Origin: Candidatus Multivoradales bacterium
GTDB taxonomy: Bacteria > Acidobacteriota > Thermoanaerobaculia > Multivoradales > J023
Assembly (NCBI GenBank): GCA_965248925.1
Contig: CBDFLE010000006.1
Span: 256,001-320,000 of the forward strand
Direction: 5' to 3'
Length of the DNA: 64,000 nucleotides
Part shown: in pieces, positions 1-64,000 of the stretch
Position numbering within the stretch: position 1 is the stretch's first letter
Layout: each line of letters starts with the position of its first letter
Made by a program: the position numbers and the translations under genes
The notes under the pieces: model-generated
What the model was told of the DNA's origin: nothing
The model's database searches: none
The model's input: only the letters and a program-made list of their open reading frames with translations

Positions 1-747
1 CCGCCAGCACTGGCGCCAATCGATAGTGCTTTAGCTCGAAAGCTCGGCCCACTTCGCCACTCAGTTCCACCGGTCGCCATTCACGCTCCACGAAATCGGC
101 CGAAACTATTTCCTGCCCCAGCCAGGCGGCATCGAAATACTCGAACAGGCTGGTCTTAAGCAGTTCCGAGGCGCGCTTGCCGATCAACCTAGAGAAAGCC
201 CGATTGACAAATAGCAGCTGCCCGAGCCGATCACTAACCACCACCGCCAACGGATCACCCGGCTGCCGCGAGCGGCCCCGAACCTCGGACCAGGCTTGAG
301 AAAATTCGAATTCAGCACCCCCGTCATGCTGCAGGGTGCGGGCGATCAACGCGGCAGTCACGTCGGTGTGAATGCCAACAAAGTGAGTCAGGCGGCCGGC
401 CTCGTCCAGTACCGGACTGAGTTTGAGTTCGTCCAAGAAAACCGTGTGATCTTTTCTGTAGTGGCGCAGCAGAGCGCGGCAGCTGACCCCCTCGCCCAGC
501 GCCCGACGAAGTTGGGCGAGCTGCCTAGAGTCCGTGCCCGAACCTTGTAGAAAAAGACAGTCTCGCCCCAGAACCTCCGCCGCAGCGTAGCCGGTGAGGC
601 GTTCGAATCCTGGGTTGACATAGATCAGCGACATCTCCGCGGACCTGGCATCAGCCACGGTGACCCCATTACTGACTTCTTTCAACAAGGGTTCTAGCAA
701 GCCAGAGAGGTTGGACCAAGTCACGGCAATATCTCCGTATAGCTGCC

Positions 748-1854
748 TCAACTACCGGCCATGCCACCAGACGATCGCAGCTGCCGGGCGCTCCTATGAG
801 CCCTAAAATGCCGCGAACCGGGAGCGAGGAGAGCCTGCTGGCTAGCCGCCGAAGTACCGCGGCCCGGTGCAGAACGCATCAGGCTCAAGGTCTCGTAGAG
901 ATCGATCAAACGACCCAGAATCAGTGACTTATTGCCGCCATTGCGCAACATCCAATCGAGGTTCTCATCCAGCCCGAAGAGTTCGTCGAGAAGCTCCACC
1001 GAGGTGTAGCTGAGCGGCCCGTAGGGGTCGCCGTCGCCAAGCTGAGAGAATGCCTGGCGAATAACCACCAGATCGTGTTCGGCGAGACCGCGCTCACCAT
1101 TGCTGGAGCGCAAAAGTTCGAGAAACAGCAGCAGCTCGGACAATACCTGCTGCCCTCCTGCTGGCTGCCGCTGACCCCGCAACCACTGGCTCAGGTGATG
1201 TTGGAGCTGCCGGGCTCGTAACCGCTCTTCCGCCTTTAGATGGCAAAAGTCGTCCTGTCCCATCAGCCAGGCCAGCACGTTGCCCACTCGGCGCAAGCGC
1301 CCCTGAAGGTCGGCTCCAGCGGGTCGGCGAGACGGTAAGCGGGCCAGCAGCCGTCCGGTCAGCCGGCGAGCGGCGAACGCTCGCTGGTGCGAATCGCCGC
1401 GAGCCGCCCGCGACTCGACCCCCAACAAATGGCTCAGCCAGCCTTCGAGAAACGATAAGCGAGCGAGCATCCTGCTGCGCACCTGCTCCAAGGCGATCAA
1501 CACCCGGTCGGGGTCAGCCGTTGGGTCATTCAACTGCCCGAGCCGCAGCCCACAAACCCGCAATTCGGCTAACAGAACCAAGCATAGGTCGGACAGGTCA
1601 GCCAGCTGCCGAGGAGTGGCGCCAACTCCCGGACCCGTCGCCGCGTCCAAGGTACGAGTTGACAGCTCATGCAGCAGGCGACAGCAGCGCACCACCACCT
1701 CGATCCTCGCCGGCATCGGCGCAACAGCCTCGCCAGAGGCTTCCGACCCACTCTCCAGCAGCGCACAGCCGCGGACGACATCGATCATTTCAAGCACCTG
1801 GCGCAACCCATCCTGCAACTCAAAAGGTCGCCGGCTCGGCTCTTCGCCGCTCAT
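748..1854 (-). CDS. Hypothetical helical protein, paralogue of 2184..3233
   Basis: 368-aa ORF; shares segments with the neighbour (TPRQLADLSDLC vs TPRKLEDLTDVC; VLAWLMG vs VLVWLLG; LFGLDENLD vs LLGLDETLD). Confidence 0.7.
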   Translation of the reverse strand: MSGEEPSRRPFELQDGLRQVLEMIDVVRGCALLESGSEASGEAVAPMPARIEVVVRCCRLLHELSTRTLDAATGPGVGATPRQLADLSDLCLVLLAELRVCGLRLGQLNDPTADPDRVLIALEQVRSRMLARLSFLEGWLSHLLGVESRAARGDSHQRAFAARRLTGRLLARLPSRRPAGADLQGRLRRVGNVLAWLMGQDDFCHLKAEERLRARQLQHHLSQWLRGQRQPAGGQQVLSELLLFLELLRSSNGERGLAEHDLVVIRQAFSQLGDGDPYGPLSYTSVELLDELFGLDENLDWMLRNGGNKSLILGRLIDLYETLSLMRSAPGRGTSAASQQALLAPGSRHFRAHRSARQLRSSGGMAGS

Positions 1855-2183
1855 CGCCAGGCCCCAAGATCCAGTCGCCAGACCGCGGGATTCGATGCCA
1901 GAATCATCTCAGTCTCCATCGCCTGACTCCTCCCTGCATAAGAGCATCACACCGCGGTTGCCTGCGCGGAAGGACGCGGCTCTCAGCTGACCGGCTTGAT
2001 GAGGCCAGCACAACTAGGCAGCCGGCCGATCTTCAGCGGCCAGTCCTAGTCAAAACTAGAGGCAAATATGATGAACTAGAAATTCAAAGAGAAAAACCGA
2101 GTGCTTCGCTCGGCAAGAAAAGGCGAGGCAAATGATCTCACGGCGCGCGGCGGGAGGTCAACATCGACCTGGCGCGATCAAGC

Positions 2184-3233
2184 CTAAACCAAACGCAGGT
2201 TTCTGGCCGGCAGGACCTTCGGCCGATCGGCTTCGGTATCAACCGCCAAGGAAGTCACCGACGCCATCGACTGCTCAATCTCGATCAACTTGGCGATCAC
2301 CAAAGTGCGGGCGGCCCCTTGGCGCAGCAAGTTATCCAACGTCTCGTCGAGGCCGAGCAGAGGGTCAAGAATCTCAGCCATCAGCTGCTCAGAGTCGGCC
2401 CCAGCCTCACCACTGCCAAGCTGTTGAATAGCCCGCTCCAAGACTTGCTGGTCGTGCTCGACCAGAGCTGGATGGCGAGCCATGCGCCGCAGCAACTCGC
2501 TGAACACCTGCAACTCATGCCAAATCTGCCGACCGGTGCGCTGATCACGGTCGCCGCGCAGCCAATTGAGGATCATCTCCCGCAACTGCCGGGTCATCAG
2601 CCGGTCCTCGGGACCCAGGCTAGAAAAAGTGGAGTGACCGAGCAGCCAAACCAAGACCGTCCCCGAGCGACACAAAGAAGACTCTAGATCGTTTTCGAAG
2701 TCACCCGAGTCCGGCAACCGAGATTTCAGCTTGGCGACCAGTCGTCGCGCGGCCAAGGAACGGCGGGCCACGTCGATGTGCTGGGTACGCGGCGTGGCTC
2801 CGGAGATCGCACTAAGTCGGACATCCAACGCCCAGAGACCATTGATGGTCTTGGCGCGTGCTCGCTCGAGGGCGATCAGTACCGCCTGGGGATCCAGCTT
2901 GCCCTCGCCAAGCCGACCGAGTCGACGACCGCAGGCCCTCAGATCTGAACGCAGGACAAAGCAAACATCCGTCAGATCCTCGAGTTTCCGTGGCGTCAGG
3001 CTAGCAACAAACGGGCCGGCCGAAGTAGGAGTCAGATGGCAGAGATCACTAATCGCCGCACAAGCCCTAGAGATCAGATCCACCAGCTCTCCGACCACCT
3101 CGCTTGCCTCGAAGGGTTGTCCCCGCTCATAGACCTGAAGCTGGAAGCTCCGCACCTCGACTATCAGGCTGTAGATCGAGTCCAGGACAGCCTCCAAATC
3201 GACTGCCGACGATTGAGGCTGCTCCTTAATCAT
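2184..3233 (-). CDS. Hypothetical helical protein, paralogue of 748..1854
   Basis: 349-aa ORF; collinear similarity with the adjacent ORF. Confidence 0.7.
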   Translation of the reverse strand: MIKEQPQSSAVDLEAVLDSIYSLIVEVRSFQLQVYERGQPFEASEVVGELVDLISRACAAISDLCHLTPTSAGPFVASLTPRKLEDLTDVCFVLRSDLRACGRRLGRLGEGKLDPQAVLIALERARAKTINGLWALDVRLSAISGATPRTQHIDVARRSLAARRLVAKLKSRLPDSGDFENDLESSLCRSGTVLVWLLGHSTFSSLGPEDRLMTRQLREMILNWLRGDRDQRTGRQIWHELQVFSELLRRMARHPALVEHDQQVLERAIQQLGSGEAGADSEQLMAEILDPLLGLDETLDNLLRQGAARTLVIAKLIEIEQSMASVTSLAVDTEADRPKVLPARNLRLV

Positions 3234-3389
3234 CGCGCGCTCCGGCGACTACCCTTCCCGGCTCTCTCACCCAGCTGCTTGGATCGCTTAGACCACCCAT
3301 TCAGGCCCCCCCCCCCTTACGAGCCGTCCGTCCTGACAGCTCTATCGGCTTGGCCTCAAACCTTAGCCGGTGTGGCACGATCTTGCAGG

Positions 3390-4838
3390 TCAGTAATTCT
3401 GGTCTAAACGCCTCAGTAGCCGGCGCACCGTGTCGATCAACTCACCGCGCTGCACTTCCAACTGACCGGGACGCTCAGCCAGCCACTCCTGTCGATCTTC
3501 GATGTCAGCAGCGATATGCCGCCCTACATCCATATCCTTGAGCGTCACGATGCCCTTGGCATGCTCGTCCGAGCCCATCAGCAAGGCGATCGGAATCTCC
3601 AGCTGGTCGGCGTACTTGAGCTGCTTGCCGACATTACGACCGCCGCCGAGGTACAACTCGGCCGGGATGCCAGCGCGACGCAGCTCGAAAGTCATCGCCA
3701 GGTACTCATCGACCAATGAGGGATCCATGCGCGTCACCAACACTCGCGAAGTCGACTTGCGAGTCTGTACCTTGCCGAGATGCTCGAGCGCCGCCAACAG
3801 CCGATCGACCCCGATCGAGGCACCGGTGGCGGGCATCGGCTGCCCCGAGAAACGTTGCACCAAACCGTCGTAGCGGCCGCCACTGAACACCGAGCCAAAC
3901 TGCGGCGCATCGGTCAACACCGCTTCCCAGATCGGTCCGGTGTAATAAGCCAGCCCGCGAGCGATCGACAAGTCGAGCCCGACCTTGTCGTCGCCATAGC
4001 CCAGCGCATATAGATGGCGCGAGATCGTCGCCACGATGCCGATTTCCTGCTCGGCGCCGTCGACCCCGGAAAAAGTCTCCCTCAGCTGTTCGACAACCTC
4101 ATCCCGCGAGCCCTCGACCTGCAAGAACTGGCCGATCTTGTCAACTTGTCCAGCGCCCAATCCAAGGCCGCGAATGCGGTCCCCCGAGCGGTCCGTATAG
4201 CCCTCGGTAAGCTCCAGCCGAACCTTCTCCAACCCCACCTTGTCGAACTTGTCCAGAACGCGGAACACGTCGCTGGCGCGGTCGCTGGAGATCTCTGCGA
4301 AACGCAGCAAGACATTGAGCAAGCCGCGGCTCGAATAGCGCACCCGATAAGCCTCGATACCGAGGGCCTCCAAGGTGTCGCACATACCGGCCAGGATTTC
4401 GGTATCGGCGATCTCCGAAGGCGCTCCCACCGAATCGAGATCGAATTGGATGAATTCGCGAAAGCGCCCCTTGTCGGGCTTATCGCCGCGCCACACTTCG
4501 GCCACTTGATAGCGGCGGAAAGGCCGCGGCAAATCGCGGTGCTGAGAGACAAACCGGGCCAGCGGTACGGTGAGGTCAAAGCGCAGCCCCAGCTCCTCCT
4601 GCTCCCGGTTGCTGACCGTGAAGATCGACTTGGCGGCCTCCTCCCCCGAATCCGCGCCCAGCAGCACATCGAGGTACTCCACCGCCGGGGTCGAGATCGG
4701 CAGAAAGCCATAGCCCTCATAGACCCCCCGAATAGTGTCGATCATCCACTGCCGCGCCAACTGCTGCTGCGGCATCAAATCGCGCAAACCCCGCGACGTT
4801 CTAGGTTTGACTCGCTTCGGCTTGACTCGCTTTGCCAT
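3390..4838 (-). CDS. hisS: Histidine--tRNA ligase, Caulobacter/Rhizobiales-like type
   Basis: LRFDLTVPLAR, GRFREFIQFD, ARGLAYYTG and GGRYDGL motifs plus C-terminal anticodon-binding domain; start placed at ATG of MAKRVK. Confidence 0.95.
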   Translation of the reverse strand: MAKRVKPKRVKPRTSRGLRDLMPQQQLARQWMIDTIRGVYEGYGFLPISTPAVEYLDVLLGADSGEEAAKSIFTVSNREQEELGLRFDLTVPLARFVSQHRDLPRPFRRYQVAEVWRGDKPDKGRFREFIQFDLDSVGAPSEIADTEILAGMCDTLEALGIEAYRVRYSSRGLLNVLLRFAEISSDRASDVFRVLDKFDKVGLEKVRLELTEGYTDRSGDRIRGLGLGAGQVDKIGQFLQVEGSRDEVVEQLRETFSGVDGAEQEIGIVATISRHLYALGYGDDKVGLDLSIARGLAYYTGPIWEAVLTDAPQFGSVFSGGRYDGLVQRFSGQPMPATGASIGVDRLLAALEHLGKVQTRKSTSRVLVTRMDPSLVDEYLAMTFELRRAGIPAELYLGGGRNVGKQLKYADQLEIPIALLMGSDEHAKGIVTLKDMDVGRHIAADIEDRQEWLAERPGQLEVQRGELIDTVRRLLRRLDQNY

Positions 4839-4976
4839 AAGATCTTCCTCGAAATGCCGGCAATCCATCGGCGGCCAGCCGTGCCGGTCGAGATTGCCGG
4901 AAAAAAGCGCTACGCACGGCAAATTCTAGCAGCCACCGGCCGTGCTGCCCGAAGAGGTCTGCGGTATTGGGGGGGA

Positions 4977-5053
4977 TGGTACTGAAGCCCGGAATTGAAC
5001 CGGGGACCTCTTGATCCACAATCAAGCGCTCTAACCAACTGAGCTACTTCAGC
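4977..5053 (-). tRNA. tRNA-His(GUG), copy 1
   Basis: Reverse complement GCTGAAGTAGCTCAGTTGGTTAGAGCGCTTGATTGTGGATCAAGAGGTCCCCGGTTCAATTCCGGGCTTCAGTACCA folds as a cloverleaf with GTG anticodon and encoded CCA. Confidence 0.95.
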
Positions 5054-5139
5054 GCCGGGGGGCGATGGTAGTCGCTGCGTGCCACCGTTGTAAAGAGGGC
5101 CGCCGCAAGGGCTGGCGCCGTGCTGCACACATTCAAACC

Positions 5140-5763
5140 TCAGCGAGTCGCTTGAAAATGCATGGCATCGCGGCCCCAGGCCAGCGCTCCGCTCTTCCAC
5201 CCCGCTGACTGGAAGATATCGATCACCTCGATCGGCATGGTGGCCGGCGCCGGCCAGGGAACCCGGAATCCGTTCTTCTTCGGATCGAGGTCGATCGCCA
5301 TACCCCAGGCATGGGTCGACCATGCGGAATCGCTACCGCGCTGTTTGCGGAAAGCGTAGACCCCGCCGTAGAGGTGCATCCTGGCGGCCTCGAGGGAGGC
5401 TCGATCGCCATAGTGATCGCGAATCGCTTCCAGGGCGCCAGTGAGCGAGTCGGCGACCCGGCGGTGGCATCGGGTTCGGGTCACCGTGGTGCCGTGGTCC
5501 CAAGCCAGCAGCATTGGGTACGGCAGGTTGATCATCACCAGATTGTGTTCGCCGGGTTCGCCATAGAACGCTTGCAGAGAGCGTTCGTCGGGCGCTGGCC
5601 AAGGCGACAGCTCAGCGGCTCCCGAGAACCCCGTCTGGGCTCGCCAGGCGGCCTCAGTTTCCGCGCCGGCCCAGCCGTCAATGGCGACGCTCTGCCCTTC
5701 CTTTTGCAGCCAGCGTTGGTTGAGTTCGGCAAAAGACTCGTTGGCTTGGTGCTTCTCAATCAT
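5140..5763 (-). CDS. M15-family peptidoglycan metallopeptidase
   Basis: SxHAWGMAIDLD and DAMHFQ zinc-binding motifs; start moved to MIEKH because the longer ORF overlaps the tRNA. Confidence 0.8.
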   Translation of the reverse strand: MIEKHQANESFAELNQRWLQKEGQSVAIDGWAGAETEAAWRAQTGFSGAAELSPWPAPDERSLQAFYGEPGEHNLVMINLPYPMLLAWDHGTTVTRTRCHRRVADSLTGALEAIRDHYGDRASLEAARMHLYGGVYAFRKQRGSDSAWSTHAWGMAIDLDPKKNGFRVPWPAPATMPIEVIDIFQSAGWKSGALAWGRDAMHFQATR

Positions 5764-5818
5764 CGGCGCCCTCCTTGGCCCGGTCATCGAGTTAGGCTTC
5801 CTGGAGAAGGGGGGGGGA

Positions 5819-5895
5819 TGGTACTGAAGCCCGGAATTGAACCGGGGACCTCTTGATCCACAATCAAGCGCTCTAACCAACTGAGCTACTTCAGC
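5819..5895 (-). tRNA. tRNA-His(GUG), copy 2, identical to copy 1
   Basis: Same 77-nt sequence as 4977..5053. Confidence 0.95.
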
Positions 5896-6056
5896 GCCGG
5901 GTGGGCGATGCTAGTCGCTGCATGCGGCGGTTGTAAAGGGTCTGAACCCTGAGCTGCGTCAGCGGTAGCAAATAGGACGAAGGATCGACCTGCTCCTGGA
6001 CTCCCCTCCCACGACAGCCGAACCAGCTGAACCGCCAACCAACCCCGGAGACCCCC

Positions 6057-6785
6057 ATGCAGCCGCAACTCCTCGACCGAGTGTCGATCCTGAGATCCGC
6101 CCATCAAGTAGCCAAGACCGCGCAGCGCAGACGACGGCTTGCCGCACATGCCTCAATCGCCGTCACCCTGCTGAGCTTCGCTTCCCTACCCCTCCAAGCC
6201 GCGGCTGGCGACCGCTGGATTGTCCGCGCGCACGGCCTCATCCTCAGCACTTCAGGAGATCCCGCAGTGGCACCGCGAGAGACCGCCGAGGGAATCGAGC
6301 AGATCAGCCACGAGGTAGGCAACGGTTCAGGCTTCGGGCTCAGCTTGGAATTTCTGATAAATGGCACCTACGGGGAGGAAATAGGCATCTACGACGGCGA
6401 CCTCGACAGCGACTTGAGCATCGACAACGGCTCGCAAATCCGCCTCGACAGTGCCGACACCGGTTGGGAGATATACACCCTGGGTTGCAACTACCACTTC
6501 ACGCCAAGCCCGCGAATCGGCGTCTCCTTGGGCGCCTTCGCCGCCATCACCTTCTTCGACGACACCTTCTTCTTCACCGGCGGCGGCAGCGAAAAGCTGA
6601 CCTTCGACGACGACTACGGCATCGGCCTGAAGGTCGGCCTCGACATCCCCCTCGGCGCCAACAGCGGCTGGCTGTTGACCGCCGAAGGGCGCTATCTATC
6701 GACCATTCTCGAGACCGAAGGCCTGACCCGAGACATCGAAATCAATCCCCTGATCCTCGCGGCAGGGGTGGGCTATCGCTTCTAG
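6057..6785 (+). CDS. OmpW-like outer-membrane beta-barrel protein
   Basis: Signal-like hydrophobic stretch, alternating beta-strands, C-terminal INPLILAAGVGYRF; start uncertain. Confidence 0.7.
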   Translation: MQPQLLDRVSILRSAHQVAKTAQRRRRLAAHASIAVTLLSFASLPLQAAAGDRWIVRAHGLILSTSGDPAVAPRETAEGIEQISHEVGNGSGFGLSLEFLINGTYGEEIGIYDGDLDSDLSIDNGSQIRLDSADTGWEIYTLGCNYHFTPSPRIGVSLGAFAAITFFDDTFFFTGGGSEKLTFDDDYGIGLKVGLDIPLGANSGWLLTAEGRYLSTILETEGLTRDIEINPLILAAGVGYRF

Positions 6786-6906
6786 GCGGGGTGGGCGGGG
6801 CTCCGGGCTGGACAGCATCCTGGGCCACTTGATTAGTGCGATCTGAGCGCATATGATTTAGGTGCAAAGAGATGTGCTTGTCGCACACACCAAGAGGAAC
6901 AATGAG

Positions 6907-7128
6907 ATGCGAACCACTATCACCGTCGACGACGTCATCTTCGGCGACCTGATGAACCTCACCCAAGCGAAGTCGAGAAACGAAGCGATCAACACCGCGC
7001 TGGCCGAGTGGGTCCGCAGGCAGAAGATCCAGCGACTCAAGTCGCTGCGAGGAAAGCTCTCGATTGCCGACGATCTTGACGATCGTCGCCAGCTAGAGAT
7101 CGGAGAGGCCAGATCGCTTGGCCGCTGA
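6907..7128 (+). CDS. VapB-type antitoxin
   Basis: MRTTITVDD ribbon-helix-helix N-terminus; overlaps a PIN-domain gene. Confidence 0.8.
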   Translation: MRTTITVDDVIFGDLMNLTQAKSRNEAINTALAEWVRRQKIQRLKSLRGKLSIADDLDDRRQLEIGEARSLGR

Positions 7129-7504
7129 TGTACTTGTCGACTCCTCGGCCTGGATTGAATATTTTCGTCAAAGCGATGGCCTCGTGGGCGACACCATCCT
7201 GCGTCTGCTCGACGCCGACAGGATCGTCCTTTGCGGCATTGTCGAGCTAGAACTGCTGCAGGGTGCGCTGCCCAAAGAACGCCGCATGCTGAAGGAGCTA
7301 CTCCAGGCACTGACCTACGTCGAATCCGAACGCCGAGATTTCGTTGCAGCGGGCGAGGGGTTGGCCCTACTGCGTCGCCGAGGAGTGACCATCCCGGCCA
7401 CCGACGGGCTGATTGCAACTCTCTGTCTACGCCACCGGTTGTCGCTGCTGGCCATTGACTCGCACTTCGACCACTACCCCGAATTGCTACGGCTAGCCAC
7501 TTGA
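7118..7504 (+). CDS. VapC PIN-domain toxin
   Basis: VLVDSSAWIEY, DGLIA and DSHF PIN motifs. Confidence 0.85.
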   Translation: MAADVLVDSSAWIEYFRQSDGLVGDTILRLLDADRIVLCGIVELELLQGALPKERRMLKELLQALTYVESERRDFVAAGEGLALLRRRGVTIPATDGLIATLCLRHRLSLLAIDSHFDHYPELLRLAT

Positions 7505-7654
7505 TCGTCAGCCCAACAAAGAAAAAATCACCAAGCCGCAAGATTGCCCACCCACTCCGCGTCTCTATAGGTGTTTTCGCCATTTGCCAAAAAATCTCTG
7601 GCAAGAACAGTACTTTCCGGATATATTTCCGGATAACACTTGGGAGACTGTCTC

Positions 7655-7936
7655 ATGACCACCGCCCAGATTCGCGCCCTCAGCACTCACCGTCGCCGCC
7701 TCAAAGAGCGCGGCTTGGCCCGAGTCGAAGTCCAGGCCCGCCGCGACGACGCCGACCTGCTGCGGGCGCTGGCCAGCCGGTTGCGCGACGATCCAGCCGA
7801 TGACCTACGCCACCGCTTGGCGGAGCTACTCTCCAGCCCCAACAAGCCAAGCTTGAAAGCTCTCCTCGCCGCCGCGCCACTCGCAGATCTCGACTTGGAG
7901 CGCCAACGTGATTTGCCTCGGGACATCGAGCTATGA
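7655..7936 (+). CDS. Putative antitoxin
   Basis: Small ORF with ATGA overlap onto a PIN toxin gene. Confidence 0.7.
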   Translation: MTTAQIRALSTHRRRLKERGLARVEVQARRDDADLLRALASRLRDDPADDLRHRLAELLSSPNKPSLKALLAAAPLADLDLERQRDLPRDIEL

Positions 7937-8361
7937 GCCAGACAGCTGGCTATCTTCTCGACACCAACATCATTTCGGAAATCGGCAAGGGTCAGCACTG
8001 CGACCAGCGAGTGGCAGGTTGGTTCGAGAGGCTCGACGACAGCGAACTTCACCTCAGCGTGCTGGTGATTGGCGAAGTTCGCAAAGGGATCGAGTCCCTA
8101 CGGCCGCGAGACGCCGCCCGCGCCGCGGGTATCGAAGCTTGGCTAGGCCAGATCGAGAGGGCCTTCGCCGGCCGCATTCTGCCGATCAACACCCTGGTGG
8201 CCGATCTCTGGGGCCGGCTCGCGGCACGCCGCACCCTGCCGGTCATCGATAGTCTGCTGGCCGCCACCGCCCTCGCCCACGGCCTAGTCTTGGCCACCCG
8301 CAATGTCGATGACCTGATCGACAGCGGCGCCCGGATGTTGAATCCCTTCGAGGAGAGGTGA
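7933..8361 (+). CDS. VapC PIN-domain toxin
   Basis: YLLDTNIISE, DSLLAATALAHGLVLATRN motifs. Confidence 0.9.
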   Translation: MSQTAGYLLDTNIISEIGKGQHCDQRVAGWFERLDDSELHLSVLVIGEVRKGIESLRPRDAARAAGIEAWLGQIERAFAGRILPINTLVADLWGRLAARRTLPVIDSLLAATALAHGLVLATRNVDDLIDSGARMLNPFEER

Positions 8362-8483
8362 GATCACCGCAGAAGATCAACGCTCCGAGCCCACAAAAGC
8401 AATTACAGCGCAAGAATCGGATTGGCAGCTCACCGCGGCAGCGGTTTCAATAGGTAGCACCACACCTACCGAGGAGACCCCCT

Positions 8484-8951
8484 ATGTCCTTTCGTATCAC
8501 CGGCCTTTCGCCCCAACCTTTTCGGCACCTGTTCGGGCTGAGCGACGAGGAGCTTACCCAGCACGGCGCGCAGCGCTATATCGCCGACCGCAAGCCAGGC
8601 TTCCCCGACCGGATCGAAATGCGCGACGCCGAACCCGGCGAATCGCTAATTCTAGTCAACTACGTCCACCAAGCCGCCGACACTCCTTTTCGCGCCTGCC
8701 ATGCGGTCTTTGTCCGCGAGGGTGCCGTAGCCGTCTACGACCGGATCGACGAGGTGCCTGAGGTCTTGCGCCTGCGGCAGCTGTCGCTGCGCGCATTCGA
8801 TGCTGACGGCATGCTGATCGACGCCGACTTGGTCCAGGGCGGTGAGCTGGAGATTCCGGTCGAGCGGCTGTTGGCAAACCCGCGGGTCGCCTACATTCAG
8901 GCCCACTACGCCAAACCTGGCTGTTACGCGGCGCGGATCGACCGCGCCTAG
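8484..8951 (+). CDS. DUF1203-family protein
   Basis: MSFRITGL, PGFPDRI and HYAKPGCYAARIDR resemble this family. Confidence 0.75.
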   Translation: MSFRITGLSPQPFRHLFGLSDEELTQHGAQRYIADRKPGFPDRIEMRDAEPGESLILVNYVHQAADTPFRACHAVFVREGAVAVYDRIDEVPEVLRLRQLSLRAFDADGMLIDADLVQGGELEIPVERLLANPRVAYIQAHYAKPGCYAARIDRA

Positions 8952-9246
8952 TGCTGCTATGGTCGAGGGCTAGGATCATCACGGTCCTAGAACGCCTCAG
9001 ACGTCTCGATCTCGAGTCGCCGTCGATAGTCGAGATCGTCACCAATCGAAGGCTTGCCTCGCAGAGCCTTGAGCTTGTGCTAGCGCGAGAATTCGGCTAG
9101 CACCTAGTCGGTGGCTTCGTCTCTCGACTTTGCCTGGGTGACACGTATCGACTCACAGACAGCGGCGTCGAGAACGACAACAGTGCGGATCTCTATCTCT
9201 ACGAAAAACGCAGCTGTAGCGACTCTAGGCCAGCTGCTACCGGCCC

Positions 9247-9407
9247 TCACCCCACACAAACGTCGACACTCGGCGAGAAGCCGCAGTCGGCACCGACGTT
9301 GTTGGCGCAGGTCAGGCCGGTGGCGCATTGGCCGTCGTTGTCGCAATCGCCCTGCCCGGCGGCGCACGGCCCGCAGTCGCGGCAGTAGTGGCCATGGCCC
9401 AACGGCC
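9247..9407 (-). pseudogene. Orphan copy of the 3' Cys-rich end of the gene at 15921..17789
   Basis: About 160 bp closely matching 15921..16081, including the stop codon. Confidence 0.75.
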
Positions 9408-9589
9408 TATAGCACGAGATGTGACGTACAACGAGAAAGTACTTACAGAGATTTCGACGCCCTCTTGGGTCTATTGCACCGATATCTTGAAGAAGGTGCG
9501 CAGGAGAACTTCAGACTAGCCAGCACGGTAGGCTGCTCTGAGCAAGCCCCGGAAACTAGGCAGGACAACGCACAGCAGAGCCTCCCACC

Positions 9590-12500
9590 TCACAAACCGT
9601 ACCTGCGGCAAAGCTCTAGAAAGCTTCTATCACTCCATTTCTTGTCTGTTAGTCTCGCGACAATTGGTTCTGCTTCGACCAGCCGCCCAAGGTGGATCAG
9701 AACCTTCGCATACAAGTCCAACAAGCGAGTCTCTTCAGAGTTACGGACTACCGGCTCCAAGCACGCTAAACTACGTAACCAGGAACGTCTGGCTAGACCC
9801 ATTTCCTCCTCGCCCGCTGCTGAAGTTCCCAAGCCAAGATATCCCCATGCCAGCATCCTAAGAACACGGCGATCCTCAGGATATTTCAACAAAAGTCCCT
9901 CCATACTACTTACGACACTCTGAAAGAGTGTGCCAGCTCTTTCAAACTTCTCTTTACGGACAAACACCTCCCCCAATCCAATCCGACACCGTGCGACGGC
10001 GGTATGGTCCAGCCCGAAATAACTCTCCCTGATCTCCAATGCTCTGCGATAGTACTCTTCCGCAAGTTCCAACCGCTCCGTCGCCAAATACACAGCTGCT
10101 AGATTGCTCAAGGGAGAGGCAACGAAAACGCTCGAAGAGCCAAGGGTCTCTACAAATATCTCATGCGCCCTCTCATAAAGCGGCTCAGCCCGGTCGTATT
10201 TACCTAAGAGAAAGTACGTTGATCCAAGATTACTGAGGTTGTGCGCGACGTCCTCATGAGTCCAACCAAGAATACTCACCCGCGTATCTAGAGCCAAGGT
10301 AAGCAACGCAATGGCACGTTCAGAGTTTCCACGCGAGCTTTGGATGAAAGACAGGCCCTCTAGAACAGTAGCGGCTCTTGGATTCTTCTTACCCAGTGTG
10401 GTCTCAAAACTGTGGAGCGCACGACCATAGAGAACCTCAGCCCTGTCAAGACGTTCCTGTTGAGAATAGAGCACAGCAAGATTGTGGAGGCTCGCACCCA
10501 GTTCAGCGTTACCCCCACCGTTTCCCACTTCGGAATCCGCGAGAATCCGTTGATAGAGTTCCTCTGCGAGGTCGTCATCGCCCGCCGAAGAGTAGATCTG
10601 GGCGAGCGTATGCAACAAGTCATAAATAGCGGGATGTTCCGGTTCGAGATAGCTCTCGCGGATACTCAGAGCTCTTTGGCAAAAGCTCATGGCATGTTCG
10701 ATATCACCTGCCTGTAAATAGAGGCTCGCCAACATACCTATAGGCACAGCAAGATCCAAATGACCTCTGCCTAGTGATCTCTCACCAATCCCAATGGCTT
10801 TGAGATACTGCACCTTCGCTTCTCCGATCTTCCCTTTCTCAGCCAGAAGAACGCCTCTGCCAGTACGCAATTTCATCTCCACTATTGGAGACTCGACAGC
10901 TCGCGCCATGGCTTCAAAGCCCTTCGAGAAGAGCTCTTCAGAACGCTGATACTGCCCAAGAAGTCGCTGGAGATCTGCAAAATGCCCGAGCGTGGGAGCC
11001 AACAAGCCGTCGCTAGGAGAGACTCTCTCTTGAATCTCGATCGAACTCTCGAATAGCGACTCTGCCTCGGAATACTCGCCCTTCTCTTGCTTCAGCACTG
11101 CTAACTGGAAGAGGCTAATGGCCACCTCAGAACTATCCGGGCCAAACACCTGCCGGCGCTCTTGCAGAGCCTCCCCTAAAAGCAACTGAGCTCTCTCATG
11201 CAATCCCAGCTTTCGCAAAATGACACCAAGGGTGGTATTCAGCTCCGATCGCCTAATTGGATCCTCTCGAAATGCATGTTTCACATCCATCGCCGCCCGC
11301 TCGACCAACTCGCGAGCAGAGACTGTTCCATCTCGAGCCACAGAAGGGTCGGCTCGGTCGAACAGATGGACTAAAAACAGATTGACCGTCTTGCGCGCGG
11401 CAGCTTCCGACCGAGCGTCGTTAAGTGCCGACCGGGTGGTAATAACAAAGAAAACAACCGAGAGTGAAAAAGCAAGAGCTACCACGGCGCCACGCATATT
11501 CCTCAGCACAAATTTACTAACTCGGTACGGCCAACTCGGATCCCGGGACGACACAGGGTAACCATCCAAGTGCGAACGAATATCACCAGCCATACTTTCA
11601 GCGGAGCCATAGCGCCGCGCTGGATCTTCCTCCAAAGCCTTGAGCACAACACTTTCCAGTTCTCCCCATATCGAGCCGAAACGCCAAGCAGCCAATCGCT
11701 GGACAGGGAGACTGCCAGAAACTGCCTCAAGTGAACCGACCCGCTCAGAAGAATCGCATTCATTCCAAACAGCTTTGCAGAAGTGAGGATCTCGGTACGC
11801 CAATAGCTCGAGAAGAACAACTCCAAGCGAGTAGACATCACTAGTAGTTGTAATCGGCTTGCAATGAATCTGCTCTGGACTAGCATAACTCGACGTCAAG
11901 GGATACGCGCGGGACGACTGGTGCGGACGCGCGGCGTCGTCTATCATCCTTGCAACACCGAAATCTAAGATCTTAGGATCCCCATGCTCCGTCACAAGAA
12001 TATTACTTGGCTTGAGGTCGCCATGAACAATCAAGTTTTGATGAAGGAAGTGGACGGCGGAGCACACTCGACAGAAGAGCTCGAGTATCTGACGTCGTGT
12101 TCGAGTCGAATCAGAACAGTAATCCTTTATTGAAACCCCATCCACATGCTCCATAACCAGGTAAGGCCTGTAATCCGCAGCAACACCCCCATCAATAAGC
12201 CTTGCAATAAAAGGATGCTCAATGCCAGCCAATATCTGACGCTCCTGGAGGAATCGGCGGATCAAAGACGCATCGACGGCTCTCGTATTGACAATCTTGA
12301 CCGCCACTGTCTTCTCAAAGGTTCCATCCTGCCTGGTGGCTTGATAAACAATACCCATTCCTCCCCTACCGATCTCTCTCTCAATCCTATAGGGCCCGAG
12401 ATCCTTAGGTGCTTCCGAAGAACTACCATCGGACAGATCAGGCATCCACTCGACCGCAAGCTCATCATGAGCGATGAGCGATTCGACATCCAAGCGCAAT

Positions 12501-12607
12501 TGAGCACAGTCGGTGGCCTGAGCAAGAAATGCCAGTCTATCCCCGGAAGACATCTCCCGAGCCCTGAAGAAGAGTTCCCTCGCTTCGCTCCATCTGCCGC
12601 CAGTCAC
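9590..12607 (-). CDS. Ser/Thr protein kinase with transmembrane helix and TPR repeats
   Basis: GRGGMG, VAVK, HGDLKPSN, DFG motifs followed by TPRs; GTG start overlaps the sigma-factor stop. Confidence 0.9.
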   Translation of the reverse strand: MTGGRWSEARELFFRAREMSSGDRLAFLAQATDCAQLRLDVESLIAHDELAVEWMPDLSDGSSSEAPKDLGPYRIEREIGRGGMGIVYQATRQDGTFEKTVAVKIVNTRAVDASLIRRFLQERQILAGIEHPFIARLIDGGVAADYRPYLVMEHVDGVSIKDYCSDSTRTRRQILELFCRVCSAVHFLHQNLIVHGDLKPSNILVTEHGDPKILDFGVARMIDDAARPHQSSRAYPLTSSYASPEQIHCKPITTTSDVYSLGVVLLELLAYRDPHFCKAVWNECDSSERVGSLEAVSGSLPVQRLAAWRFGSIWGELESVVLKALEEDPARRYGSAESMAGDIRSHLDGYPVSSRDPSWPYRVSKFVLRNMRGAVVALAFSLSVVFFVITTRSALNDARSEAAARKTVNLFLVHLFDRADPSVARDGTVSARELVERAAMDVKHAFREDPIRRSELNTTLGVILRKLGLHERAQLLLGEALQERRQVFGPDSSEVAISLFQLAVLKQEKGEYSEAESLFESSIEIQERVSPSDGLLAPTLGHFADLQRLLGQYQRSEELFSKGFEAMARAVESPIVEMKLRTGRGVLLAEKGKIGEAKVQYLKAIGIGERSLGRGHLDLAVPIGMLASLYLQAGDIEHAMSFCQRALSIRESYLEPEHPAIYDLLHTLAQIYSSAGDDDLAEELYQRILADSEVGNGGGNAELGASLHNLAVLYSQQERLDRAEVLYGRALHSFETTLGKKNPRAATVLEGLSFIQSSRGNSERAIALLTLALDTRVSILGWTHEDVAHNLSNLGSTYFLLGKYDRAEPLYERAHEIFVETLGSSSVFVASPLSNLAAVYLATERLELAEEYYRRALEIRESYFGLDHTAVARCRIGLGEVFVRKEKFERAGTLFQSVVSSMEGLLLKYPEDRRVLRMLAWGYLGLGTSAAGEEEMGLARRSWLRSLACLEPVVRNSEETRLLDLYAKVLIHLGRLVEAEPIVARLTDKKWSDRSFLELCRRYGL

Positions 12608-13170
12608 CGACGATCTCCAAACAGTTCTCTGTGGAGAAATGCTCGCGCTAACGACCAATCCCGCTTGACCGTCGCAGCTGAAATCTGAAGAACCCCACAG
12701 AGTTCTCTCACGGTAAACCCCGCCAAAAATCGCAAGACCACCACTTTGCATAAACGCGAATCTACTTCCTCCAGACGCCCTAGAGCTTGCGCCAGCTCCA
12801 ACAAGTCGATACTAATAGGATCGGCAGGCAACTCGATTCCCGAGAACGATATCTTATACACATTCCCACCACGTTTCATCGACCCACGACTGCGAGCATG
12901 GTCGACTAATATTTCATACATCTTTACGGCTGCAGCAGCGAAGAATTCCGTCCGGTTCCTCCAAGAGACAGATTTCTCTCCCAGAAACCGAATGCAGGCT
13001 TCGTTTACCAGTGCTGTCGGCTGCAGAGTGTGGCCTGGGCGCTCCCGGCCGAACATCCTCTTGGCGCTCTTTCGTAGATCTTCGTACACCGCGGAAAACA
13101 ACTGATCACGCGCACCTTCATTTCCTTGACGCCACTGCTGAAGTAGTCTCGTTATATTGTTGTCATTCAC
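12604..13170 (-). CDS. ECF sigma factor, kinase-associated TIGR02999-like
   Basis: HTLQPTALVNEA and TVKRDWSLARAFL motifs. Confidence 0.9.
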   Translation of the reverse strand: MNDNNITRLLQQWRQGNEGARDQLFSAVYEDLRKSAKRMFGRERPGHTLQPTALVNEACIRFLGEKSVSWRNRTEFFAAAAVKMYEILVDHARSRGSMKRGGNVYKISFSGIELPADPISIDLLELAQALGRLEEVDSRLCKVVVLRFLAGFTVRELCGVLQISAATVKRDWSLARAFLHRELFGDRR

Positions 13171-14025
13171 TTCGATTTCTCTCCTGCCTTGCTCGAGAAC
13201 TCAGCGACATCAGCGAACCGCATCCCGGGCGAGAGTGCAACTTGCCCAGATCCCGAGTTCGCGGCAATCCACTTGACTAGAGATCTGCTAAGAATCTCAC
13301 ACTAAGTACTACTTTCCTTCCAAAACGCGTTCGACGGCTGAGAAGACTGGAGATATCGAAATCCACCCAGAGCGAGTGTGTCCACCTCGATTGTCCGCAC
13401 GGCCGAGACTATTCGCAATCAAAATCACTATGCCATTCTAGGGCCTTACTGTCAACAGCCTCTGCGATGCTCTTCACCTCATACTGAGCTGTCGGCTGGG
13501 ACTGGTAGCCCATTGAAGCCGTAGATTTTCTACGCAGGGAACCAATATTGAGGGTGACGATTCAGAATCTTCGTGAGGAGTGAGCCCTTTTCTTGGCAGT
13601 CTGCGCACACATCCTGTAGAGGCTAGGTATCGGACTAGCGAAGAGGGAGGGCCCCTGAACTCTGTGCGGGAAGATTTTGCTAGCTAGTCTGAACACAGAA
13701 GAGGGCGTCCTGCTGGCCACATTGAGACCCAAGTGGGAGGAGGAGTGCATTTTCGCAGATGAAAAGCCGATAAAGGGGCGCTCACAGAACCTCGCAGGCA
13801 CGCTGCGGCCAGGCCCGGCTCTCGACCGTCACCGGTTGGAAGAAAAGCTCGTGCTCGGGAGCCTGATGGCGTTTCACACGGTTGGGAGTCGAAAATGGTT
13901 GGAGGTTGCGAATGGAACGCAGAATTCAGTAGGTGACGAGCGCTCCCATGCGATACAGCTCACACCACGTCGATAGTCCAACGCCACGGCCCACTCAAAC
14001 TCGAACTATCAGAGAAGGAGGATCT

Positions 14026-14412
14026 ATGCGCGCACTACACTTGGGAACATGGCTATTCGTGATGGCGTTCCCGTGCTTTGGTGAGAACCTACGACCGGAG
14101 GAGGTCAGTTCCTCGGACACTCCTCTTTTTGAGGAGAGGGCTCGCCCGGCAGCAAGCGATTCGGACGCAGCCAAGATGCGGGGGAGTCTTGAACTATGCC
14201 GCTCCGTGATCGCCGCCGGCGGCGAGGCGGTCGCTTCTCCCTACCGCCTGGAATCCGTGATGACCCTGAGCGAAGCTGGGCCTATCGGCGGCGGCCGCTA
14301 TCGCTTGGATGTGGGGTTCTTTGCCCTCGAAACACCCTTTGGCATCTTCTCCGACGGCTTCGAGAGCGGCAACACCTCTCGCTGGACCCTAACCATCGCA
14401 TCCCCTCGCTGA
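14026..14412 (+). CDS. Small secreted protein with C-terminal IFSDGFESG tail
   Basis: RBS GAAGGAGG, signal peptide, C-terminal IFSDGFESGNTSRW. Confidence 0.65.
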   Translation: MRALHLGTWLFVMAFPCFGENLRPEEVSSSDTPLFEERARPAASDSDAAKMRGSLELCRSVIAAGGEAVASPYRLESVMTLSEAGPIGGGRYRLDVGFFALETPFGIFSDGFESGNTSRWTLTIASPR

Positions 14413-14422
14413 GGAGGTCACT

Positions 14423-15847
14423 ATGATCAAGTGGAAACAGACCCTGTTCTTCGTACTCGTCGTTGCGTTCTTGACCTCTACGGTTGCTGGTGTTCAAGTC
14501 GGCACTTCATTCACCTATCAAGGCAAGCTTCACGACGCGGGCCAGGCGGCCAATGGAGCCTACGATTTCGAGCTGGCGGTGTACGACGACCCTGGTTCTG
14601 CGAGTCCCCTGGAGACTCTCTCCTTCTGTTCCGTAGATCTCCGGGACGGGATATTTACCCTGAACGTCGACTTTGGGCCGGTGTTTGACGGCGAGCGAAG
14701 ATGGTTGGAAGTGGGAGTGACGCTGGCCGGGGACTGCGACGGCTCTACGATCTACACTTTCCTTGATCCGCGACAGGAGATCACCGCGTCGCCCCACTCC
14801 GTGTGGACAATAGAGGCGCTCAACGCCGAGCGGCTCGACGGCCTCGACTCAACTGCGTTTCTTCGGTCCACCGGCACCGCGGTAGCCGAGAATATTGTCC
14901 TGACGGGTACACTGATGCTCGATCCTGGCGCCGCCCTGATATTTTCAGACGGCAGTGTTCAGACCACTGCGGCGTTCCCGTTGGGTCCGACTGTGACCCA
15001 TCCTGAGATCCACCTGCCGGCTTTCCTGACCTGCGGAGACGCGGCCGAAAACGATCCGGCCCAGTGGGCGCCCCTGGCGATTGGCACCTTCCGTTTGCCC
15101 TTGGACGGTTCTTTCTTCGACATCCCCACGAATTTTGCTGGCATCGATGTCGGTCAAGGAATGGGGAGCGTTGCCGCACGCATCCAAACTGCGATACGAG
15201 CAGTCACGGGTGGACAGGAAACTGTGATCTGGAACGGACGCTTCATTATCCACTCCGTCTTAGCGACCTCACAGAGCAGTATCGCACCCTTGGAGTCCAC
15301 TGGCTTCCCGGTGGACATTTCCGGCGCTGGCAGCAGCGCTTGGATGGATTGCGAAACTGGCCGCGGAACGCCGAAGGAAGCCGTCTTGAACCTGCCAGTC
15401 TACGAAGGGCATGTACCTCTGCTTGACGAGAACGGCCAGCTAGACGCCAACTTCCGACCTCCAGCCATCAGGATTGGCGTAGATTCTTTCAATCCAATTT
15501 CTCTTGCTAGCGCAAAGACCGTGGTTCACAATCTAGGGCGAATTCCGAGCCGGATCCGCATCTGGTGGCACGTCGATAGCCTTGTCAGCTCCAACCGCCT
15601 TCTGGGGGAAGGGGTCTACGACGGCTCTTCATATGCCACACTAACAAATGTCGTTGCTAGCACCTTTGGCAATACGCAGACGACCGTAATGAGTACTACC
15701 TCAATGATCATTGTTGGCAAGTCTCAGTTCTCTAACGGTGGTTGGAGCGCGGTCATTGGTGAGAATTCGGAAAACCACTTCCGAATCGACATCGTCCAAT
15801 TCGATGGTCTTAGTAATTCGATCGACTTCGGCTGGGAGGTGCAGTAG
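14423..15847 (+). CDS. Secreted protein with FTYQG N-terminal domain (surface or fibre-like)
   Basis: RBS GAGGAGG, signal peptide, FTYQGKL, VFDGERRWLEVGV and LDPRQEIT segments. Confidence 0.65.
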   Translation: MIKWKQTLFFVLVVAFLTSTVAGVQVGTSFTYQGKLHDAGQAANGAYDFELAVYDDPGSASPLETLSFCSVDLRDGIFTLNVDFGPVFDGERRWLEVGVTLAGDCDGSTIYTFLDPRQEITASPHSVWTIEALNAERLDGLDSTAFLRSTGTAVAENIVLTGTLMLDPGAALIFSDGSVQTTAAFPLGPTVTHPEIHLPAFLTCGDAAENDPAQWAPLAIGTFRLPLDGSFFDIPTNFAGIDVGQGMGSVAARIQTAIRAVTGGQETVIWNGRFIIHSVLATSQSSIAPLESTGFPVDISGAGSSAWMDCETGRGTPKEAVLNLPVYEGHVPLLDENGQLDANFRPPAIRIGVDSFNPISLASAKTVVHNLGRIPSRIRIWWHVDSLVSSNRLLGEGVYDGSSYATLTNVVASTFGNTQTTVMSTTSMIIVGKSQFSNGGWSAVIGENSENHFRIDIVQFDGLSNSIDFGWEVQ

Positions 15848-15920
15848 ACCGGGATCAGATCCAACCGCTGGGCGCCGGAGAACTGCGCCCGGATGTTGAA
15901 TCCCTTCGAGCTAGCCTGAG

Positions 15921-17789
15921 TCACTCGACGCAGACATCGACGTTGGGCGAGAAGCCAAAGTCGGCACCGGCGTTGTTGGCGCAGGTCAGGCCGGTGGCGC
16001 ATTGGCTGTCGTCGTCGCAATCGCCCTGCCCGGCGGCGCACGGCCCACAGTCGCGGCAGTAGTGGCCATGGCCCAACGGCCAGGGACACACTGCTGGCGG
16101 TGGTGGTGGCGGGCCGTCGCCAGCGACGCAGACGTCAATGTTGGCGTTGAAGCCGAACTGCGCGCCAATGTCGTTGCTGCAAGTCAAACCAGCCCCGCAC
16201 TGCGCGTCGCCATCGCAATCACCCTGGCCGGCCGGGCAAGGGCCGCAATCGCGGCAGTAGTGGCCGTGACCGAGGGGCCAGGGACAGGAGGGTGGCGGTT
16301 CGCCGCCGCCAACCATGCATACGTCAACGTTGGCGTTGAAACCAAACTGTGTGCCGACGTTGTCCACGCAGCTCAGGCCAGTGGCGCATTGGGCGTCGTT
16401 GTCGCAATCACCCTGGCCCGCGGCACAGGGGCCGCAGTCGCGACAGAAGCTGCCGTGCCCCGGAGGCAGACCGCAGCTGGTCGGCCCGGCAGACTCCAGG
16501 TTGTGCCGCAGCACGAAAAGACCGCGGTTGATGTCGCTGACCAGCACGATGCCGCTGTCGGCGATGGGAAAGGCGCTCCAGGCACCGCTGAAATTGGCGC
16601 TGTCGCCCTCGGGATGAGTGTCGAAAAAGGCCACCTCGCTCAATCGCCCCTGACGGATCGGTGCCAGGCTGAGGATCCGCAACCCGCCCATGTAGTTGGC
16701 CTGGTAAGTGTGATCGCCTTGGACGTACTGGTTGTGATCGATCGACGGTCGACCCGCCTGGATGTAGACCTGCGGCGGCGGCGGCGCGTCGAGATCCGAG
16801 AGATCCCAGATGTAAGTTGTGGTCTCGTGGCCGAATCGCTGCTCGTCGAGTTCGTCATCTTGGAGAAAAAAGGCGTGGTCGCCGGTCAAGGAGCCTTGGT
16901 GGACGTAGGCCCGGCCCGCGTAGTCGGTGCGCGACAGCATCCGCGGCGCCGTCTTGTTGGACACATCGACAATGGTCAGGCTGTCGGTGTTGGAGGCAAA
17001 GCAAATCTCGCGCCCCTGATGCTCGGCGTCTGGACCGCGATAGGTCACGCATTCCACGTCGTGGGTGTAGCCATCGTCGGCAAAGCAGCCGACAAACTGC
17101 GGCGACCGCGGTTGGCGGATGTCGATCATGTAGATACCGCCAGCGCAGGTCTCAGGCTCTGTGCCCACGGCGAAGGCAAAACCGGTGTCGGCATTGATCG
17201 CCAAGTTGTGGGCCCGGCGAAAGCCGGCGTGATGGGCGTCTTCGGTGAACTCGCGCGGCGCCGCATTGACGTTGCGCAGGCGGCGCAGGTCGAACACCTG
17301 CATGCCGTGCTCACCGGCAAAATCGGCAACGACAAAGGCATGATCGCGGTAGACCTTGATGTCGCGCCACGCGGAATCCACATCGTGGGTGGCCAAATTG
17401 CCGACGTAGATCGGACTCTCCGGAGCGCTGACATCGACAAAGGAGACGCCGTTCGAGCGCCCGACCAAGGCGTAGTCCTTGCCCGTCTGCGGATCCCGCC
17501 AGCTCCACATGTCGTTGCCAGTGCCACCGCCGATTTCGGCCAGCTGAAGAAACGACACCAAATCGACATTGCGGCAAGGGAAGATATCCGCCATCCCTCC
17601 CTGACAGCTAACCGGCGCGGCCAGGCTGTAGGCGATCTTCGCCATCGCGTCGTGTCCATGGGCGAGGATCGACATCTGCGACGGCGACAGATACTTCTGA
17701 TGCTGCAACATGTCGGGAATGTGGCAGGGGTAGGCGGACAGCGTCCACAGCAACGAAACCAGAACCAGCCAGTAGGTGCGACGCTTCAT
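15921..17789 (-). CDS. Choice-of-anchor-B-like secreted beta-propeller protein with three C-terminal Cys-rich repeats
   Basis: WRDIKVY, YTHDVEC, DDELDE and SIDHNQY motifs; CRDCGPCxxGQGDCD occurs three times. Confidence 0.8.
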   Translation of the reverse strand: MKRRTYWLVLVSLLWTLSAYPCHIPDMLQHQKYLSPSQMSILAHGHDAMAKIAYSLAAPVSCQGGMADIFPCRNVDLVSFLQLAEIGGGTGNDMWSWRDPQTGKDYALVGRSNGVSFVDVSAPESPIYVGNLATHDVDSAWRDIKVYRDHAFVVADFAGEHGMQVFDLRRLRNVNAAPREFTEDAHHAGFRRAHNLAINADTGFAFAVGTEPETCAGGIYMIDIRQPRSPQFVGCFADDGYTHDVECVTYRGPDAEHQGREICFASNTDSLTIVDVSNKTAPRMLSRTDYAGRAYVHQGSLTGDHAFFLQDDELDEQRFGHETTTYIWDLSDLDAPPPPQVYIQAGRPSIDHNQYVQGDHTYQANYMGGLRILSLAPIRQGRLSEVAFFDTHPEGDSANFSGAWSAFPIADSGIVLVSDINRGLFVLRHNLESAGPTSCGLPPGHGSFCRDCGPCAAGQGDCDNDAQCATGLSCVDNVGTQFGFNANVDVCMVGGGEPPPSCPWPLGHGHYCRDCGPCPAGQGDCDGDAQCGAGLTCSNDIGAQFGFNANIDVCVAGDGPPPPPPAVCPWPLGHGHYCRDCGPCAAGQGDCDDDSQCATGLTCANNAGADFGFSPNVDVCVE

Positions 17790-18004
17790 CGGGACCTCCA
17801 AAGCGCTTGCGCGCGTAGTACACACACCATAGTAAACGACCAAGTCGCCCAACCACATCCCTGGGACGGATCGCCAGCTGGCGGTGACAAGACTCCGGCT
17901 ACCGTCCAGCCTCGCTTCACGGCCCGATGCTAGAGTCAGTCCACCCTACTTCGACTCGAGATTCCGCTGTCACCAAGCTCATCAGCAGACAAGGATTCAG
18001 TTTG

Positions 18005-18895
18005 ATGAAGATCCTCACCACCCCCGAAGAACGCTTCCAAAATCTGCCCGACTACCCCTTCGAGCCTCACTACGTCGAGATCGCCGACGGCTTGCGGATG
18101 CACTACGTCGACCAAGGGCCGCGAGACAGCGAGCCGATCTTGATGCTCCATGGCGAACCCTCATGGTCGTACCTCTACCGCTTCATGATCCCGCCCTGCG
18201 CCGAGCAACGACGGGTAATTGCCCCGGATCTGATCGGCTTCGGCAAATCGTCCAAGCCAGCGGCGGTGAGCGACTACTCCTATCAACTGCATTTGGACTG
18301 GATGGTCGCCTTCATCGAGCGCCTCGACCTACGGCGTATCACCCTCTTCTGCCAGGACTGGGGAGCGTTGATCGGCCTGCGTTTGGCGGCCGAGCAGGAG
18401 CATCGCTTCGCCCGCATCGTGGTCGGCAACGGCAGCTTGCCCAGCGGCGATCAAGCGCTGCCCGGAGCGTTCAAGATCTGGCGCGCCTTCGCCCTCTATT
18501 CGCCGTGGTTCCCGATCGGCCGGATCCTCAACCTGGGAAGCCGCCGCCAGCTCAGCTCGGCGGAGCGCCGGGCCTATGACGCCCCCTTCCCCAGCAAAGC
18601 CTACAAGGCCGGCGCGCGGGCCTTCCCCGCCCTGGTGCCGACCTCACCCGATAACCCGGCCAGCACCGCCAACCGGCGCGCCTGGAACTATCTGGGAAAC
18701 TGGCGAAAGCCCTTTCTGACCACCTTCTCCAGCGGCGACCCGATCAACCGAGGGGTCGACAAGATCTTGCAGCGGCACATCCCCGGTGCCCAACAGCGCG
18801 ATCATCTCAGGGTGCGCGGCGGCCACTTCCTGCAAGAAGATTCCCCGACCCAGCTGGCGCAGGCGATCTTGCAGTTGATCGAAGAAACTGCCTGA
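18005..18895 (+). CDS. Haloalkane dehalogenase family alpha/beta hydrolase
   Basis: HGEPSWSYLYR, QDWG nucleophile motif, GGHFLQED. Confidence 0.9.
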   Translation: MKILTTPEERFQNLPDYPFEPHYVEIADGLRMHYVDQGPRDSEPILMLHGEPSWSYLYRFMIPPCAEQRRVIAPDLIGFGKSSKPAAVSDYSYQLHLDWMVAFIERLDLRRITLFCQDWGALIGLRLAAEQEHRFARIVVGNGSLPSGDQALPGAFKIWRAFALYSPWFPIGRILNLGSRRQLSSAERRAYDAPFPSKAYKAGARAFPALVPTSPDNPASTANRRAWNYLGNWRKPFLTTFSSGDPINRGVDKILQRHIPGAQQRDHLRVRGGHFLQEDSPTQLAQAILQLIEETA

Positions 18896-18989
18896 AGTAC
18901 TTGATCGCTGCCCCTAGCAGCACAAAGGTAAGGAGCCGGGCGCTCTAAACACCCGACTCCAGAGGGACTAGGACGCTGATCCGGGGAGG

Positions 18990-21050
18990 TCAGTCAGCGC
19001 ATTGATGACCGAAGACACCGTCGAGATCGAAGCCATCAGCGGCAACCCCCGCGAAGAAATCACCCGGGTCGCTGATATCGACGATCAGCAGCACCCTGGT
19101 CTCGGCCAGCGGCCCCAAGTCGAGTTCGCCGCTCTGGCACAGACTGCCGAGATCGACCCACTGATAGTTGTCCGGCGACTGGGCGTAGACGGTAATCGCC
19201 TCTGGCGATTGGGCACAGCTCTTGTTGGCAAAGCTGGTCTCGACCACCGTGAGATCAGTACCCGGTCCGTTCAGAATCGCTTGCTCGAACTCCAACTCAA
19301 CCAGGCCACCGTAACCCAGGCTGACGAAGTTCAAGCGATCCATGCCGTCGGGCGCTCCGCGTAGATTGGCCAAGTTCAACCGCTCCGCCTCGACCGCGCT
19401 ACCGTGCCCGGTGACGCCTCCTTTTTTGCCGGCCTTGCCTGGGAAGCAGGCGCCCGCGGGCAGAGCCATCGGCTGCTGCACGGTCTCCGGGCAGATGTTC
19501 ATCGTCATGTCGCCGGTGCCGGAAGAATCCCAGCTCAGCGCGTGGGGCTGCGCCACCACGGTGTAAGCCAGCCAACCACTAGCACCGAAGAGAGTGTTGC
19601 GACCGCTGGCGCCAAAACCCACCTGGAAGGCCGCACCGGTCTGCGAAACCTCAATCTCGGCACCAGCGTAGAGGCCACGGCCGATCATCTTGCCATCGAG
19701 AACCTGGTAATAGTGCCAACCGCCGATGCTGATCGGGCCGCCCAATGAGGCGTAGGCCATCTCGGGCAACGCCAGGTGCGGGCTCCCCGCTGGCGCGCTG
19801 TTGGCGCGCTGGCTGAACTCGAAGCGGAGGTCGAGGATGGCGTTCGCATTGGCAGCACTGTGCACCCGGCCGTAGACCGTCGCTCTGCCCCCCTCGTACT
19901 CCACCAGATCGATCGCGTCGCTGACCACGAAGTCACGGCCAATACCGCTGAGGATGAAGGCGTAGACCCCCAAGTTAGCCGACAGGTAATCGAGATCCGG
20001 CGCCGACTCTTCGATGCAAACCCGCGTGCAATGTTCCAGGTCGAGGTTGAAATCGCCGTTGCCGTCGGTTTGGATCCACCCGTTGTAGGGCTGGCTGTGA
20101 ACCCACCAGGTGAGCCAACTCGAAGCACCGTAGCGGGCGCTCTTACCATTGGCGCCAAAGCCGACCTGGAAGGCCGGGCCACGCTGGCTGATCTCGACCA
20201 CCGCGCCAGCAAAGTCGTCGACACCGGTCAGGGTGCCGCTGAAGTCGCTGTAGTAATGCCAGGTCGAGGAGTCGATCGGGCCACCATTCTCGCTGTAAGC
20301 CGCCGAGACAAGCTCCTTCTTGGGGCTGCCGGCAGGCGCGTTGCGGGTGAAGCCGCTGAGCTGGACATCGACCGCGAACGCCTGAGCAGGGTTCGACTCC
20401 CGGCGGGCGATACCGCTGAGCTGAGCAGTGCCATCAGCGAATTCTTGCAAGTTGCCGGGCTTGCCGTCGAAGACGAAGTCTCTGCCGATGCCCGGTAGCC
20501 ACATCGCGTGACCGCCACCGTGGTGACCCCACTGATCGCCGTCCGCTCGGTCGACGCAGTTCTCGTCCGGCTCGCCAGGCACTTCCGGCGGTTCACCACA
20601 GAGATTGTCGCCCTGGTTGTTGTTGTAACTATCGAGCTGGTCTTTGATCGAGTTGGCCAGATCGCGGTCAGAGCCGGTCGGCCGACTGCCCGGCGGGAAG
20701 GCACCGAGAAAGGCGTCGGCGTCGGCCACCACCGAGTCGATGACCGAACTCGAACCTTCGAGCAGATTCAATTTGGTCGCTACCAGATGCCGGCCCAGGC
20801 GGCTGGCGGCATCAGAGCCACCGTAGCGCAGCAGATTCATCATGCCGTTTTGGTCGTAGGTCGCATCGCCGATCTGCAGGCTGTAGGTATTCCAGTTGCT
20901 GGAGTGATTCTTCCAATACCCCGGCGTCCGTGGACACCAGTCGTCTCCTTGACCGGAGGTCGCAATGGCGGGCTGAGCGAGCGCTATGACTAAGCAGGCG
21001 AGCATGATTAGCATCGATCCATGTCGCTGAGTGGTGTTATTGGGACGCAT
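18990..21050 (-). CDS. Secreted protein with two internal repeat domains
   Basis: Signal peptide, TPGYWKNH, two AFQVGFGA-type repeats; start uncertain. Confidence 0.7.
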   Translation of the reverse strand: MRPNNTTQRHGSMLIMLACLVIALAQPAIATSGQGDDWCPRTPGYWKNHSSNWNTYSLQIGDATYDQNGMMNLLRYGGSDAASRLGRHLVATKLNLLEGSSSVIDSVVADADAFLGAFPPGSRPTGSDRDLANSIKDQLDSYNNNQGDNLCGEPPEVPGEPDENCVDRADGDQWGHHGGGHAMWLPGIGRDFVFDGKPGNLQEFADGTAQLSGIARRESNPAQAFAVDVQLSGFTRNAPAGSPKKELVSAAYSENGGPIDSSTWHYYSDFSGTLTGVDDFAGAVVEISQRGPAFQVGFGANGKSARYGASSWLTWWVHSQPYNGWIQTDGNGDFNLDLEHCTRVCIEESAPDLDYLSANLGVYAFILSGIGRDFVVSDAIDLVEYEGGRATVYGRVHSAANANAILDLRFEFSQRANSAPAGSPHLALPEMAYASLGGPISIGGWHYYQVLDGKMIGRGLYAGAEIEVSQTGAAFQVGFGASGRNTLFGASGWLAYTVVAQPHALSWDSSGTGDMTMNICPETVQQPMALPAGACFPGKAGKKGGVTGHGSAVEAERLNLANLRGAPDGMDRLNFVSLGYGGLVELEFEQAILNGPGTDLTVVETSFANKSCAQSPEAITVYAQSPDNYQWVDLGSLCQSGELDLGPLAETRVLLIVDISDPGDFFAGVAADGFDLDGVFGHQCAD

Positions 21051-21371
21051 CGTTCGTCTCCTCGATTTTCGGTCGCGGCCTGTCTGCCGCGGATTTTCTT
21101 GTTGTGTCATCCCCTTCATTCGCAACCCCCATGCCAACTCTAAACTTCTTCCTAATTCTTGAAACCACATGAGTTAGTGGTAAATCTATTAGATTTATAT
21201 AAGACTATACACAACTGTCAGGCAAGTGTCAGCGAGCTGACGCCACAGTGTCAATAAGAGGCGCAGGCAAGAGTCGAGCGAGTCGTTCGGCAGCTTTTAG
21301 CAGCAACAAATAATCCGCGGGCAGCTGCAAAACCCGCGGATTCAAAGTGAGCAAAGAAATCTGCCTAAGAT

Positions 21372-22666
21372 GACTCTCCTCAACTTGCAGTGGGTACCGG
21401 AGGCTGTAGTTTGATGCCGCCACAGTTGAGGAAGATCATGGCAGAGAGTGCTTGATGGGAGTGGAAACCAAAAGCACGTCGGGCGATCATTCTGATCTTC
21501 CCGTTGATGCCTTCGACGAGTCCATTGGTGAGTCGTGTTCTGATGTAGGCGAGAATGCCGACCCGGTGTTTGCGGATCGTTCGAGCGGCCTTGACAAAGG
21601 GCTTGATCTTAGATCTCGACGCCCAAGCCAGCCATTCTCCAAGTTCCATCTCTGCCCGCCAGGGTTGGCGATAGTCGAGGGCTTGAGCCAACGTCTCCTT
21701 GAGGAGGTAAGCCCGGTACAGCCGCCGGTTCTCAGCTTGGATCTCCGCCAGCTTACTGCGCTGGTTGCGACTCAAGTTCCAAGGATTCTTGAGCAGGACG
21801 TATCGCGTGCTCTTGACGGCTCGGGCCCTCTCGGGATCGATCGCCAGCTCGCGGACGATGCTGACCGTCTCGATCTTCTGGCACTGCTCCTCGCCGAGGA
21901 GTTCGAAGAAGGGCGCCAGAGTCTCGGAACTCTTGCCTTCGCCCGTCCAAACGACGCGACGGCGGTCATGGTCGACGACAATCGTCAAGTACCGATGCCG
22001 CTTACGATAGCTGAACTCATCGATGCCAATCCGGCGCAGGCCCAGGAGGCGCTCAGGATCGAGGCGACGTGCCACGACCCGCTTGACGATCGAACCGACG
22101 GTCTGCCACGAGATGGCGAGGAGTCGTTGGACTTGGGTCTTGTCAGTGACTTGTGCCAGATAAGCGGCCAGCTCTTCAAAGTCGTAGGAGAAGCGGCTAC
22201 CCCGGTCGGCCCATGGCACCTGCTCGACGCGCACACCGCAATCGCGGCAGTTCACCCGCCACGGCTCATGAATCAGCTCCACAGACGCCCGTCCCCACGG
22301 GACATGCCGCCACCGGCGCAGAGGTCGGCGGTCATACCGCGAGGCCTTCCGGCCGCAGTGCCCGCACCGGGAAATACGCCAGGTCGGCCGGACCTGGATC
22401 GCGAGTCCACCCTCGACGGTGAACGCGACGTCTTCGACGTACATCTTCGTGACAGCCAGAAGGCGACGGAATACAGTAGTGATGCGCATGGGGTGACCCT
22501 TCCTCCTCGGTTTTGTAGTACTTCCAAGGAGAACAGGAAATCCTGTGCGTTTTCAACTACTTACAGCCTCATCATTTCGCCATGCTTGCTGCCGGCCGCC
22601 CTCGCCCGTCTACGGGCGGCCGGCAGCAAGTGTGGCGAAATCCACCACTCCTATTTGAGGAGAGCC
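21372..22666 (-). mobile_element. ISL3-family IS; transposase 21380..22489 internally deleted
   Basis: Imperfect IRs GGCTCTCCTCAAATAGGAGTGG and GACTCTCCTCAACTTGCAGTGG; CGHC zinc finger, IGIDE, TNGLVEGINGKI; the usual DM...DRFH segment is missing. Confidence 0.85.
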
Positions 22667-22695
22667 GAATTTCTGACAAGGAGTCGAGACCCCTC

Positions 22696-24326
22696 TGTGC
22701 CAATGTAAGTGAGACACTCAAGTACCGAGAAATTAGTGAGGGTGTGGAGAGCAATCACCATGGCGAGTCCAAGCCACGAGCTGCGAGATATGGGTGCTGA
22801 CCGACCAGATCCCGAGGTAGCTGAGAAGGCGAAGCGGCGGCGGTACAGCGCGTCGTACAAGCTGCGCATCGTCCAGGCCGCCGACGCCTGTAGCAAGCCC
22901 GGCGAGATTGGCGCCCTGCTTCGCCAGGAGGGTCTGTATTCCTCGCTACTGTCGACGTGGCGCCGTCAGCGCGACACGGGAGCTCTGGCCGGTCTGTCGA
23001 AGAAGCGCGGTCGCAAGCGTCGACCGGTCTCTGCCGAGGCCCGCCGCGTCGCGGAGCTTGAGCGTGAGAATGCCCGGCTCAAGCATCAGCTGTACAAAGC
23101 CGAGACGATCATCGATGTCCAAAAAAAACTTTCCCGGCTGCTAGGGATCGAGCCGAGCGAGAGCCAGCCATGAGCGCTGTGGCGCCGCTGGCCGAGACGG
23201 TGGGGGTGCAAGCAGCCTGCGTCGCCTTGGCGGTCCCCAGAGCCACTTTCTATCGCCGCCGTCGGCAGCAGAGCGCAGGGCCGCAGCTATCAACGCGGCC
23301 TCGACCGCCGCTGGCATTGACGCCCGCTGAACGCCAGGAGGTCCTCGATGTGTTGCACTCGGAGCGCTTCGTCGACCGCTCGCCGCGTCAAGTCTGGGCG
23401 GCGCTGCTGGACGAGGATCAGCGCCATATCTGCTCGGTGCGCACCATGTACCGGGTCCTGGAGTCTGAGGGCGAGCTGCGCGAGCGACGCCGTCAGCGGC
23501 GTCATCCCAACTACACCAAGCCCGAACTGCTGGCCACAGGGCCGAACGAGGTGTGGTCGTGGGACATCACCAAGCTCAAGGGCCCGGTGAAGTGGACCCA
23601 CTACTACCTTTACGTAATTCTGGACGTCTTCAGCCGCTACATCGTCGGCTGGATGCTCGCCTGCCGCGAGTCCGGAGGGCTCGCGAAGCGGTTGATCGCC
23701 GACAGTGTTGAGAAGCAAGGTGTTGAGCGAGATCGACTTACCTTGCACTCGGACCGCGGTTCGAGCATGACATCCAAGCCAGTGGCTCTACTGCTGGCCG
23801 ATCTCGGGATGACACGGTCGCTGAACCGGCCCTACACGAGCAACGACAATCCGTTCTCTGAGGCCCAGTTCAAGACGCTCAAGTACCATCCGAGCTTTCC
23901 CGACCGCTTCGGATCACTGGAAGATGCACGAGCATTCTGCCGCTCGTTCATCGGCTGGTACAACACGCAGCACTACCACACAGGACTCGGCTTGTTGACG
24001 CCAGAGACCGTCCACTACGGCCTCACGGCCTCAGTACTGGAGCAACGTCGAGAAGTCCTCGCCGCCGCCTCAGCCGCTCATCCAAGCCGCTTCAAGCGGC
24101 GAGCGCCGGCTTTGCCGGAGCCCAGTGACAAGGTCTGGATCAACCCGCCGACCACCGCCGCCAGCACTGACCCAGTCGATACCGAGAACGTAGTGACACA
24201 CCGCGTACACAACGACGCACCAGGCGAGACCCCTGGCTGCGCGCCCTCGCTGAAAGCGATGGTGCCGGAGCCACTACCGATTCCGTACTAATTCCCAGAA
24301 GAAAGTGTCTCACTTTCATTGACACA
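22696..24326 (+). mobile_element. IS3-family IS with orfA ending 23173 and orfB 23170..24291
   Basis: 23-bp IRs TGTGCCAATGTAAGTGAGACACT and TGTGTCAATGAAAGTGAGACACT; WSWDIT, HSDRG, E DDE motif; A8 run at about 23121 with an open -1 frame into orfB. Confidence 0.9.
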
Positions 24327-24362
24327 TTCCGGACCAGGGTAGCCGGGACCGCGCAACAACTG

Positions 24363-25535
24363 CTAATGAGCCACGGCGGGACACTCACCAAGACGGCCCT
24401 CGCCGTACCCGGCGGGCAGCAGCGACATTGCTGGTGAATGTTGAAGAACGCGGTAACTAAAGCGGCCACTCAGGCCAAAGCCAGAGTGAATGCCACTAGC
24501 ACCGAGGCCGGCCTGAAAAGCTGCGCCGTAGAGTTCCAACTCGAACTCCGCACCGGCGAAGCTGCCAAAGCCGATGAGCTGGCCGGATAGTTTTCGGTAG
24601 AAGTGCATAGCCGCGGGGTCCATCCTTCCGCTGTGCTCAGAGTCAACCTTCGCCTCGACCCGATCGCTCAACAGCCACTCGAGTTCGAGACCGGAATTTG
24701 AGTCTGCCGTGCTACGCAGGATGCCGGTGACCCAAGCGTGTGGCGCCACCAAAGTGTTACCCCGCGGGTAGATCACCAGCTCCCCGTCAGCGAGCCTCAG
24801 GTCGCTGCTGAGCCCGTCCAGGGTGACGGCGAAGGGACCGGCGGAGCCTTGCGGGGTTCCAAGATCTGGCACCACCCGAGCGACGCAAATACGCTCGCAG
24901 AGGTCGAAATCGAGACTGAAGTCGCCGCCGCCTTGGCTCTGAAAATGACCCTGGATAGGCTGGCTAACAACCGTCCAATCGAGCCACGTAGAACCACCAT
25001 AGTTGCGGTTCTTGCCGTTGGCGCCGGCGCCGACTTGAAAGGCCGGACCGCGTTGCTCCAACTCGAGCCGCGCGCCGGCATACTCGTCGACCCCGACCAA
25101 GCTGCCGCTGAAGGCGGTGTAGTAGTGCCAGCCGGCAGGTTCAATCGGGCCACCATGGTCGCTGTAGGCAGCATTGGCCAGCTCACGCTTCGGACTGCCG
25201 ACCGGGGGTTGGGTGGTAGAGCCGGCGAGTACGACGGTAATCCGAAAACCCTCGGCGGGAGCCGAGCGCCGCCGTGCCACGCCGGTGAAGGTAGCGGTGC
25301 CATCGCCATATTCCGAAAATTCAGCCGGTTTGGCTGGATCGAAGATGAAGTCTTGGCCAATGCCCGGCAGCCACATCGCGTAAGCAGCGGTGGCACCGAG
25401 CACCGGATCAGGATAGGCGAGATTGACGCACTTCTGCTCACTCACCGGTCGCGGCCCTGCGGCGGCCAGAGACGGCAAGACGGCGGCAAGCAAAAAGGCG
25501 GTGAACAGCTGCGAACAATGAGCAGTCTGGCGCAT
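24363..25535 (-). CDS. Secreted protein, paralogue of the repeat domains of 18990..21050
   Basis: Shares AMWLPGIGxDF, GSPKxEL and QRGPAFQVGxGANGK with that protein. Confidence 0.7.
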   Translation of the reverse strand: MRQTAHCSQLFTAFLLAAVLPSLAAAGPRPVSEQKCVNLAYPDPVLGATAAYAMWLPGIGQDFIFDPAKPAEFSEYGDGTATFTGVARRRSAPAEGFRITVVLAGSTTQPPVGSPKRELANAAYSDHGGPIEPAGWHYYTAFSGSLVGVDEYAGARLELEQRGPAFQVGAGANGKNRNYGGSTWLDWTVVSQPIQGHFQSQGGGDFSLDFDLCERICVARVVPDLGTPQGSAGPFAVTLDGLSSDLRLADGELVIYPRGNTLVAPHAWVTGILRSTADSNSGLELEWLLSDRVEAKVDSEHSGRMDPAAMHFYRKLSGQLIGFGSFAGAEFELELYGAAFQAGLGASGIHSGFGLSGRFSYRVLQHSPAMSLLPAGYGEGRLGECPAVAH

Positions 25536-25847
25536 GGGGTTCTTTCCCGTCTTCAACGCGGCCTAAGGAGCACTGGGCCGCTGGGTTCTTGGAGTCGACA
25601 CCAAGAGCCAATGCAACCCGCGGGCCAGCCTTCTCAAGACCTGTAACTATCTGAATCAAAACTCTTTACAGCTCCTATAGAAACTTCCACATAGCTCACT
25701 TCAAGGGTGTCAAAGGGTGTCAAAGGGTGTCGGCGACAGCTTCCTCGGGTGTCGAGAAGATTTGCGGGCGTGGTATCATGCCGACGTTCACCGGCCACAT
25801 TTTTCGGCTATTCCGGCCACCCCACCGCTCGAGGAGCCCTTTTTCCC

Positions 25848-27517
25848 ATGGCAGAAGAACGTGACGTTCTGGAGATCGACGTACTCTTCGTCGGCGCTGG
25901 CCCAGCCAGCCTGGCGGGCGCCTACCAGCTGGCGAAGCTGATCGAAGAGCACAATGAGAAGGGCGAAGGCGAGTCCATCGAGATCGAGATCGGAGTGCTG
26001 GAAAAGGGCCAGGTGATCGGCGCTCACGCCCTTTCCGGCGCCGTAGTCGACACCTTAGCCTTCGCAGAACTTCTACCCGATTGCTGGCAAGAGGCGCCGT
26101 TCGAGGGAGTGGTCGAGAAGGAGTCCTTCCTCTACCTGAGCGAAAAGCGGCCCTCTCGCTGCCGGTGCCACCGCCGCTCGACAACCGCGGCAAGCGGGTG
26201 GCATCGCTGGGTAAGCTGATGAAGTGGCTGGCGGAAAAGGTCGAAGATGCCGGAGTAGATATCTTCTGCGAATTTCCCGCCACCCAAGCGCTGATCGAAG
26301 ACGGCAAAGTCATCGGCGTGCGCACCGGCGACAAGGGCCTCGATCACCAGGGCAACAAGAAGAGCAACTACGAGCCCGGCGTCGACATCCACGCCCAGGC
26401 CGTGGTCTTGGGCGAGGGCCCGCGCGGCACCCTGGCCAAGCAGCTCGAAGCCCACTTTCCGCTCACCGAAGGCAAGAATCCACAGGTCTACGCCATCGGC
26501 CTGAAAGAGATCTGGCAGCTGCCCGAGCAGCGCCTGGCCCCAGGCGAAGTGATCCACACCATGGGCTGGCCGCTCGACAATGAGACCTTCGGCGGCGCCT
26601 TCATCTACGGCATGCAGGACAATCAGGTGATCATCGGCCTGGTGGTGGGGCTCGACTACACCCACCCGATGCTCGACCCGCACACCGAGTTCCAGCGTTT
26701 CAAGACCCATCCCAAATTCGCCGAGCTGCTGCGCGGCGGCAAGATGGCCTTCTACGGCGCCAAGGCGCTGCCCGAGGGGGGGTGGTACTCGATGCCACGG
26801 CTGTGGGGAGACGGCTTCCTGCTGATCGGCGATTCCGGGGGCTTCCTCAACGGCATGAAACTCAAAGGCATCCACCTGGCGATGAAGAGTGGCATGTTGG
26901 CGGCCGAGACCATCTTCGAGGCGCTCAAAGAAGGCACTGTGACCGAACGGCGGTTGGCCCGCTTCGCAGACAAAGTCGAGGCTAGCTGGATCAAGCAGCA
27001 GATGTGGTCGACGCGCAACTTCCATCAAGGTTTCGAGCACGGTCGCATGTTGGGCTTGCTCAACACCGGCTTGGGCCTCCTCACCGGCGGCCGCGGCTTC
27101 GGCATCTTCGACCGTCTACACGCCGAACCCGGCCATCAGCGGATGCGCCACTTGCACCAAGGCTTAAGCACCCCCCAGCCCCTCGAAGTCGACGGCGAGC
27201 TGACCTTCGACAAGCTTGCCGACCTCTACAACTCCGGCACCGCCCACGACGAAGAGCAGCCCGTCCACCTGTTAGTCGCCGACCCCGAGCATTGCGTCAC
27301 CACCTGCGCCGCCGAATACGACAGCCCCTGCCAGCGCTTCTGCCCGGCCAACGTCTACGAGATCGTCGACCAGCCCGACCACCCCAGCGGCAAGCGCCTA
27401 CAGATCAACGCCAGCAACTGCGTCCACTGCAAAACCTGCGACATCATGGACCCCTACCAGATCATCACCTGGGTGCCCCCAGAAGGCGGCGGCGGGCCGA
27501 ATTACTCGAAGATGTAG
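25848..27517 (+). pseudogene. Electron-transfer flavoprotein:ubiquinone oxidoreductase, frameshifted near 26150 (real or sequencing error)
   Basis: VGAGPA FAD motif in one frame; remainder with CPANVYE and NCVHCKTCDI in another frame. Confidence 0.85.
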
Positions 27518-27616
27518 CGGCTTGATCGCCAAGATCTTCAAGAGCGCTAGAAGGCGACTAGTTATCTGCGCTGAGCCAGGGAGAGTAGGATAGAGGCTGG
27601 CCAAGAGGAGGAACCC

Positions 27617-27814
27617 ATGGCGACCACGGAAATGCTACCGAAGGAGCGCATGCTCCAGACGATCCAAGATCTACCCGAGGATAGCTCCTATGAGGAGCTT
27701 CTGCGCGAGCTGGCGTTTGCCCAGATGATCGAACGCGGTCTAGCGGACGCTGAGGCAGGGCGAACCATCAGCCACCAGGAGATGGGCCGGCGGATTGCCT
27801 CATGGGGAAAGTAA
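27617..27814 (+). CDS. Small putative antitoxin
   Basis: RBS GAGGAGG; IERGLADAEAGR pattern of antitoxins preceding RelE/ParE toxins. Confidence 0.65.
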   Translation: MATTEMLPKERMLQTIQDLPEDSSYEELLRELAFAQMIERGLADAEAGRTISHQEMGRRIASWGK

Positions 27815-28035
27815 GGTGGACTAACGAGGCAGAACTCTGGCTGCGCGACATCCACGACTACATCGCCGCCGCCGGGGCACGCATTGGCACCCATCTCGAC
27901 CAACACACCACGCCAATCGGCGACTTCGACATCCTGATCGCGGCCCAGGCCATCGCCTGCGGCTTGATATTGGCAAGCAACAACCTGCGTGAATTCGATC
28001 GCGTCCCTGGTCTGAAGACCGCCAATTGGGTCTGA
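27802..28035 (+). pseudogene. Chimeric toxin remnant: RelE/ParE-like N-terminus fused to a VapC C-terminus
   Basis: VRWTNEAELWLRDIHDYIA followed by PIGDFDILIAAQA...NNLREFDRVPGL. Confidence 0.6.
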
Positions 28036-28098
28036 CTCCTGCAACACAGCGACGCATTGAATCGACAGGTTCTCGTCGATCTTGAATCTCGTCGCGAC

Positions 28099-28326
28099 CT
28101 ACGCTGACAGGGGAATGAGCCTCTCGCGGGCAAGCTCAGCAGCGTAGGCCAGCGTCGCCCGAACGGCCTCGGCGGTCACCGGCGGATACGACACCAGGAT
28201 CTCATCGATGCTCTGTCCCACGGCGAAGTTGTCCAGGATCACCGACACCATGACCCGTGTACCAGCAATACACGGCTTCCCGTGGCAAACACTTGGATCG
28301 ACTGAGATGTATTCACGCCAGTTCAT
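28099..28326 (-). CDS. DUF433-family antitoxin-like protein
   Basis: DPSVCHGKPCIAGTRV motif. Confidence 0.85.
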   Translation of the reverse strand: MNWREYISVDPSVCHGKPCIAGTRVMVSVILDNFAVGQSIDEILVSYPPVTAEAVRATLAYAAELARERLIPLSA

Positions 28327-28398
28327 CGGGGAACTCCTCCTTGGCATTTTCTACGGTTCTGCGGCTGCCGTCAAACCGCTCGGCACGGCCCCTACTTC

Positions 28399-28919
28399 TG
28401 GCGGCAGGGCCGGCGACCACCACTTCTTCACGTTCCGAGTCGCCAGCGAAAGTCTCAATGCCAGCAGTGGCGACAGGTCCGGCGACAGGAAGACCGCGGT
28501 GTTCGAGCCAAGGGAAGATCTAAATCTCAATGCCAGCAGTGGCGACAGGTCCGGCGACCCCAAGGCCTTCTCGCCATGCTCTCGACCCACCGAAAGTCTC
28601 AATGCCAGCAGTGGCGACAGGTCCGGCGACTCTGGGATCTGTATCGCTAGCTTGACTACAAGCACGTCTCAATGCCAGCAGTGGCGACAGGTCCGGCGAC
28701 AGTAACTGTAGCGCCGAATCGATCTGTGATTCACTTCGTCTCAATGCCAGCAGTGGCGACAGGTCCGGCGACTGTTTCAAACAACTTGCGAGCATTCCGT
28801 TACGGCGGCGGTCTCAATGCCAGCAGTGGCGACAGGTCCGGCGACTTCCGTACTGCTGATCGCCGACCATGGCGGGACTACAAGGTCTCAATGCCAGCAG
28901 TGGCGACAGGTCCGGCGAC
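28399..28919 (-). CRISPR. CRISPR array 1: 7 full 35-bp repeats (28452-28919) plus a degenerate trailer repeat
   Basis: Minus-strand repeat GTCGCCGGACCTGTCGCCACTGCTGGCATTGAGAC; 34-39-nt unique spacers; ATTGAGAC end and leader position give orientation. Confidence 0.97.
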
Positions 28920-29225
28920 ATCACCCAGTGGAAACCACGAGAAACAAGCGACTTATGACCCCCAATTCGACGGGTGATCGCAAACCACTGGCGATTACCC
29001 CGTTCTGACCCGATTCTGCTCCGAACCAAGCCTCGCAAACTATTGAATCCACAGCGCTTACCTCCTTCCTGCACATGATCATGTGCATCCTATCCGGCTA
29101 AGTCCTTTGTTCTCTGTCATCTGCGCTCCATTTACGCCTCCTTGTTGGCAATTTCTCCAACCACCCGTCGAAACGAGGGGATCCGCTACCTTCTCTCATC
29201 ACCCTCCGCCGATCCTCAGAGCACC
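28920..29225 (-). promoter_or_regulatory. CRISPR leader 1
   Basis: Non-coding, between cas2 and the array; matches 50526..50831 and resembles 55858..56163. Confidence 0.85.
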
Positions 29226-29519
29226 CTAGCGCACCCTCGCCAGCTCTTCGTCCGGTGGCTCGATATCACCAAAACCGACACTCTTCGCCGCGCAGCGAGA
29301 GCACACCCGGTACATCCGCACCGAGCCGTTCTCCTTGATTCGTAGAACCTTCTTCAGCCGATCCCTCAGCTTGGTCACATCAGCCTCCCGCAAGCGGCAT
29401 TCAAACACCGAGTACTGCACCCGCTCGCCCCAACCCTCGAGCACGTCCGCCACCCTACACCGCACTCGGTCCGAACGGATGTCATAGGTCACCAGCCACA
29501 AGTGAGCTGTCGCTGCCAT
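29226..29519 (-). CDS. cas2: CRISPR-associated endoribonuclease Cas2
   Basis: LVTYDI and GERVQYSVFEC motifs. Confidence 0.95.
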   Translation of the reverse strand: MAATAHLWLVTYDIRSDRVRCRVADVLEGWGERVQYSVFECRLREADVTKLRDRLKKVLRIKENGSVRMYRVCSRCAAKSVGFGDIEPPDEELARVR

Positions 29520-32392
29520 CACGCCGGCCTGACCAGCGGCCGATAGCTATCGAGACGGCCGAGGGCAATCTCACGCAGCGCGACCGCTTGCTCGAAAAGA
29601 AAGCCACGATACGAGACCGCCTCCTCGCTGCCCCGCGGGGTGAAGGTATCCAGCAATCGACGCTCGAAGGCCGTGAGATAACGCTTACGCAGATCGCGCG
29701 ACATCCACACGGCGCCACCAGGCTGTAGCTCGAAGTCTTCCTGCCTGGCCTCGCGGCGGCGCAGCAAGGCCAGCGCCAGGCCGTCGACCAACCAGCGGAA
29801 CTCCTCCTGGATATCCGACGCCAGCGAGGGATAGCGGTCACTCCGCTGGTGATAGATGCCGAGATGCGGATTCAGCCCGGCGCTGACCAGGGCGGTTGCG
29901 GCATGCTGAAATAGCAGGTGATAGCCGAAGGAAAGCAGACTGTTGACCGGATCGGTAGGCGGGCGGCGGCGCCGACCTGAAAACTCGAAGCCAGCTGGCA
30001 AGACCTCGGCAAAGCCGGCGAAATACAAGCGTGCCGCGCGTCCCTCCAAGCCGCGCAGGGTGCCGGTGTCGTCAGCCTCCAGCGCGCTCCGTGCCAGACT
30101 GCGGATGGGCCCGGTCACCCCGCGGCCAAGGCCCAGCCGGGCAAGCTGGCTAGCCTGGTTGCGCAGCTTGCCGGCGACAATCACCCGCGCCACGGCCAGG
30201 GCGCGGCGATCATCGGCGAGCAGCACAGCCTGCGCCTGCCAGATCCGCCAATCAGCCGCCGGTGCTGCCACGCCGGCGCGGATCCGGCCGCGAGCATCGC
30301 ACATATAGGTCGGTACGCCACCGATGGCCAGGCGCTCGACGGCGGTCAGAGTGGCCCGGCCGTGACCGAGAATCGTCAGATGCAGAATACCGGCCAGGGG
30401 CAGCCGCTCCCTGGGGCGCGACGGATGCTCGAGTACCAGGGTTTCCTTCTCCACCCGCATCGATGTTTCATGATCACCGAGATAGAGCGGACGCTTGGCC
30501 GGGAAGGCTTCGCGAGCCGGTCCCAGATCGATGTCCTCTAGCGGCGGCGGGCCGCCCTCGGCGCCGCTGCTCGGCCGGCCGAGGCGGCGCAAACGCTCGA
30601 AGGGTACCGCCGCCAGCCATGACATGGCCGGGGGAGGCACCTCTTCCTGTCGGCGCCCGCCATCGTGCTTCGCCTCGTCGATCACCAGCGAGCGACAGAA
30701 CAGATAGCCGAGATAGCCGAAGCCGTCGGCCATTGAGCGCACTGAGGTCTTGCCCTCGTGCAAGGCCAGGCCCAACTCGCCGAGGGCGCGCCGCGCGACT
30801 TGGTGGGCGCGCTCGGCGGCGGCCAGATCCTTGGTCAGCACTACGAAGTCGTCGGCAAAACGGACCAGACGAAAGCCCTCGCCGAGGATCGCTTCGTCAA
30901 AGCGATCCAGAAAGAGGTTGGCGAGCAGCGGTGAGATCGGCGCCCCCTGCGGCAGACCCCGACTACGGCCGATCCGCCGGCCGTCGAAGTAGACCGGCAC
31001 GGTAATCCAATGGCGAATCACCCGCACCAGCGGCTCGAAGGGGAAGAGCGCATCGAGCACCGCGAAGAGGCGATCCCATTCGACAGTGTCAAAGAACGCT
31101 TCGATATCGGCATCGAGCACATAGCGGTAGCCATCCTCCCAAGCTCGCTGAATGGCGCGCGCCGCGCCCTGCCGGGAGAAACCCCTGCGGTAGGCGAACG
31201 ACTCGTCCTCGAGCATCGAATCGATGGCCGGCAACAGCGCCTGGGCGGCGGCGCGCTGGAGCACCCGATCGGCCGCCGTCGGCACCGCCAGCGGCCGCCA
31301 GCCGCCAGACGGCTTGGGAATCGCGCAGCCGGCGAGAGGTTGCGCCCGGTAGCAGCCGTCGAGCAGCGACCCGGCCAGACTTGCGAGAGCTGGCGGCCCG
31401 AGGTCGGCGAGGGACTGTGGGGATTGGTGGTCAACACCCGCGGCCGACGATTGGGTGGCAACGTGTTCGAGTGCCGTGGCCAGCGCGGCCGGCCTGGCGA
31501 CTTCTTGCAAGTAAGTCCGTGCCGGCCGCCACGGCCCCTCACCGTCCGGGCTGCCGGCGAGGCGGAAGCGACCGAAGCCGTAGCGCACGCTCTGACCCAC
31601 ATGGAGATGCTGCAAGAGGGCCAGGAGAGCGCACCAGTCGGGGGTCAAGCCGGCCAGTTCGAGGGTGCCCACCAGCCCTCCCTTGAGCTGGCCTCGGGGC
31701 CGGCCCGGCTTGCCCCCCGGCCGGCCACGGGTGGGCACATCGAGCCACAGCAGAGCCGCCGGGTCGGCGCGGACGGCCGCTGGCATCGCCGGCACCGCCC
31801 CCGGCGACGGCCGCCCCGCCCGCAGGTCGGCAAAGCGCCGCCAGCAGCGGGCGAGGAATGCACCGGCAGGAAAGTAGGTGCTGTCGAAGTGGCCCTTGGG
31901 GCGCTGCCGCGCGCCCCGCGGACGCGGCCGACGGAGCTCCAGGGGAGAGAGGAACTGCAAGGTGGCCACCCCACGCTCGGCGAGTGCCCGCGCGGTGGCC
32001 TCGACATCGGCCAGCTCCGGCGCGCCCAGGCGTTGCACCTCCGCGACCGCAAAGTTGCCCCACAAGGTGCGTTCCGAAGCGGCCGGCCTGGGCTGTCGGC
32101 TCACCACTTCGAGTCTCTCCAGGGCAGCCGGCAGCGCATCGATCGCCTCGCCCACCACGGTCAGCCCGAAGACGTAGTCATCACCAGCGGCAAACCGCAC
32201 CCGCCCCGACTCGACCGCCGCCGGCATCACCTCCGGCAAGGCGTGGCCGAAGATCTGGCAGAGCAGGCCATGAAGCACCGGCTCGTGGCGCAGGTGGAAG
32301 CGGGTGCTGGCGCTCAGCCGCAGGCGGATGACCAGCCGCTCGATCGGCGGCAAGCTCAGCATCGAGCCGTCGGGCAGGCGATGGCGGGTCAT
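29519..32392 (-). CDS. cas1: Cas6-reverse transcriptase-Cas1 fusion, copy 1
   Basis: Cas6 G-loop HVGQSVRYGFG; RT motifs DADIEAFFD, GLPQGAPISPLLAN, RFADD; Cas1 motifs LEGRAARLYF, DPVNSLLSFGY, GIYH, SDIQEEFR. Confidence 0.93.
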   Translation of the reverse strand: MTRHRLPDGSMLSLPPIERLVIRLRLSASTRFHLRHEPVLHGLLCQIFGHALPEVMPAAVESGRVRFAAGDDYVFGLTVVGEAIDALPAALERLEVVSRQPRPAASERTLWGNFAVAEVQRLGAPELADVEATARALAERGVATLQFLSPLELRRPRPRGARQRPKGHFDSTYFPAGAFLARCWRRFADLRAGRPSPGAVPAMPAAVRADPAALLWLDVPTRGRPGGKPGRPRGQLKGGLVGTLELAGLTPDWCALLALLQHLHVGQSVRYGFGRFRLAGSPDGEGPWRPARTYLQEVARPAALATALEHVATQSSAAGVDHQSPQSLADLGPPALASLAGSLLDGCYRAQPLAGCAIPKPSGGWRPLAVPTAADRVLQRAAAQALLPAIDSMLEDESFAYRRGFSRQGAARAIQRAWEDGYRYVLDADIEAFFDTVEWDRLFAVLDALFPFEPLVRVIRHWITVPVYFDGRRIGRSRGLPQGAPISPLLANLFLDRFDEAILGEGFRLVRFADDFVVLTKDLAAAERAHQVARRALGELGLALHEGKTSVRSMADGFGYLGYLFCRSLVIDEAKHDGGRRQEEVPPPAMSWLAAVPFERLRRLGRPSSGAEGGPPPLEDIDLGPAREAFPAKRPLYLGDHETSMRVEKETLVLEHPSRPRERLPLAGILHLTILGHGRATLTAVERLAIGGVPTYMCDARGRIRAGVAAPAADWRIWQAQAVLLADDRRALAVARVIVAGKLRNQASQLARLGLGRGVTGPIRSLARSALEADDTGTLRGLEGRAARLYFAGFAEVLPAGFEFSGRRRRPPTDPVNSLLSFGYHLLFQHAATALVSAGLNPHLGIYHQRSDRYPSLASDIQEEFRWLVDGLALALLRRREARQEDFELQPGGAVWMSRDLRKRYLTAFERRLLDTFTPRGSEEAVSYRGFLFEQAVALREIALGRLDSYRPLVRPA

Positions 32393-32440
32393 GAATCCTC
32401 CTGGGTGCGCGGCCGACCGCCTCAGCTCTCGGCGATGGGT

Positions 32441-33010
32441 TCACGAATTCCGGTCCCGGCGCAAACTTGCCAGCTGCGCGCCTAGCTGGTTGAAACCAGC
32501 GGCGCCGGAGGGCGAATCTGCTGCACCTCGTCCTGGAGAGGCACCGGGGTTCGAAGGTGAACCTGGAGAGCCGCCCTGGCCGCCTTTCGGCGGGCGGGGA
32601 CGCCTCCTCTCGGCCTGCTCGGCCACCAACAGGCGGGCGGTCCAGCCCAAGATCCAGCGCCAGGTAGTGAGAGGGCGGTCAGGGTGCTCGTCCAGAGCTG
32701 CTGCCAACAAGGCTGCCAGGGTCGTGAGGTGTGCCATGACCTCGTGCTGATTCTGTGCCGTGGCTCGATCCAAAGCAGGAGCTGCCTTGAGAAAGAGGCG
32801 AAAGGAGGCGAGGTCAGGAGCTTGCCGCAGGTAGCCGAGGAAGGTCTCCAGGGTGCCGCGCTTGAAACCGGTCTGGCCCGGGCTGTGGGACGCTGGGTCA
32901 AGGCGCGGTATCGGCGTGGTGATCAGCTCAGCCGCCAGCTCAGCCGCTTCGCGAATCAGGGATTCTTTCTCCCTCGGGGTCAGCACGTCCAAACAATCGT
33001 GATCACTCAT
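32441..33010 (-). CDS. Cas-operon helical protein, possible second small subunit (Cas11-like)
   Basis: Translationally coupled to the RAMP gene; helical with ILGWTARLL; low-complexity tail. Confidence 0.55.
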   Translation of the reverse strand: MSDHDCLDVLTPREKESLIREAAELAAELITTPIPRLDPASHSPGQTGFKRGTLETFLGYLRQAPDLASFRLFLKAAPALDRATAQNQHEVMAHLTTLAALLAAALDEHPDRPLTTWRWILGWTARLLVAEQAERRRPRPPKGGQGGSPGSPSNPGASPGRGAADSPSGAAGFNQLGAQLASLRRDRNS

Positions 33011-33900
33011 CAGCCGCCCCCTGAAGTCCGTGGCAAGGACAACTCCGCCGCCAGGGTGGCGAGGGTGGCCGCCTGGCTCTGCTCCAGCCCACAACGGTGG
33101 ATGCAGTCCTCGACCAGCTGATTCACTTCCGCTGCGTCACCAGAAACCCAACAAGTCCCCTTGAGCCCGGTGTGCAGACGAAAGCCAACAGCGGTAATCC
33201 GGACTCTGCCCAAACCGTCGTATTTCGCTCCCCCCGGGCGCGGTGCGAAGCGGCCGATCCCGAGGCTGAGAAAGAGGGCACCGAGATCCTGACGAGACAC
33301 GTTGCGCAATCGCAGATCGGTATTCAGCACGGCGCCAGGCGGGATGGCAAAGGCCGGGATAACGCGAGGGGGCTGAGAATGGGCCGGCAGGTCGCCGTAG
33401 AGCCGATAGTAACCCCGAGTGGAGTTGCGGGGCGGGTAAGCTACCGAAATCGAAATCCGCTGGGCCACCAGGTCTCCGGCAGGAAACGCGTCGTCGAAGC
33501 TCACCCGGCCCATCAGACCGAGCCCACCAAAGAGACCGGCGGCCGGGGAGCACAAGCCGTACTTGGGAATATGTCCTTCCGCTGTCGCTTGCCGGCTGCC
33601 GGTCAGGGCTTCGAACATAGCGCGACAGGCGCCCTTGAGTCCCGAGCCGGGGAGGATCGGCACCCCACCCAGGCGCGCAATCTCCTTGACCGCCCGGCCA
33701 TCCTCCCCCAGGCTGAAGCCGCCCGAACCCACATGGACGGGGCCGAGGGCTTCGATCTCCAGGGTGACGGTACCCGAGCGTCGAGGAGCGTCCGCATCGC
33801 CCTGGGGCAGCCGGTCATGAAAGATCGGCTCCACCCTCGGGCCCGGTGGGGAACGGGGAATGGTGAAGTGATTGCGCGGCGGGCTGGGGGGTGTGAGCAT
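33010..33900 (-). CDS. RAMP (Cas7 group) subunit
   Basis: VHVGSG, LPGSGLKGACR, GRVSFDDA, GGAKYDGLG G-loop. Confidence 0.85.
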   Translation of the reverse strand: MLTPPSPPRNHFTIPRSPPGPRVEPIFHDRLPQGDADAPRRSGTVTLEIEALGPVHVGSGGFSLGEDGRAVKEIARLGGVPILPGSGLKGACRAMFEALTGSRQATAEGHIPKYGLCSPAAGLFGGLGLMGRVSFDDAFPAGDLVAQRISISVAYPPRNSTRGYYRLYGDLPAHSQPPRVIPAFAIPPGAVLNTDLRLRNVSRQDLGALFLSLGIGRFAPRPGGAKYDGLGRVRITAVGFRLHTGLKGTCWVSGDAAEVNQLVEDCIHRCGLEQSQAATLATLAAELSLPRTSGGG

Positions 33901-33916
33901 AGCCTCTCCTCATCAC

Positions 33917-34936
33917 TCAGGCATTGGTAGATCTGGCAAGAAAATGGTCAATAGCAGCGGGCAGTGCCTCCTCGATCAAGAGATCACCGACCCTAGCCAG
34001 CGAACTACCGCTGAGTTCTAGGCGACTGCCGCGCCAGGTCGGCTGCCGGGAGACATTCGCGGAAAGCTCCAGGGGGTCTTCGGCAACCAGACCGTACTCC
34101 CTGACCTCTCCACCACTGGCTAAGTTGGCAACGCCATGAAGCCATGGCGCGAGCCCCTCACCATCGCTGCCGGCAGCGGTCGCAGGTTGTACACTTTCAA
34201 AGCGCAGAGAACCGAGGCTTGCCCGCATCCTCCCGAGGCCGCGGGCCTTACCGAAACCGAGGCCGAAGTCCCCTTCGTCGAGAGCCCGCACCAGCACGAA
34301 GATCAAGGCCAGCTGCCAGAGCTGGATGTTGCGAAAAGGAATCTCGGCAAAGAAGCGCCCACCGGTGATCACCTCGATCTCGAACAGCCCACCGCTCTGC
34401 ACCGCCTGGCCGGTCTCACGATCGATGGCAACCTGGGTGCGACGCTCCGTCCGGTTGGCCACCACCGCGCCACGACGCATGGCCTCGGCATCGGCCAGCG
34501 GCTGCCAGGGGAATGCGTCCAGCACCGACATCCGGCCACTGACGGTCAACGAGCCAAAGGTGCGACACACCGGGCATTGGCGCTTGAAGATCGCCGAGGT
34601 GGGAGTCGTGTCGGGTCGTCCGGCACGTTTGCAACTGGGCCCCGCCGGCTGCCGGGCGCCACCGTGCGAGTTCCCCTTCTTCTGGTCCTTGGCGACCGGA
34701 TCGCAGACCGCCACACCCAGGCCGTAGAGTAGGCGCTCGGCATGGCTGCGCAGGGCGCCCTTGATGCCGGTTCCGGGAAAGAAAACGGTGTCACCCACCT
34801 CAGGATGGTAGGAGCGCACGAAGGCCATATCCGGTTGCGACGGGTCGACCGTCTCCCGACCGCTCTTGATCAGGGCGGCGCCCTGGGGGCTGAGCTCGAG
34901 CCGCAGGGTTCCATGGTTGAGCAAGCGTTTGAACAT
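33917..34936 (-). CDS. RAMP Cas7 (Csm3/Csx7-like) subunit
   Basis: PGTGIKGALRSHAE, CPVCRTFG, VAIDRETG, GFGKARGLG. Confidence 0.9.
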   Translation of the reverse strand: MFKRLLNHGTLRLELSPQGAALIKSGRETVDPSQPDMAFVRSYHPEVGDTVFFPGTGIKGALRSHAERLLYGLGVAVCDPVAKDQKKGNSHGGARQPAGPSCKRAGRPDTTPTSAIFKRQCPVCRTFGSLTVSGRMSVLDAFPWQPLADAEAMRRGAVVANRTERRTQVAIDRETGQAVQSGGLFEIEVITGGRFFAEIPFRNIQLWQLALIFVLVRALDEGDFGLGFGKARGLGRMRASLGSLRFESVQPATAAGSDGEGLAPWLHGVANLASGGEVREYGLVAEDPLELSANVSRQPTWRGSRLELSGSSLARVGDLLIEEALPAAIDHFLARSTNA

Positions 34937-35769
34937 CAGGAAATCTCCGGCGACGGGGGTTGGGGGGAGGACTCGGCTGCGAGGGCGTCGACCAGGGTCT
35001 GGGTGGCGATTTCCTGCGCCTCGGCCCAGTCGGTCTCGGTGAAGCCGCCTCTGGCCAGCAGAGCTTGTGCCGAGGTTTCTCCGAGCGTCGCCTGCTCGAG
35101 GTGTACCCGGCCCAGGCCGCGAGAGGTCATGCCACCGATCAGAATGACCCCCTCATCGAGCATCTCGAGGGTCTTTAGCACCAGCGCCACCTGGGTGCTA
35201 TTGCAATTCTCCAGCAGGATCTCGAGAGCGAAGGCGGCGCCCGGCGGCACCACCTCGGTGTCGTACTTGACCCGCGGCTGGGCGACCCCGAGATCGCGAT
35301 TGATACCGACACCGTCGCGCACCTCGGTGCGGAGCAGGGTGGCGGGCACCAGGGGCAGGTCGCGCACAAAGACCCGCCCGCCGATCATCGTCGAGCCAAA
35401 GAGACCGCAGGTGATGCAGACTGTGCGGCAGACCTCGTCGAGGCTGACGCTGTCGCGCTGCTGCTTCGCCCTGGTCTCCAGAGCCGAGGTGCAGCGGCCC
35501 TGCTCATCCAGCACATCGCAGGCGCGAAAGTTCCCTTGACCTAGCCCACGAATCACCCGCTCGAGACCGCTGCGCAGAGCCCCTTTGATCGCGCTGCCAG
35601 GGAGATAGGGACGGCCGAGGGCGTCGCGCATGATGGGCTGATCTGTAGCTTCCGGATCCTGGGCCTTGCCGGCCCCAACTCGGATGCCGGAGACCGCTAC
35701 CAGCCGGGCTCGAATGCGGTGCCGGCTGGTCAAGGCTGCAAAAGAGGTGAACTCGAGAAAGGGGCTCAT
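34936..35769 (-). CDS. RAMP Cas7 (Csm3/Csx7-like) subunit
   Basis: IRVGAG...TDQPI, PGSAIKGALRS, CITCGLFG, RDGVGINRD, GGMTSRGLG. Confidence 0.9.
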   Translation of the reverse strand: MSPFLEFTSFAALTSRHRIRARLVAVSGIRVGAGKAQDPEATDQPIMRDALGRPYLPGSAIKGALRSGLERVIRGLGQGNFRACDVLDEQGRCTSALETRAKQQRDSVSLDEVCRTVCITCGLFGSTMIGGRVFVRDLPLVPATLLRTEVRDGVGINRDLGVAQPRVKYDTEVVPPGAAFALEILLENCNSTQVALVLKTLEMLDEGVILIGGMTSRGLGRVHLEQATLGETSAQALLARGGFTETDWAEAQEIATQTLVDALAAESSPQPPSPEIS

Positions 35770-36350
35770 CGCCGACCTCCGCGGGGCCTCTGCCGGTGTT
35801 GGTTCCTGGGCCGGGTCGCCTTGATGCGCGCTGCGCTCCACTGCTCTTCTTTGAACCGTGCCACCTGATAGGTCTGCTCGCGGATGACGAATCCGATCAG
35901 CAGGGAGGCCAGCCGGCGGCCAGCCGCTTCCTGATCTTCGGCTTCGTCTTCGTCTTCGGTGGGGGCGCCGCCGAGCCGTTGCCGAACCTGCTTGTCGAGC
36001 AAACCGAGCAGTTCGTGGCCTGGGCCGGCATCGTGCCCCCAACCCCGGCTCCCGCGGCCGATCTGGTAGCGCAAGTAACTCTCGACCACGGCCAGCGGCT
36101 CATTTTGGGTGGTCGCCAGCAGGCTGCGAAGCTGCGAAGTAGTGACCCTTGGATCGGGGAATCGAGGGCGCCGCTGCGGATCCTCGCCCATGTTCATCCA
36201 TCTGGCAACTGCGTTAGCAAAGCGCTCCAAGAGCTTGCTGGAGGTTTGATCGGAAGGTTGATAGCTCTCTGACTTTTCAACGTAGGCTTGCGCGGCGACA
36301 ACCAGCGCGCTCTTCTGGGTTTCGATCCAGGCGAGGGATTCGGGGCTCAT
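35766..36350 (-). CDS. Cas11-like small subunit
   Basis: TTSQLRSLL and YLRYQIGR motifs; position between csx10 and cas7. Confidence 0.75.
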   Translation of the reverse strand: MSPESLAWIETQKSALVVAAQAYVEKSESYQPSDQTSSKLLERFANAVARWMNMGEDPQRRPRFPDPRVTTSQLRSLLATTQNEPLAVVESYLRYQIGRGSRGWGHDAGPGHELLGLLDKQVRQRLGGAPTEDEDEAEDQEAAGRRLASLLIGFVIREQTYQVARFKEEQWSAARIKATRPRNQHRQRPRGGRR

Positions 36351-38236
36351 TGTTCGGTCCTCCGGTCGGCCTTCCAGCCGGGTAGATGTAGATCGTCGGA
36401 AATGCGGACCCGGCCATAGCCCTGGGCGCGCTGACCGCCGAGCCCTCCGGACTCGATGGCCTCACACCGCGCGCGGTGTGAGGCGTCATCCGGCACCGCC
36501 AGAAGCAGGCAGGAGCCCACGCACACCACCGGTTCGAGATCCTTGAAACGGCCCGCCAAGGTGTCGAAGCCACCTCGCTGGTCAGCGCGGAGCGTCGCTG
36601 CCAGCAGCTCGGCGGCGGGCAGCTCGAGGGCCTGCAGGAAGGCCTGCAACACCGTCGTAGCTTGTGAGCCGGGGGCCAGGACCAGATCGTTCTCGAGGGT
36701 GACGGTGATCAGCAGTCGGCCGGGCCACGGCTCCTCCGCGGGTAGCTGACAAGTACTGCAGACCCGCCTCCAGGCTTGCCGCACGGCGGCATCCAGGGCC
36801 GCGAGGCGTGCATCGATCGAATCCTCGATCGCCGGCCGAACTCCGACCAGCTCAACTCGGCCGTAGCCTTGGCCACGACCGTGCCCGACCCGGATCACCC
36901 CCCGCTGAGCATCTTCGAGAAGCTGGCGTCCAGCAGCGTCCAGCCGGTCGACGCGGGCGCAGAAGCGGCTGCCGGGAGCAAGCAGGTCGAGGGAGAAGAG
37001 CTTGCCATCAACCCCCCGGCCACTGGCCACATCGAGGGCCAGGCGGGTGACCACCCGGCGCTCGGGCTCCACCGCATCCAGCCAACGGTCGACCGGCACC
37101 AGACGCGCGCCACAAGGCTGTCCCGCGGCCGGCGTGTGCCGACAGGTCTCGTCGAAGGCGCGATGGATACCGCGGTCGGCGAGCTGATTCTTGATCCAGC
37201 CCAGGATCAAGCGATCCATGCCACCGTGGGCCCAGCCTTCAAACTTGCAAACGCCAAGGGAGAGAGGTGCTGGCCGCGGCCGGCGGCGGTCTTCGCTATC
37301 GACGGCCACTCCATCGGCAAAGCGCAGGCAGGTCGATTCGTCGAGCAGCAGGCGGCGGAAGACCGGGTCTGCAGACTGATCCTCGGTAGTTCCGCGAGCC
37401 GTCATGGCGGCGGTCACCAGCGCGCCGCGCAGCGTCGAGGCGCGCACGAAGCCGAGACTGCGGTGGTAGTTGTTGGTGAGAAAGAGAGTATCGCCGAGAC
37501 AGAGGGGCTCTCTGGCCTCGAGGGTCAGCTCGAGTGAAGTGGCGTCGGGCAAAGGCAGGCTTGCCGGCATCTCGCCCCGGAACCTGGCGGCCGATACCGA
37601 CTCGAGGCGTATGCTCACCTGGCCGAGGCCCGCGGAACGACCGCCACCGATGGCGAAGACCGCTTCGGCCGCGGCCGCGAGACACTTGAGATCGTCGGCA
37701 CCATGCTCGGTATCGGCGAGCAGGTGGGTGACGTCGACCTCAGCGGTGAATGCCAGGCCATCGAGGAAGGGAGCGACCACCTGGCGGGCGAAGAGGTGGT
37801 GGTCCGCTGCTCGCCGGGAGCCGCGGCTCAGCGAGACCTGGTGGCGGGTTTCCAAGCCGCCACCGCGAGAGAACAAGTCGCGCAGGGCGGTGTCCTGCAA
37901 CAGCCCGTCGCTGATGTACACCCGGGTGGTGCCACCGCCAATGCGCTCGACCGAGGGCCCGCCACCCACCGCGGATGAACCCGCTGAGCTTGCCGTGCCG
38001 GCCGGCCCGGGCTCCTGGCCGAGGATCCGGCCGAGGGTCGCCCGCGCGGTCTCGGGCCTGACCGCCAGAAGCAGGCGGGTCAGCTGTTCGCGCAAAGCCC
38101 CATTGAGCGCCGTCGCCGGGATGAAGGGCACCCCCGCAGCGTCACGGGCGGTGGCGTCGTGAACCTCGGGCTGGGTAGTACCGCCGAGCAGCAACCCGCC
38201 GCGAGGCTCGACGATCAGACGATGGGTAATGCTCAT
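36347..38236 (-). CDS. csx10: Csx10-like multi-RAMP (Cas7-Cas5 fusion)
   Basis: Three G-loops (GGGRSAGLG, GHGRGQGYG, GGQRAQGYG); ATGA overlap with cas10. Confidence 0.8.
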   Translation of the reverse strand: MSITHRLIVEPRGGLLLGGTTQPEVHDATARDAAGVPFIPATALNGALREQLTRLLLAVRPETARATLGRILGQEPGPAGTASSAGSSAVGGGPSVERIGGGTTRVYISDGLLQDTALRDLFSRGGGLETRHQVSLSRGSRRAADHHLFARQVVAPFLDGLAFTAEVDVTHLLADTEHGADDLKCLAAAAEAVFAIGGGRSAGLGQVSIRLESVSAARFRGEMPASLPLPDATSLELTLEAREPLCLGDTLFLTNNYHRSLGFVRASTLRGALVTAAMTARGTTEDQSADPVFRRLLLDESTCLRFADGVAVDSEDRRRPRPAPLSLGVCKFEGWAHGGMDRLILGWIKNQLADRGIHRAFDETCRHTPAAGQPCGARLVPVDRWLDAVEPERRVVTRLALDVASGRGVDGKLFSLDLLAPGSRFCARVDRLDAAGRQLLEDAQRGVIRVGHGRGQGYGRVELVGVRPAIEDSIDARLAALDAAVRQAWRRVCSTCQLPAEEPWPGRLLITVTLENDLVLAPGSQATTVLQAFLQALELPAAELLAATLRADQRGGFDTLAGRFKDLEPVVCVGSCLLLAVPDDASHRARCEAIESGGLGGQRAQGYGRVRISDDLHLPGWKADRRTEQ

Positions 38237-40101
38237 CTGCGATTCTCCGTTGCGCCGCCCATGAGGGAGCACAGCTCGATGGCATCGAGAAAATCCGTGC
38301 ACTTTCGGCCACCGCGCTCCTGCCACAGAAGCTCGTCGACGGTGGCCAGCTTCGGTTGACCCACCGCGCAGCGGAAAGCGGCCCATCCGAGCCGCTGGGA
38401 CTTGTCCTTGGCGCGGGCGTTTTGGTAGCGAAAGAAGCTCTGGCTCTCCCAATACCCGGTCTGGATGGCCCTGGCGACGGCGTGGATTTGGCTGCTGCCA
38501 ACATGCATGTGGAGGGCTTCGGCCCGCTGTGCCAACTCTTGGAACTCGGCAAAGCTGTAGGGCCGGAGAGTCAGCAACAGAGCGGGTTCGGGACTTGGAG
38601 GCTGAGCCGCGGAGCGCTCGAAGTGGGCGGCTCGCAAGGTCCGAATCGAGCCGTTGAGCGGGTTACCCGAGCGCAGCACCATGAAATCGACCGCACTGCG
38701 GATCGGCTGGCTCTCGACCTCGCGGCCCTCGCCATCGCCACGGCTCAAACCGCTGGCGTCGGTACTCTGGTGGATGCGCGCCTTGGCGTTCTTGAGCAGC
38801 TCGCGGGCATAGCCGAGGAGGATGCGGTCAGGAAACTTGTCATCGGCAATGGCCACCCCCACGCCGACACCGAACCGCTCCACCGCCTGGCGCAGGCCGG
38901 AGCTGCAAGACAAGACACTCCGCAAGAGCTGATTGTGGTCGGGGGAGAGGTGCTTCTCAAGCGCCGGGACCAGGGCGCAGATGAACCGGCTGGCATGGCG
39001 GGCGGAGAGCAGGACGACCAGGTCGTCGCCGCCGCGAATCGGCGCTTGGTAACGCCCTTCCTCGATGCCGCAGACCCGTACAGCCGCGGCCAGCGCCCGC
39101 TCGAAGGCGGACTCCACCGCCAGACTCAGGGCTCGATGCTGGGCGGGTGAGCCGACCCGGGAGAAGGACTGGCCAAAGTTGGCCCCATCGGCATAGACCA
39201 GGGCCAACATGGGATCGGTCTCCTGCTCGGCGAAGAGATCGTGCGAAGTTCGCGCCTGCTCGACCTCGCGGCGCAGCCGGCCGGCGGCCTGGCCGCGGGA
39301 TAGGCAGGGGGCGCAAACCTCCTCCCGCTGCTCGCCCCGTCGCCGGGGCGTGGTCGCGGGCCGCTCACCACAGGCCTGGCAGCGCTCACGCTGACGAGTG
39401 GCGGGGATCCTCGGCGGCAAGCGCAGGATGTCGGCACGGCGCCGGTCGAGCCTGGCGAAGAGTGCCGCCAGCACCGCCGGATAACCGCGGGACGGGCTCG
39501 GCACATCCCACTCCCCCACCCCCTCACCCACCGGGTCGCCGCCGACCTCGCCGGTTCCTTCTTCCTCCTCGAGGTCGCTGGGCCAGACCTCGAGTGCGGT
39601 GGCGGCGGTGACCAGGTCTCCATGGGTGGCCCGCTCAAGGGCCGCCTCAAGAGGCGCGATGACCGCTCGAGCACGGTGAGCCGGGGTCAACACCAGGCCG
39701 CCACCTGCGCCGCCGTAGACCTCTGCCAGCGGGGAGATCCCCTGGTCGCGCAGGATCGAGCTTGAGGAAGCTACCCCGCGAGTGCGTTTCTCATCGCTTG
39801 AGCCGTCTTCTCCGCGGGTCAGGTCGGCAACAACATTGCTACCCCCTTGTCGGTCACCGGGACGGGCGACTTTGAAGACATAGTGCTGGATGCCCGGGGT
39901 GTCGAAAGCGACCAGAGCCAACGGCGGCTGCTCGCCAAACAGCTGGCGAAGACGGCCGTGATCTCGGTCCTCGAGTGCCTTCAACACCTCGCTGACATCC
40001 GTGGCCCGGGCCGCCGCCTCCTGCTCGAGACAGAGGCGCATGCCGCCTGCGAGGTCAGCTTCGATCCGTTCGAATGAGTCTTGGGTCACGTTACTCTCCA
40101 C
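38233..40101 (-). CDS. cas10: Cas10 lacking an HD domain, with intact GGDD palm
   Basis: DTPGIQHYVF, CxxC...CxxC zinc finger, YADGANFG, RGGDDL; only about 620 aa. Confidence 0.92.
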   Translation of the reverse strand: MESNVTQDSFERIEADLAGGMRLCLEQEAAARATDVSEVLKALEDRDHGRLRQLFGEQPPLALVAFDTPGIQHYVFKVARPGDRQGGSNVVADLTRGEDGSSDEKRTRGVASSSSILRDQGISPLAEVYGGAGGGLVLTPAHRARAVIAPLEAALERATHGDLVTAATALEVWPSDLEEEEGTGEVGGDPVGEGVGEWDVPSPSRGYPAVLAALFARLDRRRADILRLPPRIPATRQRERCQACGERPATTPRRRGEQREEVCAPCLSRGQAAGRLRREVEQARTSHDLFAEQETDPMLALVYADGANFGQSFSRVGSPAQHRALSLAVESAFERALAAAVRVCGIEEGRYQAPIRGGDDLVVLLSARHASRFICALVPALEKHLSPDHNQLLRSVLSCSSGLRQAVERFGVGVGVAIADDKFPDRILLGYARELLKNAKARIHQSTDASGLSRGDGEGREVESQPIRSAVDFMVLRSGNPLNGSIRTLRAAHFERSAAQPPSPEPALLLTLRPYSFAEFQELAQRAEALHMHVGSSQIHAVARAIQTGYWESQSFFRYQNARAKDKSQRLGWAAFRCAVGQPKLATVDELLWQERGGRKCTDFLDAIELCSLMGGATENRR

Positions 40102-40137
40102 AATCTGGCAGGCCGGCCGCCGTCGCGTTGGCAGTGC

Positions 40138-40560
40138 CTACGCCGGCCGAGTCTTGTTGGTCAAGTGCGGCGATTCGGGGCCCATCCATTCGCCTGTAGC
40201 AACCCAGATCTCGAAGTAGTAGAGCCACATTGCGGTCCAAGGGACGATCGATTCTGAGAGCTTCTTCGAGGGGGACCACCGCCAGTCCTTTGGCCAGTAC
40301 AAGCAAAGACTGCGGTCGCCGTAGATGTGTGGCGTAGCCGGCGGAAAGGAGAATCTTGGTAGAGTCACCTTGGGCGATTTCCCGCGGTTGTGCTCAATCC
40401 TCACCTGATACGAAGGGGACAGCTCAGTAGGTTGAAGATGTCCCGACCACGAAAGACCGCTCTTACGATTTGGGCGTCCTTCAAACTGCGGAAAGTGTTG
40501 CCACATGGAGGCGATCTGGTGCGAAGGGTTGTCATCTGAGGTTCTCCGGACGCGGCTCAA
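40138..40560 (-). CDS. Short E2 (ubiquitin-conjugating-like) protein of CBASS
   Basis: PHIYGDRSLCLYWP, IVPWTAMWLYYFEIW and TGEWMGPESPH pattern; overlaps the CD-NTase stop. Confidence 0.8.
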   Translation of the reverse strand: MSRVRRTSDDNPSHQIASMWQHFPQFEGRPNRKSGLSWSGHLQPTELSPSYQVRIEHNRGKSPKVTLPRFSFPPATPHIYGDRSLCLYWPKDWRWSPSKKLSESIVPWTAMWLYYFEIWVATGEWMGPESPHLTNKTRPA

Positions 40561-41597
40561 GGTCTGTCTCCATGAAAGCGCGTTGCAGTTGTCGAGATGC
40601 CATCCGGCCGGTCGGTAACTAAACCGGCTGGCGAAACATACGCCGCGCCGAGACTCCTCCCACTTGCCTCAAGGCTGGCGTGGCTCTTGACCTCTTCGTC
40701 CGTAGGCCAATGATCACCAAAAAGCGCTGACCAGCTGTCGATAGCCTCGTCCCGCTCACCGTCTACAGCCTTCCTGGCCTTCTTCGCCGCCTCTCGAATT
40801 CTGCGCATGAATGTCTCGAAGTGGCTTCTTTCCCAGCCAGTAGTGACAATGGCTCCCGTTTGAGGGTCAGGGATACGAGGAACGCCGATACCACTATCCA
40901 TGGGCTCTTCGTACTTCTCAGCGATATGTTCGAAGAAGCACATGAGAACCGTGTCGAGACCGTGACCTTCTGTCTCAATCGCTGCTGAGTCGATGGACTT
41001 GAAAGCCATGATCTCGAGAACATAACTCTTGATCCTACGATGCTTCATCTGGACATCACGCCACGACTTCAGCAGCTTGATGAGGCGAATCAAGTTGCCC
41101 TGGCTCTTTGCGTTGAGCGTCGAAAGACTCCTGGCGTATCCCAACGGATCAGAAACCAACCATTCTTCCTTTTTCCGATCCGGAATCTTTAGAGCTTTTT
41201 CAAGTCCGTTGGGAGCTACCGCCGGCACAATGTCCAGATGCACTTCCGGGTCTTCGAAGCAAAGGTGAATAGAGCGCCTTTGCGGTGATGCCTCGGCGGT
41301 CGCATCGGGATAGTCATCGAGAGCCTTCTTCAGCTCTCGCAGCACCGATTCTGGCGTTCGTTCGAGCGTCGCATCGTCATAGAACAGGAGTGTGTCAATA
41401 TCTTTGATGTCGAGGATCGCGGTTGACCGACTGTACGAACCGATGAGACGGGAATATGGGGCTACGGTCGTGAGATCGTCTCTCTCTTCGAGCCAGTCCC
41501 GAACTTGCGCGGGAAGCTCTCTTGCGTGTCTTGCTCGTTCGACAGATGGATTAACATTGTGCAGAAGTGCTGCGAAGTGTCTTGGGAGATTTGGCAT
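40557..41597 (-). CDS. CD-NTase (cGAS/DncV-like, SMODS nucleotidyltransferase)
   Basis: GSYSRSTAILDIKDID, LDIVPA, SDPLGY, IKLLKSWRD; C-terminal RFHGDRP. Confidence 0.9.
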   Translation of the reverse strand: MPNLPRHFAALLHNVNPSVERARHARELPAQVRDWLEERDDLTTVAPYSRLIGSYSRSTAILDIKDIDTLLFYDDATLERTPESVLRELKKALDDYPDATAEASPQRRSIHLCFEDPEVHLDIVPAVAPNGLEKALKIPDRKKEEWLVSDPLGYARSLSTLNAKSQGNLIRLIKLLKSWRDVQMKHRRIKSYVLEIMAFKSIDSAAIETEGHGLDTVLMCFFEHIAEKYEEPMDSGIGVPRIPDPQTGAIVTTGWERSHFETFMRRIREAAKKARKAVDGERDEAIDSWSALFGDHWPTDEEVKSHASLEASGRSLGAAYVSPAGLVTDRPDGISTTATRFHGDRP

Positions 41598-41669
41598 GAT
41601 GACTAGGTTGGTCCCCTTGATGTTGGTCGTTAGGCCGAGGAGTGTTGAGGGTTCAACAGTTCTGGTGAA

Positions 41670-43613
41670 TCACACTGTGCCACCCATCGCCGGCGAGACC
41701 AGGGTGATCGACCGCTCATAGCTCTTGTGCCCCTGTTTCTCGAAAGCGTATTCATACATCTGCACCCTGCCCAGGGTGTGGCTCAGCCGGCCAAGGGCCA
41801 AGGATAGTCCGATTGGCCCGGCAAGGAAAATGTGTGCTGTGTGGTGGTCGGAGGTCAGGCCGTCGATCCGAGCGATGAGCTGTTCGGCGAGAGCGCGGGC
41901 ATGGCCACCACCTTCGACGCCGGCCTGATCGGGTGTCTCGAAGCAGGCGTAGATCACCTTATTGACAACAGGTGGATCGAGGTCTTCGCGCTTCAAGTAG
42001 GCAGCGACCTTGTCGAGAATCGAGCGCGACATCTCAATGACGATGGCAATGTCCTCGGATGCCGGGTCGAGAGGAAAATCGTCAGTGATCCGCGCCTGAG
42101 ACGCGCCGGAATCCAGCCACTTGGGAGCGTTCGGCGGCTTGGGATCGCTGAAACGCCAGAGCTCACCGCTCTGGGTCATAGTGATCTCGCGCCAATCTTT
42201 GGCTGGTAGCAAAAAACCGGCCGTGAATCCGACGCTGAGCGGCGCGGTGATGGTGAAGTGGCAGGGGCTGGTCTGCGGCAGCTTTCTTTCCACCGTATCC
42301 CGTAGGGCATCCAAGATGGGGCCATTCCAGTAACAGGGGTCACGGACAAAACGCCCGTTGAAGTATTCCTCGAGATCGATCTCGTAGTCGCTCTGCTTGA
42401 CCGCGTGCTTGCCGCGGTCCCGGGTGTTGAAGATGGCGATCTTCTTTGCCGGGACCGCCGCGAAGTCTAGGTTGAGTACCCTGCCGTCTTTTGAGCGCAA
42501 GAAGAGGACGGGGGTTGACCGTTCTAGCTCGCCACTGGCCCCCTTGCGGTCGATGGCGAGCCGGCCTTCCGTAACGGCATCGTCGATCAGCGCATTGCGA
42601 TCGAGAGCGGCATAGAAGTCTCTGGTAAAGGCAGCTGCGGCATTTTCGGAGATGCTGAACTGCATGGCGACCACCGCCGGAACGCGGCGCGCGACCAACG
42701 CCGAGGCGACGCCGGCGAACGGATGATGTCCCTTGGCGTCGGCAGTCGGAATACAGCCAGTCGAGCACGAAGCAAGGGTAACCAGGCGCACGCTGTGGGG
42801 GATCTGGCGGGCCAGATCCTCTGCCGATACGAGGTGCTCGCTACCGTCCTCGCGTTCGAGAAAGAGGGCGCCGTCGCCCTCGGAGTTGAACCCACCGTGA
42901 CAGAGAATGTGCAGCGCGTGGTAAGGAACTAGATGTGCCTCGGCATCGACTAGCTCTTGGCGGAGAGCGTCGAGAGTTGGTTCCTCCAGCAGCCGGAGCT
43001 GCAGATATCGCGCCGAGCGAATCGCGTCTTTCAACACTTTCCTATGCCACGCTTTGTCAAACTTGCTGTAGCGATGACCGGGAGAGGTCTCAGGGTTCGG
43101 CGAGGCCACCAGACCGAGAATCTTGAGCGTTGGCGCCACGTCGAGGGCGGCGATCTTGTCGGGCAGGTCGAGATAGCGGGCGATGGGGGTCTCCCGCTCG
43201 CAACCGATGAAGCGAGCGGTGCCCGGATTGTAGAGCAGCTCCCAGGGCAGGCTGCCCAGAGCATGATTGTAGGGCTGGCCGAAGCTGAGGCGAAGTCGCA
43301 AGCCCTGGCCGGAGCCGAGCGCCGCCTCGCTCTGTTGAAAGGTCTTGCCGACTGCTCCGGAGAACAGGGTGTTGTAGAGCGCGGTGCCGATCTTCCGCGC
43401 CAACTCACGCCGCCGTGACGCGTGCTGATCACCCTGAATGAGCAGGCTCTCAAATTCCTGGACCCATGCTTCGATCGCGACCTGGTCGGCCGCGCGCATT
43501 GTAAAGCGAGCACGAGGTCGGTCTCGGGGCGATTCGAGTACTCGGATCTCCGGTTTCTGGCAGCAACACTGTCCGAGCTCGATCTCAAAATCTTGATAGC
43601 TAACTGTGCTCAT
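41670..43613 (-). CDS. CHAT (caspase-like protease)-SAVED fusion effector
   Basis: LPWELL, HILCHGG and LASCSTG dyad, VVAMQF; SAVED halves IDLEEYFNGR...APLSVGFTAG and HIFLAGPIGLSLALG...VQMYEY. Confidence 0.88.
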   Translation of the reverse strand: MSTVSYQDFEIELGQCCCQKPEIRVLESPRDRPRARFTMRAADQVAIEAWVQEFESLLIQGDQHASRRRELARKIGTALYNTLFSGAVGKTFQQSEAALGSGQGLRLRLSFGQPYNHALGSLPWELLYNPGTARFIGCERETPIARYLDLPDKIAALDVAPTLKILGLVASPNPETSPGHRYSKFDKAWHRKVLKDAIRSARYLQLRLLEEPTLDALRQELVDAEAHLVPYHALHILCHGGFNSEGDGALFLEREDGSEHLVSAEDLARQIPHSVRLVTLASCSTGCIPTADAKGHHPFAGVASALVARRVPAVVAMQFSISENAAAAFTRDFYAALDRNALIDDAVTEGRLAIDRKGASGELERSTPVLFLRSKDGRVLNLDFAAVPAKKIAIFNTRDRGKHAVKQSDYEIDLEEYFNGRFVRDPCYWNGPILDALRDTVERKLPQTSPCHFTITAPLSVGFTAGFLLPAKDWREITMTQSGELWRFSDPKPPNAPKWLDSGASQARITDDFPLDPASEDIAIVIEMSRSILDKVAAYLKREDLDPPVVNKVIYACFETPDQAGVEGGGHARALAEQLIARIDGLTSDHHTAHIFLAGPIGLSLALGRLSHTLGRVQMYEYAFEKQGHKSYERSITLVSPAMGGTV

Positions 43614-43743
43614 GCTTGAATCCCTGTCTAGAGGTATGACCGTAGGAAAGTTGATGGCAAGTGCCGCACGGGTGTCGAGACCTGCTCGCTAGCAGCCGGC
43701 GCCTCCCGAGAGTGGTTCTCGGGAGAGCTGCCTGATGCTTCAG

Positions 43744-44088
43744 TCAAGAGGTTGATTTCTTGGCTGTAGCACGAAGACCGCTCTTTGGCGGCGTAGGGTT
43801 GGCCGTGCCGTCGTCGTGACTCTTTTGCTGCCCCGGCATGGCTTCCACACCGAGGCCCGGCCGGGGACGATCCTTGGGTGCTGCCGGAAAGCTGTCATCG
43901 CCAGCGGCTGGTGCGTGCTTGCTGGTGGCACGGAGCGAGTTCGCTCCCTTGGGCTTGTCCTGACGTTCAGTTCCGCTGTCAGGCGCGCGGTCAGCGGCTG
44001 ACGGGTCAGAACTCGGGTCGGCAGCGGAGGTCGTTGGGGAAGAGCTGCTGGACGGCTTCTGCTGCGGGGCTTCGTGCATCTGGATCAC
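43744..44088 (-). CDS. Small low-complexity hypothetical protein
   Basis: 114-aa ORF preceded by AAGGAG; Ser/Pro/Ala rich. Confidence 0.4.
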   Translation of the reverse strand: MIQMHEAPQQKPSSSSSPTTSAADPSSDPSAADRAPDSGTERQDKPKGANSLRATSKHAPAAGDDSFPAAPKDRPRPGLGVEAMPGQQKSHDDGTANPTPPKSGLRATAKKSTS

Positions 44089-44214
44089 TCCTTGCTTGGG
44101 GGTAGACGGCGGTCTGGGCGGGTAAGGCTGCGGTGCCTCGCCGCCGCCCCTCTGACTGCTTCGGAGTGTTGGTTCCCGCTGCGCGAGACTTCTAGGAAGA
44201 AAGTTCGAGAAAGG

Positions 44215-47200
44215 TCAGCCGTCGCCCTGGAGGACGAAGGGAGCCCAGTAGCGGGGTGCCGAGTAGCCATCCTGGGCCCGTAGCCAGCGCTGGGCATAGC
44301 GTAGCGCGGCTGCCGGAGTGCGACCGTGGGCCAGCATCTGCCGGTAGAACTCCGCCATCAGCAAAGACGCGGCGACATCGTCGACGCTCCACAGGCTGAC
44401 CAGCACCTGGCTGCTGCCCGCGTGGAAGAACCCCTGGGTCAAGCCGAGTAGCCCATCGCTACGGACTCTCTGGCCGAGGGCGGTCTGACAGCCACTCAGG
44501 ACCGTTAGATCGCTGGCCAGATGGAGGCTGTCGATCTCGTGCAGATACAACCCGCCGTCGACCTCACGACCGGCCCGATCGACCCTGGTCAGCAGCAGCC
44601 CTGAGAGTTCGGGGAAGCGCTCGTCAACCCAGGCATGGGTGGCGAAGTGGAGGATTCGGTAGGCTCCGAGATCGGCCGCCAGCACCGCCTGCTTGGTCGC
44701 CTGCCAGCCACGCAGCTGGAGCTGCTGATCGGCGGCGACTAACTCGCCAATGGCATCGGCCTCGAATGCCGTGGCCGGCAGACGAGGGAGCGGGCCATCG
44801 GGAAGGCGGTCGATGGAAACACCGCGGTCCGCTGGGACTGCGATCGCAGCCGGCTGTAGGGATCGCGGAGCTGCCGCGGAAGGCGAGTTTGCTGGTAGTC
44901 CGCCGGAGAGAAATCTTGAGTCACTAGCCGAGAAGACGGCATCGGCAAAGACCGCTACGCTCTTGTCAGCCTGCGCGCGACCTTCACGCCGCGCCCGCAA
45001 GGCAGCGAGTACCGAAGCCGAAGGAACCATGACCACTTCGAAATCTTCGAGCACCAGCCGGGGGCCGGCAGCGCCTCGATCTCCTCCTTCTGCTCGCGGA
45101 CTGGGCAGCACGCCGAAGGGAAGGTAGTGCAGCACTCCCTGGGCGATGATCAATAGGTGGCGGGTGCCGCTGGGAATGGCAGACTCCGGGAGCAACATTC
45201 GGCCCAGTTGGTCGGCGATCAAAAGCCACTGATCATTGTCCTGATCGGTGGACTTCAGGGCGGCATAGAGACCTTCGGCGTGGGCTTCCAAAACGGCTTG
45301 CGGGGGCAGGTCGAAAACCGCCAGGTGGCGAGAGGTCAGGGTCAGCAGGTGGCTCGACTCGGCACCGAGCACGTAGGTCAAGAGAACGCTCTCAGGTCCG
45401 AGCAGCGCCTGCGCCTCAGCGACAGTGATCGGCCGCGGCGATGCCAACAGCCCGCTGCTCCGTGCGGCAACTCGGCGAGTGGCGCGCTCGTCCTCCAGAT
45501 CGAGCTGTAGGTGGCGAATCTCCACCTCGATCTCGGCAACCGCAGAATCTCCGCTGGCAGGCCCTGCAGCCGCTTCCTGGCGCTTGGTGGCGAGGGCCGA
45601 AAGACGCTCCTGCAGCGCGCTCATGCGACTGTCTCGGCGAAGATTGGCCGCCATCTCGGCACCGGATCGGGTCGCCACGACCAGCTCGACGAGGCGGCGC
45701 GCACGAGTCTGGTCTGCGACCTCGAAGGCGCGCCCCAGGTCCGCTGCATCTCCCCTGCTGCGGTAGCGTGCGAGCAACAACGACACCTCCAGTGCGGCGT
45801 AGTCCTGCCACAGACCGATCGGCCGGAAACGATGTCCCTGCTCGCGGGCGCGCTCCCGCAGCGCCTCGACGATGTCGAGAGCCTTTCGAGCATGGTCCAG
45901 GGCACCGTCGAGGTCGTCGCGATGGCGGGCCAGGCGTGCCAGGCAGTAGTCGGTGTGGGAGCGGTCGTAGGCACCAACGTCGCCCTGCTCGCCGGCCTGC
46001 CCAACAGCGAGCGCGCTCAAGAAGAGCACAGCGGCTTCGGCGTGGCGGTCGGTCTCGGCGAACATGCAACCCAAGTTGGTACGGATGGTCGCCACGTAGC
46101 CCTCGGCATCCTTGAGCGAAGCGGCGATAGACGAGGCCCGCCGGTAGGATTCCTCCGCAGCCACCCGATCGCCGGTAGCGAGCAGCAGGCTACCCAGCCG
46201 ATCGAGCACGCCGGCCTCGCTCCAGCGATCCTCGTCCGCGCGGCGGAGAGAAAGCGCTTGCCGTAGGGGCTCCAGCCCCTGCTGCGACTCGCCACGCAAG
46301 TGGTGGATCCAAGCAATCGCCGCCAGAACTCCCGCCTCGCGCCGGCCAGCCCCCTCCTGCCGCACCAGCTCGAGGGCCTCGGCCAACACATCGAGCGCCT
46401 CCTGGTGATGATCGATGGTGCCTAGGGCCTCCCCCAGATTGTGCAATGCCTGGGCGGTCTCCAGCGGGTCGTCCATCGTCCGCCACAAGTCGAGCGCTCG
46501 CCGATAGCGATCCTGTGCCCGGTAGGGATCGCCAAGCTGCCAATCGACCAGTCCGCGGTTGGTCAGGGTCGCGGCTTCTCCCCGCGAATCACCGGCCCGG
46601 CGCGCCAGGGCCACGGTCTGGTCCAGGATCGTGGCGGCGCGATCCAGCTGGCCGGCTCGCGCCAGAGCACGACCTTCCCGAGCGCCAAGATTGACCCGCA
46701 GGCTGACCAGCCCGGCAGCTTCGGCGATCGCCGAGGCAGTTACGAAGCTCTCGATCGCCCGGTCCAGAAACCCGGCTTCAGCGAGCGCGTCCGCCAGCTC
46801 CCGCCAGGCGCCGGTAGCGCCGAGGGGCTCACCTGCCAAGGTCCACAGTCGGGCGGCCTCGGCGAATGCTGCGCGCTGGGCTTCGGGCTCCAGCGCCGAC
46901 CGCGCAAGGCGAAAAACTCGGGTCGCCTCGGCGCATCTTCGATCCTCCCCGGTCGCCGGACGCGAGTGCAAGATGCGCACCGCGTACCGGCCACCCGCTC
47001 GATACGGCCGGATGCCGATCTGGTAGATCCCTGCCTGGCGACTTATCCAGCAGACTCGCTCAGCGGCCAGAATGCCTAGTCGGTCGATGGTCAGGAGGGT
47101 CTGGCCATCGGGCGCCGTGACCTCGACCACTAGATCGACTTGGTCCTGGGTGGCTTGGAGCAAAACCGCGTGGCCCTGGGGAAGATCGAGCTGGTATTGA

Positions 47201-47457
47201 TGCTGGCTTCCTGATGAGAGAGAGGCAGTGCGTAGGACATCAACTTCGAGCGCGCTCTGCGGTATGACCCGTTCCGTGAGCTCGGGCAGCGCCAGGGCTG
47301 GCGATCCGGCCTGGGGCGGTTGATAGCCCGCGCGAGGATCTTCAGGGGTGCAGGCACTGAGCCCACCGAGCGCCACCAGCACAATGATAGTGGTCAGCGA
47401 ACAGCGCCGAGTCCAAAGCCGCCGGCGGCGAGCTGCTGGCGTCTCGAGGGGCGCCAT
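44215..47457 (-). CDS. TPR-CHAT protease, probable lipoprotein
   Basis: LSAC lipobox after a hydrophobic stretch, TPR repeats, LHFATHA and LSGCQT dyad, YWAPFVLQG. Confidence 0.88.
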   Translation of the reverse strand: MAPLETPAARRRRLWTRRCSLTTIIVLVALGGLSACTPEDPRAGYQPPQAGSPALALPELTERVIPQSALEVDVLRTASLSSGSQHQYQLDLPQGHAVLLQATQDQVDLVVEVTAPDGQTLLTIDRLGILAAERVCWISRQAGIYQIGIRPYRAGGRYAVRILHSRPATGEDRRCAEATRVFRLARSALEPEAQRAAFAEAARLWTLAGEPLGATGAWRELADALAEAGFLDRAIESFVTASAIAEAAGLVSLRVNLGAREGRALARAGQLDRAATILDQTVALARRAGDSRGEAATLTNRGLVDWQLGDPYRAQDRYRRALDLWRTMDDPLETAQALHNLGEALGTIDHHQEALDVLAEALELVRQEGAGRREAGVLAAIAWIHHLRGESQQGLEPLRQALSLRRADEDRWSEAGVLDRLGSLLLATGDRVAAEESYRRASSIAASLKDAEGYVATIRTNLGCMFAETDRHAEAAVLFLSALAVGQAGEQGDVGAYDRSHTDYCLARLARHRDDLDGALDHARKALDIVEALRERAREQGHRFRPIGLWQDYAALEVSLLLARYRSRGDAADLGRAFEVADQTRARRLVELVVATRSGAEMAANLRRDSRMSALQERLSALATKRQEAAAGPASGDSAVAEIEVEIRHLQLDLEDERATRRVAARSSGLLASPRPITVAEAQALLGPESVLLTYVLGAESSHLLTLTSRHLAVFDLPPQAVLEAHAEGLYAALKSTDQDNDQWLLIADQLGRMLLPESAIPSGTRHLLIIAQGVLHYLPFGVLPSPRAEGGDRGAAGPRLVLEDFEVVMVPSASVLAALRARREGRAQADKSVAVFADAVFSASDSRFLSGGLPANSPSAAAPRSLQPAAIAVPADRGVSIDRLPDGPLPRLPATAFEADAIGELVAADQQLQLRGWQATKQAVLAADLGAYRILHFATHAWVDERFPELSGLLLTRVDRAGREVDGGLYLHEIDSLHLASDLTVLSGCQTALGQRVRSDGLLGLTQGFFHAGSSQVLVSLWSVDDVAASLLMAEFYRQMLAHGRTPAAALRYAQRWLRAQDGYSAPRYWAPFVLQGDG

Positions 47458-47458
47458 C

Positions 47459-48310
47459 TCATTCGGCGTAACGCAGTCGCAGGTTGTAGGCGGCAAGCTC
47501 GGTGGGCGCTGGTAGATCGGTTGTGGAGCCGGCAGAGTTGGAGCCACGGGTGCCGTATAGCCGTACGGTCCAAACACCTGCCGGCCAGCTGGACCGCTCG
47601 ACCAGGAAGGTGATGCGCCCCTGGTGATCTCGGGCCAGGTTCTCGCGACGCAAAATCTGCCGATCGTTCTCGTCATAAACCTCAGCAAAGTACCGGTCGT
47701 AGGTGGTCAGATCACCAGTTTTCAAGGTGGGAACCAGTGGGCCGGCACCTGCCGGGATCACCACCTCCCGCAGGCTCTCAGCACTGCGCAGAATGGCTGA
47801 GCCGTCCGGCGCCAGGCCAAAAACGAAGGGAGAACCAAGTTCCGCCACAGCGCTACCTTCAGGCACAAGCTTGGGAGAGCCGCTGTCGAAGGTGTCCCTC
47901 AGCACCATGCCACCTAGGGCGAGAGCCAGCAGCGCCGCGGTCAGCCAACCCCAACGCTGCCCATGGGACCAAGCGGCGGCTGGCCCTTGGCTCTCGCTCG
48001 CCCGAGCCTGCTTGAAGCGTTGCCAACTGCGGCGAGTGTCGAGTTCCGAGGGGAGCTGCGGCGATCCTTCGGGAACCACTGCGTCGAAAGCCTTGAGAGC
48101 CAGCAAATCTTCCTGGCAAGCCTCGCAGAGGATCACATGATCACCCACCTGGGCGTGCTCCGGCTCCCCGAGTCGGCCTTCCTGGTAAGCCAAGAGTGCA
48201 TCGCTTTCGGGGTGCCCAGTCAAGGCACGCTCCCGCTGAGCGGCCCAAGCCCGGGCAGCCGCTCGGAACTCTGGCTCGAGGTCGACTTGAGGGTCCTTTC
48301 GATCAGACAT
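47459..48310 (-). CDS. zf-HC2 anti-sigma factor-like membrane protein
   Basis: HVILCEAC zinc motif and one transmembrane helix; directly after the sigma gene. Confidence 0.8.
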   Translation of the reverse strand: MSDRKDPQVDLEPEFRAAARAWAAQRERALTGHPESDALLAYQEGRLGEPEHAQVGDHVILCEACQEDLLALKAFDAVVPEGSPQLPSELDTRRSWQRFKQARASESQGPAAAWSHGQRWGWLTAALLALALGGMVLRDTFDSGSPKLVPEGSAVAELGSPFVFGLAPDGSAILRSAESLREVVIPAGAGPLVPTLKTGDLTTYDRYFAEVYDENDRQILRRENLARDHQGRITFLVERSSWPAGVWTVRLYGTRGSNSAGSTTDLPAPTELAAYNLRLRYAE

Positions 48311-48320
48311 AGGTCAAATC

Positions 48321-48896
48321 TCAGCGCGGCGAGCCACGGGGAGGCCGGAGAACGGCCTGGCGTAGCTTGGCGCGGGCTTGCTGGAGCCGCGAGGTTACAA
48401 GACCTAGCGGAATCCCTAGAATGGAGGCTATCTGCTCGTAGGAGCGACCGCCCGCAGCTAACACCAGCGGCTCGCGGAATTTCCCCTGTAGGTCGCCGAT
48501 TTTCCGCCGCACCAAGTTCAACTCCTGACGGTCGCTGGCCAGCAATTCCGGCCCGGCTTGGTCGTCCAGCAGCTGGATAGGTGCTCGATGGACGTCGCCC
48601 GGTAGCCGATCGAGGGGCAACTCGCTGGCGCTTCGTTTGCCGGCATAGCGAGCTTGTCGCTGTTTCAAACAACGGTTCTTGGCGATCCCAACGATCCAGG
48701 TATCGAGATCGCTGCGGCCCTGAAACTGCCCTCGATTGAGAGAGCGTTGCGCCAGAAGGAACGTCTCCTGAACCAGGTCTTCCGCATCTTCGGCCGAGAA
48801 ACCGAATCGCTGAATCTTGGCAAATAACTTGGGTAGAATTCGCCTGTGATCCGCTCGAGTGAGTTGATACCCCGACTGCCTTTCGTCGCCTGCCAT
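48321..48896 (-). CDS. ECF RNA polymerase sigma factor
   Basis: DAEDLVQETF, TWIVGIAKN, SYEQIASILGIPLGLVTSRL. Confidence 0.9.
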   Translation of the reverse strand: MAGDERQSGYQLTRADHRRILPKLFAKIQRFGFSAEDAEDLVQETFLLAQRSLNRGQFQGRSDLDTWIVGIAKNRCLKQRQARYAGKRSASELPLDRLPGDVHRAPIQLLDDQAGPELLASDRQELNLVRRKIGDLQGKFREPLVLAAGGRSYEQIASILGIPLGLVTSRLQQARAKLRQAVLRPPRGSPR

Positions 48897-49558
48897 TCCG
48901 TTCCCAATTACCGCAGCGCCCGGCGGACAGCCACCAGCCAGCAGCACTGGCGGAGCCGCCCCTACAACCCAATCCCCTGAAATTCCCAATCTCGTTGCTC
49001 TCAGATCGACGCGTCATCATAGCCTATTGCCCCTAGTTGGCAGAAGAGGAAGAACTCGGCTCGCAAACCTGAAGAGGTCGCAGCAATCGGCTCCTCTTCT
49101 CTGTTGGTTCCCATCGGAGTCACAATCTTGAGGTACCGGCCACGAGATGCAGGCGGTCCAGGGTATCCCGCACCCCCTTCCAATCTCAGCTCTGACCTGA
49201 GCCCCCTCGCCCTGCTTTCTGGGGTCCTTCAGAGGGTCTCTCTCCATCAACAAACGAGGTGAAGTCACGCATCGAGCGAAGAACGTCACCAATGGGTGGC
49301 GCTCACCAATGCCGCGTCCGCCCCGGCTCCAGCTTGCTCGTCGAGCCAAGAGGGTAGCGAACAGGCCAATTGCCGGCCACTGCTCAGCCCAGATGGTTTG
49401 GTCCTGAACCCAGAAGGTACCGAGGGAAGCTTGACAACACGGATGGGCTAGGCCCCGCCGCTATCGGCCTCGCTGTGTGAACTCGAGGACCGGAAGGCCG
49501 ACGAAGCGGGTGGAACTGCCAGGCAGGCGAACCGCCAGCCGGCAGTCCATTGCAGCCA

Positions 49559-49903
49559 CCCGAGATTGCAGAGAAGTTCCGTCAGGTGCGCCCCACCGAC
49601 CTGGCCTTCAGCGTGGTTACGGTTCTAGAATTGCGCCACGGAGCTAAGAAGAGCCAGGCATCGCAACACACCCACCAGCGGCTCGCCGATTTCCTGGCCC
49701 CACTCTAATCCCTGCCCTTCTCGATCGAAGACGCCCTCGCCGGGGCGCGCATCCGCGCCCACCTCGACCAACGCACCACGCCAATCGGCGACTCCGACAG
49801 CCTGATCGCGACCCAGGCCGTCGCCTGCGACTTGATACTGGTGAGCAACAACCTGCGAGAGTTTGATCGCGTTCCTGGTCTGAAGACCGCCAACTGGGCC
49901 TGA
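49559..49903 (+). pseudogene. vapC pseudogene, 5'-truncated with an in-frame stop
   Basis: Reads LELRHGAKKS...FLAPL*...PIGDSDSLIA...NNLREFDRVPGL; 3' part similar to 27870..28040. Confidence 0.65.
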
Positions 49904-49992
49904 CTCCTTCCCCTGCCTTCCAGATTTGGGTAGTACCTCCTTGGGTCCGTCGACGATCCGTTCGCCGTGGGCACAGGTGGCAATCCTATGAC

Positions 49993-50525
49993 CTCTCAAT
50001 GCCAGCAGTGGCGACAGGGCCGGCGACCGCGACGGTCCGGCCACCCTGACCTTTCAGTTGAATTTGTCTCAATGCCAGCAGTGGCGACAGGTCCGGCGAC
50101 CCCGTGTGACACTCCGTAAGTACCGTTAAACCAAGTGTCTCAATGCCAGCAGTGGCGACAGGTCCGGCGACAGCCAAGCTCTCCGCGAAGATCGGCGAGA
50201 TCGAAGGTCTCAATGCCAGCAGTGGCGACAGGTCCGGCGACCCAACCAAAAAAGGTTACAATCTTCTTCGGTCGAAAGGGTCTCAATGCCAGCAGTGGCG
50301 ACAGGTCCGGCGACTTGAAGGAGGCTGACCTCCTTGGGCAGTCATTGAAGTCTCAATGCCAGCAGTGGCGACAGGTCCGGCGACTGGAACGGAAACCTTT
50401 GACCGGTATTAAAGCCAGAGTCTCAATGCCAGCAGTGGCGACAGGTCCGGCGACCCTCCTAGTGTTGTTGTTTAGTAGTTGTGCAGGAAAGTCTCAATGC
50501 CAGCAGTGGCGACAGGTCCGGCGAC
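49993..50525 (-). CRISPR. CRISPR array 2: 8 repeats, 7 spacers
   Basis: Same 35-bp repeat; trailer repeat has 2 mismatches; no spacer seen shared with arrays 1 or 3. Confidence 0.97.
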
Positions 50526-50831
50526 ATCACCCAGTGGAAACCACGAGAAACAAGCGACTTATGACCCCCAATTCGACGGGTGATCGCAAACCACTGGCGA
50601 TTACCCCGTTCTGACCCGATTCTGCTCCGAACCAAGCCTCGCAAACTATTGAATCCACAGCGCTTACCTCCTTCCTGCACATGATCATGTGCATCCTATC
50701 CGGCTAAGTCCTTTGTTCTCTGTCATCTGCGCTCCATTTACGCCTCCTTGTTGGCAATTTCTCCAACCACCCGTCGAAACGAGGGGATCCGCTACCTTCT
50801 CTCATCACCCTCCGCCGATCCTCAGAGCACC
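50526..50831 (-). promoter_or_regulatory. CRISPR leader 2
   Basis: Matches leader 1 at an offset of 21606 bp. Confidence 0.85.
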
Positions 50832-51125
50832 CTAGCGCACCCTCGCCAGCTCTTCGTCCGGTGGCTCGATATCACCAAAACCGACACTCTTCGCCGCGCA
50901 GCGAGAGCACACCCGGTACATCCGCACCGAGCCGTTCTCCTTGATTCGTAGAACCTTCTTCAGCCGATCCCTCAGCTTGGTCACATCAGCCTCCCGCAAG
51001 CGGCATTCAAACACCGAGTACTGCACCCGCTCGCCCCAACCCTCGAGCACGTCCGCCACCCTACACCGCACTCGGTCCGAACGGATGTCATAGGTCACCA
51101 GCCACAAGTGAGCTGTCGCTGCCAT
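50832..51125 (-). CDS. cas2: Cas2, copy 2
   Basis: Protein identical to 29226..29519. Confidence 0.95.
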   Translation of the reverse strand: MAATAHLWLVTYDIRSDRVRCRVADVLEGWGERVQYSVFECRLREADVTKLRDRLKKVLRIKENGSVRMYRVCSRCAAKSVGFGDIEPPDEELARVR

Positions 51126-53998
51126 CACGCCGGCCTGACCAGCGGCCGATAGCTATCGAGACGGCCGAGGGCAATCTCACGCAGCGCGACCGCTTGCTCG
51201 AAAAGAAAGCCACGATACGAGACCGCCTCCTCGCTGCCCCGCGGGGTGAAGGTATCCAGCAATCGACGCTCGAAGGCCGTGAGATAACGCTTACGCAGAT
51301 CGCGCGACATCCACACGGCGCCACCAGGCTGTAGCTCGAAGTCTTCCTGCCTGGCCTCGCGGCGGCGCAGCAAGGCCAGCGCCAGGCCGTCGACCAACCA
51401 GCGGAACTCCTCCTGGATATCCGACGCCAGCGAGGGATAGCGGTCACTCCGCTGGTGATAGATGCCGAGATGCGGATTCAGCCCGGCGCTGACCAGGGCG
51501 GTTGCGGCATGCTGAAATAGCAGGTGATAGCCGAAGGAAAGCAGACTGTTGACCGGATCGGTAGGCGGGCGGCGGCGCCGACCTGGAAACTCGAAGCCAG
51601 CTGGCAAGACCTCGGCAAAGCCGGCGAAATACAAGCGTGCCGCGCGTCCCTCCAAGCCGCGCAGGGTGCCGGTGTCGTCAGCCTCCAGCGCGCTCCGTGC
51701 CAGACTGCGGATGGGCCCGGTCACCCCGCGGCCAAGGCCCAGCCGGGCAAGCTGGCTAGCCTGGTTGCGCAGCTTGCCGGCGACAATCACCCGCGCCACG
51801 GCCAGGGCGCGGCGATCATCGGCGAGCAGCACAGCCTGCGCCTGCCAGATCCGCCAATCAGCCGCCGGTGCTGCCACGCCGGCGCGGATCCGGCCGCGAG
51901 CATCGCACAAATAGGTCGGTACGCCACCGATGGCCAGGCGCTCGACGGCGGTCAGAGTGGCTCGGCCGTGACCGAGAATCGTCAGATGCAGAATACCGGC
52001 CAGGGGCAGCCGCTCCCTGGGGCGCGACGGATGCTCGAGTACCAGGGTTTCCTTCTCCACCCGCATCGATGTTTCATGATCACCGAGATAGAGCGGACGC
52101 TTGGCCGGGAAGGCTTCGCGAGCCGGTCCCAGATCGATGTCCTCTAGCGGCGGCGGGCCGCCCTCGGCGCCGCTGCTCGGCCGGCCGAGGCGGCGCAAAC
52201 GCTCGAAGGGTACCGCCGCCAGCCATGACATGGCCGGGGGAGGCACCTCTTCCTGTCGGCGCCCGCCATCGTGCTTCGCCTCGTCGATCACCAGCGAGCG
52301 ACAGAACAGATAGCCGAGATAGCCGAAGCCGTCGGCCATTGAGCGCACTGAGGTCTTGCCCTCGTGCAAGGCCAGGCCCAACTCGCCGAGGGCGCGCCGC
52401 GCGACTTGGTGGGCGCGCTCGGCGGCGGCCAGATCCTTGGTCAGCACTACGAAGTCGTCGGCAAAACGGACCAGACGAAAGCCCTCGCCGAGGATCGCTT
52501 CGTCAAAGCGATCCAGAAAGAGGTTGGCGAGCAGCGGTGAGATCGGCGCCCCCTGCGGCAGACCCCGACTACGGCCGATCCGCCGGCCGTCGAAGTAGAC
52601 CGGCACGGTAATCCAATGGCGAATCACCCGCACCAGCGGCTCGAAGGGGAAGAGCGCATCGAGCACCGCGAAGAGGCGATCCCATTCGACAGTGTCAAAG
52701 AACGCTTCGATATCGGCATCGAGCACATAGCGGTAGCCATCCTCCCAAGCTCGCTGAATGGCGCGCGCCGCGCCCTGCCGGGAGAAACCCCTGCGGTAGG
52801 CGAACGACTCGTCCTCGAGCATCGAATCGATGGCCGGCAACAGCGCCTGGGCGGCGGCGCGCTGGAGCACCCGATCGGCCGCCGTCGGCACCGCCAGCGG
52901 CCGCCAGCCGCCAGACGGCTTGGGAATCGCGCAGCCGGCGAGAGGTTGCGCCCGGTAGCAGCCGTCGAGCAGCGACCCGGCCAGACTTGCGAGAGCTGGC
53001 GGCCCGAGGTCGGCGAGGGACTGTGGGGATTGGTGGTCAACACCCGCGGCCGACGATTGGGTGGCAACGTGTTCGAGTGCCGTGGCCAGCGCGGCCGGCC
53101 TGGCGACTTCTTGCAAGTAAGTCCGTGCCGGCCGCCACGGCCCCTCACCGTCCGGGCTGCCGGCGAGGCGGAAGCGACCGAAGCCGTAGCGCACGCTCTG
53201 ACCCACATGGAGATGCTGCAAGAGGGCCAGGAGAGCGCACCAGTCGGGGGTCAAGCCGGCCAGTTCGAGGGTGCCCACCAGCCCTCCCTTGAGCTGGCCT
53301 CGGGGCCGGCCCGGCTTGCCCCCCGGCCGGCCACGGGTGGGCACATCGAGCCACAGCAGAGCCGCCGGGTCGGCGCGGACGGCCGCTGGCATCGCCGGCA
53401 CCGCCCCCGGCGACGGCCGCCCCGCCCGCAGGTCGGCAAAGCGCCGCCAGCAGCGGGCGAGGAATGCACCGGCAGGAAAGTAGGTGCTGTCGAAGTGGCC
53501 CTTGGGGCGCTGCCGCGCGCCCCGCGGACGCGGCCGACGGAGCTCCAGGGGAGAGAGGAACTGCAAGGTGGCCACCCCACGCTCGGCGAGTGCCCGCGCG
53601 GTGGCCTCGACATCGGCCAGCTCCGGCGCGCCCAGGCGTTGCACCTCCGCGACCGCAAAGTTGCCCCACAAGGTGCGTTCCGAAGCGGCCGGCCTGGGCT
53701 GTCGGCTCACCACTTCGAGTCTCTCCAGGGCAGCCGGCAGCGCATCGATCGCCTCACCCACCACGGTCAGCCCGAAGACGTAGTCATCACCAGCGGCAAA
53801 CCGCACCCGCCCCGACTCGACCGCCGCCGGCATCACCTCCGGCAAGGCGTGGCCGAAGATCTGGCAGAGCAGGCCATGAAGCACCGGCTCGTGGCGCAGG
53901 TGGAAGCGAATGCTGGCGCTCAGCCGCAGGCGGATGACCAGCCGCTCGATCGGCGGCAAGCTCAGCATCGAGCCGTCGGGCAGGCGATGGTGGGTCAT
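51125..53998 (-). CDS. cas1: Cas6-reverse transcriptase-Cas1 fusion, copy 2
   Basis: Nearly identical to copy 1; differences seen at MTRH/MTHH, STRF/SIRF, TYM/TYL, EFSG/EFPG. Confidence 0.93.
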   Translation of the reverse strand: MTHHRLPDGSMLSLPPIERLVIRLRLSASIRFHLRHEPVLHGLLCQIFGHALPEVMPAAVESGRVRFAAGDDYVFGLTVVGEAIDALPAALERLEVVSRQPRPAASERTLWGNFAVAEVQRLGAPELADVEATARALAERGVATLQFLSPLELRRPRPRGARQRPKGHFDSTYFPAGAFLARCWRRFADLRAGRPSPGAVPAMPAAVRADPAALLWLDVPTRGRPGGKPGRPRGQLKGGLVGTLELAGLTPDWCALLALLQHLHVGQSVRYGFGRFRLAGSPDGEGPWRPARTYLQEVARPAALATALEHVATQSSAAGVDHQSPQSLADLGPPALASLAGSLLDGCYRAQPLAGCAIPKPSGGWRPLAVPTAADRVLQRAAAQALLPAIDSMLEDESFAYRRGFSRQGAARAIQRAWEDGYRYVLDADIEAFFDTVEWDRLFAVLDALFPFEPLVRVIRHWITVPVYFDGRRIGRSRGLPQGAPISPLLANLFLDRFDEAILGEGFRLVRFADDFVVLTKDLAAAERAHQVARRALGELGLALHEGKTSVRSMADGFGYLGYLFCRSLVIDEAKHDGGRRQEEVPPPAMSWLAAVPFERLRRLGRPSSGAEGGPPPLEDIDLGPAREAFPAKRPLYLGDHETSMRVEKETLVLEHPSRPRERLPLAGILHLTILGHGRATLTAVERLAIGGVPTYLCDARGRIRAGVAAPAADWRIWQAQAVLLADDRRALAVARVIVAGKLRNQASQLARLGLGRGVTGPIRSLARSALEADDTGTLRGLEGRAARLYFAGFAEVLPAGFEFPGRRRRPPTDPVNSLLSFGYHLLFQHAATALVSAGLNPHLGIYHQRSDRYPSLASDIQEEFRWLVDGLALALLRRREARQEDFELQPGGAVWMSRDLRKRYLTAFERRLLDTFTPRGSEEAVSYRGFLFEQAVALREIALGRLDSYRPLVRPA

Positions 53999-54172
53999 GA
54001 ATCCTCCTGGGTGCGCGGCCGCCCTGCCGGCCAGGCTGCAAGTGGCATCTTCCAGCCTTCTGGGCACTTTCTTGTCCTGGCTGGCTGGCCAAAATCCTCA
54101 AGCCCATGCCCAAGGCGCGTGCTTCGGCGATTGTCCGCAGTGTCATATGCAATGTCATTTGAAATCAGCATT

Positions 54173-54238
54173 AGCATCAGAGTCCCCAGTGGTCAGCGAC
54201 AGCACCCTTTGATAGGTGCTGATTGAGTAGACCCGGTT
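54173..54238. repeat. About 65-bp element also present, split by an IS, at 56272-56283 and 58813-58871
   Basis: AGCATCAGAGTCCCC...GCTGATTGAGTAGACCCGGTT in both places; contains an AGCACC...GGTGCT hairpin. Confidence 0.75.
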
Positions 54239-54330
54239 ACTGGTCCGAGGGGTGGGGAGAGAATCTGCTGGGGTCACCGTGGGCTTGGCCCGAAGTGCAG
54301 TCGCAAGATGCGACTGGCACCTTTTCTTCA

Positions 54331-55857
54331 GCGACAGGTCCGGCGACAACGGAACATAGGCACTCCCTGCCCTCGTGGCGAAGTCTCAATGCCAGCAGTG
54401 GCGACAGGTCCGGCGACAAAGGATTGTGGTCCTGTAAGTCTCCCCTTGGAGAAGTCTCAATGCCAGCAGTGGCGACAGGTCCGGCGACTCCGTGAGTGTC
54501 GCAATCTTCGGTTTGACATTACTAAGTCTCAATGCCAGCAGTGGCGACAGGTCCGGCGACTACTAGCTTGTTGTATCGCATCAACTCATGGGTTCGAAAG
54601 TCTCAATGCCAGCAGTGGCGACAGGTCCGGCGACAAAAATGCAGCAAGGTGTCGGTGCTGAACTGCACTTGTCTCAATGCCAGCAGTGGCGACAGGTCGG
54701 GCGACTCCACGTCACGCTGATGCAATCTCTCCGACACAAGAGGAGTCTCAATGCCAGCAGTGGCGACAGGTCCGGCGACGCCTGTCTGTCCGACCCGATG
54801 GGGACTATCTCCCAAGTCTCAATGCCAGCAGTGGCGACAGGTCCGGCGACTAGGGCCGCCCTCGATCTTGTGACCACCAATAAGACGGGTCTCAATGCCA
54901 GCAGTGGCGACAGGTCCGGCGACCACTTCTTTGTCCTATGCGTCGACGGCATTTGCTAAAGGTCTCAATGCCAGCAGTGGCGACAGGTCCGGCGACCTCG
55001 ACAAACGGCCTTTGTGGCCTAAGGAGACAGACGTCTCAATGCCAGCAGTGGCGACAGGTCCGGCGACCGACGATCCATCCGCCTGACCGTTCTTGCCGTC
55101 GTGGTCTCAATGCCAGCAGTGGCGACAGGTCCGGCGACTTACATGGCTCTGAGCCAACGTACCGTCGGAACCGAAGTCTCAATGCCAGCAGTGGCGACAG
55201 GTCCGGCGACAGCACTTGTTCCCGCTCCCCTGTCTGATCTTTGAAAGTCTCAATGCCAGCAGTGGCGACAGGTCCGGCGACTGAAGTACGCAATAATGTT
55301 TCTTGACATCCTGAAAGTCTCAATGCCAGCAGTGGCGACAGGTCCGGCGACTTTAGGGTAGTTCTGGCGTTTGCGGCTCTGGTTATGGCGGTCTCAATGC
55401 CAGCAGTGGCGACAGGTCCGGCGACTGATTATGAGCTATGGGCAGATCGTTCGGAGATTAGCGAAGTCTCAATGCCAGCAGTGGCGACAGGTCCGGCGAC
55501 AGGCTTTGGAAACTCTCAGGAAAGAGGATAATGACTGTCTCAATGCCAGCAGTGGCGACAGGTCCGGCGACCACAGGAATGCTATTCTTTTGCGATGACC
55601 AACTGGAATGTCTCAATGCCAGCAGTGGCGACAGGTCCGGCGACCATGTAATACAGCCAGTGGCCCTCATCTGAAGCAAGGTCTCAATGCCAGCAGTGGC
55701 GACAGGTCCGGCGACAGTTCCCTTAACCTGTAACCGGAGAAGAGAGGAGAAGTCTCAATGCCAGCAGTGGCGACAGGTCCGGCGACTCCAATGACCCGAA
55801 TTGCGAGAGATGCATCCAGTGAGTCTCAATGCCAGCAGTGGCGACAGGTCCGGCGAC
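54331..55857 (-). CRISPR. CRISPR array 3: 21 full repeats (54383-55857) plus a partial trailer repeat
   Basis: Same 35-bp repeat with unique spacers of about 35-40 nt. Confidence 0.97.
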
Positions 55858-56163
55858 AGCACCCCGTGGAAACCACGAGAAACAAGCGACTTATGACCCC
55901 CTTTTCGACGGGTGATCGCAAACCGGCGGCGACAACCCCCTTCTGACCCGATTCAGCTCCGAACCAAGCCTCGCAAACTATTGAATCCACGTCGCTTACC
56001 TCCTTCCTGCACATGATCATGTGCAACTTTTCCAGCTAAGCCCTTTATTCTCTATCACCTGCGCTCCTTTCTCGCCTCCATGTTGGCAATTTCCCCAACC
56101 ACCCGTCGAAACGAGAGGATCCGCTGCCTTCGCCCATCACGATCCGCCAATCCTCAAAGCACC
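55858..56163 (-). promoter_or_regulatory. CRISPR leader 3, diverged from leaders 1 and 2
   Basis: Collinear similarity with scattered substitutions. Confidence 0.8.
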
Positions 56164-56265
56164 CTATCGCACCCACGCCAGCTCTTCGTCCGGTGGCTCG
56201 ATATCACCAAAACCAACACTCTTCGCCGCCCAGCGAGAGCACACCCGGTACATCCGCACCGAGCC
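56164..56265 (-). pseudogene. 3' remnant of a third cas2
   Basis: Encodes GSVRMYRVCSRWAAKSVGFGDIEPPDEELAWVR-stop, matching the Cas2 C-terminus. Confidence 0.85.
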
Positions 56266-56283
56266 AGCACAAGCATCAGAGTC

Positions 56284-58812
56284 CAGACCTCCTGACCTAC
56301 CCCTCCTAACCCTCTGAAAACACAGGACCGCCCCTCAGAGGTGGTGCGGACCCAAAACTGTCCGCTTTTTTCGGTGCCGAGGCATGATCGAGCATGGCAC
56401 TGACGAGCGAGCACACCGTCCTGTTCCCAGACCACGCCGGGGTCCCCGATGGGGTTGTGGTGATCAACGACCGCTGCCGCCTCCAGCAGAGGGGCGGCTA
56501 TCGGGTGGTGGTGGTCAGCGGCATGCCGCTCGCTCACTTCGCTGCCGGCGACAGGACAGGCGAGGCCCACGCGATGGTGAGTCTCGTTGAATTGGGCTGG
56601 GCACAGCAACGCGAGGTGGCCCTTGCGTTCGCTTGTGATGTGCGGACTGTGCGCCGGAATCAGCGCCGCTTCGAAGAAGGTGGGCTGGCTGCTCTGGGCC
56701 GGCCGCGCGGTTTTCCCCGGGGTCAGTCTCGGGTAGCGCAGGGCCGCCTGGACGCGGTCAACGGCTGGAAGGCCGAGGGTGTGTCGAATCGCGAGATTGG
56801 CCGGCGGCTGGGCATCGATGAGAAGGCCGTTCGCAAGCTCGCCAAGCGCCTGGGCTGGAAAGAGCGGTCGGTAGTGCAGATGACGATGCCCTTCGAGAGT
56901 GCGGACCCAAAACTGTCCGCCTCTGATGAGCAGCAGGTCGACGGCCCCCTGAAAACTGCGGATCTTGCGCTCGACGCTGAGGGTGGCGGTGACCCAGCGG
57001 CTGCGGACCCAAAACTGTCCGCTTCTGCGTCCGAGCAAGATCAGGTTCCCCTCTCGCTGGACCTCGATCCAGCGGATCGCGCCAGCGATCGGCTGCTGGC
57101 GAGGCTGGGATTCCTCGATGATGCGGCGCCGATCTTCGGAGCGGCGACCCAGCTACCGGGCGCCGGTGCTCTGCTGGCGATTCCCGCCCTGGTGGACAGC
57201 GGCGTGCTCTCCATCGCGCAGGAGCTGTACGGCAGCATCGGGCCGGCCTTCTATGGGCTGCGCACCACTCTGGTAACCCTGCTGCTGATGGCACTGTTGC
57301 GGGTCAAGCGACCCGAAGGGCTCAAGGAGCGCTCACCCCGGCATTTGGGTCAGCTTCTCGGGCTCGACCGAGCGCCGGAAGTGAAAACCTTGCGCAACAA
57401 GCTCGCTCGGCTGGCCGCGCATGGCCTGGCCGCGGATCTCGGTCGCGCCCTCGCTCAGCGCCGGGTCGCCACCAGGGGCCATGCCATGGGCTTCCTCTAC
57501 GTGGACGGGCATGTGCGCGCCTACCACGGTGGCCGAGAGATTCCCAAGACACACGTAGCGCGGATGCGGATCGCGATGCCGGCCACCACCGACTACTGGG
57601 TCAACGATGCTGAGAGCGAGCCTCTCTTCGTGGTCCCCACCGAGGCCAACAAGGGGCTTGCGACGATGCTTCCCCTCATTCTCGAAGAGGTACGAAAGCT
57701 ACTCGGAGACCGGCGAGTCACCGTCGTCTTCGACCGTGGGGGTTGGAGCCCGAAGCTGTTTGCGAAGCTCATCGCCAAGAAGTTCGACATCCTCACATAC
57801 CGAAAGGCCCCCTTTCGTCCGGTGCCGTTGAGCAAGTTCGGGCAGATCAAGGACACGATCCACGGGCGGAAGCTCGAGTACCTCCTCGCCGATCAGCGTA
57901 TCTACCTCGAGTATGGCCCGAGGAAGAAGCGCAAGCGGCTGTACCTGCGCCAGGTCACCCGCCTCTGCGACAACGGCCACCAGACGTCCATCATCACCTC
58001 CCGCCGCGACCTCTCCACACTCGAGGTCGCCTACCGCATGTTCGATCGTTGGAGGCAAGAGAACTTCTTCAAATACCTGCGCGAAGAATTCGCACTCGAT
58101 GCCCTGGTGGACTATGGCACCGAGCCAGCGGACGCTGCCCGCGATGTGCCGAATCCCGAGCGCGGCAAGATCAATGCAGAGCTGCGCAAAGCTCACGCAC
58201 ATCTCGAGCAGCTCCGGGCCCACATCGGGATCGCTGCTCTTGAAAACCGCGAGGATCGGCGGCGCACGATGCGCGGATTCAAGATCGCCAACGCCGCCAT
58301 CTCCGCCAGGGTCCGGGCAGCGATAGAGCAGATCACCGAACTCGAGAACCAGCGCGCGACCCTCCCCGTCCGCGTCCCCGTCCAAGAGGTCGTCGAAGCG
58401 GATGTCATCAAGCTGTCCGTCGAGCGCAAGCACCTCACCGATATTCTCAAGATGGTCGCCTACCAGGCCGAAGGTGATCTTCTCCGGCTCCTATCACCCC
58501 ACTACCGCCGCACCGAGCAGGAGGGACGCACCCTGATCCAAAGCGCTTTCGCGGCCGGCGGCGATATGGAGGTTACCGACACCGTGCTGCTCCTTTCCAT
58601 CGACCCGCTCAGCTCTCCCCACAAGACGGCGGCGATCGCCGCCGTCTGCGAAGAACTCAACGCTACCGCCACCCACTTCCCCGGCACCGAGCTACGGATG
58701 CGGTTCGCGATCAAGAAGGCGCCACCCCGGAGCCTGGCCTTCCCAGGGCCTCGGAACACCTCCGGAGAGGCTCAACCGGACATTTGAGAAAAAGGGTATG
58801 TCAGGAGTTCTG
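56284..58812 (+). mobile_element. 2529-bp IS, copy 1, with 797-aa HTH-DDE transposase 56394..58787
   Basis: IRs CAGACCTCCTGACCTACCC and CAGAACTCCTGACATACCC; 5-bp GAGTC target duplication; YVDGH, FDRG and RWRQENFFK motifs. Confidence 0.9.
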
Positions 58813-59146
58813 GAGTCCCCGGTGATCAGCGAAAGCACCTTTTGATAGATGCTGATTGAGTAGACCCGGTTCTTCGCCCCAGGGGGGGGGAAGAGAATCC
58901 GCGTAGGGCACATTGGGCTCAAACCACGGTTCGAGCAGTTGCGGAAGTTTGAGTGGCTCCTGCTCGGCTCAGCTCCCCTCCGAGTGACATCCTTGAACCC
59001 TGGCAGGCGCGAGTCAGATCGTCCAGCGGATCCCGAGTGCTCATCGAGCGCAGGCCCTCGATTTGAGCCTCCTCACCCCCTCATTGCGCGTTCCCCTAAG
59101 GGATCTCCCGCCACAACCGAAGGAGGTGACGTCGTGCTTCGAGGTA

Positions 59147-60840
59147 TGAACCGTCAGCAGTGGATGATGCTGGCCACCGCGGCGTGAGCGTTGGCTCTAG
59201 CTTGCTCGCCCGGCCCGGAGGGCAACTACCGAGGCAGTGAACAGGCCAGCGGTCGGCCGCTGCTGCTGAGCCCTGATGGGATTGTCCCGGAGGGGATCGA
59301 GGACATCCAGCTGCCTGTCGAGGGCTGGGCCGAGCCGGTGTCGGCCTCGCTGTGGGAACTTGAGGAATGGGTGGCGGACGGAACCCCTAGCCCACCGGTG
59401 GAGCAGCAACCCACGCGGGACCTCATTGTTGACCTCGAAGCCGACCGGAGCGCAGACGGTGGCAGCGAAAGCGGCACCGCCATGTCGCGCCAGCCGGATC
59501 CGCACCTCAGCTTTATCGACGATTTCGCCGGCGGCAACTTGGGCCTCAGCGAGGGGGTGGCCTTTGCCGCTATTGATCGGGCAACGGCGCCAGCCAAGCT
59601 CTTTCCCCCTGATCCTGATCTGGCCGCCGGGCCGGGCCACCTGATTGTGGTGGTTAATAACTCGGTAGAGATCTACGACCAGCTGGGCAACTCACCGCTC
59701 GGACCCCTGGCGTTGGCTACTTTTTTCTCGCCGCTGGCCACCCTGGCCCCTGGCTGTGTGATCAAGCCGTTTGACCCCAATGCGCTCTACGATGAGGATC
59801 AGGATCGCTTCATCGTCACCGCCGATGGCTTAGGCGATTACCTCTGCATAGCGGTCAGCCAAGGGCCTGATCCGCTTTTCGGCGGCTGGAACTTCTATGG
59901 TTTTGCTACCGCCTTCGGCAGTCTTTATTTTGACTTTCCGCGCCTCGGGGTCGGTCACGAGGCGATCTTCGGCGGCGCGACCTGGGCCGCCAATGGTCTG
60001 ACCAGCGGCTGGGCCTGGGCCTTCGAGAAAAGTGCGATGTATGCCGGCACGATTGCAGCCTACCGCGCCCAGCCAATCGCCCTCGATGCCGTCCCCCAAG
60101 CCCTGCACTTGCATGGCGCTGCCCAGGGCACTTGGCCGACCAGCGGCCCGCATTACATCATCGCCAGCCTCGGCGGCGGTGGCCCGTCTAGCTTCGGGCT
60201 TTACTCTTGGCTGGACCCCTTCGGCAACAATACCTTTAGCCAAGTAGCCACCCTAGATCTGCAAACCAAGCATGGAGTTACCAGCGGCGTACCCACCAGC
60301 AGCCCACAAGCCAGCGGTAGGTATCTGCTGGGCAACGACGCGAGACCGCTCGATTTTGAGTATCGCAACGGCAGCGGCTGGCTGCTCAACCACGTGTCCT
60401 GCCGCCCTGGCCACCAGGCTGTGAACTGTATTCAATGGGCTGAGATCGACCTCGCCAGCGGCACCGTGGTGCAAGCAGCTGTGGCCGGCACCGACGGTGA
60501 GTACCGTATCTATCCTGACCTAGCGGTCAATCGCTGTGGCGACGCCCTGCTGGGCTACACCAAGACCAGTACGGCGCTCTATCCAGGGCCATGGATCAGT
60601 GGCCGTCGATTGGCCGATCCGCTGGGCAAGCTGCGCCATGAGCAGCCGGTGTGGCCAGGCGAGACAGAACTCGAAGGCTCGACGCTCGACCCGGGGCCGC
60701 TGCGCTGGGGCGACTATTCTGGCATGACCCTGGCGCCTGATGGCATCACCTTGTGGTACCTGGGCCAGTATGCCAAGAACATCAGCGGCAGTTTCAACTG
60801 GGGTACCTACCTGGCTTCGTTTCGCTTTGCTGGCTGCTGA
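59147..60840 (+). pseudogene. Secreted or lipoprotein beta-rich protein with an in-frame TGA in its signal peptide
   Basis: MNRQQWMMLATAA*ALALAC in one frame; PPDPDLAAGP, FDP, DFP and RWGDYS motifs. Confidence 0.6.
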
Positions 60841-61193
60841 GCGAGGCGGCCGGCCGCGGCGCACTCTTGCCATCCTCGCGGTGAGCGAAGGGGATTTCTT
60901 GCACCACCGTCGGCGCCAAGGCAGGCGATCAAACGGTCTTCGAAGGCGCGGTCAAGGTTGAGATCGAGGCGCTGAGCAATATCAAACGCACCGCCACTGG
61001 TATTGAGAAGCTACAGTTCGCCGTCGCCTACCGGATCTCTGGCTACTCAAGGATCCGTGCCACCCAACGCTAGCGCCCCACCCAACCAATGCTAGCCAAC
61101 AGACGCGGCTACTCTGTCCGCCTCTGCTCATTCTCTCCCGCCGCACAGTCAGAGAGTCTGCTAAGGTTTCTCAAACTCTTCTTCGGGGAACCC

Positions 61194-64000
61194 ATGAAAC
61201 TCGACCATGTTATGGATTTGCTGGACACGGCGGCTGCTTCGACGCTGGCGCAGATCCGGCGAGATCGACAGCGGGCACCAGCCAGGGTCAGCCAGTTCCT
61301 TACTCTCCTCGAACAGGAGGTCTTCACCACCAAGCTAAGCGTCAGCAAGCTGATGCAAACCTGCGGCATTCGCGACCGCGCCTTCTCGACGGCATTCAGT
61401 GCGGCGCTAGGTCTGAGTCCAGACCTCCTGACCTACCCCTCCTAACCCTCTGAAAACACAGGACCGCCCCTCAGAGGTGGTGCGGACCCAAAACTGTCCG
61501 CTTTTTTCGGTGCCGAGGCATGATCGAGCATGGCACTGACGAGCGAGCACACCGTCCTGTTCCCAGACCACGCCGGGGTCCCCGATGGGGTTGTGGTGAT
61601 CAACGACCGCTGCCGCCTCCAGCAGAGGGGCGGCTATCGGGTGGTGGTGGTCAGCGGCATGCCGCTCGCTCACTTCGCTGCCGGCGACAGGACAGGCGAG
61701 GCCCACGCGATGGTGAGTCTCGTTGAATTGGGCTGGGCACAGCAACGCGAGGTGGCCCTTGCGTTCGCTTGTGATGTGCGGACTGTGCGCCGGAATCAGC
61801 GCCGCTTCGAAGAAGGTGGGCTGGCTGCTCTGGGCCGGCCGCGCGGTTTTCCCCGGGGTCAGTCTCGGGTAGCGCAGGGCCGCCTGGACGCGGTCAACGG
61901 CTGGAAGGCCGAGGGTGTGTCGAATCGCGAGATTGGCCGGCGGCTGGGCATCGATGAGAAGGCCGTTCGCAAGCTCGCCAAGCGCCTGGGCTGGAAAGAG
62001 CGGTCGGTAGTGCAGATGACGATGCCCTTCGAGAGTGCGGACCCAAAACTGTCCGGCTCTGATGAGCAGCAGGTCGACGGCCCCCTGAAAACTGCGGATC
62101 TTGCGCTCGACGCTGAGGGTGGCGGTGACCCAGCGGCTGCGGACCCAAAACTGTCCGCTTCTGCGTCCGAGCAAGATCAGGTTCCCCTCTCGCTGGACCT
62201 CGATCCAGCGGATCGCGCCAGCGATCGGCTGCTGGCGAGGCTGGGATTCCTCGATGATGCGGCGCCGATCTTCGGAGCGGCGACCCAGCTACCGGGCGCC
62301 GGTGCTCTGCTGGCGATTCCCGCCCTGGTGGACAGCGGCGTGCTCTCCATCGCGCAGGAGCTGTACGGCAGCATCGGGCCGGCCTTCTATGGGCTGCGCA
62401 CCACTCTGGTAACCCTGCTGCTGATGGCACTGTTGCGGGTCAAGCGACCCGAAGGGCTCAAGGAGCGCTCACCCCGGCATTTGGGTCAGCTTCTCGGGCT
62501 CGACCGAGCGCCGGAAGTGAAAACCTTGCGCAACAAGCTCGCTCGGCTGGCCGCGCATGGCCTGGCCGCGGATCTCGGTCGCGCCCTCGCTCAGCGCCGG
62601 GTCGCCACCAGGGGCCATGCCATGGGCTTCCTCTACGTGGACGGGCATGTGCGCGCCTACCACGGTGGCCGAGAGATTCCCAAGACACACGTAGCGCGGA
62701 TGCGGATCGCGATGCCGGCCACCACCGACTACTGGGTCAACGATGCTGAGAGCGAGCCTCTCTTCGTGGTCCCCACCGAGGCCAACAAGGGGCTTGCGAC
62801 GATGCTTCCCCTCATTCTCGAAGAGGTACGAAAGCTACTCGGAGACCGGCGAGTCACCGTCGTCTTCGACCGTGGGGGTTGGAGCCCGAAGCTGTTTGCG
62901 AAGCTCATCGCCAAGAAGTTCGACATCCTCACATACCGAAAGGCCCCCTTTCGTCCGGTGCCGTTGAGCAAGTTCGGGCAGATCAAGGACACGATCCACG
63001 GTCGGAAGCTCGAGTACCTCCTCGCCGATCAGCGTATCTACCTCGAGTATGGCCCGAGGAAGAAGCGCAAGCGGCTGTACCTGCGCCAGGTCACCCGCCT
63101 CTGCGACAACGGCCACCAGACGTCCATCATCACCTCCCGCCGCGACCTCTCCACACTCGAGGTCGCCTACCGCATGTTCGATCGTTGGAGGCAAGAGAAC
63201 TTCTTCAAATACCTGCGCGAAGAATTCGCACTCGATGCCCTGGTGGACTATGGCACCGAGCCAGCGGACGCCGCCCGCGATGTGCCGAATCCCGAGCGCG
63301 GCAAGATCAATGCAGAGCTGCGCAAAGCTCACGCACATCTCGAGCAGCTCCGGGCCCACATCGGGATCGCTGCTCTTGAAAACCGCGAGGATCGGCGGCG
63401 CACGATGCGCGGATTCAAGATCGCCAACGCCGCCATCTCCGCCAGGGTCCGGGCAGCGATAGAGCAGATCACCGAACTCGAGAACCAGCGCGCGACCCTC
63501 CCCGTCCGCGTCCCCGTCCAAGAGGTCGTCGAAGCGGATGTCATCAAGCTGTCCGTCGAGCGCAAGCACCTCACCGATATTCTCAAGATGGTCGCCTACC
63601 AGGCCGAAGGTGATCTTCTCCGGCTCCTATCACCCCACTACCGCCGCACCGAGCAGGAGGGACGCACCCTGATCCAAAGCGCTTTCGCGGCCGGCGGCGA
63701 TATGGAGGTTACCGACACCGTGCTGCTCCTTTCCATCGACCCGCTCAGCTCTCCCCACAAGACGGCGGCGATCGCCGCCGTCTGCGAAGAACTCAACGCT
63801 ACCGCCACCCACTTCCCCGGCACCGAGCTACGGATGCGGTTCGCGATCAAGAAGGCGCCACCCCGGAGCCTGGCCTTCCCAGGGCCTCGGAACACCTCCG
63901 GAGAGGCTCAACCGGACATTTGAGAAAAAGGGTATGTCAGGAGTTCTGGAGTCCACGAAATTACATCGAAGCCTGCCGGATCCAGACTGCTGAACGTCTG
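61194..64000 (+). pseudogene. AraC-type HTH regulator interrupted by IS copy 2; continues beyond the window
   Basis: Removing the IS and one GAGTC restores FSAALGLSPRNYIEACRIQTAERL. Confidence 0.8.
61420..63948 (+). mobile_element. 2529-bp IS, copy 2, transposase 61530..63923
   Basis: Near-identical to copy 1; same IRs and GAGTC duplication. Confidence 0.9.

Follow-up and report, generated by a model that had tools for sequence, protein, structure and literature searches.

A compositionally foreign CD-NTase-E2 pair between CHAT-SAVED and cas10 in a type III-D CRISPR locus of a Candidatus Multivoradales bacterium

Introduction

CBASS-CRISPR islands of the kind considered here have been published before. 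The DdvS/DdvA-regulated CBASS-CRISPR-Cas island of Myxococcus xanthus (Bernal-Bernal et al., Sci Adv 2024, PMC11506125; NAR 2018, PMC6061681) combines a type III-B system with two CD-NTases, an N-CHAT/C-SAVED effector, and an ECF sigma/anti-sigma pair (PMC11506125). The main text of the 2024 paper makes no mention of Cas10 or of a shared effector. In Haliangium ochraceum, a III-B/CBASS hybrid encodes PCaspase and a SAVED-CHAT protein whose activator is cA3 (Steens et al., bioRxiv 2023 / Science 2024). Given these precedents, the original prediction for the DNA analyzed here, which proposed a hybrid CBASS-CRISPR system, overrated its novelty.

The present locus lies in a 64,000-nucleotide stretch of a Candidatus Multivoradales genome (the window). 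Within one island, it shares with M. xanthus an ECF sigma factor, a zinc-finger membrane anti-sigma factor (putative in the window), a periplasmic TPR-CHAT protein (probably exported in the window), an N-CHAT/C-SAVED effector beside a CD-NTase, and a further ubiquitin-like CBASS accessory set. It differs in being type III-D rather than III-B, in encoding the anti-sigma factor and TPR-CHAT as two genes rather than one protein, and in having one CD-NTase with only an E2, where M. xanthus has two cyclases and one of these is accompanied by E1/E2 and JAB. Unlike in M. xanthus, the cyclase gene sits within the cas operon, between effector and cas10. The likeness is one of parts list, with only weak or fold-level DdvA matches.

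As in Haliangium, a cOA-sensing SAVED domain related to CBASS effectors is fused to a CHAT protease serving a type III system, with a sigma factor nearby. In the Haliangium study, loci had either type III genes or CD-NTases, whereas the window has both in one operon. The Haliangium dyad, His375/Cys422, implies a C-terminal CHAT domain; in the window the dyad is His239/Cys283 and SAVED is C-terminal. CHAT-SAVED had no sequence-level match to the Haliangium structure 8tl0, and its fold matches to it rank 38 and 50, behind Cap4 and Csx29. The window locus yielded no PCaspase, PCi, or PCk.

Two further comparisons are informative. Short type II CBASS (CD-NTase and E2 only) shares the overlapping start and stop codons and the conserved Gly motif in the CD-NTase tail, and CdnD-Cap4 systems contain the nearest relatives of cyclase and SAVED sensor; in the window, however, the SAVED sensor is joined to a CHAT protease, not to a nuclease, and by ancestry the effector gene is part of the CRISPR locus. 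CalpL-CalpT-CalpS and the type III-E Craspase (Csx29-Csx30-sigma) likewise have a type III-linked protease adjoining a sigma/anti-sigma pair, but the proteases are Lon-SAVED (CalpL) and gRAMP-bound Csx29 rather than CHAT-SAVED, and in the window the anti-sigma factor is predicted to be membrane-bound and of zinc-finger type, and TPR-CHAT to be exported.

Results

Organization of the locus

Profile searches (Pfam, PADLOC, NCBIfam) confirmed the predicted minus-strand order of CHAT-SAVED, CD-NTase, E2, and cas genes, followed by an adaptation module and array:

41670-43613, minus: CHAT-SAVED effector, caspase-like protease (His239/Cys283) with C-terminal SAVED sensor (Pfam, PADLOC, NCBIfam)
40557-41597, minus: CD-NTase, CBASS cyclase (Pfam SMODS E 4.8e-18; PADLOC cyclase 3.5e-59)
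40138-40560, minus: CBASS E2-only accessory protein (PADLOC E2 9.5e-40; conserved Cys86)
38233-40101, minus: HD-less Cas10 with GGDD cyclase palm and zinc finger (Pfam, PADLOC)
about 36347-38230, minus: fusion of a Csx7-like Cas7 to Csx10, the Cas5 of III-D (PADLOC Cas5_IIId 4.3e-26 and Csm3; NCBIfam Csx10 6.2e-24)
35766-36350, minus: Cas11/Csm2-like small subunit (PADLOC Csm2 (CAS-III-D) 6e-10)
34936-36042, 33917-34936, and 33010-33900, minus: three Cas7/Csm3-family RAMP genes (Pfam, PADLOC)
32441-33094, minus: conserved 217-aa ORF closing the run of III-D effector genes (conserved position)
29519-32392, minus: Cas6-RT-Cas1 fusion (profile searches, NCBIfam)
29226-29522, minus: Cas2 (profile searches, NCBIfam)
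28452-28919: CRISPR array 1, 7 repeats of 35 nt

As predicted, cas10 begins 36 bp past the E2 stop, and Cas10 keeps GGDD (in 'RGGDDLVV') without an HD domain, for which a palm-1-like stretch beginning near residue 63 leaves no room. The gene predicted as csx10 does contain Csx10, but fused to a Csx7-like RAMP. The 217-aa ORF matched no family in Pfam, PADLOC, or NCBIfam searches; homologues occupy the same position in four related loci (L005, L008, L107, L110). CARF, Csm6, NucC, and ring-nuclease models matched no ORF tested in the locus, leaving CHAT-SAVED as the sole cyclic-nucleotide sensor found in the operon. Elsewhere, beside a III-B locus, the genome does encode a CARF effector (TM-CARF, Cam1-like).

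All genes named in the original prediction are present, but its inventory missed an ECF sigma factor, an anti-sigma factor, TPR-CHAT, and the following second adaptation module with two further arrays:

49993-50525: CRISPR array 2, 8 repeats
50832-51128: second cas2 (profile search)
51125-54067: second cas6-RT-cas1 (profile search)
54383-55857: CRISPR array 3, 21 repeats

One repeat is common to all three arrays (36 matches in the window versus 0 expected by chance), and positions 50138-54028 are 97.1% identical to 28525-32421.

CHAT-SAVED is an ancillary effector gene of type III loci

CHAT-SAVED comprises CHAT (residues 74-356, E 2.9e-25) and SAVED (435-638, E 1.2e-20) domains by Pfam, and His239 and Cys283 are invariant in an alignment of 26 homologues. 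The top Foldseek matches of an AF2 model (pLDDT 86) were Cap4 for SAVED and Csx29/DdvA for CHAT, and SAVED is nearest to Cap4 in both sequence (E 1.4e-9) and fold (E 4e-14).

We compared 25 non-duplicate CHAT-SAVED loci, scoring gene content in the stretch covered at each locus. Type III-D genes occur in 9/25 and III-B genes in 7/25; the remainder have only Cas1/Cas2/Cas6 (1), no such genes seen (5), contigs shorter than 8 kb (2), or CBASS only (1; L126, with a related SAVED effector). CHAT-SAVED directly precedes cas10, with no CD-NTase or E2, in L005, L006, L008, and L118, and is followed by cmr1 in L010 and L116. In the tree, the window protein clusters with those of cyclase-less L005 and L006 (100% support). 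A paralogue in the same genome (28% identical, same architecture) adjoins Cmr1-6, Cas6, and the TM-CARF gene. By this comparative evidence, CHAT-SAVED is a native and usual ancillary effector gene of the III-D and III-B loci of this clade, as a rule lying immediately ahead of cas10 or cmr1. In relatives, genes for an exported TPR-CHAT protein, an ECF sigma factor, and a membrane anti-sigma factor usually accompany it.

The CD-NTase-E2 pair is a later addition

Because the closest cas operons (L005, L006, L008, L118) keep CHAT-SAVED and lack CD-NTase and E2, CHAT-SAVED falls on the CRISPR side, and only the pair was added. Base composition agrees: GC3 is 0.573 for CD-NTase and 0.688 for E2, versus 0.72-0.80 for the cas genes and 0.728 in both halves of CHAT-SAVED. 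The lower GC originally noted for the CBASS genes is therefore borne out for CD-NTase and E2 but not for CHAT-SAVED. From sequence comparison, CD-NTase and E2 (40138-41597) alone are a later, compositionally foreign addition between CHAT-SAVED and cas10.

The pair nevertheless looks intact. CD-NTase aligns over its whole length to a 243-protein family, contains the active-site motifs IGSY...DID...D, and retains a conserved FHG motif that ends 3 residues before the C-terminus. Since the tail is 'FHGDRP' and does not end in Gly, E2 action would require trimming or different chemistry. The E2 start overlaps the CD-NTase stop; Cys86 of E2 is conserved, and the 'PH.Y...LCL' motif is invariant in an alignment of 3 sequences. 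The best solved relative of CD-NTase is B. cereus CdnD (9sa4, E 4e-26), and the XGSX motif, IGSY, is not of the Asn/Gln type tied to cAAG. The CdnD product, 3'3'3'-cA3, activates both Cap4 and the CRISPR effector NucC (PMC13424991).

Could the pair be a mere passenger, a chance fragment of short type II CBASS caught in a defence island? It would then be silent, decaying, or making a signal that CHAT-SAVED does not read, and the island would be a plain III-D system with a CHAT-SAVED effector. Clustering of defence genes is usual in any case. The low GC3 of CD-NTase is consistent with a recently acquired gene, perhaps one not yet tested by selection, and both the cyclase-less nearest operons and the rarity of the arrangement point the same way. 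No close CD-NTase relative was found in 60 relatives, and the same insertion was not retrieved from close relatives; the closest CD-NTase (58% identical) lies with an E2 on a 4.3-kb contig without cas genes (L128). A search for the exact arrangement gave no second copy, one distant locus in a metagenome scan, and matches in 2/400 other sampled genomes of the phylum. Among 61 related genomes, SMODS genes occur in 8 places, of which 5/8 are ordinary stand-alone loci.

We consider this reading unlikely. Besides having full-length ORFs with intact active-site and tail motifs, the pair came without an effector of its own, and its insertion preserved gene orientation and tight operon spacing (gaps of 72 bp to CHAT-SAVED and 36 bp to cas10). 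A search of these two gaps for a terminator-like site found none. The E2-cas10 junction also occurs in a sample from a second study, spanned by a 404-nt contig that is 98% identical. Finally, the other 3/8 SMODS places lie in CHAT-SAVED/type III islands. Such islands are ordered CHAT-SAVED, sigma, anti-sigma, TPR-CHAT, CD-NTase, E1-E2, JAB, Cas6, Cmr1, Cas10 in L111 and E1-E2, CD-NTase, CHAT-SAVED, sigma, TPR-CHAT, Cas10 in L108, and in L009 a weak SMODS ORF (28.3 bits versus a cut-off of 26.5) lies beside CHAT-SAVED and III-B genes. L111, L108, and L009 belong to CHAT-SAVED clades other than that of the window, so that by phylogeny CD-NTase sets of other kinds joined such islands independently. 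This recurrence, and the service of CHAT-SAVED in type III loci without CD-NTase, fit the idea of two cyclases sharing one effector.

An upstream sigma, anti-sigma, and TPR-CHAT trio

Upstream of CHAT-SAVED, we found:

48321-48989, minus: ECF sigma factor, 222 aa by longest ORF, though the true start may be further in (Pfam Sigma70_r2 6.5e-10, r4_2 1.5e-8)
47459-48310, minus: putative membrane anti-sigma factor (zinc-finger motif HxxxCxxC at the N terminus, hydrophobic segment at ~120-137, C-terminal domain of ~145 aa)
44215-47688, minus: TPR-CHAT protein (Pfam CHAT 5.4e-59 and TPR_12)
43744-44088, minus: low-complexity, Ser/Pro/Ala-rich 114-aa ORF, probably no gene, within the 600-bp TPR-CHAT/CHAT-SAVED gap; no family match in profile searches

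The sigma factor scored 56.5 bits against the NCBIfam sigma70-ECF model (cut-off 42.9), and its PDB matches are ECF sigmas. A 266-aa ORF overlapping it (48220-49020) was rejected as a wrong frame. The anti-sigma assignment is putative, drawing on below-cut-off matches (Pfam zf-HC2 E 0.011; NCBIfam antisigma 4e-6); its motif aligns non-significantly with 8rlz, the N-terminal domain of DdvA (E 1.2). Among orthologue ORFs from 10 loci including the window, H...C..C is present in 6/10 and a hydrophobic segment above a crude threshold in 8/10; the segment of the window protein itself falls below that threshold and was read by eye. TPR-CHAT is probably an exported lipoprotein, as suggested by an Arg-rich n-region, hydrophobic core, and 'LSAC' lipobox-like motif (residues ~85-112 of the longest ORF) and by an N-terminal hydrophobic segment, mostly followed by Cys, in 10/14 orthologue ORFs.

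The trio resembles a split DdvS/DdvA module and is likely a regulator of the island, to which conserved neighbourhood is its only apparent tie. Of the 22 TPR-CHAT paralogues in the genome, at least 10 adjoin an ECF sigma gene, which indicates a general regulator type.

In a CalpL-like alternative, the trio would instead lie downstream of the signal: triggered by either cyclase, CHAT-SAVED would mainly cleave the cytoplasmic part of the anti-sigma factor, freeing the ECF sigma to switch on a defence regulon, with no broad proteolysis. CalpL-CalpT-CalpS and Csx29-Csx30-sigma are known analogues, and a TPR-CHAT homologue occurs in 16/25 CHAT-SAVED loci, with a sigma gene in 10 of those 16 and an anti-sigma gene in 10. 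Among these loci are L075, L115, L124, and L125, where no cas or cyclase gene was seen (L075 had no sigma match). In M. xanthus, however, the sigma/anti-sigma pair was shown to act upstream, driving island expression (PMC11506125). TPR-CHAT, being apparently exported, cannot be a CHAT-SAVED substrate, and neither a cleavage site nor a contact is known. We regard a transcriptional output as improbable, more so than a passenger pair.

Discussion

The explanation that we favor, with about even confidence, places a type III-D system at the core of a defence island that is linked to an ECF sigma factor, like the DdvS/DdvA island of Myxococcus, and in which two cyclases would feed CHAT-SAVED. The three-gene CBASS cassette of the original prediction, inserted whole ahead of a type III operon whose own effector had been lost or had never existed, is very improbable and already contradicted by the comparative data: adjacency and shared orientation of CHAT-SAVED, CD-NTase, and E2, the related SAVED effector of L126 in a CBASS-only setting, and the term type I CBASS for the M. 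xanthus CD-NTase with N-CHAT/C-SAVED (PMC11506125) are outweighed by the cas-like GC3 of CHAT-SAVED, its closest relatives directly before cas10 without a cyclase, and a second CHAT-SAVED copy serving a III-B locus in a genome whose only SMODS match is the present CD-NTase.

In the favored two-cyclase island, target RNA bound by the crRNA complex would cause HD-less Cas10 to make a cyclic oligoadenylate, most likely cA3, while infection sensed without a spacer would cause CD-NTase to make a cyclic trinucleotide, with E2 restraining or priming CD-NTase via the conserved FHG motif. The Cap4-like SAVED domain would bind either signal, CHAT-SAVED would oligomerize, and its His239/Cys283 protease would cleave cell or regulator proteins, halting infection. 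The trio, as a split DdvS/DdvA envelope sensor, would turn on island transcription. A shared cA3-type signal is plausible by analogy, as the cyclase resembles cA3-making CdnD and SAVED resembles Cap4, at identities of 15-30%. Ligand specificity shifts easily in both the CD-NTase and SAVED families.

Convergence of innate and RNA-guided cyclases on one protease effector is likewise plausible. With CD-NTase and E2 placed between the CHAT-SAVED gene of a type III-D system and cas10, one protease may answer to both an innate and an RNA-guided alarm.

A type III-D operon and its surroundings

The locus is a minus-strand run of genes from about 28.4 kb to 55.9 kb in the window, which is high in GC (genome GC 62.5%). 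Searches with Pfam, PADLOC and NCBIfam bore out in every particular the gene order given in the original prediction, and the gene identities are listed below.

Features of the operon and of the genes preceding it, in the direction of transcription.
48321-48989, minus strand: ECF sigma factor (Pfam, NCBIfam)
47459-48310, minus strand: putative zinc-finger membrane anti-sigma factor (family matches below cut-offs)
44215-47688, minus strand: TPR-CHAT protein, 1157 aa (Pfam)
43614-44214: gap of 600 bp with a low-complexity ORF
41670-43613, minus strand: CHAT-SAVED (Pfam, PADLOC, NCBIfam)
40557-41597, minus strand: CD-NTase (SMODS 66.3 bits, cut-off 26.5)
40138-40560, minus strand: E2 (PADLOC E2 9.5e-40)
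38233-40101, minus strand: HD-less Cas10, starting 36 bp past the E2 stop
about 36347-38230, minus strand: Csx7-like RAMP fused to Csx10
35766-36350, minus strand: Cas11 (Csm2 (III-D) 6e-10)
33010-36042, minus strand: three Cas7 genes (Csm3-type RAMPs)
32441-33094, minus strand: conserved 217-aa ORF
29519-32392, minus strand: Cas6-RT-Cas1
29226-29522, minus strand: Cas2
28452-28919: CRISPR array, 7 repeats

Cas10 was recognized by PADLOC (3.3e-37) and by Pfam Cas10-Cmr2_palm2 (31 bits, cut-off 27), and its GGDD cyclase palm motif is present. Csx10 matched Cas5_IIId in PADLOC (4.3e-26) and Csx10 in NCBIfam (6.2e-24, below the equivalog cut-off), and this Cas5 of III-D is accompanied by the Cas11 small subunit and by several Cas7 genes. 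Cas6, within its fusion to RT and Cas1, fell just short in Pfam (24.3 bits, cut-off 25), and the arrays are clear. A 266-aa ORF at 48220-49020 reads the sigma gene in the wrong frame and was rejected as a gene.

A second array, a second cas2, a second cas6-RT-cas1 and a third array lie 5' of the sigma gene, and all arrays of the window have one 35-nt repeat in common. Two stretches of 3.9 kb (28525-32421 and 50138-54028) form a direct duplication with 97.1% identity that takes in array end, leader, cas2 and cas6-RT-cas1; the resulting adaptation modules flank a 17.7-kb block from the sigma gene through the cas7 genes. The third array (54383-55857, 21 repeats) comes after the second module, and just past it a transposase gene (797 aa; Pfam Transposase_29 and HTH) occurs in two copies (56394-58787 and 61530-63923). 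Elsewhere in the window, two minus-strand tRNA genes (4980-5053 and 5822-5895) lie 842 bp apart with identical Rfam scores.

CHAT-SAVED keeps company with type III genes

Both the CHAT and the SAVED domain exceed their Pfam cut-offs, and the His-Cys dyad (H239/C283) is invariant in the profile of 26 family members. The host genome has one SMODS match and two SAVED matches, the second of which is a CHAT-SAVED paralogue with the same domain order and 28% identity over its full length. This paralogue sits in a second type III locus of the genome (L004, G000:C6:4114000-4133999) with Cas6, Cmr1-6, a TM-CARF (Cam1-like) gene, RT, Cas1 and Cas2; that locus has a TPR-CHAT gene at one end and, just past the opposite end, an ECF sigma gene with an anti-sigma-like ORF.

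We gathered CHAT-SAVED loci from other genomes with the 26-member profile and from searches of related genomes, and annotated their neighbourhoods by phmmer with the proteins of this analysis and one purpose-built CD-NTase HMM. Among 25 non-duplicate loci, the stretch examined held III-D genes in nine and III-B genes in seven; one had only Cas1, Cas2 and Cas6, two were short contigs and one was a plain CBASS. With these queries no cas gene was seen in the other five, a class in which divergent cas or cyclase genes may have been missed. The neighbourhood is conserved in detail: cas10 directly follows CHAT-SAVED in four loci (L005, L006, L008, L118) and cmr1 does so in two (L010, L116). In the latter two, both III-B, a second, shorter SAVED ORF stands after cmr6 (L116 17191-18471, L010 16888-18396), besides the CHAT-SAVED that heads the operon.

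L005, a locus in a relative, reads sigma-region ORF, anti-sigma, TPR-CHAT, CHAT-SAVED, Cas10, Cas7-Csx10, Cas11, three Cas7 genes, 217-aa ORF and Cas6-RT-Cas1. This is the window order minus CD-NTase and E2. In a maximum-likelihood tree, the window CHAT-SAVED clusters with those of L005 and L006 with an SH-aLRT of 100%. Judged by composition and phylogeny, CHAT-SAVED very probably belongs to the CRISPR side of the locus. We also considered whether its SAVED half had arrived with the cyclase. Both halves, however, have a GC3 of 0.728, and the SAVED part is about as close to the L005 protein (53% identity) as the protein is over its whole length (49-50%), so the idea was rejected. These comparisons, which are new here, suggest that type III loci of Thermoanaerobaculia commonly carry CHAT-SAVED as an ancillary gene, and that cyclases have been added to it repeatedly.

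CD-NTase and E2 are the apparent addition

The compositional break falls within the set of genes that had been taken together. With GC3 values of 0.573 and 0.688, the CD-NTase and E2 stand below the cas genes, which have 0.72-0.80. The original prediction that the CBASS genes are less GC-rich than the cas genes thus holds for the CD-NTase and E2 and fails for CHAT-SAVED, whose value is that of the cas genes. Its three-gene cassette is contradicted by this value and by the type III phylogeny of CHAT-SAVED, and the expectation that the nearest cas operons would carry the cassette failed at L005, where CHAT-SAVED is retained and the pair is lacking. On the same evidence, the CD-NTase and E2 are, we believe, the added part of the locus.

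Both added proteins have intact motifs. The CD-NTase aligns end to end with a 243-protein family (best identity 65%), and its IGSY, DID and LDIV motifs align with the GS...[DE]xD...D active site of Bacillus cereus CdnD. The C-terminal (F/Y)HG motif of the family is also kept, with three residues after it. The CD-NTase stop is overlapped by the start of E2, in which the cysteine of PH.Y...LCL is conserved; this residue, Cys86, is invariant in three sequences, and we take it to be catalytic. A search of the genome gave no E1-E2 or JAB match near the locus, leaving E2 as the only accessory gene. The pair therefore resembles a short type II CBASS in its active site and E2-only accessory gene, and differs in having no effector that came with the cyclase, the adjoining CHAT-SAVED being of type III composition and phylogeny.

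The E2-cas10 junction is spanned by a 404-nt contig, 98% identical, from a run of another study, so it did not arise from faulty assembly of a single sample. Contigs of the probable source sample covered part of the stretch, and the gaps in that coverage carry no weight. Among the sequencing runs searched, none of RNA was listed as containing the stretch. A sample of the phylum yielded the CD-NTase in two other genomes: L128, where a CD-NTase-E2 pair (58% identical for the CD-NTase) stands alone on a 4.3-kb contig, and L129, an ordinary CBASS (35%). Downstream of the pair in L128, the nearest that could be retrieved, a DUF6602 protein (1694-2503, Pfam 7.2e-28) may be the effector of that system. 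A metagenome scan with the CD-NTase returned only L127, a distant canonical type II CBASS (28% identical). The entries P0103 and P0022 have longest contigs of equal length (13,502 bp), as do P0221 and P0242 (79,831 bp), hinting at more contigs that join CD-NTase with CHAT-SAVED or with Cas10.

Cyclases recur beside CHAT-SAVED

Eight SMODS places were found in 61 related genomes; three lie in CHAT-SAVED/type III islands and five are ordinary and stand-alone. One island, L111, reads CHAT-SAVED, sigma, anti-sigma, TPR-CHAT, CD-NTase, E1-E2, JAB, Cas6, Cmr1, Cas10, Cmr3 and Cmr4. L108 has E1-E2 and CD-NTase as a pair divergent from CHAT-SAVED, sigma, an anti-sigma-like ORF and TPR-CHAT, with Cas10 and Cas7-Csx10 6 kb on. 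In L009, a 260-aa ORF barely above the SMODS cut-off follows CHAT-SAVED beside a III-B operon. The cyclases of these recurrent islands are about 32% identical to that of the window and have other accessory sets, and the CHAT-SAVED genes of all three fall in other clades of the tree. Cyclases have therefore joined such islands independently, more than once.

A candidate signal common to both cyclases

The solved structure nearest to the CD-NTase is B. cereus CdnD (9sa4, E 4e-26), followed by P. aeruginosa CdnD, E. cloacae CdnD and E. coli CdnC. According to the available part of PMC13424991, the 9sa4 enzyme makes 3'3'3'-cA3, which activates Cap4 and the CRISPR-associated NucC; the XGSX residue discussed there is Ile in the window enzyme (IGSY). 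The SAVED domain is nearest Cap4 both by sequence (phmmer against the PDB) and by fold (Foldseek; confident model, pLDDT 86). Given these two affinities, and given that Haliangium SAVED-CHAT is activated by cA3 (Steens et al.), cyclic tri-adenylate would be the most economical guess for a signal common to both cyclases.

The Haliangium protein (8tl0), which cleaves a PCaspase partner (Steens et al.), likewise joins a SAVED sensor and a His-Cys CHAT protease in one chain, but its domain order and dyad positions differ from those of the window protein. No sequence match to 8tl0 was found, phmmer against the PDB giving Cap4 only, and it ranks 38 and 50 among the Foldseek matches of the window model.

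A putative split regulator

The sigma assignment is clear. In the putative anti-sigma factor, an HxxxCxxC motif occurs together with a hydrophobic segment. An Arg-rich, hydrophobic, Cys-ending export-like signal is present in the TPR-CHAT ORF and in most of its orthologues. In DdvS/DdvA of M. xanthus, the TPR-CHAT periplasmic domain lies inside the anti-sigma protein, whereas here TPR-CHAT is a gene of its own with its own export-like signal, so that the arrangement appears split; we read the anti-sigma factor and TPR-CHAT as a probable split form of DdvA. The fold search with the CHAT-SAVED model also matched DdvA (8rot). We dropped TPR-CHAT as a PCaspase-like substrate in view of its export signal and the DdvA precedent.

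Of the 22 TPR-CHAT paralogues in the genome, at least 10 have an ECF sigma gene within 3 kb, four of these (the window's included) together with an anti-sigma-like ORF; sigma-linked CHAT proteins form a large family in this genome. The trio thus looks like a general type of regulator recruited here. An exact 11-mer, GGGAACCAACA, with an ECF -35-like GGAAC, occurs on the minus strand at 44167-44177 and 49102-49112, upstream of CHAT-SAVED and of the sigma gene. It has eight exact copies in the 8-Mb genome, the chance of two upstream regions sharing an 11-mer is roughly estimated at 0.06, and it is not conserved in the loci of relatives. The two sites are a possible sigma-dependent promoter pair, offered as a lead only.

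Proposed mechanism and alternatives

Cas10 and the CD-NTase would each make a cA3-type signal, and the signal of either would activate the CHAT-SAVED protease through SAVED-driven oligomerization. E2 would govern the CD-NTase by way of its C-terminal tail, and the trio of sigma, anti-sigma and TPR-CHAT would control expression. We give this chain, taken whole, an even chance of being right. Tentatively, and as something plausible rather than probable, we suggest that capture of CBASS cyclases has recurred in the type III loci of this lineage, giving CHAT-SAVED a spacer-independent second trigger. In this operon, the innate cyclase, governed by E2, and the RNA-guided cyclase would send a single cA3-type signal to a single caspase-like effector, which may also free the neighbouring ECF sigma factor in a feed-forward alarm.

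The main rival is a passenger insertion of CD-NTase and E2 with no cross-talk. The differing composition of the pair and its solitary occurrence in L128 are compatible with such an insertion, and the repeated joining of cyclases to CHAT-SAVED islands speaks for a functional link; we consider a mere passenger unlikely. For the downstream step, the neighbouring genes suggest another route that is still in play, a CalpL-like output by way of the anti-sigma factor, which we think rather improbable. A complex prediction for CHAT-SAVED with anti-sigma residues 1-125 scored 0.00 with controls that did not fold, and so speaks neither for nor against binding. The three-gene CBASS cassette, in which CHAT-SAVED, CD-NTase and E2 would have arrived together, fits their adjacency, is contradicted by composition and phylogeny, and is very improbable.

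Hybrids of CBASS with type III systems have already been published, as has a CBASS-CRISPR island made of the same parts; the kind of system is therefore known. The M. xanthus island, as described in the available part of PMC11506125, has two CD-NTases, one with an N-CHAT/C-SAVED effector and the other with E1/E2 and JAB, together with a type III-B system; that part of the paper contains no test of a shared effector, although the island follows the same logic. A literature search of main texts, covering part of PMC, found no paper testing one effector shared by a CD-NTase and Cas10. New here are the III-D context, the nested position of cyclase and E2, flanked by the effector and cas10 within an apparent single operon, and the split regulator.

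For the annotation of type III loci it is useful that CHAT-SAVED, sigma, anti-sigma and TPR-CHAT form an ancillary module widespread among such loci in Thermoanaerobaculia. The compact operon, with only three signalling genes beside cas10, is a simpler test bed than the M. xanthus island. If both cyclases drive one effector, the locus would be a natural merger of innate (CBASS) and adaptive (CRISPR) sensing at the level of the second messenger, in which known phages would be answered via spacers and unknown ones via the CD-NTase, at the cost of a single effector gene.
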